From Nemertoderma westbladi (taxonomy: Eukaryota > Animalia > Xenacoelomorpha): DNA of 64,000 nt. Under the pieces are notes generated by a model. That model did no database searches, was not told the origin of the DNA, and worked only from the letters and a program-made list of their open reading frames with translations. Each line of letters opens with the position of its first letter. Position 1 is the first letter of the stretch. The stretch is from the NCBI GenBank assembly GCA_032718475.1, contig JAUCBJ010001802.1, forward strand, positions 62,001-126,000, in the 5' to 3' direction. Positions 1 through 64,000 of this stretch are shown in pieces. A program made the translations under genes and the position numbers.

Positions 1-170
1 AGGAGGAAGGACTTTGCCTCCGGGGATTTACTGTCCAGTTTTATTGCGGTGTTCATTGCGTACATCCGGGAGTAGTACGCCACTACCGGGTCCCGGTTGT
101 CGTGATCTTCCGCTGTCTTTAGGTGGTGCTTCACCTGGGAGAGACTCGGGGGGAGACTGGATGACGTCAT
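1..170 (-). CDS. VTA1: VTA1/LIP5 (Vps4 activator, ESCRT), N-terminal part; runs off the window edge
   Basis: Manual translation from ATG at 170 gives MTSSSLPPSLSQVKHHLKTAEDHDNRDPVVAYYSRMYAMNTAIKLDSKSPEAKSFL. This matches the VTA1 MIT1 start as I recall it (HHLRTAQEHDKRDPVVAYYCRLYAM...IDSK). Not in the ORF track because it is truncated. Confidence 0.9.
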   Translation of the reverse strand, partial: MTSSSLPPSLSQVKHHLKTAEDHDNRDPVVAYYSRMYAMNTAIKLDSKSPEAKSFL

Positions 171-270
171 CTTACAAATGATTTCGATGTATCTAATAAA
201 ACAATTTCTACTGTACTGTGTACTGGTGTAGGGCTGTAGGGTAATGTTTTATATCCAATCCAGTAATATA

Positions 271-276
271 TTTATT
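271..276 (-). promoter_or_regulatory. Putative AATAAA polyadenylation signal of MED21
   Basis: tttatt on the + strand, about 115 nt past the MED21 stop codon. Confidence 0.5.
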
Positions 277-390
277 TATGTTCAGTAGCAGTCAGTAGAT
301 AAAGAGTAATTTCCATTTCTGAAATAATTCAATATCTATCTATAGTCTAGAACTAGAATTACTTAGGCCCTTAGGGTAAAAAACAAAATC

Positions 391-882
391 TTATCTTTCG
401 CGTTTCACGATCTGCGTTTCTGATTCTTTACTATCCGACAGACCAGACTGTTGGGCAGCAGTATTCTCCAGACTCACATTTAGCGCTGATAGCTTCAGCT
501 GTAACTGAACATCAGCAATGCTGTTTAAGGCTTGCAGTATCTGTTGTAACAAGCGCTCCCCCTGAGAAACAACCCTCCACAGTTCCCGACTAGCTTCCTC
601 GTTCTCTCGGTTCAGCTGAGCGAGACTCGCGTTCTGTAGATCAGCGGACGAATCTTCGCTCGGCAACGAGTTGATTAAAGCGTCGATATCCTTTGCGGTC
701 CTGACTATCAGCTCGCTGAACACTTTGCAGTGTTCCAAAGCCTCCAAGGACTGAACCTGCGGGTTGTTTATTTGGTTGAATTCGCCAGGGGTTGAACTTT
801 GTTGGAGGACCCCGATAGCGTTGCACATGTGGTCAGAGAGTTGATTGACAGCGTCTTGAAGTTGAGTCAATCGATCGGCCAT
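391..882 (-). CDS. MED21: Mediator subunit 21 (Srb7), intronless ORF, 163 aa
   Basis: MADRLTQLQDAVN...CNAIGVLQQ...IVRTAKDIDALINSLPSEDSSADLQ is the diagnostic MED21 sequence. Confidence 0.95.
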   Translation of the reverse strand: MADRLTQLQDAVNQLSDHMCNAIGVLQQSSTPGEFNQINNPQVQSLEALEHCKVFSELIVRTAKDIDALINSLPSEDSSADLQNASLAQLNRENEEASRELWRVVSQGERLLQQILQALNSIADVQLQLKLSALNVSLENTAAQQSGLSDSKESETQIVKRER

Positions 883-1017
883 ATAACTGTAGGCTACTAC
901 AGTACTAAGTACTGAAGTACCCGGTACCTGAGTACTGAAGTAATTGCCGTAATGAAATTATTTAATACCGTAGGCTACCTGTCAGCCTGCTGGTCTGTGC
1001 GCTATGCTGTCTGGCTC

Positions 1018-2566
1018 GGCTTCCTGGAAAACACGCAACAGCGCAACGGCGCAACAGCGCAACAGCGCAACAGCTCTATAACCAATGGGCAGCATTGGCG
1101 CAACAGCGCAACAACCTAAGATTGGTTTATACATTCCACTCTAAGTACATTCTGTTGCGTTCTATGACATTCCATTTCTGTAGCGCCGATGGCGCACCAG
1201 AGTAATAAATAAAGAAAGGTACTGTACGTTCTAAAAGGGATGCGACCTATAACAATCCTAGTACCAATATGGAACTCACTTCCCCAGTGACGTTATCGAA
1301 TCAGTAAGTGTTAAGTCCTTTTGTGACAAACTTAAAACTTGTAATTTATTAGAACATTGCCATTACAATAGATTCGATTAATTAGGACGCATGATCATTC
1401 ATTTATTTTTAGTTTCTACTCAGTATGCATAAACTTTTGTCCTTATAAAACACAAAATGTTTTTATAGAAGAGCGAACAGTATTTCTACTCAGTATGCAT
1501 AAACTTTTGTCCTTATAAAACACAAAAAATGTTTTTATAGAAGAGCGAACAGTATTTGATGGCGTGGTTATTTGTAATTATTGCTGTTTCTAATTCAGTG
1601 TATTTAAATGTAAATTGTTGATTTCAATAGTTATTTGTTTTATTTTATAATTTTAATAAAAAGAGAGTTCAATTCAATACAATCCAATGCAGAGCTATAC
1701 CGAGCTAAAACCGTCCTACCATAACTATAGTGATGCCATAGAGATAACAAGTGCAACCAATCATGGTAGACAATTTAGTCTCCCCCTTCCCTTGTCAAGG
1801 GGTTAACATACTGTATTAAATATATCCTTGCCCTCTCGTGAACAAAAGCAATGGAGAATCGATAAGAACCATCGGCCTATTTCCTTTGTAAACTACTTTT
1901 GAACTCGAAACATTATTTACACATTTTAGCGCGCGCAGCAACGCATGAAGTGAAGAATATGTAGTCTTAGCGTATGCCACTACATAGAGTATACAGGTAT
2001 AGGATACATTACTGTTGAAAGCATTTGATTGTTGTGGGTTGTATATTGAACATACCGCATTGTCTTATTTTAGTACTGAACCGCTTGGAATATGTAGACC
2101 TACTGTAGGCCACTTAATGATAAACGTCGTATAGGCATAGTTATGGGTAGCACCTACGCGTAGTTATACGTAGCACCTTCGTGTAGCACCTACGCGTAGT
2201 TAATGTTAAAACTCTGAAACTGGTGATGTATGACCCAATGTTGCGAACTACAGTACGCGTAGGTCGAAAAGATTTACCCTGCCTGTGCGTTGCCAACACT
2301 ACAGAACTACCTGACAGCCTGACTACTTCATGTCAGCTAATCAATAACCAGTATTTTCATGTATTTGTAGGCCTAACTTCTCCTGTTCTCTGCTTGTTGC
2401 GCCATCGGCGCTACAGAAATGGAATGGCATAGAACGCAACAGAATGTACAAGCCAATGGAATTAGAGTGGAATGTATTTAAACCAATCTTAGGTTGTTGC
2501 GCTGTTGCGCCAATGTTGTTCTTTGGTTATAGGGCTGTTGTGCTGTTGCGTGTTTTCCAGGAAGCC
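1018..2566. mobile_element. Non-autonomous TIR element (MITE) with 8-bp TSD and GG termini (Merlin-like)
   Basis: TIRs of about 170 bp (ggcttcctggaaaacacgcaac... / ...gttgcgtgttttccaggaagcc); TSD TCTGGCTC at 1010-1017 and 2567-2574. Confidence 0.85.
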
Positions 2567-2718
2567 TCTGGCTCTGGCTGTAGGCTACTGCAGTAGTGTC
2601 AGACTTTTGACTCTGACTGGTTGTTTGGTTCTGGTGCGGCGGTCTATTTGACCATCGAGGTAACTGGGGGCGGTGACTGGGGGGAAAATTTTTTTACCAC
2701 AATTTTATATTTTGATAT

Positions 2719-5700
2719 GGAGATTTCTATAAATTTTTATTTGCTGCAATTTGATCAATGGACGTTCTTGAAGGCTCCTCGTTAAGTAAGATACAAAATT
2801 TTATGGTACATAGCTAGTGTTTTAGGTAGGTTTAGCTAGTAATTTAGACACTGGTTCCGACATCCTACTTCCTTCTATAAATATTTTGTAGTAGCTAGTT
2901 CTTGTTACTATTTGTATAGGAAAATGTTGTTCTACTGTAGAACTGATATTTTTTGTTCTAGAACATTTTTTAGAAAAAATCTGGATTATATTTAAAACGC
3001 ATGGAATCGTTCAAAAACGTGTTTAAAATCAATAAAAAAAATTGTGAAAAAAAAATATTGTGAAAAAAGTTCTTTGAATAAAAAAATTTCGAAAATTTTT
3101 TTATTGATTCTAAACACGTTTTAGAGCGATTCCTTGCGTTTTAAATAGAATCCAGTAAGCAACCGAGGGTGGACTCTCTATAGCCGAGGGGCACTTGTAT
3201 AATAACTAATAATCACGAACCCCATCCTCTTATAATATATAACTCTGTAGTAGTCAGTAGCAGTAGTAGTAATAGTAGTAGTAGTAGTAGTATAAGTAGT
3301 AAGTAATAGTAAAGGAGATCGGTTTAAACCAAAGTGATAAAGTAACATTATTATATAACATAATCATATAGACAAAGTAGAATAAGATACGGATTCATAA
3401 TTATTTTATCAAACTCATGTACTACTTACTTCAATGTGCCAATTGTAATAATAATTAAACATATTATTCCGATTAATCTGCGTTTGGCCCTATAAGATAT
3501 TATACTGAAGTGTTTTATATCAATATATCCATGCGAGTAAACAAGAAGTAAAGTAAATGTTTATTATTATAGTTTTAGAAATTGAATGATATACCCAAGA
3601 TAGTGAAATAGATAATATACAAGAAATTGCCATTTGATCAGATATATCAAAGCGGCGTCTTTAGTATAATACCGTAATAGTATCAATTAACTCTGTTATA
3701 CAATGTAAATATACTAAATCTATTTATAAATATATTATGAGCCCTACATTGTATATTTCTCCTACAGGTAGACAATGTAATATGTTAAAACTTGATATAA
3801 TTTGGTATAATGTATAACATATTACAAATAAGACTGAGGCAGCTAAACTATATTGCAAAGAAATCAAATATCCTAAAGTAATATACTAGACCCTCCCTCC
3901 ACCCTATAAATAGTGTTCACCACCTACCCCACCCACCGCCCTTATTACTTCATAATAATGAAAGATAGTACTGGCGCTCCGGTCACTCCGTTCCCTCCGC
4001 TGGGGGGGGGCGTTAAGTTGTAGGTTTTGAAACTATGCAAAATCCGAGCACAGAGTTAGACGCGCATTGGATAGGCGAACATTTCTTGCAGTGAAAGTAT
4101 TTCCATACCTATTATAGTTTTCGAGATAGTCAGACATGAGTAGCTAAAATTTGAATTTTTTTCGGTAAAGTCTGATTTCACCGGTACCTGTCATCCGAAA
4201 TATGGCTTGTGATATATCGTTAGATGCGGGTCCACTAACTGTACATTCACATATTTTCAAGGAAAAAATTCGATCAAGGGTTTTCGAAATATTTTCGAAT
4301 TACCGGAAGCAGACTTTGGACGACCATATCTCCGGTACCGGTAGGCCTATTGAGTCGAAATTTTTTTAATCTACTTAGAACACTCCAGTGAATGTTTTTT
4401 AGTTTGAAAGTTTTGCCCCAAAATGCTCAGAAATGCCCAAAAGTTGCCCCTTCTTAATAGAAGTCGATTAGTAAAAAAAAAATCGGGGGTCTCAAACAAA
4501 GTTTTCGAGAAAATCGGGAAAAACCGAAAAACATGATCTTTTATGATCAGGAAGCTGATCTCGAGAACCGGTTGACCGATCGAGCCAATTTTTTTTTAAT
4601 CAACTCAGAATAGACCATTGAACATTTCTTACAATGAATGTTTATTAGAAAAATGCTTATATTCGATTTTAAATATACTGATCTTTTCGCGATCATGATC
4701 TTGAGTTTTGACCCACTAGACTTGAACTTTTTTATGCCCAAATTTTGGCTACCCCCCATAATTAGAGGGTGAGGAATCTTTTTGTGATGTTAAGTTTTTC
4801 CATACGGTGAACTCCCAGGACTTGGTCTTTGAAATAAAACCAAAAACACGATCTTTTCTGATCGCGGCCTGATCAAATCGCTTTTTGAAAATTTCGAAAT
4901 GCTCAAAAGTTGCCCCTTAATAATAGAAGTCGATTCGTAAAAAAAAAATCGGGGGTCTCAAATAAAGTTTTCGAGAAAATTTGAAAAAACCGAAAAATAT
5001 GATCTTTAATGATCAGGTATCAGATCTCGAGAACCGGTTGTCCGATCGAGCCAATTTTTTTTTTAATCGACTCAGGGCGGTGTTCTGAACGTTTCCTACA
5101 GTAATTGTTTATATCCAAAATGCTTAGTTACGATTTTACAGAGTCCGATCTTTGCGCGATCATGATCTTGGGTTTTGACCAGGAAGAATTCACTTTTTTA
5201 AAATCTTTTAACGGGAATCATGACTAATGTGGGGTCGCTGAATCTTTTTGTAATGTTAAGTTTTTCGATTTGAGCAAGCCTTGAGTGTCCGATTGCTGAT
5301 CAAAACTGATCTTTGCTGATCATGGTCAAGATCGTGATCTGATCGCTCCAAAAAAAGGTTGTGAAGGTAAACCCATATGCTGCCTACAGTTTGGCGCCGG
5401 TCCCAAGTCCGTAGCATTAGCGGTTCTGGACTTATCTCCATAGCAACGTGGTTGCTAGGGAAGCGGACTTTTTGACTCAAATTGGCCCTAGCCGGAGAAC
5501 CGTAGACTTTTTTAACACATTATGTATGGCGAAAAGTCTTCTGGATAAATTTTGGGGGGGGGGGGGTCTAGGAACATCCTATTGTTCGTTTTCGCTTAGT
5601 TGCTGAGATCCTCTCGTCCCCCAAATCCCAGGATTCTATAAAGGCATTCTGCTGGACTAGTTCCGTGGCCGGAATAGTGTTCGGTGTTCTGCGAACAGAG

Positions 5701-6021
5701 AACCTAATCGGTTTAGGGCCCTGACCGTCCAGATTGTTTTCTAAAAAATGTCCTAGAACAAAAAACATTTGTTCTAGAACATAATTTTTTAAAAAAGAAT
5801 AGCTAATATATTCTGGAACATTTTCTATACAAATAGTAACAAGAACTAGGTACTACAAAATATTAATAGAGGGAAGTAGGATGTCGGAACCAGTGTCGAA
5901 ATTACTAGCTAAACCTACCTAAAACACTAGCTAACATACAATTTTGTATCTTACCTAACGAGGATGCTTCAATTACGTCCATTGACCAAATTGCAGCAAA
6001 CGAAAATTTATAGAACTCTCC
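2719..6021. mobile_element. Foldback-type element with long (about 250 bp) imperfect inverted repeats
   Basis: About 2719-2970 is the reverse complement of about 5750-6021 (e.g. cactggttccgacatcctacttcc / ggaagtaggatgtcggaaccagtg); no TSD found. Confidence 0.7.
4430..5270. repeat. Diverged tandem duplication, period about 466 bp
   Basis: aagttgcccct...taatagaagtcgatt...atcgggggtctcaaa at 4441 and 4907. Confidence 0.75.
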
Positions 6022-6589
6022 CCGTTAGGGCATTCCGCAGGGGGGGGGGGGGGGGGGGGGGGGCGTAGCGACGGGGAGAGGGGGACGTTCCCCCGGTAGC
6101 ACAACCCAGGGGCGCTGAAATGTCAGGGAAAATGTCAGGGAATTCTTGTATAAATAGGACAAATCCGTGAAAATTCAAGCATTGTGATACAGTATTTAGA
6201 GGACATGTGTCATAAGCGAAGTGCACTCTATCAAACTTGTGTAAAATAGATTTTGATTTAGTTATACAGTATACTATTGGATATATACTATTTAAGAAAA
6301 CACGTCATAAAATGATCAAAAATGATTAATTCGATTATTAAAATCTATATATTTGATCTTTTTTTAAAACCATATCAGATAATTCATAAGTGTGAATTTA
6401 CTAAAAATAATAAACTATTTTTAATAGATAATTCGAAAATAAGAAATCATATATCTATCCAATAATTTCAGTTTTCTGCAAAAATTGAGGTAGTAGTCGG
6501 GGGGAGGGGTTATGCAAATAGGTGTAGTTGAATTTTTGACCCTTTCATTTTTTATTTATGTTCACAGTAAAAAATTTATAAATTAATTC

Positions 6590-9500
6590 CCCCATATTCG
6601 CTAGTCCTTGCCATTGTCCTGGTACTCTCTGTTCGCCATATTCGCTCCTCCTTGCTGTTGTCCCGGTACTCTCCATTCGCTGTATTCGCTACTCCTTGCC
6701 GTTGTCCCGGTACTCTCCGTTCGTCATATTCACTCCTCCTTGCCGTTGTCCCGGGTACTATCCATTTGCCGTATTCGCTCCTCCTTGCCATTATCCCGAG
6801 TACTCTCTGTTCGCCGTATTCGCTCCACCTTGCCATTGTCCCATGTACTTTCCGTTCATCATTTTCGCTACTCCTTGCCATTATCCCAGGTACTCTCCAT
6901 TCGCTGTATTTGCTCCTCCTTGCCATTGTCCTGGTACTCATACTCTCCATTCGCCATATTCGCTCCTCCTTGCCATTGTCCCGGGTACTCTCCATTTACC
7001 GTATTCACTCCTCCTTGCCATTGTCCCGGGTACTCTCCATTACTGTATTTGCTCCCCCTTGCCATTGTCCCGGTACTCTCAGTTCGCCATATTCGCACCT
7101 CCTTGCCGTTGTCCCGGTACTCTCCATTCGCCATATTCGCCCTTCCTTGCCGTTGTCCCGGGTACTCTCCATTTGCCGTATTTGCTCCTCCTTGCCATTA
7201 TCCCGAGTACTCTCTGTTCGCCATATTCGCTCCTCCTTGCCATTGTCCCAGGTACTCTCTGTTCATTGTTTTTGCTACTCCTTGCCATTATCCCGGGTAC
7301 TCTCCATTCGCCGTATTTGCTCCTCCTTGCCATTGTCCCGAGTATTCTCTAATTGCCGTATTCGCTCCTCCTTGCCGTTGTCCCGGTACTCTCAATTCGC
7401 CATATTCGCTCCTCCTTTCCGTTGTCCCGGGTACTCTCCATTTGCCGTATTCGCTCCACCTTGCCATTATCCCGAGTACTCTCTGTTTGCCGTATTCGCT
7501 CCTCCTTGCCATTGTCCCAGGTACTTTCCGTTCATCGTTTTCGATACTCCTTGCCATTATCCCAGGTACTCTCCATTCGCTGTATTTGCTCCTCCTTGCC
7601 ATTGTCCTGGTACTCATACTCTCCGTTCGCCATATTTGCTCATCCTTGCAATTGTCCCGGGTACTCTCCATTTGCCGTATTCGCTCCTCCTTGCTGTTGT
7701 CCCAGTACTCTCCATTCACTGTATTCGCTCCTCCTTGCCATTGTCCCGGTACTCTCTATTCGCCATATTCGCTCCTCCTTGCCGTTGTCCCAGGTACTCT
7801 CCATTTGCTGTATTCGCTCATCCTGGCCATTATCCTGAGTACTCTCTGATTGCCGTATTCGCTCCTCCTTGCCATTGTCTCAGGTACTCTTCGTTCATCG
7901 TTTTCGCTACTCCTTGCCATTATACCGGGTACTCTCCATTCACTGTATTTGCTCCTCATTGCCGTTGTCCCGGTACTCTCAGTTTGCCATATTCGCTCCT
8001 CCTTGCCGTTGTCCCGGTACTCTCCATTCGCCGCATTTGCTCCTTCTTGCCATTAACCCGGGTACTCTCCATTTGCCGTATTCGCTCCTCTTTGCCATTA
8101 TCCCGAGTACTCTCTGTTCGCCGTATTTGCTCCTCCTTGCCATTGTCCCAGGTACTCTCTGTACATCGTTTTCGCTACTCCTTGCCATTATCCCGGGTAC
8201 TCTCCATTCACCGTATTTGCTCCTCCTTGCTGTTGTCCTGAGTATTCTCCATTCACCATATTCGCTCCTCCTTGCCATTGTCCCAGGTACTCTCCATTTG
8301 CCGTATTCACTCCTCCTTGCTGTTGTCCCGGTACTCTCCATTCCCCATATTCGCTCCTCCTTGCCGTTGTCCCGGTACTCTCCGTTCGCCATATTTGCTC
8401 CTCCTTGCCATTGTCCTGGTTACTCTCCATTTGCCGTATTTGCTCTTCCTTGCCATTGTCCCGGGTACTCTCCATGCGCCGTATTTGCTCCTTCTTGCCA
8501 TTAACTCGGGTACTCTCCATTCTCCATATTCGCTAGTCCTTGCTGTTGTCCCGGGTAATCTCCATTCGCTATATGAGCTCCTTCTTACCATTATCCCGGG
8601 TACTCTCTGTTTGCCGTATTCGCTCCTTCTTGCGATGGTCCCGTGCACTCTCCGCTCCATTCGCCGTATTCGCTAGTCCTTGCTTGCTGTTGTCCCGGGA
8701 ACTCTCAATTTGCAGTATTCCATATTCGCTCCACCTTGCCATTGCCCCAGGTACTTTCTGTTAGCCGTAATCACTCCACCTTGCCATTGTCCTGGGTACT
8801 CTCCATTCGCTGTATTCGCTCGTCCTTGCCGTTGTCCCGGGTACTCTCCTTACGCCGTATTCGTTCCTTCTTGCCATTGTCCCGGCTACTCTCCATTAGC
8901 CGTATTTGCTCCTCGTTGCCGTTGTCCCGGTACTCTCCATTCGCCATATTCGCTCTTCCTTGCCGTTGTCACGGGTACTCTTCATTTGCCGCATTCACTC
9001 CTCCTTGCCATTATCCCAAGTACTCTCTGTTTGCCATATTCACTCCTCCTTGCCATTGTCCCAGGTACTCTCTGTTCATCGTTTTTGCTACTCCTTGCCA
9101 TTATCCGGGTACTCTCCATTCCCCATATTTGCTCCTCCTTGCCATTGTCCCAGGTACTCTCCATTTGCCATATTCGCTCCTCCTTGCCATTGTCCCGGGT
9201 ACTCTCCATTTGCCATATTCGCTCCTCCTTGCCATTGTCCCAGGTACTCTCCATTTGCCGTATTCACTCCTCCTTGCTGTTGTCCCGGTACTCTCCATTC
9301 GCCATATTCGCTCCTCCTTGCCGTTGTCCCGGTACTCTCCGTTCGCCATATTTGCTCCTCCTTGCCATTGTCCTGGTTACTCTCCATTTGCCGTATTTGC
9401 TCTTCCTTGCCATTGTCCCGGGTACTCTCCATGCGCCGTATTTGCTCCTTCTTGCCATTAACTCGGGTACTCTCCATTCTCCATATTCGCTAGTCCTTGC

Positions 9501-11392
9501 TGTTGTCCCGGGTAATCTCCATTCGCTATATGAGCTCCTTCTTACCATTATCCCGGGTACTCTCTGTTTGCCGTATTCGCTCCTTCTTGCGATGGTCCCG
9601 TGCACTCTCCGCTCCATTCGCCGTATTCGCTAGTCCTTGCTTGCTGTTGTCCCGGGAACTCTCAATTTGCAGTATTCCATATTCGCTCCACCTTGCCATT
9701 GCCCCAGGTACTTTCTGTTAGCCGTAATCACTCCACCTTGCCATTGTCCTGGGTACTCTCCATTCGCTGTATTCGCTCGTCCTTGCCGTTGTCCCGGGTA
9801 CTCTCCTTACGCCGTATTTGTTCCTTCTTGCCATTGTCCCGGCTACTCTCCATTAGCCGTATTTGCTCCTCGTTGCCGTTGTCCCGGTACTCTCCATTCG
9901 CCATATTCGCTCTTCCTTGCCGTTGTCACGGGTACTCTTCATTTGCCGCATTCACTCCTCCTTGCCATTATCCCAAGTACTCTCTGTTTGCCATATTCAC
10001 TCCTCCTTGCCATTGTCCCAGGTACTCTCTGTTCATCGTTTTTGCTACTCCTTGCCATTATCCGGGTACTCTCCATTCCCCATATTTGCTCCTCCTTGCC
10101 ATTGTCCCAGGTACTCTCCATTTGCCATATTCGCTCCTCCTTGCCATTGTCCCGGGTACTCTCCATTTGCCATATTCGCTCCTCCTTGCCATTGTCCCGG
10201 TACTCTCCGTTCGCCATATTCGCTCCTCCTAGCCATTGTCTCGGGTACTCCCCATTTGCCGTATTCGCTCCTCCTTGCCGTTGTCCCGGGTACTCTCCAT
10301 GCGCCGTATTTGCTCCTTCTTGCCATTAATCCAGGTACTCTCCATTTGCCGTATTCGCTCCTCCTTGCCATTATCCCAAGTACTCTCTGTTCGCCATATT
10401 CGCTCCTCCTTGCCATTGTCCCAGGTACTCTCTGTACATCGTTTTCGCTACTCCTTGCCATTATCCCGGGTACTCTCCATTCACCATATTTGCTCCTCCT
10501 TGCTGTTATCCTGAGTATTCTCCATTCGCCGTATTCGCTCCTCCTTGCCATTGTCCCAGGTACTCTCCATTTGCCGTATTCACTCCTCCTTGCCATTGTC
10601 CTGATTCTCTCCATTCTCCATATTCGCTCCTCCTTGCCGTTGTCCCGGTACTCTCCGTTCGCCATATTCGCTCCTCCTTGCCATTGTCCTGGTTACTCTC
10701 TATTTGCCGTATTCGCTCCTCCTTGCCATTGTCCCGGGTACTCTCGATGCGCCGTATTTGCTCCTTCTTGCCATTAACTCGGGTACTCTCCATTCGCCGT
10801 ATTCGCTAGTCCTTGCTGTTGTCCCGGGTAATCTCCATTCGCTATATGAGCTCCTTCTTACCATTATCCCGGGTACTCTCCATTTGCCGTATTAACTCCT
10901 TCTTGCGATGGTCCCGTGCACTCTCCGCTCCATTCGCCGTATTCGCTAGTCCTTGCTTGCTGTTGTCCCGGGAACTCTCAATTTGCAGTATTCCATATTC
11001 GCTCCTCCTTGCCATTGTCCTGGTACTCTCCATTCGCTGTATTCGCTCCTCCTTGCCGTTGTCCCGGGTACTCTCCTTACGCCGTATTTGTTCCTTCTTG
11101 CCATTGTCCCGGGTACTCTCCATTCGCCATATTTGCTCCTTCTTGCCGTTGTCCTGGGCACTCTCCATTCGCCGTATTCGCTACTTCTTGCCATTGTCCC
11201 AGGGACTCTCCATTCGCTGTATTCACTCCTCCTTGCCATTGTGCTGGGTACTCTCCTTGCGCCGTATTTGTTCCTTCTTGTCATTGTCTCGGGTACTCTC
11301 CATTCGCCGTATTTGCTCCTTATTTCCATTGTCCTGGGCACTCTCTGTTCGCCGTATTCGCTAGTTCTTGCAGTTGTCCCGAGTACTCTCCG
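6590..11392. repeat. Satellite array with a 44-45 bp unit (ccgggtactctccattcgccgtattcgctcctccttgccattgtc) and a 957-bp higher-order duplication
   Basis: About 100 tandem units; identical variant blocks offset by 957 bp (8540/9497, 8643/9600). Confidence 0.95.
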
Positions 11393-11975
11393 TTTTTGCT
11401 TTTGCTTTTTAGTATTAGATATCTGAATGTTTTGTTATCAGATTGTTTTCAAATTTTGAATAATTTTTAAACTAAAAACACCAATATCTCTGGCTATTTT
11501 AGTATCTTATTGAATTCTGTAAACGCCATTGTGTTTTTGTGAGATTATTGCATCTAATTAATCTGGTTTTGAATTTGAGTCGTGTACCCCATTCTTCTCA
11601 TTCGGAGTCTAGAAACTTCGATTTTATATATTCCAAGTTGGTTCAATTTTGTTATAAGTCTACTCTAGGCCTACGTATCTATAAAGTCCCATTTCAACAC
11701 TACATTGATATATATTTGGTACGGAAAGGAATCTATTTACAAAAATAGAAATTCCCATGGAAAAAATTTCCCGGCATAAATGGAAATGCCTGAGGCATAG
11801 CTGTAAAAGAGCTGAAATAATTTCATTGCTGTACATTGTAAGATTATTTTTTAAATCTGAAATATAATACTAAGTAGTTCTTTCAACATTGCGGGACTAA
11901 TAATCGAAGGAAGGACTTTAGACACTCACACGGTATAAACGTGGGATAGGCCTATGCATGAATTTGAGAAATTAA

Positions 11976-12870
11976 GGGGGGGGGGGGGGGGGGGGGGTGG
12001 GGTATACCCTCCATCAGGTAAAATTTTCAAATTATTGTTTCTTTATCTCACCTAGAGCAGAATTTAATGAGGATTACAAATCTGAAAACCGCTTAGTGAG
12101 ACCTCTTTCAGTTCTCGAGTTATCACTGTTTTTCCGTATGACGGTCTGTCCGTCAAATTGTAAGAAAGACAGAAGACCGACAGACAGACAGATAGACTAG
12201 ATTCCACTAAAAATTAAAACTGACATCGGAAATGAAATCAGCGACCTCGAAAACCCCAGTAATGAACATTTTAGCTCGTTGGTGTGCATCATTCGTGCCA
12301 GAAATAATTAACCAACCAGAACACAGACAGCCAATTTTGGCGGGACGGTTTAAACTTTGAAGGGCATTTTCTCGGAATGACAATTTTCATTTTCAAATTA
12401 CTACTCCTCCGTCATTTTTCAACCAATTTTCTTCGTTTATGGCTCATTCGAACGAGCTTTGGAAGCTCTTTAAAAGTTATCTTATGGAATTTTGATAAAT
12501 ATTACCATTTTTTCTAATTAGCCATTTTTAATTAAAAATATGATAATTAATTAATTAAAATAAAATTGGCTAATTAAAAATTCTATAAGATAACTTTTGT
12601 AGAGTCGATCACGCTGAGTCCAAAAAAAATTGGTTTCAAGAAATTTGGACCAAAATTGAGGGACTAGTAGCAATTTTAGTGAAATCTTTAATTCCTCCGC
12701 CAGCCGCTAGGGGGAGGCTACAAATTTTCAAATTTTACTATAAAGGCTATTTGGCCTTCCATACAGTGGTTGACCATGACAAAATAGCAATATTATCATT
12801 TAACACTAATTGACAGCCATTTTAAAAAAAGGTTCATGGGGGGGTATACCCCCCCCCCCCCGCCCCCCCC
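11976..12870. mobile_element. Non-autonomous Kolobok-like DNA transposon
   Basis: TTAA at 11972-11975 and 12871-12874 flank G-run/C-run termini with gggtataccc; same end style as the Kolobok at 56078. Confidence 0.75.
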
Positions 12871-13103
12871 TTAATTGGGTCTGCATCATTTAATTTCAAA
12901 TTGAAAACATAAAATATGTAATTTACGTTTGATTGGTAAATATACTTACTATGAAATTAAAAATCACAAACATAATATCTTGTAACTTCGTTAGTAGAAT
13001 TTCAAACGATTACATTTTTACAAATAGCCCCTACAGTAAATCACACAGTAAGCCGCAGGTCATCGGATAGGCATCCAATAATGTTCAGCGTTAGATACAA
13101 TTC

Positions 13104-13342
13104 TTAAATATCAAATGTTTCCTCCCTTCCAACCCGAATCCTTTTGGCCCTATCATTACGTTTTTTATTTTTCTCATTTTTGTTTCTTTCCCAATTTGAT
13201 AACATCCTCAGAGGTATATGCATCAACCCCGCCAATATTAATATCGCACCGGGAATGGCGAACGAGAGAACATAGTTTTTACATTGGTCCATATTGCATT
13301 CACCGTCTATCGTATTTTTGCTTGAGCTGTCCGCCAAATAAC
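13104..13342 (-). CDS. SLC16-like transporter, last coding exon (7)
   Basis: ttgtattcag|GTTATTTG acceptor; (G)YLADSS...TM12...stop. Confidence 0.85.
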
Positions 13343-16300
13343 CTGAATACAACAAAAATACAGCATAATGTATGTAGGCTTGGGCTTACTGTAGATTTGA
13401 GTTTTCAATTTCGCGTGAATACTGTTGGGGCCTATATATTTCACAAATCTTACTGCTGATCATGACCATTTACGAACATGAACTGAATACAGGGTCCGAT
13501 CCATCGAAAAATCACCAACCATTTGTTACTACAGTAGATGAACTGCAAATAAACACTTACCAGTTGTAGTAGAACCATATAAATTCGGTTGCCACACATT
13601 CCTAAAGCCTGTCTAACTGGAAGCGAATAGAGAGGGGCAGGATAACTTGAGGCAAATCCGAAAAGCGAATTAATATCTATGCTAATATCATTTGAGGGAA
13701 AGGAGCAGGTTAAATCTAAACAATAAACTAAAGTCAATAGAACCGGTTAGGCCTACCCCCTAGCTAAAAGTTTCAAAAACGTGTTTTTTATTGCATCTGG
13801 AGCAGAATTTATGTGGATTTCAAATCTGAAAACCGCTTAGAGAGATCTATTTTAGTTCTCGAATAATCGTGGAATAACTGTCTGCCAATCTATCTGTCAA
13901 AAGGTAATCCAGTCAGACAGACAACGAACAGATAGACACACGACATTCCACCAAATATTAAAACTGACATCGGGAATGAAATCAGCGACCCTGAAAACCA
14001 CCATAAATATAATTTTAACTCGGCGATGTGCTTCTTTCATGTCAGACACCATTAACCAGCCAGACACCATACAGGTAGGTTTGCGCGGGATGTTTTGAAA
14101 TTTGAAGGCGATTATCTCAGAATGAAAATTTTTTGCTCGAAAAATACTACTCATCCGCAATTTCTTAACAGTTTCTCGCAATTTATGCTTTATATGAAAG
14201 GTAATTTCATAAGCTTCAATAAATTTCACGCACTTTTCTTAATTTAATAAATATTTCCCCATTTTTGAATGAAAAATTACAAAAAACATGGGGTTTTTCA
14301 GTTTTTTAAATTTTTTTTTGATGATTCTCTTTTCGATAGAATATCGTTTTCTATGCATTTCTTGGAGACATCTGCAAAATAAAAAAAACAACAGGGTGGC
14401 TACCCCCCCCCCCCCCCCCCCCCTCACTTAAGTATATACTGTAGAATACTTATATTTCGGATACAAAAGTTTAGCCTAAACAAAGGCCATTATTTAGGCC
14501 TAGTTTCTCCCGATACCATCTATCAGTTTCAAACACAGTACATTTAAGCCAAACTCCCGTCCTTGCAAGGTCACCCAGCCTGTGAATTAAGACTACCTAA
14601 CTATAGGTCAACTTTACAGTAAGCAACGCAATGCCAATTCTCCACACAACTTATCATTAATTTTGTATCGGTGAAAAATTTTGAGAATAAAAAAAATAGT
14701 TTTCTTAAATGAACCAGTATGCTGTGTACTACTGTAAGCTTATACCTAAATTTATAATACTTATTAGAGTAAAATAATCACCGTATTAGTAAAATAAACT
14801 TTACAAACTTTAAACTTTATAAACATTACATTACATTAGGGATTACATAACATTACATTACGTTACAGACTATGTACTGGTTCAAACTACGAAGTTAAGT
14901 TAAGTTTCGAATATAATATAATATTATGTCGTTGCAAAATTGAAATAAAGTAATAAAGTAAATAGTAATAAAGTACAGTAAATAATACAGTAGGCCTACT
15001 GTAACGCCAGTGTCTGTATGTACAGTAGAGTAATTTAAACATACCAGCGAAGGGTGTTCCCGCGAGTATAGGTGCTCCCATAAATAGCAATATCCATCCA
15101 AACATAGTACTCGTACTGATACTACTTGTTGACATCAGCTCTTTGACCAATAACATTCTCGATGTAATGAAATAAGCTAAAATTTAGGAAAAATAATGTA
15201 CAACAGGCGCCTGTATATTAAAACATTATTATTATTGTTGTATACAAAATAAGTTAATTGCGACACAAAGTATGGTTTGGAATGGTGTTCCCCCTGAGGT
15301 CTTTAAAATACCTGAGTGTTTAAAGCTCATCTATCCCATCATAGTAGACATGTACCGAACAACAAGAGTCCCACAAGAAATGAAAACAAATAAGTTGGTG
15401 CCAGTTCCCAAGAAGGGCAACCTAACACTCTATGGTTCTTTTCGGGGAATCTCATTGATCTCGATTGCTGCAAAGCTATACAATAGGATTCTATTAAATC
15501 GCATCAGGGATCCCATTGAGAGACTGCTCCGTGGAAATCAGAATGGGTTCCGTAAAGGTCGTGGTACCATGGAGCCCATTCTGGCACTTAGAAGGATAAT
15601 TGAAGAATTATCAAAAAAGAAAGACAGGCATCTGGCTGTTATCTTTGTTGACTTCTTCAAGGCCTTTGATTCAGTCTCTCGCTCACGTATGTTCTGTTCA
15701 GCATACTTTCATTATATGGGATTCCTGATGAAATTATTGCAGCAATAAGATCAGTATACGATGGTTCGACAACATTTGTGTCTACTGTTGACGGTGACAC
15801 AGAACCATTTGAAGTGTTATGGGGCGTCCTCCAAGGAGACACACTTGCACCATTCTTGTTCATTATTGTGGTTGACTATGTTCTACGCATGTCCTTAGAT
15901 CATCATAATGATGATGGGGTGATGATAACTCCACCTACTGGCTCCAGAAGTCGAGGAAATCCTGCCAAGTACCTAACTGATCTAGACTTTGCTGATGACT
16001 TAGGAGTACTCTCAGAATCACTAGAGGGAGCCCAACGGCTCCTCAGCTCATTAGAACATGCTGCTTCTAGTGTTGGTCTTTTTATTAACTCCAGAAAGAC
16101 CAAAATTTTGACAGTTAACTTTGAAAGTCCTCAGCAAGTCTCTGATCGGATGAGCATAAGCTCAAAGGATGGTATGCTTGAGCATGTGGACGACTTCTGT
16201 TACCTGGGATCATGGATCCGGAAGTCAGGTGAGGACCTTCGAATACGTAAGGGCAAGGCATGGGCAGCCTTGAATAGGCTTTCCAGGATTTGGAAGTCAC

Positions 16301-19300
16301 CGAGAATTAATCGGAAACTTAAGGTCCGATTATTTAGAGCAGCAGTAGTTCCAGTACTCCTCTACGGGAGTCCATGCTGGGCTCTAACTGCTGAGGACAC
16401 CAAATCTCTGGATGGCACATTCACAAGAATGCTACGCCGGGTTCATTGTGTCAAGTACAATGCACACATCTCCAACCAGACACTATATAACATTGGAGGT
16501 GTCTCATTGGTTCCCCCAAGCTTGACACTAGAACAAAATCGCCTCCGCTTTGCAGGACATTGCTTTCGCCGTGAGGACCAGCCAGTGCATAATCTTGTAC
16601 TTTGGCAGCCTCATGGAGTGAATAAGCATGGTGGACAGCCCATGACTTTCTTGAGACGCATCTTAAAGGACACTGGCCTTGAAGATGCGGATGATCTAGC
16701 AAATGTCATGGGTGATAGGGAGTTGTGGCGGTGCAATTTTATTGACAAGCCGGCACAGCATTCTTAAAAATGCAGCTGCAATGCAGCATGCCGATCCTAG
16801 GTGTAGTAGTAGTAGTATGGTTTGGAATAATGACAAGAAAAAAATATTGTTATAGTACTGGTAATCATTTTTACCGGTACTTTAAGCACCATTTTCGTAT
16901 ACCATTGTCTGCCATTCATGTCATACCTAGTGACGGTGTCCTAGAAGGCACGATACGGAACCGACCTTTTATTTCATAAAAGAACAGTGTAAAAGCTTTT
17001 GTGGGATATAACTGGCCCTTTTGCTTCGCAATCCAGTTTCCCTCAATGCGCTCAAATACTCTAAAGAAAAACTCCCTAACTCAAATGATGCAAGCTACCG
17101 GCTGATTGGCTGATTTGCTGTACGTATGGCCTCTTTGTTCTGTTCGATCAACCAACCAGAGCAAGGTCAACCAAGCAGAGTGATTCATCCTGTGTGTTGG
17201 CTAAGGGCTGCAAAAATCCGAATAGTTCGGCATTTAGACATTCGTGGAATCTGTGGAATATGGAACTCTGCCAATGAGAGCTTTTCCTCTTTGTGTTGAA
17301 AGCTTGCAACAGCTCACAGGGTTCAGTGTGTTGGTTTTCCTGATGCCATGAACATCAGCTATGGAATTATTCTGTTTTATTCCAACATTAGAACGGCTTT
17401 AATTATGAGAACACATAACTGTTACCGGTACGGTACGGTACGGTACGGTACGGTACGGTACGGTACGGTACGGTACGGTACGGTACGGTACGGTACGGTA
17501 CGGTACGGTACGGTACGGTACGGTACGGTACGGTACGGTACGGTACGGTACGGTACGGTACGGTACGGTACGGTACGGTACGGTACGGTACGGTACGGTA
17601 CGGTACGGTACGGTACGGTACGGTACGGTACGGTACGGTACGGTACGGTACGGTACGGTACGGTACGGTACGGTACGGTACGGTACGGTACGGTACGGTA
17701 CGGTACGGTACGGTACGGTACGGTACGGTACGGTACGGTACGGTACGGTACGGTACGGTACGGTACGGTACGGTACGGTACGGTACGGTACGGTACGGTA
17801 CGGTACGGTACGGTACGGTACGGTACGGTACGGTACGGTACGGTACGGTACGGTACGGTACGGTACGGTACGGTACGGTACGGTACGGTACGGTACGGTA
17901 CGGTACGGTACGGTACGGTACGGTACGGTACGGTACGGTACGGTACGGTACGGTACGGTACGGTACGGTACGGTACGGTACGGTACGGTACGGTACGGTA
18001 CGGTACGGTACGGTACGGTACGGTACGGTACGGTACGGTTCGGTACGGTACGGTACGGTACGGTACGGTACGGTACGGTACGGTACGGTACGGTACGGTA
18101 CGGTACGGTACGGTACGGTACGGTACGGTACGGTACGGTACGGTACGGTACGGTACGGTAAGGTACGGTACGGTACGGTACGGTACGGTACGGTACGGTA
18201 CGGTACGGTACGGTACGGTACGGTACGGTACGGTACGGTACGGTACGGTACGGTACGGTACGGTACGGTACGGTACGGTACGGTACGGTACGGTACGGTA
18301 CGGTACGGTACGGTACGGTACGGTACGGTACGGTACGGTACGGTACGGTACGGTACGGTACGGTACGGTACGGTACGGTACGGTACGGTACGGTACGGTA
18401 CGGTACGGTACGGTACGGTACGGTACGGTACGGTACGGTACGGTACGGTACGGTACGGTACGGTACGGTACGGTACGGTACGGTACGGTACGGTACGGTA
18501 CGGTACGGTACGGTACGGTACGGTACGGTACGGTACGGTACGGTACGGTACGGTACGGTACGGTACGGTACGGTACGGTACGGTACGGTACGGTACGGTA
18601 CGGTTCGGTACGGTACGGTACGGTACGGTACGGTACGGTTCGGTACGGTACGGTACGGTACGGTACGGTACGGTACCTACTGCTGTATTGCACATTATTT
18701 ACTGCTATTTACTGTTTGTTATTAATTGTATCAGTTGTTTACATATTGTTATTTGGAGAATAACGATAAATGATCAGAAACCCTGATCTTCTTGATACAC
18801 TAAGGTTAGAGAGACCGGTTACATATAGCAATTGCGACTTATATTATCGTGGTTTGTAGTGAATTGAATGCTATTTTATAGGCCCTACAAATGTCGGTTG
18901 CTATTCTCTTTATATATGATTAAAATCAGTGACTATCGGCAATTCAGTGTGCAGCGGTGTGCAATAGTCTGTATGTGCTTGTCCGCGTAACAAAGCATCT
19001 CCTAAAGAATGCGCCTTATGTGTAACTTATAATCCATTCCGTTGTGTTTAGTGTAAGCCATAGCTCTGTTTATATAGATAGAGCGCCACGTCCTAAAGGA
19101 ACTGCTAATATTTCCCGAAAGTGAATGATATTTGTCAGGAATTATATTAACGATCAATCGAATAGTACGGTAGGCCTGCACCGCAATCAAATTAAAGCAT
19201 CCGAATCCAGTCTCCCGGGTATATCCAGCGGGTGAATGGTCGCGCATAGACTGGCTTCGGCTAATGTTGGATTTATTTGTGTCAAATACTTGTCATAGGC

Positions 19301-22300
19301 TAAAGTCGATTTATAACCTAGAAGACATATAGATTTGGCGGGTTAAACTGCCAAAGGTCTTAAAAGCGCGAACAGTAACAGTTATTAATTCTGATTGCAG
19401 TGTAGGCAATAAATACAGTTTACTATTGTTCTGGTAAGAACAATAACAGTTATTGCTTCTTTATTGCCGTAAGCAATAAAGCTGAAGTACCGGTCGACCG
19501 GTAACCTGTAGGCCTAACTACCTAACCACCGGAACCGGTACTTACAGCAGTATACTGGTATAGGTACATCAGTATTATTTCGATTGTGATATATTGTATA
19601 TTGTAGGCTGTTAGGGGATTAGGGATTGATCACCCCTTATTCCTTTGCATGGTTTACTTATTTCTGTCAGTTTTATTTACTAGTAGGCTAATATTGAGCA
19701 GAAGACGTGTAAGCCTGCTCAGATCGTACAGATAATTTGTAGGCTGGGCTGTTGTCTGACTGTTGATAGGTCTGAACGGATTGCAGTGCATGTAGAGTGT
19801 ATGTCCGATAAAGTGCCGGTTAGGAACGTAGGGGCAGCTAGAGCTGTAAGGTAACCCCCCCCCCCCCCCCCCCGAAAGAATAAGTCGTACTACTAGGTTA
19901 GAACGCATACTAACTAACCATTTCGGAGTCTGCATGTCCTGTAGTTTATTTAGGCTTGATAGTAGTCTGCCAGCGTTTGGTCTGTACTTTGTTTGTGTAG
20001 TCTGTACAGGTACCGTAATATTTCTTATTCAGATAATTTATAGGCTAGATTGTTGTCTGGCTGTTGTTAGGTCTGAAGAGATTGTGGTGTGTGTAGAGTG
20101 TATGTCCGATAAAGTGCCGGTTAGGAAAGTAGGGGCATCTAGAGCTGTAAGGTAAATCCCCCCCCGAAAGAATAAGTCGTACTACTCGGTTAGAACGCAT
20201 ACTAACTAACCATTTCGGAGTCTGCACATACTGTAGTTTATTTAGGCTTGATAGTAGTCTGCCAGCGTTTGGTTTGTATTTTGTTTGAGTAGTTTGTACG
20301 GGTAGCGTAATATTTATTATTCAGAGTTTATGCGATTATTCGCAACATTCATAACCCCAAGTTTATTCCCACAGTAATTGTGCTTGTTATACATACCGTT
20401 ATAGTTAAATTAACCCCGGTACTACATAAGGGCTGCTTGGCGTAGGTAAAGACTGGTGATTTTGTGCCCCGGTCACTCCAGCAGATGCCGTGGTTCCTTT
20501 AGCTGTACAAGTATTTCTAACTGCTAGTTATTTGTTGTACAAGTACTTGTACCTAATTTAGGGTTTAGTGTACAGTGCTTTCCGAAGGTAATTAGTGTGT
20601 AGGCAGTATATTTGTGTTGTAAAGTGGTTAATAGGCATGTTGGCTCTGGTAGGCCGCGGTAATTAACTTCCAGGTAGGGACACTCCGTGATACATAACGT
20701 AGTACTTATAGCGATACGGCTATAAGTCGTCAGACGGTGGTATTTTTCCTATCTGGACAACGCAATATATTTACTACTGGTTTATTATTTTCAAATACCG
20801 TAATATCCTGTCTGTTGTAATAACCAGATTTTCTAACCCTTTGTTAGGCTGTTTTGTAGATTCCCTGTAAAATTACCCTAAAAATTCATATTTGTAATTT
20901 TTGTGTTTATTTAGAGATGGTAATCTCACCCCGAATTGTACGTAATTTGTAGTATTAAGTAACTTAGGTAAATTAGAATTATTTGTTTTAGTGTCCAACA
21001 AGTAGCACTTCACTGAGAGCGCACAGCTTCTGTGTAGTGACTCCTCCCCAGAAATAATAACATTTATTTCAAATATTGACAAAACCCATTAAAACGGGTA
21101 TATATATTATAAATCAACTCAAACGATTTATAAATAGTAGGCCTGCCATACAACAACTAGGTCTCAATATCAGTTGGACTACTGCTCAAATAACGGTAAT
21201 AAAGTAAGTTAAAGTAACCAAGTAACCCCTAAAATTCAGAAATACAATTATTCTAAAATAATTGACATACCGGTATTTACAATAGGCTTATTATATTTAT
21301 TTCTATAAATTTAGGCTGCAATTATACCGGTATTCTGTAATTAATTCTAGTTCATAATTATACTTATATATACTATAAGTGTAAGCTGTATACCGGTATT
21401 CACGATAGGCCTATTATATATTTATATATATTTGTGCTAAAATTATATACCGGTATTCTGTGACAAACATAGTCTGTAATAATACTTATATATATATATA
21501 CTATAAGTATACCGGTATTCTGATACATTGTATATATATCACGTTACACTGAGTAACGGTATCGGTAATTAATTACTAGGCTAACAGTTGATACTGAATT
21601 ACTAGACTTTCTTTAACTGTAATATAGCAGTAGGCATTCAACTGTACAATCAAATATGTCTGGCACAAAACGGGCACTGTCAGATAGTCTTTTGGAAGGT
21701 GTTAGAATGAGTCTTCGACTTGGACAGCGTCTTGAAAGGATGGAAGACAGAAAAGCAGCAGCAGTGGCAGCGGCAGAAGCGGAAAGAAAAGCGGCAGAGG
21801 CGGTGGCAGAAGCAGAACGGAAGGCGTCTGAAGCGACTGCCCAACTAGAGCTGGAGAGCCTTCGGGCGAGACAGGGATTTGCCTCCTCCGATGAAGGTGA
21901 TATAAGAGATCCCGAAAGTAGAGGTAATAAATCTCGTTCAAGCAGGCGTAGAAGAATGCCACACTGTCCGAAGTTACCTAATTTGCCTCCTGCGGTGAGA
22001 CTAGCTAGCACAGACTTAGGTAGTACAGAACCCACAGACCAAATTATTACAGTAGAAAGACTCCCTACTATAGTAGATGAGCCTGAAATAATTAGGCCTG
22101 TTCTCGAAGCCACCCCTTCGGTGATAGAGACACCTGTACTCCCAGGACCTACCTCTAAATTCCCTTTGCACAGCACAAAACTACCTGTGCCCAGTAGGAC
22201 TGTTCCCGAGTCCGAACCCATCCTGGACGCCGAGCGAGATATCAAGAATTTATCGCCCGTCGTCTCTCGCTTGCCCGCTACTACGTTGGCGACTCCCGCT

Positions 22301-25300
22301 TCGGCGGTCGAGTGGGTAGCTGAGGGACGACGGGAGATGGGTCTCCTGCTCGGGCAGCTGAGGGAACATTGTAAATGTTCCTCCCAGCAGGTCCGGGAGT
22401 TGGAAGGGACTGTTCAGCAGTTAAAGGGAGCAGTAAGAGAGGGTAGGTTAGCATTGCAAGAAGTGCAGCAGAATATCGCGTCAGAATGCGATAAGTTAGT
22501 AAATTTACAAAAGGGTATACCACCACCCTCTGTAACAATGTGTCAACCTGTTAGGTCTGAAGTATTTCATGCGCAAGGTGTGGAGCCTACACGCATATAT
22601 ACTGCTAGTGAAGTAGAAACTCCTATAGTAAACCCTATTAAGGGTAATTATAAACCTGTTGACAGTGATATTCCATATAGACTTGATAATAATCCGAGAA
22701 ATTTATATACCGATAACTCGATATTAAATAATACGATGGCCCAAGAAAGTTTTACGCGTCAAATGGCTAGAACCGAAGCCCGTCAAGCGGTAAAGATGGG
22801 AGAGATCGTCAAGTTCAATGGAGATGAGATGAAATGGTTACCTTTTAATGAATATTACAAAGATAACATACAGAACTCTGTGTTATCTAACGGAGAAAAG
22901 CTTAGATTCCTCATCGAGTGCTTGGAAGGATCTCCCAAGTTAATGGCGTTAAAGTTTATTGGACATCCAGATGGATTAAGACAAGTTTGGGATACATTAA
23001 ACATCAGGTATGGTAATAGGAATAACATAGCTAGGTATTTGTATGCAAAATTAATGGCGCCCCGAAAGTTTCTTAGCAGCGGGATAATAGAGTTTTCCGA
23101 TGAGATTCAAGAGATCTGTAGACAATTAGATTGGTTAGGTAAGTCTCGTGAATACCAGAATTCTATGGTTGTAGGAGCCTTAGCATCAACTCTGCCAAAG
23201 GGTGGAGTAGGTACACGCTGGGACAAGAAAGTGTTATATATGATGGAACAACAACGACGAGACCCTACCATGGCTGATCTCATGTCATTCTTGGATGGAG
23301 AGGTAAAATTACAGCTCCTAAAGCAGTCCCGAGAGAAGACCCTGGAGAACAAGGTGAGTGAAAAACCCGTTTCTAGGAGAAAAATAATACCAGTGTGTTA
23401 TACCGACGAGGGCGAAAGCCAGGCTTCTCAAGAAGAAGACAGCGGGAAAGACACTGAAAGATCTTACTATGACAATAAAACCCTAAAGGACGTAAGTAAA
23501 TTCAAGTCTCGAACCAATGACAGGAGAGAACAGGTAAGAAAAACTCCTCCTACGTCTCCTAAGAGAATTAATGTAAGAAATCCCGAGGAAAGAACGAGCG
23601 TGCACCACACAGCACATGTTAAAGTAAGTAACATCAAGCCCAAATGTGTGTTGTGCGACGGGCCCACCGTTTAAATGTGTGTAATGAATTCCTAAAGAAA
23701 TCATTAAAGGATAAACGTGAAGTCATGTGGGATAAGCGGTTGTGTTATAATTGTCTCAGACGAGGACACCAACGGCGAACCTGTTACTCCGACGCAAGGT
23801 GTGCGAAGTGCGGCGCGAAACATCATATTTTGTTGCACACCGAATTCGAAAGAAACAGCCCGAGTCAGGTAAGTGAGTCCGAACTACATGTCCAATTCAG
23901 TGATGTGAACGACACTGACCAAAGTTCTGAGATGGAAGGATTCTATACTATACGGACGAATTCTCAGACGAAAACGAATCCTGTTACTTAATAAATACCG
24001 CAGTGTATCGAGCACTTACGTATGAGAAGGAAACCGACAGTGAGCTCCCCCTAACTACTTCTGATCGACAACCATCTTGGAAAGCGCCAACTTCCAATGT
24101 AGGAATCCGAGAATTTCCTGTAGTACAGTTAAGGGTCCACGGACCTAAAAGGAGTTATATAGTGAACGCCCTCCTTGACTCCGGTAGCACAGGAACATTC
24201 ATCGACAAAGAACTAGCCGAAGACATCTTTGCTGGACAACCCAAGTTCCGAACTAAGCTAAACATGTCAGGAATTATGCAGGTTTGGAAATCTACCGTAA
24301 TAGCGGATTATTATGTAGGCGCGTTGTCCACCCCCCAGGATGAACTAGGAGAACACAGCATAAGGTCAGTAAAAATGGTAAAAATGGTAGCACTTGGCTA
24401 CCAGCCAAGTGGAACCTTATAACTGGGATGAGGACGATTTCACCCAGCAGCTTGAAATACCTAGATTCAACACCGATTACCCTGGAGTCCAAATACTAAT
24501 CGGTCAAAATGCGCATGAAGCGCTCGAGACATTGGAGAAACGGCCTGCTCAACCGCAACCACTACAAGCCTATGCGGGAAGAACTAGAGTGGGTTGGTAC
24601 TTTACTGGCCCTTCCCGTAGAACTCTCATGGAAAGATTACCGAAAGATCAGGTATATCAAGTAAGAGAATGGGAAGATGAGAGCAGTGAGTTAGACGATC
24701 CAACTAAGGGAAGACCATACTCCTCAGATAATGACGACATCAACTCCAATGTAGATCAATGGAGACATTGCCCCGAGACGATTAATCTAGCCGACATTGC
24801 CTCCAGTGGAGCAACTCCTCAAGAACTGACAGATACTCCAGACTGGTTAGGTGAACCCGACTTCCTAAGTAAAGAAGATGAATGGCCTCCCCACCTTAAC
24901 CCGGCTGAGATTAGACAGGCCAAGGGAGCAGAGAAAGTAACACAACCACTCAATCGCCCAGCTGGTCGTTTATGTTTACTGGAAAGAGACCGAAAACTGT
25001 CCGGAAACTATGGAAGGCAAGATACTCTTCCCACGATCACCTCCCTAATCCAACAAATATCTAGGGACTCCATAACGTAACAACATACGGAGTGGGTGTG
25101 TGACTATATTATTTTATATTTATTTTATTATTTTATATTATGTATGTATTATTATGTAATTTTATTATAATCGTTTTCTTTAATTTTATTTAGTCAAATG
25201 TTATTTAGCGATTATTTAGTAGATTAGTGCAATATATTAGTGTTTATTACTTAATTACTTATATATTATATTTAGTGCGACGGCGAGAAATAATTCTTTT

Positions 25301-28300
25301 TCTCTTTCCTTACTGTCCGTATCATATTATAAATACAATATTATTTTTTATTATTATATATACAATATAAATAAATATAAAATTATGTAAGATGAAATAT
25401 CCGTACTTATTAAAGTACAATAAAGCTCCTACTATATTCAAGTATTATTGGTAGGCAGAGTATTAGGAATGCAAAGTTCAGATCCTCGTGTCTCGGCTAA
25501 ACCAAGCTCTGGGTAGACCTTGGAAACGACTTGCCTCTTCTCACTGACATTGCTTCGTGCGATATTGCTCTCATACCGTATATTGAATAATACATATAGT
25601 AGCGTGATGTCCCTTTAACAGTAGCGTAAAACGCAAAATAAATCTGTTAAACCCTTTGACCATCTGCAATTCTAGTCGATTAAGATATCGCGGCACCCAC
25701 CGATATACTTGAAAGACAAAATTCTAGAATCAGTGGTTAACGTCCCCAGACAAGTTCTGGAATAAACTGGTGCCCATCCTAAATATTAATTATTAATATT
25801 TACAAAATCTGTCAAATTTCAGATCCTTTAAAATTCTAGTCGATTAAGATATCGTAGCACTTACCGATACTCTTAAAAGGACAAATCCCTAGAATCAAGG
25901 ATCCCAGTCCCCAGACTTGTTCTGGAATAAAATTGTGTCTATTTAATATTAAATAATAAAATTACGGGAATAAATTTAAATTCATCTTTTAATGAATTTG
26001 ATAAATTGTTATTTTATACAATTTATAATATTCCCAAAATTCCATTAATTAATAGATCATGGGAGCGGAGATTCACCTATTAAGTGTATTAGTGTGCGAG
26101 AATCTCCAATATAGAGTCAATAGCCGATAAAATTCATAAAATCATATATAAAGATGATATTGACCATTAAAGACTTACTATTAAATAGCATCCCAGATCT
26201 GTATGCATGGGAATTACCCTAATTCTACCGCTAGCTTTCCATAATGTCACCATAGCAACAACCACGCTAGAATTAGAAGCGAGTTAACAGAACAATAAAA
26301 AGCTTGCTCATTGAATAGCATACGGAATAAATAACACACCGCTAGTATCCAAGGATACATAATAACAACGTGACATTCTGGAAGGCACTTGACTAACGGA
26401 CAAATGACCCGAATGTGTGATAGAATGTGTACCATTTGTGACAGTTACGTGGAATTTGTGCGTTTGTAGATGAATGTTACTACTAAGGTGTGTTTACAGT
26501 AGCGAGTCGCAATTGTGAAAGTAGCCCTAACTCTCCAGTAAGAACCTGAAGTATATCTAAGCCTTTGGGACGGACGGTGGAGTGACTCGTGCTGGTTGTT
26601 GTAGTCGTTGTGCAGCTACGACGTTGGCGATAGGCACATCGGCGAAAGTACACCAGCGCTGAGGATCTCGCACTGTCCGGGGGCAGAGAGGGGTAGGCAG
26701 CGACGCCCGCTCGCCTAAATATAAACTCATTATAATATGGATAAACTTATATAGCAGATATGATTGAGTTGATAGAAGATGATCTTGGTATCAGGGAGCG
26801 ATATACTCTACCTTTACAAGCGTTTGTTGATAGCTTGATACGCGGCGACGCTGGTCCAACTACTACGGAGGACGATGGTCGTTATATCGAACCGCCAATG
26901 TCCCAGGAACAACTTACGCGTGAATTGGACTATAGAAAATTCACCGCTCGCTATACGCATCGTAATGGTACGTATATGGACTTCTTAACTACTGGTCATC
27001 CTATCGACCTACACGATACGAACGATATAGACACCGAAAGGGAAATGGTTTTATTTAAATATCATACCCAGCGGAAGCGGAACGATAAACTGAGATTCGA
27101 ACACGAAAATTCTATTCGAAACCGACTCGAAAGTGAAGATGTTGAAGAGCCGGATAAACGCAGCGACTTCAACAGAATATCTGGAATTCTTGAGAGAAAC
27201 ATATCTCAATATTACCAGTCAACAGAATCTAGAAACTCGATATCTTCAAGGTATACATCATGACCGCATGGTAGAACTCAAACGGCTCTATTCCACTATG
27301 ATGTATCTTACCGCTGATCGACCGCTACCTGTTGCACCGGATAGCTTCGAACAGATGGAGGAATATTGTAAACTGGAGAAAGATCACTCGCGTTTCCCCT
27401 ACAAGACGTGCGTCTTTGGTATTATTGCGATGAATGCCCTAGACCCAACCAACAAACGGAAAGACCTAAACATCCGCGGAGACGTTGCATTAAACACGGT
27501 TTTACTCGCTATATTTACGGGAGTTTCGAGCGAAACTTGTTCGATGTATCACCTACGCTCGCTCGATTCAAACGATCCTTAAATAAACCTATGATCCGAG
27601 TTCCGGAATACTCGATCAGACCTCCTCACTCCCTAGTGAGAACCCAGACTCTTGATCCTAATAGTATCATGGATCCTCCCGAGCTGTACTCACTGTTCAA
27701 AGATCTAGTGCTACCCGAACAGTTAGTCGGTGGCACTCTGATTGTGGGCTCCCTAAATATTCGCCCATCTTACCTAGTCGGATTGGGACGCGGACATCTA
27801 ATATCGTCATTCAACCGTATCATCGTCCCTGTTTAACCCGATACAACCTGTCACTGAGGCGGAGGAGAGAGTTGTACGAGACGCGTTGGACACTATTCGT
27901 CAAAAGATCGGAAAATGAACCTACAATTGTTTAGAGAAACGTAAATTGCGGCAGCAAGTCCAAGCGGTAAACGAATTAACTTTATCTCAGTTCGATCAAG
28001 AAATCCAGAATCTCTAAGAAGATATCGAACTTGGACGACCCTATTCTCTGCGAGAGTTTTTGGATGAACGTATCCAGCTACGAGCGGAGGAAAATCAGCT
28101 CGAGGAGAACATATCGAAACGGCGGATACCCCGACCATAATCCTACACCTTCTGATGCAATCATATTGCACCCTTCACCCAGGAGTTATAGCCCTCCTAG
28201 TAAAGTGGCTCCCCCCAAAGAGAAAAGGACTCTTGCTAGCTTTAAAAAACTGCGTAAACGCCGTCCACGCAAGAAAGACTAACTGTTTAGAGTATTTTTA

Positions 28301-31300
28301 TATTTTAGAAACTGTGATTTTTTATATTTTATAGAATTAAATCCCATTTTCTGGGAGCGGTGTAAAAGCTTTTGTGGGATATAACTGGCCCTTTTGCTTC
28401 GCAATCCAGTTTCCCTCAATGCGCTCAAATACTCTAAAGAAAAACTCCCTAACTCAAATGATGCAAGCTACCGGCTGATTGGCTGATTTGCTGTACGTAT
28501 GGCCTCTTTGTTCTGTTCGATCAACCAACCAGAGCAAGGTCAACCAAGCAGAGTGATTCATCCTGTGTGTTGGCTAAGGGCTGCAAAAATCCGAATAGTT
28601 CGGCATTTAGACATTCGTGGAATCTGTGGAATATGGAACTCTGCCAATGAGAGCTTTTCCTCTTTGTGTTGAAAGCTACCTGCAACAGCTCACAGGGTTC
28701 AGTGTGTTGGTTTTCCTGATGCCATGAACATCGGCTATGGAATTATTCTGTTTTATTCCAACATTAGAACGGCTTTAATTATAAGAACACATAACTGTTA
28801 CCGGCACGGTACGGTACGGTACGGTACCTACTGCTGTATGGCACATTATTTACTGCTATTTACTGTTTGTTATTAATTGTATCAGTTGTTTACATATTGT
28901 TATTTGGAGAATAACGATAAACGATCAGAAACCCCGATCTTCTTGATACACTAAGGTTAGAGAGACCGGTTACATATAGCAATTGCGACTTATATTATCG
29001 TGGTTTGTAGTGAATTGAATGCTATTTTATAGGCCCTACAAATGTCGGTTGCTATTCTCTTTATATATGATTAAAATCAGTGACTATCGGCAATTCAGTG
29101 TGCAGCGGTGTGCAATAGTCTGTATGTGCTTGTCCGCGTAACAAAGCATCTCCTAAAGAATGCGCCTTATGTGTAACTTATAATCCATTCCGTTGTGTTT
29201 AGTGTAAGCCATAGCTCTGTTTATGTAGATAGAGCGCCACGTCCTAAAGGAACTGCTAATATTTCCCGAAAGTGAATGATATTTGTCAGGAATTATATTA
29301 ACGATCAATCGAATAGTACGGTAGGCCTGCACCGCAATCAAATTAAAGCATCCGAATCCAGTCTCCCGGGTATATCCAGCGGGTGAATGGTCGCGCATAG
29401 ACTGGCTTCGGCTAATGTTGGATTTATTTGTGTCAAATACTTGTCATAGGCTAAAGTCGATTTATAACCTAGAAGACATATAGATTTGGCGGGTTAAACT
29501 GCCAAAGGTCTTAAAGGCGCGAACAAACAGTATCGCCACTGTATGGCCTTTCTCCATTATTGCCATCACAACTCTACCACGCGGCAATATTGCCAATCGG
29601 TGTTCGGACACTTCCCCCCCCGAACACTTCCCCCCCGGACACTTCCCCCGGACACTTCCCCCCCCAGACACTTCCCCCCCGGACACTTCCCCCCCGAGCG
29701 TCGACCTGTATTATGTGTTCAGCATTACATATTGATATACATATTGCTATACATACTATAGAGATATTATACACACTACATATTAAATTTCCTGGTTACT
29801 TGCAATATTTTTAATAGGATTTTATTGAATTATATAATATTAGTAATTTATATATTAATTTGGTTAACATTCAATACAGCTCCTACTTTAGGCTTAGTCA
29901 ATTTATTATCTGATGATACAAACATAATTGATTATTTCAAAACGGTCTCAAAGTCTTTCACCACGGGCACACAGGGAATGCCGGGGTTTGGGGGCGGTAG
30001 CCCCCAAGAAAAGAAGCGGGGGTTTGGAGGCGGCAGCCCCCATGAAAAGAAGCGGGGGTTTGGGGGCGGCAGCCCCCAAGAAAAGAACCAGGTGTTTGGG
30101 GGCGGCAGCCCCCAACAAAAGGAGCGGGGGTTTGGGGGCGGCAACCCCCAATTAAAAGAAAAACAAACAATATTTGACTATAAAAATGTTTCTTTTATAA
30201 TTTTGAAAAAACTTGTCTAGGTGCAACTTGTCCTGTAACCATCTTTAACTTTTGTTTATTGCTTTGATGCACCCAGATTAATTTTAACACTTTAATTGGG
30301 GGGGAAGTGTCAGGGGGGCAAGTGTCCGGAGGGAAGTGTCCGGGGGGGAAGTGTTCTACTTGGGCGGGGGGGGGGGGGAGTGTCCGGGGGGGGAACTGTC
30401 CGGGGGGGGGGGGGGAGTGTTCTAGATCCTTGCCAATCAACATTTTGACGTCACCCACCCCCCCCCCCCCCGGCCTTGGGATATCCCTGTGCGGCTGTAG
30501 CTGGGATAGCTTAATCGAACTGGACTGGCTTACTATAAGGCCCTGTCTACTGTAGCCCTCGCCTTACATTTATTGGTCGTGTGATTAATTTGTTGATTGA
30601 TTGTCAGATGCATACATAATTGCTTTGCTGTCATTGGTTGTTCAACCTGTTGTTACCTGAATCTGTTTGATTGTAGCATATTAGGTATTCCGTATTGCCC
30701 TTACCACTTGAAGATGTGGATAATCTCGCGTCATGGAAGATAGGGAGGTGTGGCGGTGCAACTTTGTTGTTTTTATATAAGCCGACATAGCATTTAATGC
30801 ACGCTGCATTGGGCTTGCATTGTGGATTGCTTGCATTTTGGTGGCAAAATATTTTTGTTAAACCATCATATAATCTCAATGTGCAGTTTCAATGCAACAG
30901 GCCAATTATAGTACTTTGAATTCAGACACTTGGTGTCCCAGACACCAGGATTTCACTTTTCGGTCGACTTTTTATTGGAATTTTATAAATGAAGATTTTT
31001 TATTTTATTAAATTTATCTTTATTAAGTGTCTCATAGCGCGTATTTCTGTCTTATAACCTGTACATATACTAATTCGTACTAGATTCAGCCCTTCTGTAA
31101 CCTGTGTTTTTGGTGAAAACCTGGTATTCTTCACATGGGGGTAACTGCAAAGTGAAATATAACGGCCAAAAGTCTGGTATTCTTCACATGGGCCGTTTTT
31201 TTCTACCCCCAATGACTACATTAACTGACATGTCCTAAGTTGTATAAAATAACTGACTTTCACTTTAAGAGTTGAAAAGCTATTTCATTGTATTCCAATT

Positions 31301-34300
31301 TCAACTGCGGTATCACATTTCCTAATGTCTGCACTGCAACCTATATATCCTATACTGTAAATCCTAAATCAGAGTCAGAAATCAAAGTGAATAACCTACT
31401 ACTGGCCCATTAACAATATGCAGTATAAATGAAGAATGGAAATTAGTGGGTATGCTTAGATACAAGATAGATACCGTTTCGGTAAAATAAAACCACGTCT
31501 CAATGTTAAATTTGTAATTAACGGAATGGGGCAGGTTAGAGTGGTGCATTATTCTAACCAAAACAATAAACGAGAATAATCAGTAAAATAATCAGAAACG
31601 AGAATTTTGAGAATAATCAGCTGTCAGCTGTGGTGCTGGGTTATTATGGTCGATATGTTGCTGGGTCAACCGGTACTGAACCTTAGTTAAAGGACTGGTG
31701 CATGCCGATCACCATGGTCAATATTCAAGGAAGAAGTCCATGTCCTACTACTGTATAGGAAAACATTATTTACTTACCTGTGGTTGAGCCATATAATACC
31801 GCGTACATGTGTAGCCAAATCAGATTATTATGAGCATTCAAACCCGAAGGGGCAAACGGGCAAGTGATTGTGACTATCCCGCTGATGACAAGTGTGCCAG
31901 CCGCTAGAAGAACACAGTCAAGCCCAGACTTTTCGGTAATGCAACCGCTCACAAATCGTCCAACGGTATTAGCACCACCCAAAGCTGAAACAATATAATA
32001 ATTGCTGAATTATAGGCAATGTTGAAACCATAAATTAAAACCTGAAATAAATTATTTTCAAACCTAAATCGTGGTTACACAAGGAATAATAATATTAGTG
32101 CAAATTGGAAAAAAAGCCATTTATAATAATATTCGAACGTTTCGATTTAATCAATAAATCATCTCCAGTGAAGTAGTATGGCAGTATATATAGAAATATT
32201 AATTATTAACACATTAATTATATATACAAGACTGCAAACTAGAGAAGAAAATGCATGATGCAATGCGCTGGAGGGATGATAACAAATAAATAGAGTGGTA
32301 AGGAATATTCCTGGATATTTAGGGTGGGTTTTTCGTTGCCAACGTCCAAACTTTCTTTAATGAGTAAATCATAGTTATTTTGTGCCCTACCAATGTATGT
32401 GAAGTCATCATATGTGATATTGTGATCATATTCTACAGCATGATCACGTACAGCTGAATTACCAGGGGAGGATAAATGTGACTCCCGTACGAGGATATTT
32501 TCCCAAATGTTCAGATATTCTCACCTTGAAATGGCGCTCGGATTTACCGATATGCTGTAGGTAGCGTTACAGCTTCTCACAGTTAAATTTATATAAGGTG
32601 AGAGCTCTGAGACTTAACCCTATTTAACCCGGGGGGTGTCATTTGACCCACCCCCGAGGTTTGTTTGTCATAACTAACAATAACAAATGCAGTAGGGAAT
32701 CTGAAATTATACGACTTTTCCTAAAAACCTATTGTCTTCCTAATAGTGAAAACTGTTTTCAAAAATATTGGGAAGTTTTCGAGTTATAGCACAATTTTTT
32801 AACCCTACTTTTGGCACTTTTTTTGAGAAGTTTTTTGAAAATTTAATTTCATGAAATATGATACTAGATGGAATTCATATAAATTAATTTAGAAATTTCC
32901 AAACTGTTTTTCTCGGCGGGTGCCAAATTTTGGTGCTAGCACCAAATTTTGAAATATGGAATTTTGTAAATTGATTGTTTGAACCTGTTTTTAGCGCAAT
33001 ACTGTAGGGGTTTTTTGGGGTTCTGGTTTCGATGGAATATATACGTGTTGCACCATGCATTTCAAACTTGTATTTTTCGGTGCTGTGTGCAAAATTTGGT
33101 GCCAGCACGAAATTTTGAAAAGCCATTCAATAGTTCAATTGCTTGTGACAACATATTTCACGCGTTTTAGAGGTTTATGGCGGTTCTGAATTCAATGGAA
33201 TAAATAATTATCTACCTAGACATCTCAAACTCGTATTTTTCGGAAGTGGGTGCAAAACTTGGTATTAGCACCAAATTTTGAAAACTACAGTCAATTGATT
33301 GTGTCACCTTGTTTCTTGCGTTATACGGGTTTGTAAGAGTTCTGAATTCAATGGAATAAGTAAAAATTGCATAACAGTTTGCAAACTTGTAGTTTTCGCC
33401 GGTGGGTGAAAATTATTGTGCCAGCACTAAATTTTTGAAAATAAGCAAATTGATCAATACATTGTACAGTATCATCTTGATTCTTGCGTTATACGGGTTT
33501 TTGAGGGTCCTGAATCCGATGGAATCAATAAAAACAGCACTGGACATCTCAAACCACTACTTTTTGGTGATGGCTACGAAATTTGGTGCTAGCACCAAAA
33601 TTTGCCATATTACGCTAAAAAAATACGAGTAGCAATGACTTGACAAATTAGAAATGTATTCCATTAGAATAAGCGCCCGCTAAAACCTGAAAATCTGAAT
33701 TTATAGCATCGTATAAGGGAATTCAAAAATTTGTGTTTAAACTGAAAGGTGCTGGTTACTTGTTTTTTTTTCATTTTTTGCCTAAGTAGAGGTCTAAATC
33801 AGCCAATAGTTTACTGTATGGTCTACCCGATGAATCTCTTAGCCGACTTCAAGTTGCCTTAAATTCATGCGCTAGAATTATTACCAACACTCCCAGACTA
33901 TCCCGAATAACACCAATTCTGAAATCCTTACACTGGCTGCCAATATCATCAAGAATTGGATACAAAAATTGAATGCAACTCTAACCTGGAAAACACTCAA
34001 TAATAAAGCACCTGCCTATATTTGGAAACTACTAACACCAAATTATTCTACTACAAGAACTGACTACCTCTGGACCCTTAAAGTTCCCCGTTGTAAACTT
34101 AAATATTATGGAGATCGCTGCTTTTCGATCGCCGCCCCAACAGAACTGCAACCCAAGGTTTTCTGTCGCGGATTAAAAACTCATTTATTTTCATGTGCAT
34201 ACCCTAAGTAAGATTTGTTTTAAAGCGCCCTTGAACTGACATTTAGGTAAGGCGCTATATAAGTTCATATTTATTATTATTATTTATAGTAATCAGACCA

Positions 34301-37300
34301 TTTTTAAACATTTTCAAATGTATTTTGCGCCCCAGAAAACCTGTATTGAAAAACATTTAGCTGAAAATTGTTAGCTAAATATGACCAACCACCGGTATTT
34401 GTACAACATTTTATAGCCCGGTACTAAAAGGGTTAAGGCAAGTCTATCCTTTACGGGAGTAACTATTGAGTCTACAGTAGTGTAATTAATTTAAAATTTA
34501 ATTTTTTAAATTTTTTAAATTAAATATAATTTTATAATAAATATAATAAAATTTTCAAATTTATTAATTTAAAATTGCACTGTGGGTATGCTTTGACAAT
34601 GAGTCGTAAAAGTTTCTGTAGAAGAGTTGAATAACTACCTACAGTAAGTATGGTAAAACAAAAAATATGGATAGTTTTAATAGTGTCTGACGTGGGGGTG
34701 AGGGGGCGGTGAATTTTAGTATCACTTTATTTGTCACCGGGCATTACAACAGGCTCATTGGATAACCATTTAGGCTGAGGTATTTATGTAGAATTGGAAT
34801 CTCTAATTGAAACTGATGATGGATATGGGAAGTGGTGTAAAACGCGGATTCAAGTTAATTATCAAGTTTTAATAGATCCGGGAATGTGTGTAAAACGCGG
34901 ATTGAAATTAATTACAAAGTGTTACTGGATCCGGGAATGGGTGTAAAACGCGGATTCAATTTGATTACCAAGTTTTAATGGATCCGGGAAGGGGTGTAAA
35001 ACGCGGATGCAAGTTAATTACCAAGTTTTATTGGATCCAGGGAGGGGTATAAACTGTGGATTGAAGTTAATTATCCAAGTTTTAATGGATCCGGGAATGT
35101 GTGTAAAACGCGGATTGAAATTAATTACAAAGTGTTGCTGGATCCGGGAAGGGGTGTAAAACGCGGTTTCAAGTTAATTACCAAGGTTTAATGGATCCGT
35201 GAAGGGGTATAAAACGCGGATTGAAGTTACAGTAATTACCAAGTTTTAATGGATCCGGGAAGGGGTGTAAAACGAGGATTCAATTTGATTACAAAGTGTT
35301 ACTGGATCCGGGAAGGGGTGTAAAACGCGGTTTCAAGTTAATTACCAAGGTTTAATGGATCCGTGAAGGGGTGTAAAACGAGGATTCAATTTGATTACAA
35401 AGTGTTACTGGATCCGGGAAGGGGTGTAAAACGCGGATTCAATTTGATTACCAAGTTTTAATGGACCCGGGAAGGGGTGTAAAACGCGGATGCAAGTTAA
35501 TTACCAAGTTTTATTGGATCCAGGGAGGGGTATAAACTGTGGATTGAAGTTAATTATCCAAGTTTTAATGGATCCGGGAATGTGTGTAAAACGCGGATTG
35601 AAATTAATTACAAAGTGTTGCTGGATCCGGGAAGGGGTGTAAAACGCGGATTCAATTTGATTACCAAGTTTTATTGGATCCGTGAAGGGGTATAAAACGC
35701 GGATTGAAGTTACAGTAATTACCAAGTTTTAATTGATCCGGGAAGGGGTGTAAAACGAGGATTCAATTTGATTATCAAGTGTTACTGGATCTGGGAAGTG
35801 GTGTAAAACGCGAATTCAGGTTAATTACAAAGTGTTACTGGGTTCAGGAAGGGGTGTAAAACGCGGATTCATTTTATTTACAAAGTGTTACTGGATCCTG
35901 GAAGGGGTGTAATACGCGGATTCAATTTGATTACCAAGGTTTAATGGATCCGAGAAAGGGTGTAAAACGCGGATTCAATTTGATTACCAAGTTTTAATGG
36001 ACCCGGGAAGGGGTGTAAAACGCGGATTCAATTTGATAATGCAGAAACACTTTGAAATTAACTTGAATCCACGTTTTACACCCCTTCCCGGATCCAATAA
36101 AACTTGGTAATTAAATTGAATCCGCGTATTACACCCCTTCCAGGATCCAGTAACACTTTGTAAATAAAATGAATCCGCGTTTTACACCCCTTCCTGAACC
36201 CAGTAACACTTTGTAATTAACCTGAATTCGCGTTTTACACCACTTCCCAGATCCAGTAACACTTGGTAATTAACTTGAATCCATTTTTTACACCCCTTCC
36301 CGGATCCAGTAATACTTTGTAATTAACATGAATCCGCGTATTACAACCCTTCCCGGATCCAGTAACACTTTGAAATTAACTTGAATCCACGTTTTACACC
36401 CCTTCCCGGATCCAATAAAACTTGGTAATACATTGAATCCGCGTATTACACCCCTTCCAGGATCCAGTAACACTTTGTAAATAAAATGAATCCGCGTTTT
36501 ACACCCCTTCCTGAACCCAGTAACACTTTGTAATTAACCTGAATTCGCGTTTTACACCACTTCCCAGATCCAGTAACACTTGGTAATTAACTTGAATCCA
36601 TTTTTTACACCCCTTCCCGGATCCAGTAACACTTTGTAAATAAATTGAATCCACGTTTTACACCCCTTCCAGGATCCAATAAAACTTGGTAATTAACTTG
36701 AATCCGCGTTTTACACCCCTTCCCGGACCCAGTAACACTTGGTAATTAAATTGAATATGCGTTTCACATACTTCCCGGATCCATTAAAACTTGGTAATTA
36801 ACTTGAATCCGTGTTTTACACCCTTCCCGGATCCAGTAACACTTTGTAAATAAATTGAATCCGTGTTTTACACCCCTTCCCGGATCCAGTAACACTTTGT
36901 AAATAAATTGAATCCACGTTTTACACCCCTTCCCAGATCCAATAATACTTGGTAATTAACTTGAATCCGTGTTTTACACCCATTCCTGGATCCAGTAACA
37001 CTTGGTAATTAACTTGAATATGCGTTTCACACTTCCCAGATCCATTAAAACTTGGTAATTAATTTGAATCCGTGTTTTACACCCCTTCCCGGATCCAGTA
37101 ACACTTTGTAAATAAATTGAATCCGCGTTTTACACCCCTTCCTGGATCCAATAAAACTTGGTAATTAACTTGAACCCGCATTTTACACCCCTTCCCGGAT
37201 CCAGTAACACTTGGTAATTAACTTGAAAACGCGTTTCACACTTCCCGGATCCATTAAAACTTGCTAATTAACTTGAATCCGTGTTTTACACCCCTTCCCG

Positions 37301-40300
37301 CATCAAGTACAGTAACACTTTGTAAATAAATTGAATCCGTGTTTTATACACCCTTTCCCGGATCCAGTAACACTTTGTAAATAAATTGAATCCGCGTTTT
37401 ACACCCCGTCCCGGATCCAGTAACACTTTGTAAATAAATTGAATCCGTGTTTTACACCCTTTCCCGGATCCAGTAACACTTTGTAAATAAATTGAATCCG
37501 CGTTTTACACCCCGTCCCGGATCCAGTAACACTTTGTAAATAAATTGAATCCACGTTTTACACCCCTTCCAGGATCCAATAAAACTTGGTAATTAACTTG
37601 AATCCGCGTTTTACACCCCTTCCCGGATCCAGTAACACTTGGTAATTAAATTGAATATGCGTTTCACATACTTCCCGGATCCATTAAAACTTGGTAATTA
37701 ACTTGAATCCGTGTTTTACACCCTTCCCGGATCCAGTAACACTTTGTAAATAAATTGAATCCGCGTTTTACACCCCTTCCCGGATCCAGTAACACTTTGT
37801 AAATAAATTGAATCCGTGTTTCACACCCGGTCCCGGATCCAGTAACACTTTGTAAATAAATTGAATCCACGTTTTACACCCCTTCCCGGATCCAGTAACA
37901 CTTTGTAAATAAATTGAATCATAAAATTAAATAAATAAAAATAAAATAAATTGAATTACTTTGCAGAGTCACCCTATAGCCCGCAACGCTGCGAAGTGGT
38001 ACTGTACCTTGCAGCGTTACGTGTAATTCATCAGAACGCTGATAAGTTGACATAATGTAACAAAAACAATTAACTTCTTGAAGTTACTTTTTGTCTTGTA
38101 CTAAATACTTGTACAGTGCTTTATAATGAAACTTTAACACAGGATACTAACTTAGAATTATAAATTTTGCTTCATCATATGGTATTCCTTTGACTTTAGC
38201 GTGCTCCAGTAGAAACACGTTTGGGACAAGTAATCCCAACATTGCAACCGCAGAACTAAACGCAATAAGAACAAAAGTCTGACTGTGCATGACTTTGGTG
38301 GCGTTCTGGAATGCTTTGTAAAAATGGCCCAGTGCATCCCCAGTGCACGAGCACGTAAAAAGTGTTTCGGATTTTCTATTTCCATCGTTCGTAAATCGAA
38401 CCGGTATTTCAAAGTCATATTCATCTTGTTTTTGGCTGTCACAATCATAGCGAATGGCATTGCAGATGTCTCTGTAGTCTCCACCTGATATATAATACTC
38501 AATTTCGGAAGTTGCGCTCTCTTCATCATTATCTGCTTTTGGTAGTTTGGAATACTCTTCTTTTGGCAACTCTAACGCAACTCCCCCCTCATCAGTGTGT
38601 ACTACATATCCCACACTCTTCCGCCTGATTTTTGATTTATTTGGAAGGGAGCTTCCAATATTTGGATCTGGAAGTCTTTTGTAGGGTTTAGAGCCCCTTA
38701 CAGCTCTATGCGAAGCGGGTGGATTATTTGGGAAGGCTTTGGAAGAGTCTGTTGCTGCTTTATTGGTCTTAGGTAGTATGTCTCTCTCTGCATATCTAAG
38801 GGGTACATCCTTGCCGTTGTCCGTGTGAGCATGCTTTTTATCCTCATTAGGTTCGTCTGTTTTGTTTTTTGGAAAAGATTTCTTAGACTGCCGCTTTTTA
38901 CCAAATTCATTATCTTCCCCTTGCTTCAATTTGGCATTAAATGTATTGAACCACAAACCACAAATCGAACAATTTAGAATCATAGCGGAACAAATTAAAA
39001 ATGTGCCCTGTAAAATATTAAAAGTTAGTTTAGTTTTAGTATTTATTCCGTTTATTTTTAGCTTTAAAATTTGTAAACTTAAATAATATATATTGGCATA
39101 CTGTACATGCTGTAAATCTACAATTAGGCCTGAAATATAAATAGTTCCTTTAAAATATTAACAGTGCCGGAGCAAGGTGTTTGCTTGCCCGTAATGATTC
39201 AGTCATTATTAAAGTATTTATTCGATACGGGGGTAAAAGCCACGCCTACACCTGCGCCAACCCCAACGCCTACACTGTAATAAACAATGAAATTTTTGCT
39301 TCATTTTTATTATGGTAAAAGAATAAAAGCATCAATACACCATGTTAAGGGCGTTTTTCCTGTAAATGGTTTGTGGAGAAATTGATCTACTCTATTCTAT
39401 GTGAAATTCCTAGAATAATTTCTTTAAAATGCATTGTCTTACCCCAAAATATTTGAGAAATAAAATAAATATATCTATACATTAATTTGCCTTTAAACAA
39501 TTGTGTAAATATTAAACTGAAATCACCATTATACCACTGGCGGTATTTATTTTCACATGTTATACATAATTATGGTGTAACACATTTTATTAAAAATGCA
39601 AATAGTAGTGTACTTTTATACATTTAAGAGTCTGTCGATTTCACCATGAAAAATTCATGGTAATAATTATTTACATACTTGTGTGTAATGTAGCAGCACT
39701 TTACAGAGTGATGATCCGAGTGGTTTTGTTACACGAACGAACGTTAGTGAGTGAGTGAAAATAAAGCCACGAGGATCAGAACACTGTAAAGTACTTTGCA
39801 ACAAGCATGTATGTAGTTTTATTCCAAAATTTTAACATTACGAAGTGATTGTACATATATTATAAGTGATAGGAACTGCAGAAATTAAATTAGTTGCTGT
39901 AGAAATAAATGTAAAAAATGACATAAATAATAAGTTATAAGGAGTTATAAGGTTTTACCCGGCCGTTTAACTTTGTCCGATATGATCAATGTGGACTTTG
40001 TTCAAAATTGCTTGCGCTGTAATATTCCTTTTCCCAGCAAAGTCAAACGCATCCAGGAATTCCTCTATCAATCACGCATGGTGTAATCTGCATCATCATT
40101 TTTATGTCTCTGATTTTTAACTTACTCCCCAATGGTGATCCCACCCCTCACATCATATTTTATGGTGGTGCACTTTGTTTACAGTTGCACTTAATGACCA
40201 ACCCTTAGACAATGTTTTATATGTGTTGTGAATTTTACTACCATATGCCATATGTATGTCCAGAAGTAAGCCTTCTATTCCATTGGTGCCATTGGATTTT

Positions 40301-43300
40301 ATCTCTGTAATTTTAATTTGCCGGCGATGACCGGATTATTAATAATAATAATAATATTTACATACTTGTGTGTAAAGTAGCACTTTACAGTGTGATGATC
40401 CGAGTGGCTTTGTTACACGAACGAACGTTAGTGAGTGAGTGAAAATAAAGCCACGAGGATCAGAACACTTTAAAGTACTTTGCAACAAGTATGTATGTAG
40501 TTTTATTCCAAAATTTTAACATTACGAAGTGATTGTACATATATTATAAGTGATAGGAACTGCACAAATTAAATTAGTTGCTGTAGAAATAAATGTAAAA
40601 AATGACATAAATAATAAGTTATAAATAAGTTTGTTAGCGTATTCAATTCCGCTAACCAGGCCCACACAAAGTTGGTATTAGGCAATATTGGGAGTACAAG
40701 GTTGATTACCAATCAACCTTGTATCACCCCAATAAGCGGGGCGACAAACCCCAAAGGGCCTCAGACAATAGAGGTTAGAGGTCAAGGAGAGAGAGTAACA
40801 GCAGCGGGGGGGGGGGAAACACTCCCACAAAGTTCAGGGCGAGAATTAGGTTACTAGCCAATGGGGGGACAGCAGGGCATCAGCTGAGTAACACGGCCAA
40901 CCTAGAGTATATTACCGGTTGATGTTTAGTTTAGTTAGTCAGTTATCTCAGTACAGTCACGGCAGTACGGTGACAGTTTAAGACCGTCACCGCCGTCAGC
41001 AATACATATTATTCCTGTATTACCGGTCAATCGTGCTATCTGCTATCATCCAGTCACCTATATTATATATCTCAGTACAAGATTCAGGAACACAAACTAT
41101 TACATTTTCCATCACACAGTGCGGCTGACGCGTACATAAACAACACCGGATAAACCGGGATCCTCGGATCCCGTCACAGTCTTAAACTATAGGAACTGCC
41201 TGACAGACTGTGGCTGCCAGCCACCAGAGACAAAGATGAGCCAAGAGAGAGAGACGACACCGCCGCGGACCCTGGACGACAACCTAACGATCCGCGAGGC
41301 CACGGCGAGACAGTATCGACCCACGAGGCCGGATTCGTCGACGACGAACGATCCGGCAATCCAAACGGAAGGGGGCCGTCTACAACGAGGAGGGAGAGAC
41401 GAGTCGAGAGAAGGGAGAGACGAGTCGACGCACGACGGCGGTCGACATGCCAATGTCGCCGGCCAGCCACAGGCCGAGGGTGACGGATGGCCCACCGGAA
41501 CGGCGACGGTGGGGCCGCCGGTACGACGCCGGACCCGGAGAGAGAGAGGAGATGTCGGCGACGAGGACGTCGGGGTCAGAGACCGGCTCCGACGAGCCTA
41601 CGCCGCGACCCGGGAGCAACTGAGAGAAGCTAGAGGAGGGGCCAAGATAGACCAGGTGAAGTTAGGAAAGCGGCTAGGTGAGTCGAATAAACATTTTGAT
41701 TGCTCTGGTGCGCTTTGGGCAGGGAGAACTAGCCGATGAGAGAGCGAGTGGGGTTGCCACCGAACTGTTTGAACTGTGGGAACCTAGGGGTATGGGGCCT
41801 GGTGTAGTGTACATAGGGCCATACTTAGTTGATGCCAGGGGAGTTAAGTTAGTGGGTTGGGCGGGACCGCACGAGGGCGAATCCGAGGTTAACTCCGAGG
41901 ATTCGGTCCCGTCGGTCAGCGAGAACCCCGGAAAGCGGGGGAAAGTTAGTAGGACGGAGGGGCGACGGGAGTCCGTCGCAACCGATAAGTCTGCTACATC
42001 CTCCGCAAAAGAAAGAAGGGTGTTAGAAAATAAATCTGGCGTGTCAGCGTAAAGAGCGTGAGGCGAGAAGGGCGAGCGAGTGTAAAGAGCGCGAGGCGAG
42101 GTGGCTTGAGAGGGTTGCGAGAGAGACAGAGTTGGCCGAGCAAAGTCTGCGAGGAGGATGGAGAGAGAGAAACGTTTGCTAATACCCCACTTACAGGGAC
42201 CGGACGACAGACCCAAGACTGGTGTAACCGTACGGGCGGGGGGGGGGGGGGGGGGGGGTAATAACAATAGATTAGAGAACGTTAATATTAATAGTACCGT
42301 AGTAAATAACCCTAATACCTTTATTACAGGAAATATATTTTACCCGGTGATTTAAATACAAATAATCTCAAATAATAATTTAAATCCAAATAATTCGAAT
42401 AATAATTTAAATTTAGAAAATAATAATAATTCTAATTTAAATAATTTAAATAATAATATTGATAACGGGGCTATTAATACTAATGTAGACACAGATGGTC
42501 CGCCAACGGTAGCCTGCAAGGCAACGTAGTTAGTAGGCAGGGAGTGGCGGGGTTGAGTCAACCCGAGGTGGGCCTGGTAGGCCACGCAGTAGTAGAGAGA
42601 GAGGCGGGGGTGAATAGACCCAGCCGCAGTAGAGACAGTGCGTCGACTAGAGAGGGGTGTAGAAGTGAAGTAAGAGATAGTGAAGTAAGATGTGGCGAGT
42701 GGGGGGGGGGGGGGGGGGCTACGGGCGCCCCACCACGAGAGATTAGTAGCGAGTGGGGTCGAACTTCGGGGGATTGCCGTCGCCCCGGAGAAACGCACTG
42801 CACGCCAGGAGAGCGGTACAGGATGTACCAATACGAAGACGAGAGCAGGATAGGGGATCGAAGAGAAACTTCCCGACGGGATGTAGCTGCCGATCGAGAG
42901 TACGGTAGTCGCGGGGAGATTCGAGATTCGAGAGAATTAAACTTCGGTTCGGAAGGGCACATGCAGACTGCAGGACATACTGTAGGCCTTACTGCACATA
43001 CTATTATAGGCCATGCTGGGAGAGATAGAATAGGCGATAGGGTAGCGCCGACGACGGGATTAAACCCGGAAGTCGCGGAGTACATACCGGTAGGTAGGCA
43101 AGAAGTGGGTAGGCCTATATCGGTACGGCAGCATGACTATAATACACAGGGACATAACATAGACCCGGTTGAGGGGGATATTGCAGATAGATGGATGGGC
43201 CCCAATATATTAACATCAGCCCCAGTGCCGAACATAACACCGGTGGGGGGGGGGGGGTGACAGGGTGACATTCCCCCATCTACAAAATATCCGCAGTATA

Positions 43301-46300
43301 AACAACCAAGAACAAACAAGTAGGGTGAGAACGTAGGGAGAACAAGTAGGGTGAGCTAGAAGGGAGAAAGATGGGAGAGATGAGAAGGGTACAGGGGGTG
43401 CGTTAGAATAAGTAGGGCACGGGCGTGATGACGTGTTTGATGTAAGAGCAGGGTATGTTAATTAGAGTTAGTGGGAGTTAGAGGTTAGTAAGAGGGAACG
43501 TAGTACCGGTTGTGGTTGTGGGCACCGCAAGCGCCACGTAGATGGAGGTAGTTGAGTTAGTAAGAGGGTACGTAGTACCGGTTGTGGTTGTGGGCACCGC
43601 AAGCGCCACGTAGATGGAGGTAGTTGAGTTAGTAAGAGGGTACGTAGTACCGGTTGTGGTTGTGGGCACCGCAAGCGCCACGTAGATGGAGGTAGTCGAG
43701 TTAGTAAGAGGGTATGTAGTACCGGTTAGTAAGAGTTAGTGGAGTTAGAGGTTAGTAAGAGGGTACGTAGTACCGGTTAGTAAGAGTTAGTGGGGTTAGA
43801 GGTTAGTAAGAGGGTACGTAGTACCAGTTAGTAAGAGTTAGTAGTAGTTCACATAATTAACATACCCATTTTGCCGGCACTCAGAGCGTCACGTGCAGGC
43901 AAGGAAACGTAAGGGGATAAGATTCAAAGGTAGGTGTAGAGGAGACAGGATGTAGATAGAGTAGAGGGAGTAGATGTAGAGAGTTGGCAGAGTAGAAGTA
44001 GTAGTAGAGTGGTTGTGGGCACCGTAAGCGTCACGTAGATGGAGGTAGTAGGTAGTAGCAGAGAGTGGTTGTGGGCACCGCAAGCGCCACGTAGATAGAG
44101 GTGGTAGCAGAGTTAGAGGTAGTAGTAGAGTTAGAGAGTTAGAGGAGTTAGTAGGGGTAGTAAGAGGGTACGTAGTACCGATAGTTAGATGAGTTAGTAA
44201 GAGTAGTAAGAGGGTACGTAGTACCGTTAGTTAGAAAGTTAGTAGAGTTAGCAGAGGTAGAGAGTCAGTAGAGTTGGCAGAAGTAGAAAGTTAGATAGTT
44301 GGAGAGTTAGTAGAGGTAGAGAGTTAGTAGAAGTTAGAGAGTCAGTAGAGAGCTAGGGAGTTAGTAGAGCTACACCTCCAAACTACAGAAGGGCCTTCGG
44401 AGGTCTGGTAGACCACCCGGGGCTGGAGGGCGAGTCGGTGTAATACAACAGCCGGCATCTAGTAGACAGGGAGGTGGATACACATATCAGAGGTGGGAGA
44501 AGTCGGAAGCGAATAGACTTGGGTGTTGGGGAAACAAAAGTCGTGTGAGAGGAAGTCACGATCGGCCCGACACGGGACGCCAGAAAAACGGGGTAGCGAT
44601 ATCATACCCATAGGGAGCGGCCTGGAAAGCCGGCTCCGAAGAAAATAGTTCCACCCCACACCCGATAGTAGATCGGGATCCAGCGGAATTGTAGCGCACT
44701 AGAGGTGGATGCTATCTTCTCACCGGGAAGATAGCATGGGGGGAGTGTTAGCATATTCAATTCCGCTAACCAGGCCCACACAAAGTTGGTATTAGGCAAT
44801 ATTGGGAGTACAAGGTTGATTACCAATCAACCTTGTATCACCCCAATAAGCGGGGCGACAAACCCCAAAGGGCCTCAGACAATAGAGGTTAGAGGTCAAG
44901 GAGAGAGAGTAACAGCAGCGGGGGGGAAACACTCACACAAAGTTCAGGGCGAGAATTAGGTTACTAGCCAATGGGGGGACAGCAGGGCATCAGCTGAGTA
45001 ACACGGCCAACCTAGAGTATATTACCGGTTGATGTTTAGTTTAGTTAGTCAGTTATCTCAGTACAGTCACGGCAGTACGGTGACAGTTTAAGACCGTCAC
45101 CGCCGTCACGAATACATATTATTACTGTATTACCGGTCAATCGTGCTATCTGCTATCATCTGTCACCTATATTATATATCTCAGTACAAGATTCAGGAAC
45201 ACAAACTATTACATTTTCCATCACACGGTGCGGCTGATGCGTACATAAACAACACCGGATAAACCGGGATCCTCGGATCCCGTCACAAAGTTAACTTATA
45301 TTTATGGTGGCGTTTGGAGCCATGTTAATAATATAGCTACATGTTACATGTTAATAATATAGCTACTGGTTATTAATAGCTATACCCCTCTTACCGGGAG
45401 GTAATACAGTAGGCCGATCTAGCTGTCAGGCAAATCTCCACCTATTGTTTACGTGGAAACCAATGACGGCGTTAAGTAATGTCCACTAAGGGGATATTAC
45501 TTAACGGATACCGCCAAATACTACAGTAAATGTACAGGCCAATAAAATGCTGTAATGTCCTCTAAATTGTAAAGTGCTAAATAACAACTCGCTGTTACTG
45601 TAATACTAACGGCGTTGAGTAAAGTTACAATTTTGGAATAAAATGTTGTTACTCTTAACCAAACCATTTTTAAGAAAATTCGTTTCCCTGGTTACTTGCA
45701 TGATAACTGGATTGTGATAGGCTCACTGCATCAGAACTGTTGTTTAAGAGTAGAAAACTGTTTGCCCTATACACAGTGCACACTTTCCTTTTTTCCGTAA
45801 AGGTGCGATTCACCATACAACAAACTGTATGTAGGCGTATTAATTGTTATTGTACTATAGGCCTACTGCCTTCACTGCCACAGCTTGTAGTATCGATTCA
45901 TACTTTAAAAGTCACAGAGATGTAAACCAATGGTATTTGGAAGATATTCTAAATAATTAGTGGCCCTGCTTTCGTGAAAAAATGAGATTTGTAATAACTA
46001 TTTACATACTTGTGTGTAAAGTAGCACTTTACAGTGTGATGATCCGAGTGGCTTTGTTACACTAACGAACGTTAGTGAGTGAGTGGAAATATGTACTGTG
46101 TATAGTTTTATTCCAAACTTGTAACATTTCGAAATGATTGTATATATATTATAAGTGATAGAAACTGCACAAATTAAATTAGTTGCTGTATAAATAAATG
46201 TAAAAATGACATAAATTATGTTATAAATAGAGTAAGATAGCTTATATTTATGGTGGCGTTTGGAGCTACAGTATGTTAATTGTTTATAGCTTTTGGTTTC

Positions 46301-49300
46301 TTAATAGCTATACCACGCCTACCGGTATGTAATGCAGTAGGCCTATTTGGCTGTCAGACAAATACCACATATTGTTTACGTGGTAACCAATGACGCCGTT
46401 AAGTACTGTCTCCACTAACGGGACATTACTTAACTACTAACACCAAAAACAATACTAAATGTACAGGCCAATACAATGCTGTAATGTCCTCAAAAGTTGT
46501 AAAGTGCTAAATAACAACTCGCTGTTAATACTAACGGCGTTGAGTAATGATACAATTTTGGAATAAAAATAAATATATTACTATTGTCATTAACGTGATC
46601 TAATCATTATAATTTAATATTTATATTTCAGCTAGATTGAATGGTATTATTTATGTAGGCCTACTGTATTAGTTGCACATTATTTAATTAAGTTTTATGT
46701 CATTGTATGTTGGGAATGTTTGATATCCTATTTATCTTGCAGATTTCTCACGAATTCTCCTTGCTAACTAAAGGGGAAACAAGAATGGTCTAATTTAACC
46801 ACCCACCTCTCAAACCTGTTAAAGATCTTCAAGGTATCTACCCTGAAATCGAGAAGAAGTAATGAGGAGGCTTTATTGATGTGGAGTGAATAGTTGAATA
46901 CCCTCAACAGTCAACTTACTCAAGTCTTGGTTGGGTGTCGGAGTTTTTCGATTCGACAGTTATGTCTTACTGTCCGGTAAGTTCAGTTGGTTTAACCCTG
47001 AAAAATTAGCTTAACCCTAAATTTTGACATCCGCCGAAATTTCACCTAATTTGAAAACTCCAAAAAATCCCTTGCAACTCAGAAATATAGAGATGATACA
47101 ATAGGCCTACATATTTTATGCTATGGAATTTTCAAACAACGTCTTATAAATAGTGACAAAAGTAGAGTTCAAAAGTTGTGCTGTAATATCGAAATATGCA
47201 CCATATTCTACACCTAGATCTCAACATTTACTTTCTAATGAGAATGAGACTACTGTACTAGGCCAACACCATGTGGCATAGATTTGGAGGTATGATTTAC
47301 ATCTACTGTAGGCCTATCCTGTTTTAAATTTTATTTAAATTTTTGTATTTATTATCATACAGTATTACACATTATTTACTACAGTATTTACACTTATATA
47401 TATTTTTGAGCACTATTTCACAAAATCACAAAAATAGTTAAGTAGCTATAGAGATAGATCCTGTGATAATAGTAGGCCTACACAATAATAATAAACAGTA
47501 GGCCCTACAATATAAGCATTTTTTATGGCAATAAATTCGGTACGTACTAAAAGGTAGAACGATCTATAACGAGCTAAAACGATCTATAACGATCTATAAC
47601 GGGCTATAACTTTCTATAAGCAAGCTATACCCACCTATAACGAGCTATAATATGAAACTTTACATTAAAAAAAACGCCCCTTGGGTGTGTTTAAGTTTTG
47701 GATTAACACTGTGGTCTGAAAAATACCGCAGGTTAAAAATTAGGGTAGGCCTATCTGCCTATGCCTAATTGATACTGGTAAGTTTTTTTTATTGGCCTAT
47801 ATTGCTCACTATTTTCCTGTATTCTATATGGACCAGAAGCTAACAGCTGATAGCAGGATGGAGGATAGACAGAGATATGGGAAACCTCTCCACTGCTGCA
47901 CTGTCTGATAGTCAGATAATGCAGTAGTGGCATGCTGACTAATGCAGTAATGACTGATTTCGTGATACCACAAAGATGAAAAGCATTATGGACTAAAAAA
48001 CCAAATTGCGTAATTAAATTACTCACTATGAAAATAATTCCATTCTAAAATATGTTTTTTTAATGTAAATTTTCAGATTATAGCTCGTTATAGGTGGTTA
48101 TAGCCTGTTACAGGAAGTTATAGCCCGTTATAGATCGTTATAGCCCGTTATAGATCGTTCTACCTTTTAGTACGTACCAATAAATTCATAAATATATGTA
48201 GGCCGCGCACTTGCATCGGTACCATTATTTGATATCCGGACGGATTGGATAATTTTCCGTAATATTATATGCTTACATTTGTTTTATTAATAGGCGTAGG
48301 TCAGTGGTACACAAGAGGGCCAGGACGTATGTATCCGAACTTGACACAATCGGATTCAATGTTATCCATCAACAACAAATTACAGATATGGAGGAAGTTG
48401 TCGTTATTGTTGAAGGAAAACAAATCTGTGCCTAATGTACACGGATGTAGCTGACGTCCTTCTATTTACGATTGGTTTCATCAATATATTGAATGTCGCC
48501 TCTTTCGTAGTTAGTGTCCGATACAGACATGCGAAAGCAAGACGTTTGCCGAGCAAACTGTAGGCCTACACAGTGCATTCAGACTTACTGGATTTAGGAG
48601 TATGTCTACATTATTGTTATTACTGTACATTATTAAAGTTGTATCAATTAGTTAGTTTGTTTAATTGAATAGTGTTAGTGATAAAATATGTATATGCAGT
48701 GATAGTGTTTGTTTAGTATAGTTAGTTTAATTGAATAGTGTTAGTGATAGTAGATAATAGATGTACAGTATATGCAGTGATAGTGTTTGTTTAGTGTTTG
48801 TTTACTTGGAATATGATTTTTTAACCAATGTTCTTGTTTTAATCTTATATTCTAATTTAAATAAAATAATTTTAAAGAATTCAGTTAAACTTGTATAATT
48901 ATTGTGCATTCTTTATGTTATAATCTGCAATAAATCTTGAAATTGAATACAGTTTTTTATGTGATTAAAGTCAGAAATAAAAATATAGTAATAATAGAAA
49001 GTTAGGGCGTGTGAATAACACAAGAAATGGGCGACGATTCCCCGTACTTAGTTCCAAAGCCTCATGCGAATTTAGTTCCAATGGAAACGAATTTAGTTCC
49101 AATTTTTAGCGAATTTAGTTGGTTCCAATTTAGGCGAACTTATTTCCAATAACTAGAGAAAAACGAAAACGAATTTAGTTCCAATGGAAGCGAATTTAGT
49201 TCCAATGGATGCGAACTTAGTTCCAATGGATGCGAATTTAGTTCCAATGGAAGCGAATTTAGTTCCAATGGAGGCGAACTTAGTTCCAATGCAAGCGGAT

Positions 49301-52300
49301 TTAGTTCCAATGGAGGCGAACTTAGTTCCAATGCAAGCGAATTTAGTTCCAATGGAAGCGAACTTAGTTCCAATGCAAGCGAATTTAGTTCCAATGGAAC
49401 CGAATTTAATTCCAATGTTTCAGTTGCGGGACGAGCGACGTAGTTGGCGAATAATCTGTTTAATGACACTATTAGGTGGATGGATAAATAATAATTGTAA
49501 ATAACTAACCCAAAACGCCTAACCTCCTAACCAAAACAATCTTATCCCAAACAACGCCCAACCTCTTAACCCAAACAATTCAATTAAATTCAATTATATT
49601 TAATCATCTAAAATGATATTCATAATAAAAAAAACAACGCCCAAGCTCTTAACCCAAACTACGCCCAACCTCCTACTGTAACCCAAACAATATATTTCAA
49701 AATGTGTAATTATAATTTTAATTCATTAATAATAATTAGTTTTTAAAAAATTACAGTAGGATTTTACAATTATTGTTGACCCTGACCCTCCCCAAATAGT
49801 GGCAATACGCAAAGGATTCACCTACTACGTGGTTAGCCCCACGATTGAAACACTGGAACTAAATTCGCTTGCATTGGAACTAAGTTCGTATCCATTGGAA
49901 CTAAATTCGCTTCCATTGGAACTAAATTCGCTTGCATTGGAACTAAGTTCGCATCCATTGGAACTAAATTCGCACCCATTGGAACTAAATTCGCTTCCAT
50001 TGGAACTAAATTCGCTTCCGTTGGAACTAAATTCGCTTGAATTGGAACTAAGTTCGCACCCATTGGAACTAAGTTCGCATCCATTGGAACTAAATTCGCA
50101 TCCATTGGAACTAAGTTCGTATTCATTGGAACTAAATTCGCTTTCATTGGAACTAAATTCGCTTCCATTGGAACTAAATTCGCATCCATTTGAACTTAAT
50201 TCGCTTCCATTGGAACTAAATTCGCTTGAATTGGAACTAAGTTCGCATCCATTGGAACTAAATTCGCATCCATTGGAACTAAATTCGCTTCCATTGGAAC
50301 TAAATTCGCTTGAATTGGAACTAAGTTCGCATCCATTGGAACTAAATTCGCATCCATTTGAACTTAATTCGCATCCATTGGAACTAAGTTCGCATCCATT
50401 GGAACTAAATTCGCTTCCATTGGAACTAACTAAATTCGCTTGAATTGGAACAAAATTCGCATCCATTGGAACTAAATTAGCTTGCATTGGAACTAAGTTC
50501 GTATCCATTGGAACTAAATTCGCATCCATTGGAACTAAATTCGTTTTCGTTTTTCTTTAGTTATTGGAACTAAGTTCGCCTAAATTGGAACTAAATTCGC
50601 TAAAATTGGAACTAAATTCGTTTCCATTGGAACTAAATTCGCATCCATTGGAACTAAATTCGCATGCATTGGAACTAAATTCGTTTTCGTTTTTCTCTAG
50701 TTATTGGAACTAAATTCGCCAAATTGGAACTAAATTCGCCAAATTTGGAACTAAATTCGTTTCCATTGGAACTAAATTCGCATGAGGCTTAAATTGGAAC
50801 TAATTACGGGGAATCGTACGGGGAATCGTCGCCGATCTATTGTGCCACACGCCCGCACAAAATAATTCAGGTGTAAACTCGTTTAATATAATGTGAAACG
50901 AACCTTTATATCAGGTTATTTGGTTTCACCACGAAATATTTATGGCGAAACATTCGTTTCTACGGAGCCCCTAAAGGGACATGAGAAAAAAAAATTTTTC
51001 GCTAACTCGTGCGAACGACTTAGTATGTCGTGCGCACGACTTAGTATGTCGTTCGCACGACGTTAGTAAGTCGTTCGCACGACTTAGTATGTCGTTCGCA
51101 CGACTTACGTAAGTCGTTCGCACGACTTAGTATGTCGTTCGCACGACTTAGTAAGTCGTTCGCACGACTTAGTTTGTCGTTCGCACGACTTAGTATGTCG
51201 TTCGCACGAGTTAGTTAAGTCGTTCGCACGACTTATTATGTCGTTCGCACGACTTAGTAAGTCGTTCGCACGACTTAGTTTGTCGTTCGCACGACTTAGT
51301 ATCGTCGTTCGCACGAGTTAGTTAAGTCGTTCGCACGACTTATTATGTCGTTCGCACGACTTAGTAAGTCGTTCGCACGACTTAGTTTGTCGTTCGCACG
51401 ACTTAGTATGTCGTTCGCACGAGTTAGTTAAGTCGTTCGCACGACTTATTATGTCGTTCGCACGACTTAGTTTGTCGTTCGCACAACTTAGTATGTCGTT
51501 CGCACGAGTTAGTTAAGTCGTTCGCACGACTTATTATGTCGTTCGCACGACTTAGTAAGTCGTTCGCACGACTTAGTTTGTCGTTCGCACGACTTAGTAT
51601 GTCGTTCGCACGAGTTAGTTAAGTCGTTCGCACGACTTATTATGTCGTTCGCACGACTTAGTAAGTCGTTCGCACGACTTAGTAAGTCGTTCGCACGAGT
51701 TAGTTAAGTCGTTCGCACGACTTATTATGTCGTTCGCACGACTTAGTAAGTCGTTCGCACGACTTAGTGTGTCGTTCGCACGACTTAGTAAGTCGTTCGC
51801 ACGACTTATTATGTCGTTCGCAGGAGTTAGTTAAGTCGTTCGCACGACTTAGTATGTCGCTCGCACGAGTTAGTTAAGTCGTTCGCACGACTTAGTATGT
51901 CGTTCGCACGAGTTAGTTAAGTCGTTCGCACGACTTAGTATGTCGTTCGCACGAGGTAGTTAAGTCGTTCGCACGACGAGTTAGTACAGTAGTACAGTAT
52001 GTCGTTTGCACGACTTAGTATGTCGTTCGCACGAGGTAGTTAAGTCGTTCGCACGACGAGTTAGTACAGTAGTATGTCGTTCGCACGACTTAGTTAAGTC
52101 GTTCGCACGACTTAGTATGTCGTTGGCACGAGGTAGTTAAGTCGTTCGCACGACTTATTATGTCGTTCGCACGACTTAGTAAGTCGTTCGCACGACTTAG
52201 TAAGTCGTTCGCACGAGTTAGTTAAGTCGTTCGCACGACTTATTATGTCGTTCGCACGACTTAGTAAGTCGTTCGCACGACTTAGTGTGTCGTTCGCACG

Positions 52301-55300
52301 ACTTAGTTAAGTCGTTCGCACGACTTATTATGTCGTTCGCACGACTTAGTAAGTCGTTCGCACGAGTTAGTTAAGTCGTTCTCACGACTTATTATGTCGT
52401 TCGCACGACTTAGTAAGTCGTTCGCACGACTTAGTGTGTCGTTCGCACGACTTAGTAAGTCGTTCGCACGACTTAGTATGTCGTTCGCAAGAGTTAGTTA
52501 AGTCGTTCGCACGACTTAGTATGTCGTTCGCACGAGTTAGTTAAGTCGTTCGCACGACTTAGTATGTCGTTCGCACTAGTTAGTTAAGTCGTTCGCACGA
52601 CTTATTATGTCGTTCGCACGACTTAGTAAGTCGTTCGCACGACTTAGTGTGTCGTTCGCACGACTTAGTAAGTCGTTCGCACGACTTAGTATGTCGTTCG
52701 CAGGAGTTAGTTAAGTCGTTCGCACGACTTAGTATGTCGTTCGCACGAGTTAGTTAAGTCGTTCGCACGACTTAGTATGTCGTTCGCACGAGTTAGTTAA
52801 GTCGTTCGCACGACTTAGTATGTCGTTCGCACGAGGTAGTTAAGTCGTTCGCACGACGAGTTAGTACAGTAGTATGTCGTTTGCACGACTTAGTAAGTCG
52901 TTCGCACGACTTAGTGTGTCGTTCGCACGACTTAGTAAGTCGTTCGCACGACTTAGTATGTCGTTCGCAGGAGTTAGTTAAGTCGTTCGCACGACTTAGT
53001 ATGTCGTTCGCACGAGTTAGTTAAGTCGTTCGCACGACTTAGTATGTCGTTCGCACGAGTTAGTTAAGTCGTTCGCACGACTTAGTATGTCGTTCGCACG
53101 AGGTAGTTAAGTCGTTCGCACGACGAGTTAGTACAGTAGTATGTCGTTCGCACGACTTAGTTAAGTCGTTCGCACGACTTAGTATGTCGTTCGCACGAGG
53201 TAGTTAAGTCGTTCGCACGACGAGTTAGTACAGTAGTATGTCGTTCGCACGACTTAGTATGTCGTTCGCACGAGTTAGTTAAGTCGTTCGCACACTTAGT
53301 ATGTCGTTCGCACGAGTTAGTTAAGTCGTTTGCACGACTTAGTATGTCGTTCGCACGAGTTAGTTAAGTCGTTTGCACGACTTAGCATGTCGTTCGCACG
53401 AGTTAGTTAAGTCGTTCGCACGAGTTAGTTACGTCGTTATTATCGCCGTTACGTTTGATTACGTCGTTATATATATACATTTTAATTTATATAATTGAAA
53501 ACGGCTGAAACAAAACTGGAAATTAATATATGGCAGGATAGTGCAATAATTAAGTCAAAACATGTGGGTAATTAAAATGAACCAGACATAAAATAAGGGT
53601 GCGAATTTTCATTCGTTGTAATTGTAAAGAGTAAAAATTGCCTTTTGATCCCAGAACACGTTTATTGGCAATAAAACAAAAAATAACCAAAAGATAACAA
53701 AACATTGTTTCGCGGGTGTGTGTAGTGTAGCGTAGCCTACATGTATTTTGAACATTGTTGTGTGTATTGTCAAATAATTTACAATAGTTTTTGAGTTATT
53801 CAAAAAATCAAGTCTCCCCTAAAGTAAAGTCTCCCTCACTCACTCTACGATCTACAGGTACCTAATTCCTAGGTTTTATTACAATTTATTGCTTCGAATT
53901 TAAATTCACTAACATCCCAATCAAATGTGTCTAGCAGGAACAAAAATAAAGCTGGCAACACAATACTGCCCAATCCCGAACCGGCCGTCACAATTCCATT
54001 AGCAGTAGCCATTTTTCTCTTGAACCAAGTTGTAAAGACAACAGTAGATGGTAGAAAGATCATTCCAAAACCGATACCTATTAATACATAAACAATATAA
54101 ACCTTCTGTAAGCCTGTTTTATATAAGTTGAAAAGTTGATTATTATCTGTAATTCTACTGACTGATTTCTGATTGCTCTGCCGACAAGGCGGGGTAGCTC
54201 AGTTGGTTGAGCGCCGGGCCCGCAATCTAATGGTTGTACTGTAGGTTCGAACCCCGTCAGGGTCCACTCAGCCGTTCATACATACCATGGGGTCCATAAA
54301 ATGAGTACCAGTGGAATTACTGGGAGCAAAACTTTGTATAGGAGTAGCCCCCCCCCCCCACCCCTGCCTCCGGGTAAAATCCATCGAAAGGAAAGAGGAG
54401 CCTCCGGGTCGCCTCCTGCTTCGGCCGACGTGACGGTCCGAAGGGATTCAGCTACGATTCCGGATGCACTCTTTCCATATTTCAGATTTTGGAATGCTTC
54501 GACCACTTCATTTGGATTTATTGGCTCGTCCATTACAGGGATATACGGTACATTTCAAGTGAAGATATCACTCACACGTTGAGTTTCGCGAGTGTTTAAT
54601 AACTCTTTAAAGTGCTTTTTTCGACTGTCTGTGGTTTCAGGTTGATCCATTCCAGTTAATTATTACTCTCCATACATATATATTTTCGGATCGTCGATTA
54701 GCTGACAATGTTGTATATAGTTTCAATCTATTTATTCATTTTAACAACACTCCCTGATGATTACAGTATAATAATTATAGGTCGATTTAAATGTGATCAG
54801 CTGACAGTGAATTATTTCGACGTATAATAATTATTTGTCGTATTAAATGTGATCGATCAGCTGACAGTGAATTATTTCGACGTATAATTTATTATTGGTC
54901 TTATTAAATGTGATCAGCTGACAGTGAATTATTTCGACGTATAATTTATTATTGGTCTTATTAAATGTGATCAGCTGACAGTGAATTATTTCGACGTATA
55001 ATTTATTATTGGTCTTATTAAATGTGATCAGCTGACAGTGAATTATTTCGACGTATAATTTATTATTGGTCTTATTAAATGTGATCAGCTGACAGTGAAT
55101 TATTTCGACGTATAATAATTATAGGTCGATTTAAATGTGATCAGCTGACAGTGAATTATTTCGACGTATAATAATTATAGGTCGATTTAAATGTGATCAG
55201 CTGACAGCGAATTATTTCGACGATAATAAATTATACGTCGAAATAATTCACTGTCAGCTGATCACATTTAATACCAAATATATTTATAGGTCGAAATAAT

Positions 55301-58300
55301 TCACTGTCTCATTTAAAACTACCTAATTATCGGTTGAAATAATTAAATCAAGCAAAATAATTCAACAGACATGTTTTAAATCAACCTATAATATTAAGCA
55401 AAATAATGCAGTTTTGAAACATTATTTAAATCGATCAATAATATCAATCGAAATAATTAAGTTGAAAAACATTATTTAAAACGACCAATAATATCAATCG
55501 TATTAAATTATTGAATATTGATACGAAATGTATGCCATGAGTGAGTGGGTGAGTGCCCAGGTCGCTAATACAGTACATTGAATATTATAATTGTCATTAC
55601 TTTCATCGAAGAGGTTTCTAAAGTTCCTGAAATTTTTCATATTCTTCTGTTTGGTAACACGAGTAGGACTATTCTGCCCCTTCCATAAATTCTATAGTTT
55701 TTCAAGGATCGTAATTATCTGGGTAGGAATAGTCGTAGTCGGAATATTACCAGTTGAATTCTGCAGCAGCGATGAACCTGTTCAAATTCAGAATTTTTCT
55801 AACCAAAACAATAAACGAGGGTACTACTTCGCCATGTCGACACCCCCTGCCATTTTATATACCTTTCACTATTTGTGTTTTTTAATGATTTTTTGATCTT
55901 GGTGAATGTTCTAGAACATTACTAGATATATTTTTTATGGTAGCTAGTGTTTTTTTACTAGCTAGTATTTTTTTGAAATTATAAAAAAAAATGTGAAAAC
56001 ATTGATATTTCAGAATTGTGGCTAAACTATTGCAGATATTAATGATCAAATATATTGATGATATTATAACAGTTTAAGGGGGGGGTATAATAATAGACCA
56101 TAAATTTTGGACGCTCTATAGATGCATCTAAAATTATTTTTTTGCTAGGAGTCATATTTTGAGTTTTGTGACTAAGGAATTAAAATTTTGGAAAAATTCA
56201 AAATTTTTCAAAAATTTTATTTTTTCGCCAAAATTTTGCCAAAAAGGCAAAAAATGAAAAAAATGCTAAGGCTTCTAGCCAAATTATCCAAATACTTCAA
56301 AACTCATGTGAGAAAGTCAGTAGGACGTCCCAAACGATTTGCATTGACAAAATTTTGATATCTTGTCGAGAAGAGCAAAAAGCACCAAAAGGGACATTTT
56401 TGGTCCAAAAAATGACCAAAATTTCAAAAATTTGGCCCAATTTTTCGAAAAAATTGAGTTTTTAAAAAAATATCAAAATTTTGTCAATGCATTTTGTAAA
56501 GGACCCCACAATCATCGATCATGCAAAAAATCAGCACATTTGGGCCATTTTTGACAGAGCCTTAGCATTTTTCGTTTGAAAAATGCTAATTGGAGAAAAA
56601 CAGGTCTAAAGTTAAAGTTTGTTTATTTTATTATGAAGTTAAATTTTTGAAATTTCAATTAAATGAGATAAACTCAGAGAATTCTAATAAAATTTTTTTC
56701 ATCTAGTTCCAAATTTTATGTAGATTCCAAAAATTGTATTATTATCGCATGTTAATCTTAAGGTCATATTATTTCATATAAAAGACATGTTAAAGGGTGT
56801 GAATTTTTTGACAAAATTTGAACAAAAAACTGAAATCAATAAAAAATAATAATTCAAATTAGGCACTATATTAATATTCATTAATTAAAATTAAATTTAA
56901 AAATTTAAAATGAAATTTAAAAAGTTAATTAAAAGGCCCCAGATTTATATGACTTATGATCGGGTGCTTGCCATTTCTTTGATGGTTTGTGTTCAGTACT
57001 TTTCTGTTTACGTTTTAGGTTGACCTTCTTTGCTCGTTCTGCAAGGTCACCATCATCTTCCTCAAGGCCAAGCTTCTTCAAAATTATCTGTTCTGCTGAA
57101 CACCCCCGATTGTGAACTAAAACAGTATACGAAACATGAAACATGAGTGTACTTAGACCCACAAACGTTTCTTTAGATAGACGAGTCCATAGCCGTGAAT
57201 GCAGAGATTCGTTCGGATTTTGTGTGAGGCCAGGGATACAGCGTTCCAGAATTTCGCTCGTTGTTAGGCGTTCATAAACAGGTAAAATAAACTTCATGTT
57301 TGCCTCTTTTATAAATGTTACATTTTTGTAACTTATAGCATTGTTTTTGAATTTACACCACTTATTTTCAGGGCATAACTCATGTTGTTTCTCAACATTA
57401 TCTCCATAATCACAATAGTGATGTGTTGCAGCCACGATTTCACTTCGAATCGTGCTTATGAGCACTGATTTTTCAGTCTCTTAGAGTTTATCTATATCAA
57501 CATCTCCTATATTCTTCACGATCGTATTTCGGTAATATGACTGCAATTGGTGACATCGACTATCAGTCAACCCTCCCTTGCCTCCAAGTTTATGAGTTTT
57601 GCGAGCATTGGAAAGACCTGTATATAGACGCTTCTAATAATTTATATTACACTCATGATCAGCATTGCCATCTTCTTCTTTGTTGCGGCTACAAATATTA
57701 CAGTATTTTGAACAAACATCGAAATCAATGACATGTCCTGTATTTTCGGATATGATAAACGCGGCACCATAAAGTGATTGATGGCCTCTTTTCATCCATG
57801 TACCGTCAAAAGATATACATATTTCCCTGTCAATCTCTTTCATTGCACAATTTTTTGCATTTCCTCGTGCAAGTGATTCCGTGACCTTCGAGATTTCGTT
57901 GACATGAAATTGCCAGGCCTCTCTTCGCAACAGGAGATGGTAGTGACATTATTCTAGAAAACGTCTCTGCATCACCATGGGTCCCACCAACACAAAGCCA
58001 AGCCAGTACTGCACGAAGATTCACATCCGCTGTTTTTCTTCCAGGACGAGGTTCAGTTCGAGAGCTCGTGAAAGTAGAATATTGCCAATCACAACGTGAA
58101 CATTTCCCCTCAAAATTGGTACTATAACCACGATGTGACTCATTTATCACTACTGTACCGTCACATTGCTTATCATCATGTTTCTCCATTATCAGTTTCT
58201 TTATTATTTGCGTTGCTACAACGTTATATCCCTCCAACTTTCCATCTGAGGGTAGGACATTCAGATTCGATGCTATTAGCGACGGTTCTCGATCTTTTGG

Positions 58301-60977
58301 CACTACCGGTACCGGTACTGAAATCGATTTCATATGCGCGAGGTTCAATGTACCGGTATCTTGTTTCTTGGTTCCTCGAAATCCTGCTTTCCGTTGTTGA
58401 GTTATTCGTGGCATACTGTATTATAAAAATTATATCGTCAACGATGTATGTACAATTTTCGATTCGAAGATGGAGGACGCTCTATAGTCTGTGTCCGTCA
58501 AAACTGCTGATTGCATTGATTGAAACACCAATACAGCATACAGTTAGTAACTAAAACATAACAATGTGCGAATTCTCGTTTTAAACTTCCCGCTAAAATA
58601 CATTCCAACCTGTAATAACTTATTAGCCAATACAATGATTTCAGTGCAACAAGCCGGAAATTTTGTTAATTTTTGTCATTTTTTTCAAATAATTTTCAGG
58701 ATGCGTGTCTATATAATGAGCCATAACTCGAAAACTAGACAAGCTAGAAATAAACTGTTTACAGATTTGAAATCTCCATAAAATTTGCTACAAGAAACGG
58801 GTATAAAATTTTTTTTATATTTTTTGACCCCAATTATTATACCCCCCCCCTTAAGCTTCTATTAAAAATAGTTGGGTATTTTTTAAACATCGTGACAGTT
58901 TTCTGAATCAAAGTGTCCCTGAATGCGATCCAGCTACAGTAACATCCTACGATAATAATTAGGCCCACTAATACATAGGCAACATATTTAAAAAAATCTG
59001 TTTTAAACATTTTTAATACGTCATACTATTACTGTACTACTGTAGCTAGTAAATAATTGGCTCTCTTACAGTTTGCCATGCCACCTACTGCTATAATGGC
59101 ACGGTAAAGTGTAATAGGACTGAGGAGCTCTCTTACAGTTTGCCGAGCCACCTATATATTCAATATAATTAAAAAATATAATTGTTATAATTATATAATA
59201 TATATTTACGCAAGTGATACCGTAATTTACTCTAGGTACAATTACATTTTGTTACGTCTTGTGTAGCTAATGTTTTTATTGTTTGTTACTAAACCGGGTT
59301 CCTTTACTTCCTTCTAGTTTCCCTAATTATGATATGATAGATTAAAAACTATCATTTTATTATATCACAAAATTGCAAAATGGCAAGCTAGCTAGTTTTG
59401 GTTTCTTGTTTTCTAAATGTTCTAGAACATTATCAATCCATTTCATATAAAAATGTTGTTCTAGAACAAATATTTTTTGTTCTAGAACAAAAAATACAAA
59501 GCACTAGCTAATTTGTTAATTTTTTATTGTATGTTATCTATGTACAGTATAAATTTTTTATACTAGCTAGTTTTTGTTTCTTTTTTTAATGTTCTAGAAC
59601 ATATTATCTATACATTTAATATAACAATTTTGTTCTAGAACAAATATTTTAAGATCATTTTAATATATCAAAATATGGCTATATGGCACGGTAAAGTGTA
59701 AGAGTCCCAAATAATTCACTAGCTCCATAAAAACACTAGCTACCATAACTAATAATGTTAACAAAAAAAGTAAAATTTTTTATTTTCAAAAAATATTAGC
59801 AAGTAAAAAAAACATTAGCTGCCATTAAAAAATACCTACTGGGTCCTAGAACATTCACCATTATCAAAGGAACACTCAAAAGTCAAAACCACAAAAAATT
59901 AATGGTTAAAAAATGACAGGGGGGGGGGGGGGGGTGTCGACATGACGAAGTACTGTAGTACCTAAACGAGGTTGTTAACACTCTTTTTGAGCGCGAAGAT
60001 TGCTCCGGGCGAAGCTTTCTAGCGGGCAAAGTTTGCTGCGTCCCAAACTACCCGAAGTTGCCGAGTTGGAAATGTTATCAGAAATTAATGACAGGGGGTG
60101 GTTTGGGGGGGGGGGGGGGGGGTGGGGCTTCGCAGAGTGCGTTTAATCATTATAGTACTGTATAGGCCTACTGTATAGTAAGATAGTAAATTCACTTACC
60201 AACCACAACGCCAATGTACACAATTAAACCATCAACTGATTTAGCGTTACTAGCAAAAATCATCCCAAGCATTGCGATTATAGATCCAAATATGGTTGTC
60301 AATTTATATCCAATCCGAAACTTTAGGCCTACACAACTACAATGCCATTTATAGTTCTCAAACCAAGCGACCACCGGGCCTAAAATGAGAAAATAATACA
60401 GTTATTCCTTCCATACATTATTGTTGTACTGTATGTAGGCCAGTAGGCCTACAACAACTTCACATATGGTCTATTAACCAACCTAAAGTCAAATAGACGG
60501 CCATCACTACTGATCTCCAGGCCTACAACAACTTCACATATGGTCTATTAACCAACCTAAAGTCAAATAGACGGCCATCACTACTGATCTCCAGGCCTAC
60601 AACAACTTCACATATGGTCTATTAACCAACCTAAAGTCAAATAGACGGCCATCACTACTGATCTCCAGGCCTACAACAACTTCACATATGGTCTATTAAC
60701 CAACCTAAAGTCAAATAGACGGCCATCACTACTGATCTCCAGGCCTACAACAACTTCACATATGGTCTATTAACCAACCTAAAGTCAAATAGACGGCCAT
60801 CACTAGTGATCCCACGAGAGATGTCTTCATTCTACTCTCACCGAATTCGTCGAGTAAAATGGAGAGGAAGAGACCAAAGGAATAGCAGAAACCGTCTACC
60901 AATATACATGAAAAAAACGATGCGATCACTGACCCCCACGCTTGGCATCCTCTGTCGGGGGGTTTTTGAATCTTCAT
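13104..60977 (-). CDS. SLC16/MCT-family MFS transporter, 7 coding exons, 658 aa: complement(join(13104..13342,15045..15176,31778..31984,38152..39007,53914..54077,60200..60379,60779..60977))
   Basis: All six introns are GT..AG with compatible phases; total 1977 nt = 659 codons including the stop. SLC16 motifs: PPDRG..AWGSVIASF, WFKRKMATANGIVTAGSGLG, LNCSICG, ANTVGRFVSG, GTPFAGYLAD. An upstream exon cannot be excluded. Confidence 0.88.
13745..14427. mobile_element. Diverged relative of the Kolobok-like element at 11976, left end unclear
   Basis: Shares gagcagaattt..caaatctgaaaaccgcttag and aaaactgacatcgg.aatgaaatcagcgacc blocks; ends in a C-run followed by cttaa. Confidence 0.6.
15045..15176 (-). 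CDS. SLC16-like transporter exon 6
   Basis: ttttag|CTTAT...GCTG|gtatgt; (A)YFITSRMLLVKELM...GTPFA. Confidence 0.85.
15284..16813 (+). mobile_element. 5'-truncated RTE-clade LINE (RT domain, one frameshift near 15690)
   Basis: RT motifs FRGISLIS, QNGFRKGRGT, FVDFFKAFDSV, GVLQGDTLAPFLF, LDFADD; (GTA)n tail; 15-bp TSD AGTATGGTTTGGAAT at 15269-15283 and 16814-16828. Confidence 0.92.
16988..19374 (+). repeat. 5' LTR (2387 bp, lengthened by a microsatellite)
   Basis: Matches 28361-29525 apart from about 8 substitutions, a small indel and the CGGTA array length. Confidence 0.93.
17426..18675. repeat. (CGGTA)n microsatellite, about 250 units
   Basis: Near-perfect 1250-bp pentamer array with only a few variant units. 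Confidence 0.98.
19375..19385 (+). promoter_or_regulatory. Putative self-priming primer-binding site GTAACAGTTAT
   Basis: Directly follows the 5' LTR; exact reverse complement of ATAACTGTTAC at 17415-17425; no TGG tRNA-type PBS. Confidence 0.7.
19725..20323. repeat. Tandem duplication of about 300 bp in the element's 5' leader
   Basis: tatgtccgataaagtgccggttaggaa...cgaaagaataagtcgtactact...catttcggagtctgca is present twice. Confidence 0.8.
21656..23991 (+). pseudogene. gag: Bel/Pao gag, 1-nt frameshift near 23663
   Basis: DUF1759-like KFNGDEMKWLPF...LSNGEKLRFL...LNIRYGN; knuckles CVLCDGP/HRLNVC, CYNCLRRGHQRRTC, CAKCGAKHHILLH. Confidence 0.88.
24003..25080 (+). pseudogene. pol: Aspartic protease plus internally deleted pol (RNase H tail and integrase tail only)
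   Basis: ALLDSGSTGTFI; ILIGQN...RTRVGWYFTGP; QWRHCPETINLADIASSG..W..EPDFL (end of Pao RNase H); LNRPAGRLCLLE (pol C-terminus). No RT or DDE integrase core. Confidence 0.8.
26760..28282 (+). pseudogene. Frameshifted ORF of unknown function in the env position of the Bel/Pao element
   Basis: Overlapping + strand ORFs 26760-27263, 27133-27582, 27408-27836 and 28031-28282 in a coding-like block flanked by AT-rich DNA. Confidence 0.6.
28361..29525 (+). repeat. 3' LTR (1165 bp)
   Basis: tgtaaaagctttt...gcgcgaaca; only 5 CGG(C/T)A units at 28802-28826. Confidence 0.93.
29599..30429. mobile_element. MITE with 9-bp TSD (Mutator-like); C-rich/G-rich subterminal repeats and 36-bp internal repeats
   Basis: TSD TTGCCAATC at 29590-29598 and 30430-30438; ggacacttccccccc repeats are inverted at the other end. 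Confidence 0.82.
31778..31984 (-). CDS. SLC16-like transporter exon 5
   Basis: tttcag|CTTTGGGT...ACAG|gtaagt; (T)LGGANTVGRFVSG...YAVLYGSTT. Confidence 0.88.
32618..34432. mobile_element. Non-autonomous piggyBac-like element with diverged internal repeats of about 170 bp
   Basis: TTAA|CCCTATTTAACCCGGG ... CCCGGTACTAAAAGGG|TTAA (imperfect TIR). Confidence 0.6.
33800..34285 (+). mobile_element. 3' fragment of an L2/CR1-group LINE
   Basis: GLPDESLSRLQVALNSCARII...ITPILKSLHWLPI..RI; YGDRCFSIAAP; agcgcc..ggcgct 3' hairpin and (TTA)n tail. Confidence 0.85.
34820..37920. repeat. 53-bp satellite that switches orientation at about 36040
   Basis: ggatccgggaaggggtgtaaaacgcggattcaagttaattaccaagttttaat units up to about 36037, then reverse-complement units from about 36046. 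Confidence 0.95.
38152..39007 (-). CDS. SLC16-like transporter exon 4 (TM6, large cytoplasmic loop, TM7)
   Basis: ttttacag|GGCACA...CTAA|gttagt; GTFLICSAMILNCSICG...VPNVFLLEHAKVKGI. Confidence 0.88.
41179..41188 (+). promoter_or_regulatory. Putative self-priming primer-binding site GTCTTAAACT
   Basis: Directly follows the 5' LTR; exact reverse complement of AGTTTAAGAC at 40975-40984. Confidence 0.65.
41236..43260 (+). pseudogene. Broken low-complexity ORF in the gag position of the second LTR element
   Basis: ATG 57 nt after the LTR; chain of + strand ORFs (41236, 41678, 42158, 42544) interrupted by frameshifts and G-runs; no recognisable domain. Confidence 0.45.
43470..44370. repeat. 69-bp tandem repeats (x3) decaying into purine-rich agagttagta-type repeats
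   Basis: gtagtaccggttgtggttgtgggcaccgcaagcgccacgtagatggaggtag is repeated. Confidence 0.85.
47539..48178. mobile_element. MITE with 9-bp TSD (Mutator-like)
   Basis: TIR ggtacgtactaaaaggtagaacgatctataacg; TSD AATAAATTC at 47530-47538 and 48179-48187. Confidence 0.88.
49005..50854. mobile_element. Foldback MITE whose arms are inverted arrays of a 21-bp repeat (gcgaatttagttccaatggaa)
   Basis: ggcgacgattccccgta (49030) / tacggggaatcgtcgcc (ending 50833); arrays at about 49065-49417 and 49850-50800 in opposite orientation. Confidence 0.8.
50963..53430. repeat. 21-22 bp hairpin satellite (taagtcgt-tcgc-acgactta) following a transposon-like end (TA|CGGAGCCCCTAAAGGGACATG)
   Basis: About 110 tandem units at 51005-53430; matching right terminus not found. 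Confidence 0.9.
53914..54077 (-). CDS. SLC16-like transporter exon 3
   Basis: taatag|GTATCGGT...TGGGAT|gttagt; (G)IGFGMIFLPSTVVFTTWFKRKMATANGIVTAGSGLG. Confidence 0.9.
54188..54420 (+). mobile_element. tRNA-derived SINE with a Nin/Deu-domain-like core
   Basis: A box tagctcagttgg, B box ggttcgaacc, then ccactcagcc...ggggtccataaaatgagtaccag, which resembles the Nin/Deu core as I recall it. Confidence 0.7.
54440..54650 (-). mobile_element. Degraded LINE ORF2 fragment
   Basis: HFKELLN...DEPINPNEVVEAFQNLKYGKSASGIVAESL resembles the linker before a LINE RT. Confidence 0.55.
54770..55310. repeat. 57-bp minisatellite (about 8 copies) followed by inverted copies
   Basis: ttaaatgtgatcagctgacagtgaattatttcgacgtataa units; reversed after about 55225. 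Confidence 0.9.
56078..58850 (-). mobile_element. Kolobok-superfamily DNA transposon (defective)
   Basis: TTAA TSD at 56074-56077 and 58851-58854; TIR G-run-tataataat; carries a transposase pseudogene. Confidence 0.85.
56929..58414 (-). pseudogene. Kolobok DDE transposase with a frameshift, two stops and a probable internal deletion
   Basis: ISFDGTWMKRGHQSLYG, VIDFDVCSKYCNIC, HELCPENKWC, CIPGLTQNPNESLHS; the GDGDS segment is missing. Confidence 0.85.
60200..60379 (-). CDS. SLC16-like transporter exon 2
   Basis: ttttag|GCCCGGTG...GTTG|gtaagt; (G)PVVAWF...GSIIAMLGMIFAS...YIGVVV. Confidence 0.88.
60445..60810. repeat. 74-bp tandem repeat (about 5 copies) spanning the exon 1/intron 1 junction
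   Basis: Units start at 60445, 60519, 60593, 60667 and 60741; the last runs into coding sequence. Confidence 0.95.
60779..60977 (-). CDS. SLC16-like transporter, first coding exon
   Basis: MKIQKPPDRGCQAWGSVIASFFSCILVDGFCYSFG...YLTL(G)|gttggt. Confidence 0.85.
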
Positions 60978-62945
60978 TTTGCTATTCTCATAAATTAGAA
61001 AACAGGAATATAATGTAGATTAATTTATTGTATTTCTTATTAAAGTTTAATTGTGGTATTGCATTGTCCATTTATTCGTAACACATACAATAAGTATTAA
61101 TCAACAAAGGCTTGGCTACACATTGTATATGTATGGCACAACCGCCGTATCTACAGTATGATTTTCTTTTAGATTATATAACTAAATAAAATAAAATTAT
61201 AAAATAAGTTTCGACAAAACAAATATGTTTCGCTATGGTTTATTTATCATGAGCTCTTTTTCTTAATTTCAAAATCAATAATTTATTTATTAAAGTAACA
61301 ATTTACGTTCTGGAACAAATATAGATCTGAGTTCCCCAGATAAAGGACGAAATATTTGAAAAAGAAATCTTCCTCCGTTTCCTTGATTTTAATCCGATTA
61401 AGCTGAAATTTGGCATATAATCTATGTAGGCCTTACTAGAACTACTGTAGCTACTGTAGTGTTTTTTAACAAGCTAGTATTTTTGGCATTTAGTGTGGCT
61501 TGGGGCCCCATTTTTGGAAAATTTATGGCATCATATTTTGTTGTTAATTTGAATGTACAGGTATAATATCAAGAAGACTTATTCTAGACCATTGTAAATA
61601 CAAAAAAATACAAAAACATATATGTATATATATGTTAAATATGTATGAAATAAATAAATATATAATGTATATACAATAATATATATATTAATATTTAATT
61701 ATTATTATTATTATTTTTCATTATTTATATTTTTTCATTATTTATATTTTTTTATTATTTCTATGATATAATACTAAAAAACATATATGTAAATATATGT
61801 TAAATATGTATGAAATAAATAAATATATATTGTATATACAATAATATATATATTTATATTTAATTATTATTATTATTTTTATTTATTATTTATATTTTTT
61901 TATTATTTATATAATACAGTATAATACAAAAACATATATCTATACACCATGTCCCGTAATATATTGTCATTTTCTGATGAAACGGACCCCCCCTAAGATT
62001 TTTCTACAAATCTTTATCATATTGCTTGAAATTTGAAATACAACTAGTTCGACTCACCGTCGATGACCCCATGAAGCCGGAATGAATTTTCGATTTTGAA
62101 ATTTCGTTTTAAAAAAGTGTCTTTTGCGAAATCGCACCCTCTGTATCGTAACCATTCTCCACATTAGTCGTATTTTTGTCATATCATTAGAAAGCTTGCG
62201 TTGCAAGGATTCCAAATATGTAACAATATCTGAATTTCGTTGAGAAACAGCTGAGATATAAGCGTTCAAAGATCGCAAGAATTATTGTTCGCTGAAGGTC
62301 ATTTATTCTATTAAATAAATACACGATGTTCTGGAACATTTTGTTTAAGTATGAATAGCTACGCAATAGAGATATTGGATAGAAATACCGCTGTTGCCAA
62401 CCATCTTATAAAATAAACAACACATTCTAGAATTTTGTGTATTTATTTAATATAATAATGGGGTAGACGACTCGGAAAATTTTTTTCGAGTTTTCGTTGG
62501 TTTCATGTGAAAGAGCATGTGAAAAAACCCCAGAGAGCAATTTTACTTCAAAAGAATTAATATTGGCTGAGTTATAGTGATTTTAAAACGCAAAATTAGC
62601 AACATCGAAAAATCAGGCCGTTTCAGAAAACTGCACTAGTGACGTCACTAGTGCAGCAGTAAATGTTCATTGGTTACTATACAATATAAATCTCTTAGTA
62701 ACTAAAATAAATTGTGTAGCTAATATTTATTTAGTGTGTTTTTGTGTTGTGTTAAGAATACATTATTTGATATCTTAATGTGGAAATTGATTCATGACAA
62801 GTTAATTATTCCAGAATAATAATTATTTTTCCCAAACTATACAGTTGTTAGCTATAAAAATAAAACATATTTTGTAGCTAAAACTGCCAGGTGGTAGGAA
62901 CCCAGTAGCTTATTGATGTTTTATTCAGCTTCAAAGCTTAGATTA

Positions 62946-64000
62946 TGTAAAAGCTTTTGCGTAATTAGCCGGTTATTTTCCCTTAAAGTACTCTGTAGTT
63001 GGTTTGCCAGGCATAAAAAGGCCGTGTCCTTGCTGTACTGGTGTTTTAGAGGACATAAAAGTCATTTCTTATGTATTTGTACTGTATTTGTACTTTAGAG
63101 GACATAATCCACAATCTCGTGACGCAATAGCTGGATACTTTGAAACAGTGTCGCTACCATGACGACGGCTAGCAGCTGATATTGCCACGTCGACGTTTCT
63201 TTGTTTCTTTGTTCTCTCGTTGTTCAGGTTGACCAATCAGAGCGTTTGTTGTCTCTGTGTTGGAGGTATATACAGAAACTCAGTAGTTCAGTGTTATGTT
63301 TTTGCCCAGAGCCTAAGAACCGGCTTTTGGCACCTCCGTGTTTTCAGTTTTTAGTTTTACACTAGTAGGTTTAATTATAAGGACATATATCCTTTAACGC
63401 ACCTGACTTTTAATCGCTGCTAACTGATCATACATCCTGACTGCTGAAACATTGCAAACTCATAACAATCAGTGTTCAGTTGTTGTTTTATACTGCTATT
63501 TACTGTCAGTTCTTCATAATATGGTTGATGAATTATTATATTGGAATAACGAGAAATAACCCCGAAAACCCAATATTCTTGATATACCGAAGGTAAGAGA
63601 GAAAGGTTACCAATAACGATTGTGACTTATGTTAAAGTGGTTTGAAGTGAATCTAATGTTATTTGATAGACCCTACATGAGTCAGTCTGTGTTCCTTTTA
63701 TATGTGACTAAAATCAGTGAAGATTGGCAGATTAGTGTGCAGTATTGTGCAGCATTGTGTATGAGTGAGTCTGTTAAAGAAGCAATTCCTAAAGAATGCG
63801 CCATATATGTGAATTATAATTAAGCCATATCGTTGTGAGTAGTTTAAGTCATAACTCTGTTTATATAGATAAAGCGCCACGTCCTAAAGGAACTGTTAAT
63901 ATTCCCCGAAGGTGAATAATATTGTCAGAGATTATATAATACTGTCAGTCGAATAATACATTAGGCTTACATAGCAATAAAATTAAACCGTCGAACCCAA
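62946..64000 (+). mobile_element. Diverged LTR related to the Bel/Pao LTR (5' or solo); runs off the window
   Basis: Starts with the same tgtaaaagcttttg; shares cctaaagaatgcgcc and agcgccacgtcctaaaggaactg blocks; no PPT upstream. Confidence 0.8.

Follow-up and report, generated by a model that had tools for sequence, protein, structure and literature searches.

The window (the whole stretch of DNA analyzed, 64,000 nucleotides in length) contains a Bel/Pao element bounded by LTRs at 16988-19374 and 28361-29525, in which both gag and protease are present, and which has the following layout:

16983..16987, forward strand: left copy of the TSD AACAG, 5 bp
16988..19374, forward strand: 5′ LTR, TG..CA, lengthened by a microsatellite and ending ...GCGAACA at 19374
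17426..18677, forward strand: (ACGGT)n array of ~250 units, long in the 5′ LTR only
21623..23868, forward strand: gag, with a DUF1759 domain and a triple Cys-His box; frameshift in the first knuckle
24075..24720, forward strand: aspartic protease region with ALLDSGS and LIG motifs; frameshifted
24742..24897, forward strand: remnant of the segment between RNase H and integrase
26745..28050, forward strand: broken reading frames ahead of the PPT
28349..28360, forward strand: polypurine tract (PPT)
28361..29525, forward strand: 3′ LTR, 1165 bp, holding a copy of the primer at 28791-28801
29526..29530, forward strand: right copy of the TSD AACAG

The ends of the LTRs were set by TG..CA, by the AACAG TSD at both flanks and by the PPT ahead of 28361; TGTTAC..GTAACA was considered as the LTR's own inverted ends and rejected, since the TSD and PPT place these ends elsewhere. 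The earlier identification of the element as Bel/Pao is borne out by its DUF1759 gag (PF03564, E=1.4e-12, above the cut-off), by protease motifs ALLDSGS and LIG that fit the Bel/Pao definition (LLDXG, LIG), and by a triple Cys-His box which, in the translations, fits the definition in the available excerpt of PMC554778, including a third knuckle of the form CX2-4CX3HX4H. The 1165-bp LTR and the PPT likewise agree with Belpaoviridae (LTRs of 0.2-1.2 kb, PPT before the 3′ LTR), which the element thus resembles in LTR size, PPT, and gag and protease signatures (PMC8742986; excerpt of PMC554778). Because of these protein signatures, we regard the element as Bel/Pao-derived despite a PBS that is not of the tRNA type.

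RT, RNase H and integrase are absent from the element, the remnant of the RNase H-integrase stretch excepted, and the two LTRs differ by 7 substitutions per 1135 aligned bases plus one 3-nt indel: this is a young, non-autonomous Bel/Pao retrotransposon. It is also abundant, with contig depth (run X1) indicating a high copy number. With gag as the query, word-index protein searches returned no match; no relative came from the viral contigs, and the exact 22-nt LTR pattern was absent from the metagenome contigs searched. Rfam gave sub-threshold matches only, 15 of 16 of them on the microsatellite or its edge, the frames at 26745..28050 had no Pfam match and no usable Atlas match, and the conserved R region showed neither a shared reading frame nor codon-position bias.

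Examination of the junction between the 5′ LTR and the leader identified the following sites:

19375..19385, forward strand: PBS GTAACAGTTAT, 11 nt, directly after the 5′ LTR
17415..17425, forward strand: predicted self-primer ATAACTGTTAC
19442-19454, forward strand: second PBS-like copy, palindromic, 10/11 complementary to the primer (over 19443..19453)

The sequence-only reading had claimed that the PBS is the perfect reverse complement of a segment inside the LTR and that a TGG-type PBS is missing, and we confirmed both: the match between 19375-19385 and 17415-17425 is exactly 11 nt at offset 0, and the first TGG 3′ of the LTR lies at 19432. Belpaoviridae (Semotivirus) are described by the ICTV profile as tRNA-primed, with an 18-nt PBS for the 3′ end of tRNA-Arg or tRNA-Gly and with replication that is poorly understood (PMC8742986), whereas the window element has an 11-nt, self-complementary PBS without TGG and has lost RT, RNase H and integrase. 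From the base composition of the LTR, the chance of an 11-nt match is 0.0005; dinucleotide shuffles of the LTR, with offsets of 0-3 allowed, reached at least 11 nt in 20 of 5000 cases, and shuffled leaders reached 11 nt in 0/300 and 0/60 cases under two nulls. Folding gives the primer-PBS duplex -11.7 kcal/mol, with a cost of 2.1 kcal/mol for opening the PBS, and the competing site at 19443 binds the primer at -9.7 versus -12.0 for the PBS. The ACGGT array begins at the base right after the primer site in the LTR. Contig depth in run X1 was 31,886 in the bin with the site versus 530,649-613,858 in neighboring bins, so that many copies may differ there; none of the differences listed (40 of 2,406) falls at the primer or PBS, which is no evidence of conservation.

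Folding of the region around the PBS predicted two stems:

19174..19194, forward strand: LTR arm of the predicted U5-leader stem
19191-19196, forward strand: likely poly(A) signal ATTAAA, overlapped by the LTR arm of this stem
19240..19245, forward strand: 5′ arm of a predicted 6-bp stem, pairing with 19366-19371
19366..19371, forward strand: 3′ arm of the 6-bp stem, at the LTR end
19386..19407, forward strand: leader arm of the predicted 20-bp U5-leader stem, starting at the base after the PBS

The U5-leader stem is predicted to contain 19 Watson-Crick pairs and one G-U pair, and its -28 kcal/mol was matched by 0 of 60 shuffles and exceeds all 197 control windows; the 6-bp stem is stable in the fold and alone is not significant (13/60 shuffles). 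The PBS is therefore predicted to have a helix on either side, the arrangement of the Tf1 "pretzel", which the available part of 10.1101/2022.12.06.519325 describes as three duplexes with helices flanking the PBS. An 18-nt tRNA primer would need to unwind the U5-leader stem, and the same stem may mask the 5′ poly(A) signal. When the native 2.2-kb 5′ RNA is folded, it is 18983-18992 and not the PBS that the primer pairs with; the folding program cannot draw the primer-PBS pseudoknot, and this competitor pairing exists regardless.

We then have the evidence of related Bel/Pao loci from metagenomes, 80 in total, of which 55 were examined for LTR pairs and 25 were excluded by eye as short or lacking flanks; the Pao peptidase family was present in 13 of 18 library relatives scanned. 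Among the 8 loci with independently fixed LTR ends, none has TGG at the PBS, and in 7 (7/7 families) the PBS is complementary, over 10-15 nt, to a GT..AG splice junction in the locus's own LTR, a length reached by only 0-1 of 60 shuffled leaders. When PBSs were swapped between families the match was at most 7 nt, and the primers of two loci (L025 and L012) differ at 3 of 13 positions with the pairing kept. Pairing in these relatives ends 0-4 nt from the first base outside the LTR, and in two of them (L041 and L062) the PBS is 11 nt long, lies at offset 0 and begins with GTAA, as in the window element. One locus (L054) showed 6 nt only, and two (L032 and L004) showed no match. L028 was missed under a strict donor rule and found when this was relaxed, and all loci were then retested under one relaxed rule. 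A blind scan found a spliced match in 4 of the 7 loci whose LTR start was known and in 4 of the 29 others, the 25 blanks among the latter being counted regardless of whether a 5′ LTR is present. In the window LTR, the contiguous 11-nt match exceeds every spliced match, and the primer does not appear to be split by an intron; the gag/protease tree leaves the element unplaced with respect to the splice-primer loci (AU p=0.204). We consider the contiguous window primer to be probably an intron-less form.

Taken with the match in the window, the flanking predicted stems and the PBS-LTR pairing of the relatives make it likely, with a probability that we put at roughly 0.78, that the element primes minus-strand synthesis with its own RNA and not with a tRNA, as the sequence-only reading had proposed. 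We give slightly better than even odds to a broader reading, in which a large part of Bel/Pao dispenses with tRNA and primes from an internal segment of the element's own RNA. In most families this segment would be generated only when the host splices an intron out of the LTR; the window family would be the intron-less form, and the outer stem of its complete pretzel would double as a mask of the 5′ poly(A) signal. If this is true, replication would be licensed by host splicing.

Where the RNA begins bears on how such a primer could arise, and three motifs precede it:

17271..17275, forward strand: CCAAT motif of putative function, common to the second LTR (also at 28644 in the 3′ LTR and 63233 in the second LTR)
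17323..17327, forward strand: TCAGT initiator-like motif, candidate start at ~17325, 90 nt before the primer
17398..17409, forward strand: AT-rich motif, conserved, on the 5′ side of the primer; may be a weak TATA box

The AT-rich motif reads TTTAATTATAAG in the 3′ LTR and the second LTR, with one change at 17398..17409. The CCAAT and TCAGT motifs shared by the window LTR and the second LTR point to a start at ~17325, and in 12 related LTRs the interval 20-35 nt upstream of the primer contained no TATA box; a Tf1-style start at 17415 for these reasons looks less likely than an internal primer. The RNA probably begins ~90 nt upstream of the primer, which would then be internal and would not form the first 11 nt. 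A point against self-priming is that TATAAG, 11 nt before the primer, would put the start immediately 3′ of the primer if it served as a TATA box. We also considered an intron on the 3′ side of the primer, with donor- and acceptor-like motifs seen by eye near 28955 and 29289, and rejected it for the replicating RNA, since it would be lost within one replication cycle.

In the mechanism that we propose, transcription would start no further downstream than 17415, with a position near 17325 the likeliest, making the primer internal; RT/RNase H supplied by an autonomous partner would cut after the 3′ C of the primer, and this C would pair with the first base outside the LTR. The primer would then be extended through ~720 nt of R-U5 (more in the window copy because of its microsatellite), and after strand transfer would be restored from the 3′ LTR. 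On this model, the contiguous primer of the window would be the intron-less form of the splice-built primer in other Bel/Pao loci.

The Tf1 self-primer is 11 nt long. According to the available parts of 10.1101/2022.12.06.519325 and PMC4600332, Tf1/Tf2 of Schizosaccharomyces pombe, Tj1, Tosmo1-3 and the Tf1/sushi group (Ty3/gypsy chromoviruses) have no tRNA PBS. Like these, the window element lacks a tRNA PBS and has a PBS complementary to an LTR segment, with predicted duplexes on both sides as in the Tf1 pretzel. Unlike them, its gag is of the DUF1759 type with a triple Cys-His box and its proteins are not those of Ty3/gypsy chromoviruses, its primer is ~720 nt away from the end of the LTR and probably does not form the 5′ end of the RNA, and in related Bel/Pao loci the primer seems to be assembled through splicing. 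The available part of PMC6317226 predicts self-priming in plants for Tcn1 (gypsy) and TAR/Houba/Osr-1 (copia) from complementarity of at least 10 nt that begins 0-5 nt past the 5′ LTR, as is found in the window element; since copia TAR is among them, self-priming is not confined to Ty3/gypsy. These elements belong to other superfamilies and hosts, and that part of the source describes no splice-built primer.

An alternative that we consider unlikely is that the LTR-PBS pairing is real and selected but serves as a structural switch (packaging, dimerization, 5′-3′ pairing or polyadenylation control), with another primer used. The near-palindromic PBS self-dimerizes at -5.6 kcal/mol and has the palindromic copy at 19442-19454, the stem adjoining the PBS covers the likely poly(A) signal, and with a downstream start the segment would be transcribed from the 3′ LTR only. 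However, the pairing stops exactly at the first extra-LTR base (0-4 nt off in relatives), where priming must start, no other primer candidate was found, and in relatives the pairing partner is present only after splicing.

Less probable still is a chance match, or two copies of a palindromic protein-binding motif, in an element with a decayed PBS. The PBS core occurs three times (17416, 19376 and 19444), its TAAC-N-GTTA sequence resembles Myb-type sites, and at least 11 nt was reached against the window LTR at 9 of the 8956 positions of the internal region, a count in which the PBS and overlaps are included. However, the PBS and the LTR site agree at 8/11 positions as a direct copy and at 11/11 as an inverted one, so that all three bases that break the near-palindrome are complementary; independent signals come from the stem next to the PBS and from the relatives, and in an element this young (7 changes per 1135 bases) and abundant the priming site should have worked recently.

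Very improbable is priming by an atypical host RNA, such as a tRNA 5′ half or other small RNA ending in a PBS-pairing sequence. The available part of PMC6317226 reports half-tRNA priming in several copia lineages. The CTGTTA core resembles the anticodon loop of tRNA-Asn(GUU). No tRNA gene lies within the 64-kb window. However, the perfect copy inside the LTR is left unexplained, and the PBSs of relatives vary by family and track their own LTRs, which is incompatible with a fixed host RNA.

Our literature search found no publication on self-priming in Bel/Pao. If Bel/Pao elements do prime themselves, each of the three superfamilies of LTR retrotransposons would include self-priming lineages, a point relevant to the question of which came first, self- or tRNA-priming; such elements would no longer depend on the host's tRNA supply or be subject to control by tRNA fragments, and annotation demanding a tRNA PBS would overlook them. 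A splice-assembled primer in the relatives would link splicing to reverse transcription, a link that we did not find in print. For the second LTR family, at 62946 near the window end and expected to run ~150 nt past position 64000, we predict a PBS that is the complement of ~63386-63398 (ATATCCTTTAAC), starting GTTAAAGG, or of a spliced junction.

Our analysis confirms the central observation of the sequence-only reading, i.e., that the 11 nt directly after the 5′ LTR of this Bel/Pao element (the primer binding site, or PBS, 19375-19385) are the exact reverse complement of 17415-17425, a segment within the LTR that we refer to as the primer. The match is exactly 11 nt with no extension, the primer sequence is present again at 28791-28801 in the 3′ LTR, and the primer is contiguous, so that splicing is not needed. 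We assign a probability of roughly 0.78 to the element priming its minus strand with this segment of its own LTR RNA. The element and the other features of the window are as follows.

Features of the window
391-957, minus strand: Mediator subunit Med21, single open frame
6500-11400: tandem array, unit ~45 bp
15197-16767: non-LTR-type reverse transcriptase (RVT_1, DUF6451), broken, ending ~220 nt ahead of the element
16988-19374: 5′ LTR, begins TGTAAAAG, ends GCGAACA
28361-29525: 3′ LTR, begins TGTAAAAG, ends GCGAACA
34700-38000: tandem array, unit ~53 bp
49100-53400: tandem array, unit ~21 bp
56929-58420, minus strand: Mutator-like transposase fragments
60370-60810: tandem array, unit ~74 bp
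62946-64000: related second LTR, truncated by the end of the window, its PBS lying outside

AACAG flanks both element ends identically, a purine tract lies directly ahead of the 3′ LTR, and the two LTRs show 7 differences in 1135 aligned bases and one indel of 3 nt, leaving aside an (ACGGT)n array (17426-18677) of ~250 units in the 5′ LTR versus ~5 in the 3′ LTR. This length difference reflects either post-insertion expansion or an assembly artefact, and the array starts at the predicted cleavage site. Compared with the proteins of its relatives, the element breaks off after the post-protease region at ~24740 and resumes in a short remnant of the stretch that separates RNase H from integrase, and is therefore non-autonomous; the Pao peptidase family is present in 13 of 18 library relatives scanned. 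The element family is abundant, with 99,631 contigs from sequencing run X1 and 26,673 from run X3 aligned to the stretch. Broken frames of unknown origin occupy 26745-28050, ahead of the polypurine tract, and contig depth in run X4 over 26500-28600 is several-fold that of the gag region, so this stretch may be common to another family.

In the most likely scenario, RNA folding would bring the LTR segment onto the PBS in the space between two predicted stems. The 22 nt following the PBS pair with 19174-19194 in a predicted stem of 20 base pairs, equalled in 0 of 60 shuffles and 0 of 197 control windows, and 19366-19371 pair with 19240-19245 in a predicted 6-bp stem that alone is not significant (13 of 60 shuffles). 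The predicted fold leaves the first six bases of the PBS single-stranded, with 3-4 of the last five in weak local pairs; opening all 11 would cost 2.1 kcal/mol, against -11.7 for the primer duplex. The gap left between the predicted stems thus stops at the last base of the LTR match, and the arrangement is that of the three duplexes described for Tf1 and related elements (10.1101/2022.12.06.519325). By analogy with Tf1 (Levin 1995, Levin 1996, Lin and Levin 1997, as cited elsewhere), the RT/RNase H of a partner would cut after the 3′ C of the primer, and synthesis would begin at the LTR end. The predicted U5-leader stem (19174-19196 with 19386-19407) also covers an ATTAAA and could in this way suppress 5′ LTR polyadenylation; the second LTR has AATAAA at 63976. 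Against this three-duplex layout, the predicted fold of the native 2.2-kb RNA has the primer paired to 18983-18992, and the primer would also bind a second site, at 19443, nearly as strongly as it binds the PBS. We consider it unlikely that the LTR-PBS pairing has instead a structural role separate from priming.

CCAAT, then TCAGT 55 nt on, and TTTAATTATAAG just ahead of the primer position are common to the element and the second LTR, and the TCAGT would place a candidate start 90 nt ahead of the primer. A TCAGT-like motif occurs at -92, -86 and -77 in three related metagenome loci (L028, L041 and L062, respectively), with other related LTRs having it nearer or not at all, and a TATA 20-35 nt ahead of the primer was found in none of 12 related LTRs. 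Were TATAAG a TATA box, transcription would begin slightly downstream of the primer, and the self-priming model would fail; this motif deviates from the TATA consensus and is altered in the 5′ LTR. Contig depth falls over the region of the candidate start and primer.

That the complementarity is a chance match or a shared motif we regard as improbable. Both sites are near-palindromes, and they agree at 8 of 11 positions as direct copies versus 11 of 11 when inverted. From base composition the chance of an 11-nt match is 0.0005, 20 of 5000 shuffles of the LTR gave a match of at least 11 nt when offsets 0-3 were allowed, and no shuffled leader matched as well as the real PBS in two tests (0 of 300 and 0 of 60). 

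The second LTR, whose predicted R region is 76% identical over ~510 nt, keeps the AT-rich motif TTTAATTATAAG just ahead of the primer position, where its own letters differ. Between the two families ~500 nt of non-coding LTR (28850-29360 versus 63490-64000) is far better conserved than U3; the two copies have no reading frame in common, and Rfam gave no match.

An atypical host RNA as primer we likewise regard as improbable. Bel/Pao PBSs are given by the ICTV as 18 nt, for tRNA-Arg or tRNA-Gly (PMC8742986). The sequence-only reading was right that a TGG-type PBS is absent here, the first TGG after the 5′ LTR lying at 19432. Tf1/sushi elements are described as self-priming, and the same is predicted of Tcn1 and copia TAR (PMC6317226, PMC4600332); Bel/Pao elements are reported from animals only (PMC3601003). 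Our literature search, with subscription papers, Repbase and GyDB outside its scope, found no report of Bel/Pao self-priming; "primer" and "tRNA" are absent from the main text of PMC3118150 and PMC6238403, as are "PBS" and "tRNA" from that of PMC554778, with generic mentions only in PMC8220671. The feature in the window is real, and its likely mechanism is known in other elements, of which the Bel/Pao version would be a variant.

Using an alignment of three polyproteins from a gag search as query, we identified 80 metagenome loci. LTR pairs were sought in 55 of them, and in 8 the repeat itself defines an LTR end. None of these 8 has TGG at the PBS. Under one rule for all 8 (any GT..AG intron, offsets 0-4), the PBS of 7 matches a candidate splice junction of its own LTR over 10-15 nt, a match reached by only 0 or 1 of 60 shuffled leaders; the remaining locus, L054, matches over 6 nt, and its sister L063 (LTR 97% identical) over 10 nt. 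In a blind scan, a spliced match also turned up for 4 of the 7 loci whose LTR start was known and for 4 of 29 others.

Bel/Pao loci with a PBS complementary to a predicted exon-exon junction (GT..AG intron in own LTR, 10-15 nt match, exon 2 contributing 4-7 nt)
L015, L017, L018, L021, L025, L028, L063
L002, L003, L007, L012, L022, L029, L041, L062

In the loci with a fixed LTR end, the junction donors are GTAAG, GTGAG or GTATG, and acceptors are pyrimidine-rich. Swapping PBSs between families gives matches of at most 7 nt, and 3 of 13 primer positions differ between L025 and L012 with pairing preserved. In these spliced relatives the primer spans the exon joint, which would suit an internal primer, and L041 and L062 have an 11-nt PBS, offset 0 and a GTAA start, as in the window element. 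The window element stays unplaced in a tree built from 349 columns, its grouping with the splice-primer loci being neither supported nor rejected (AU p=0.204), and these loci therefore show a signature common in Bel/Pao, not close kinship. One of them, L028, contains nested LTR elements at 2182-16895, with a Bel/Pao element inside another LTR pair.
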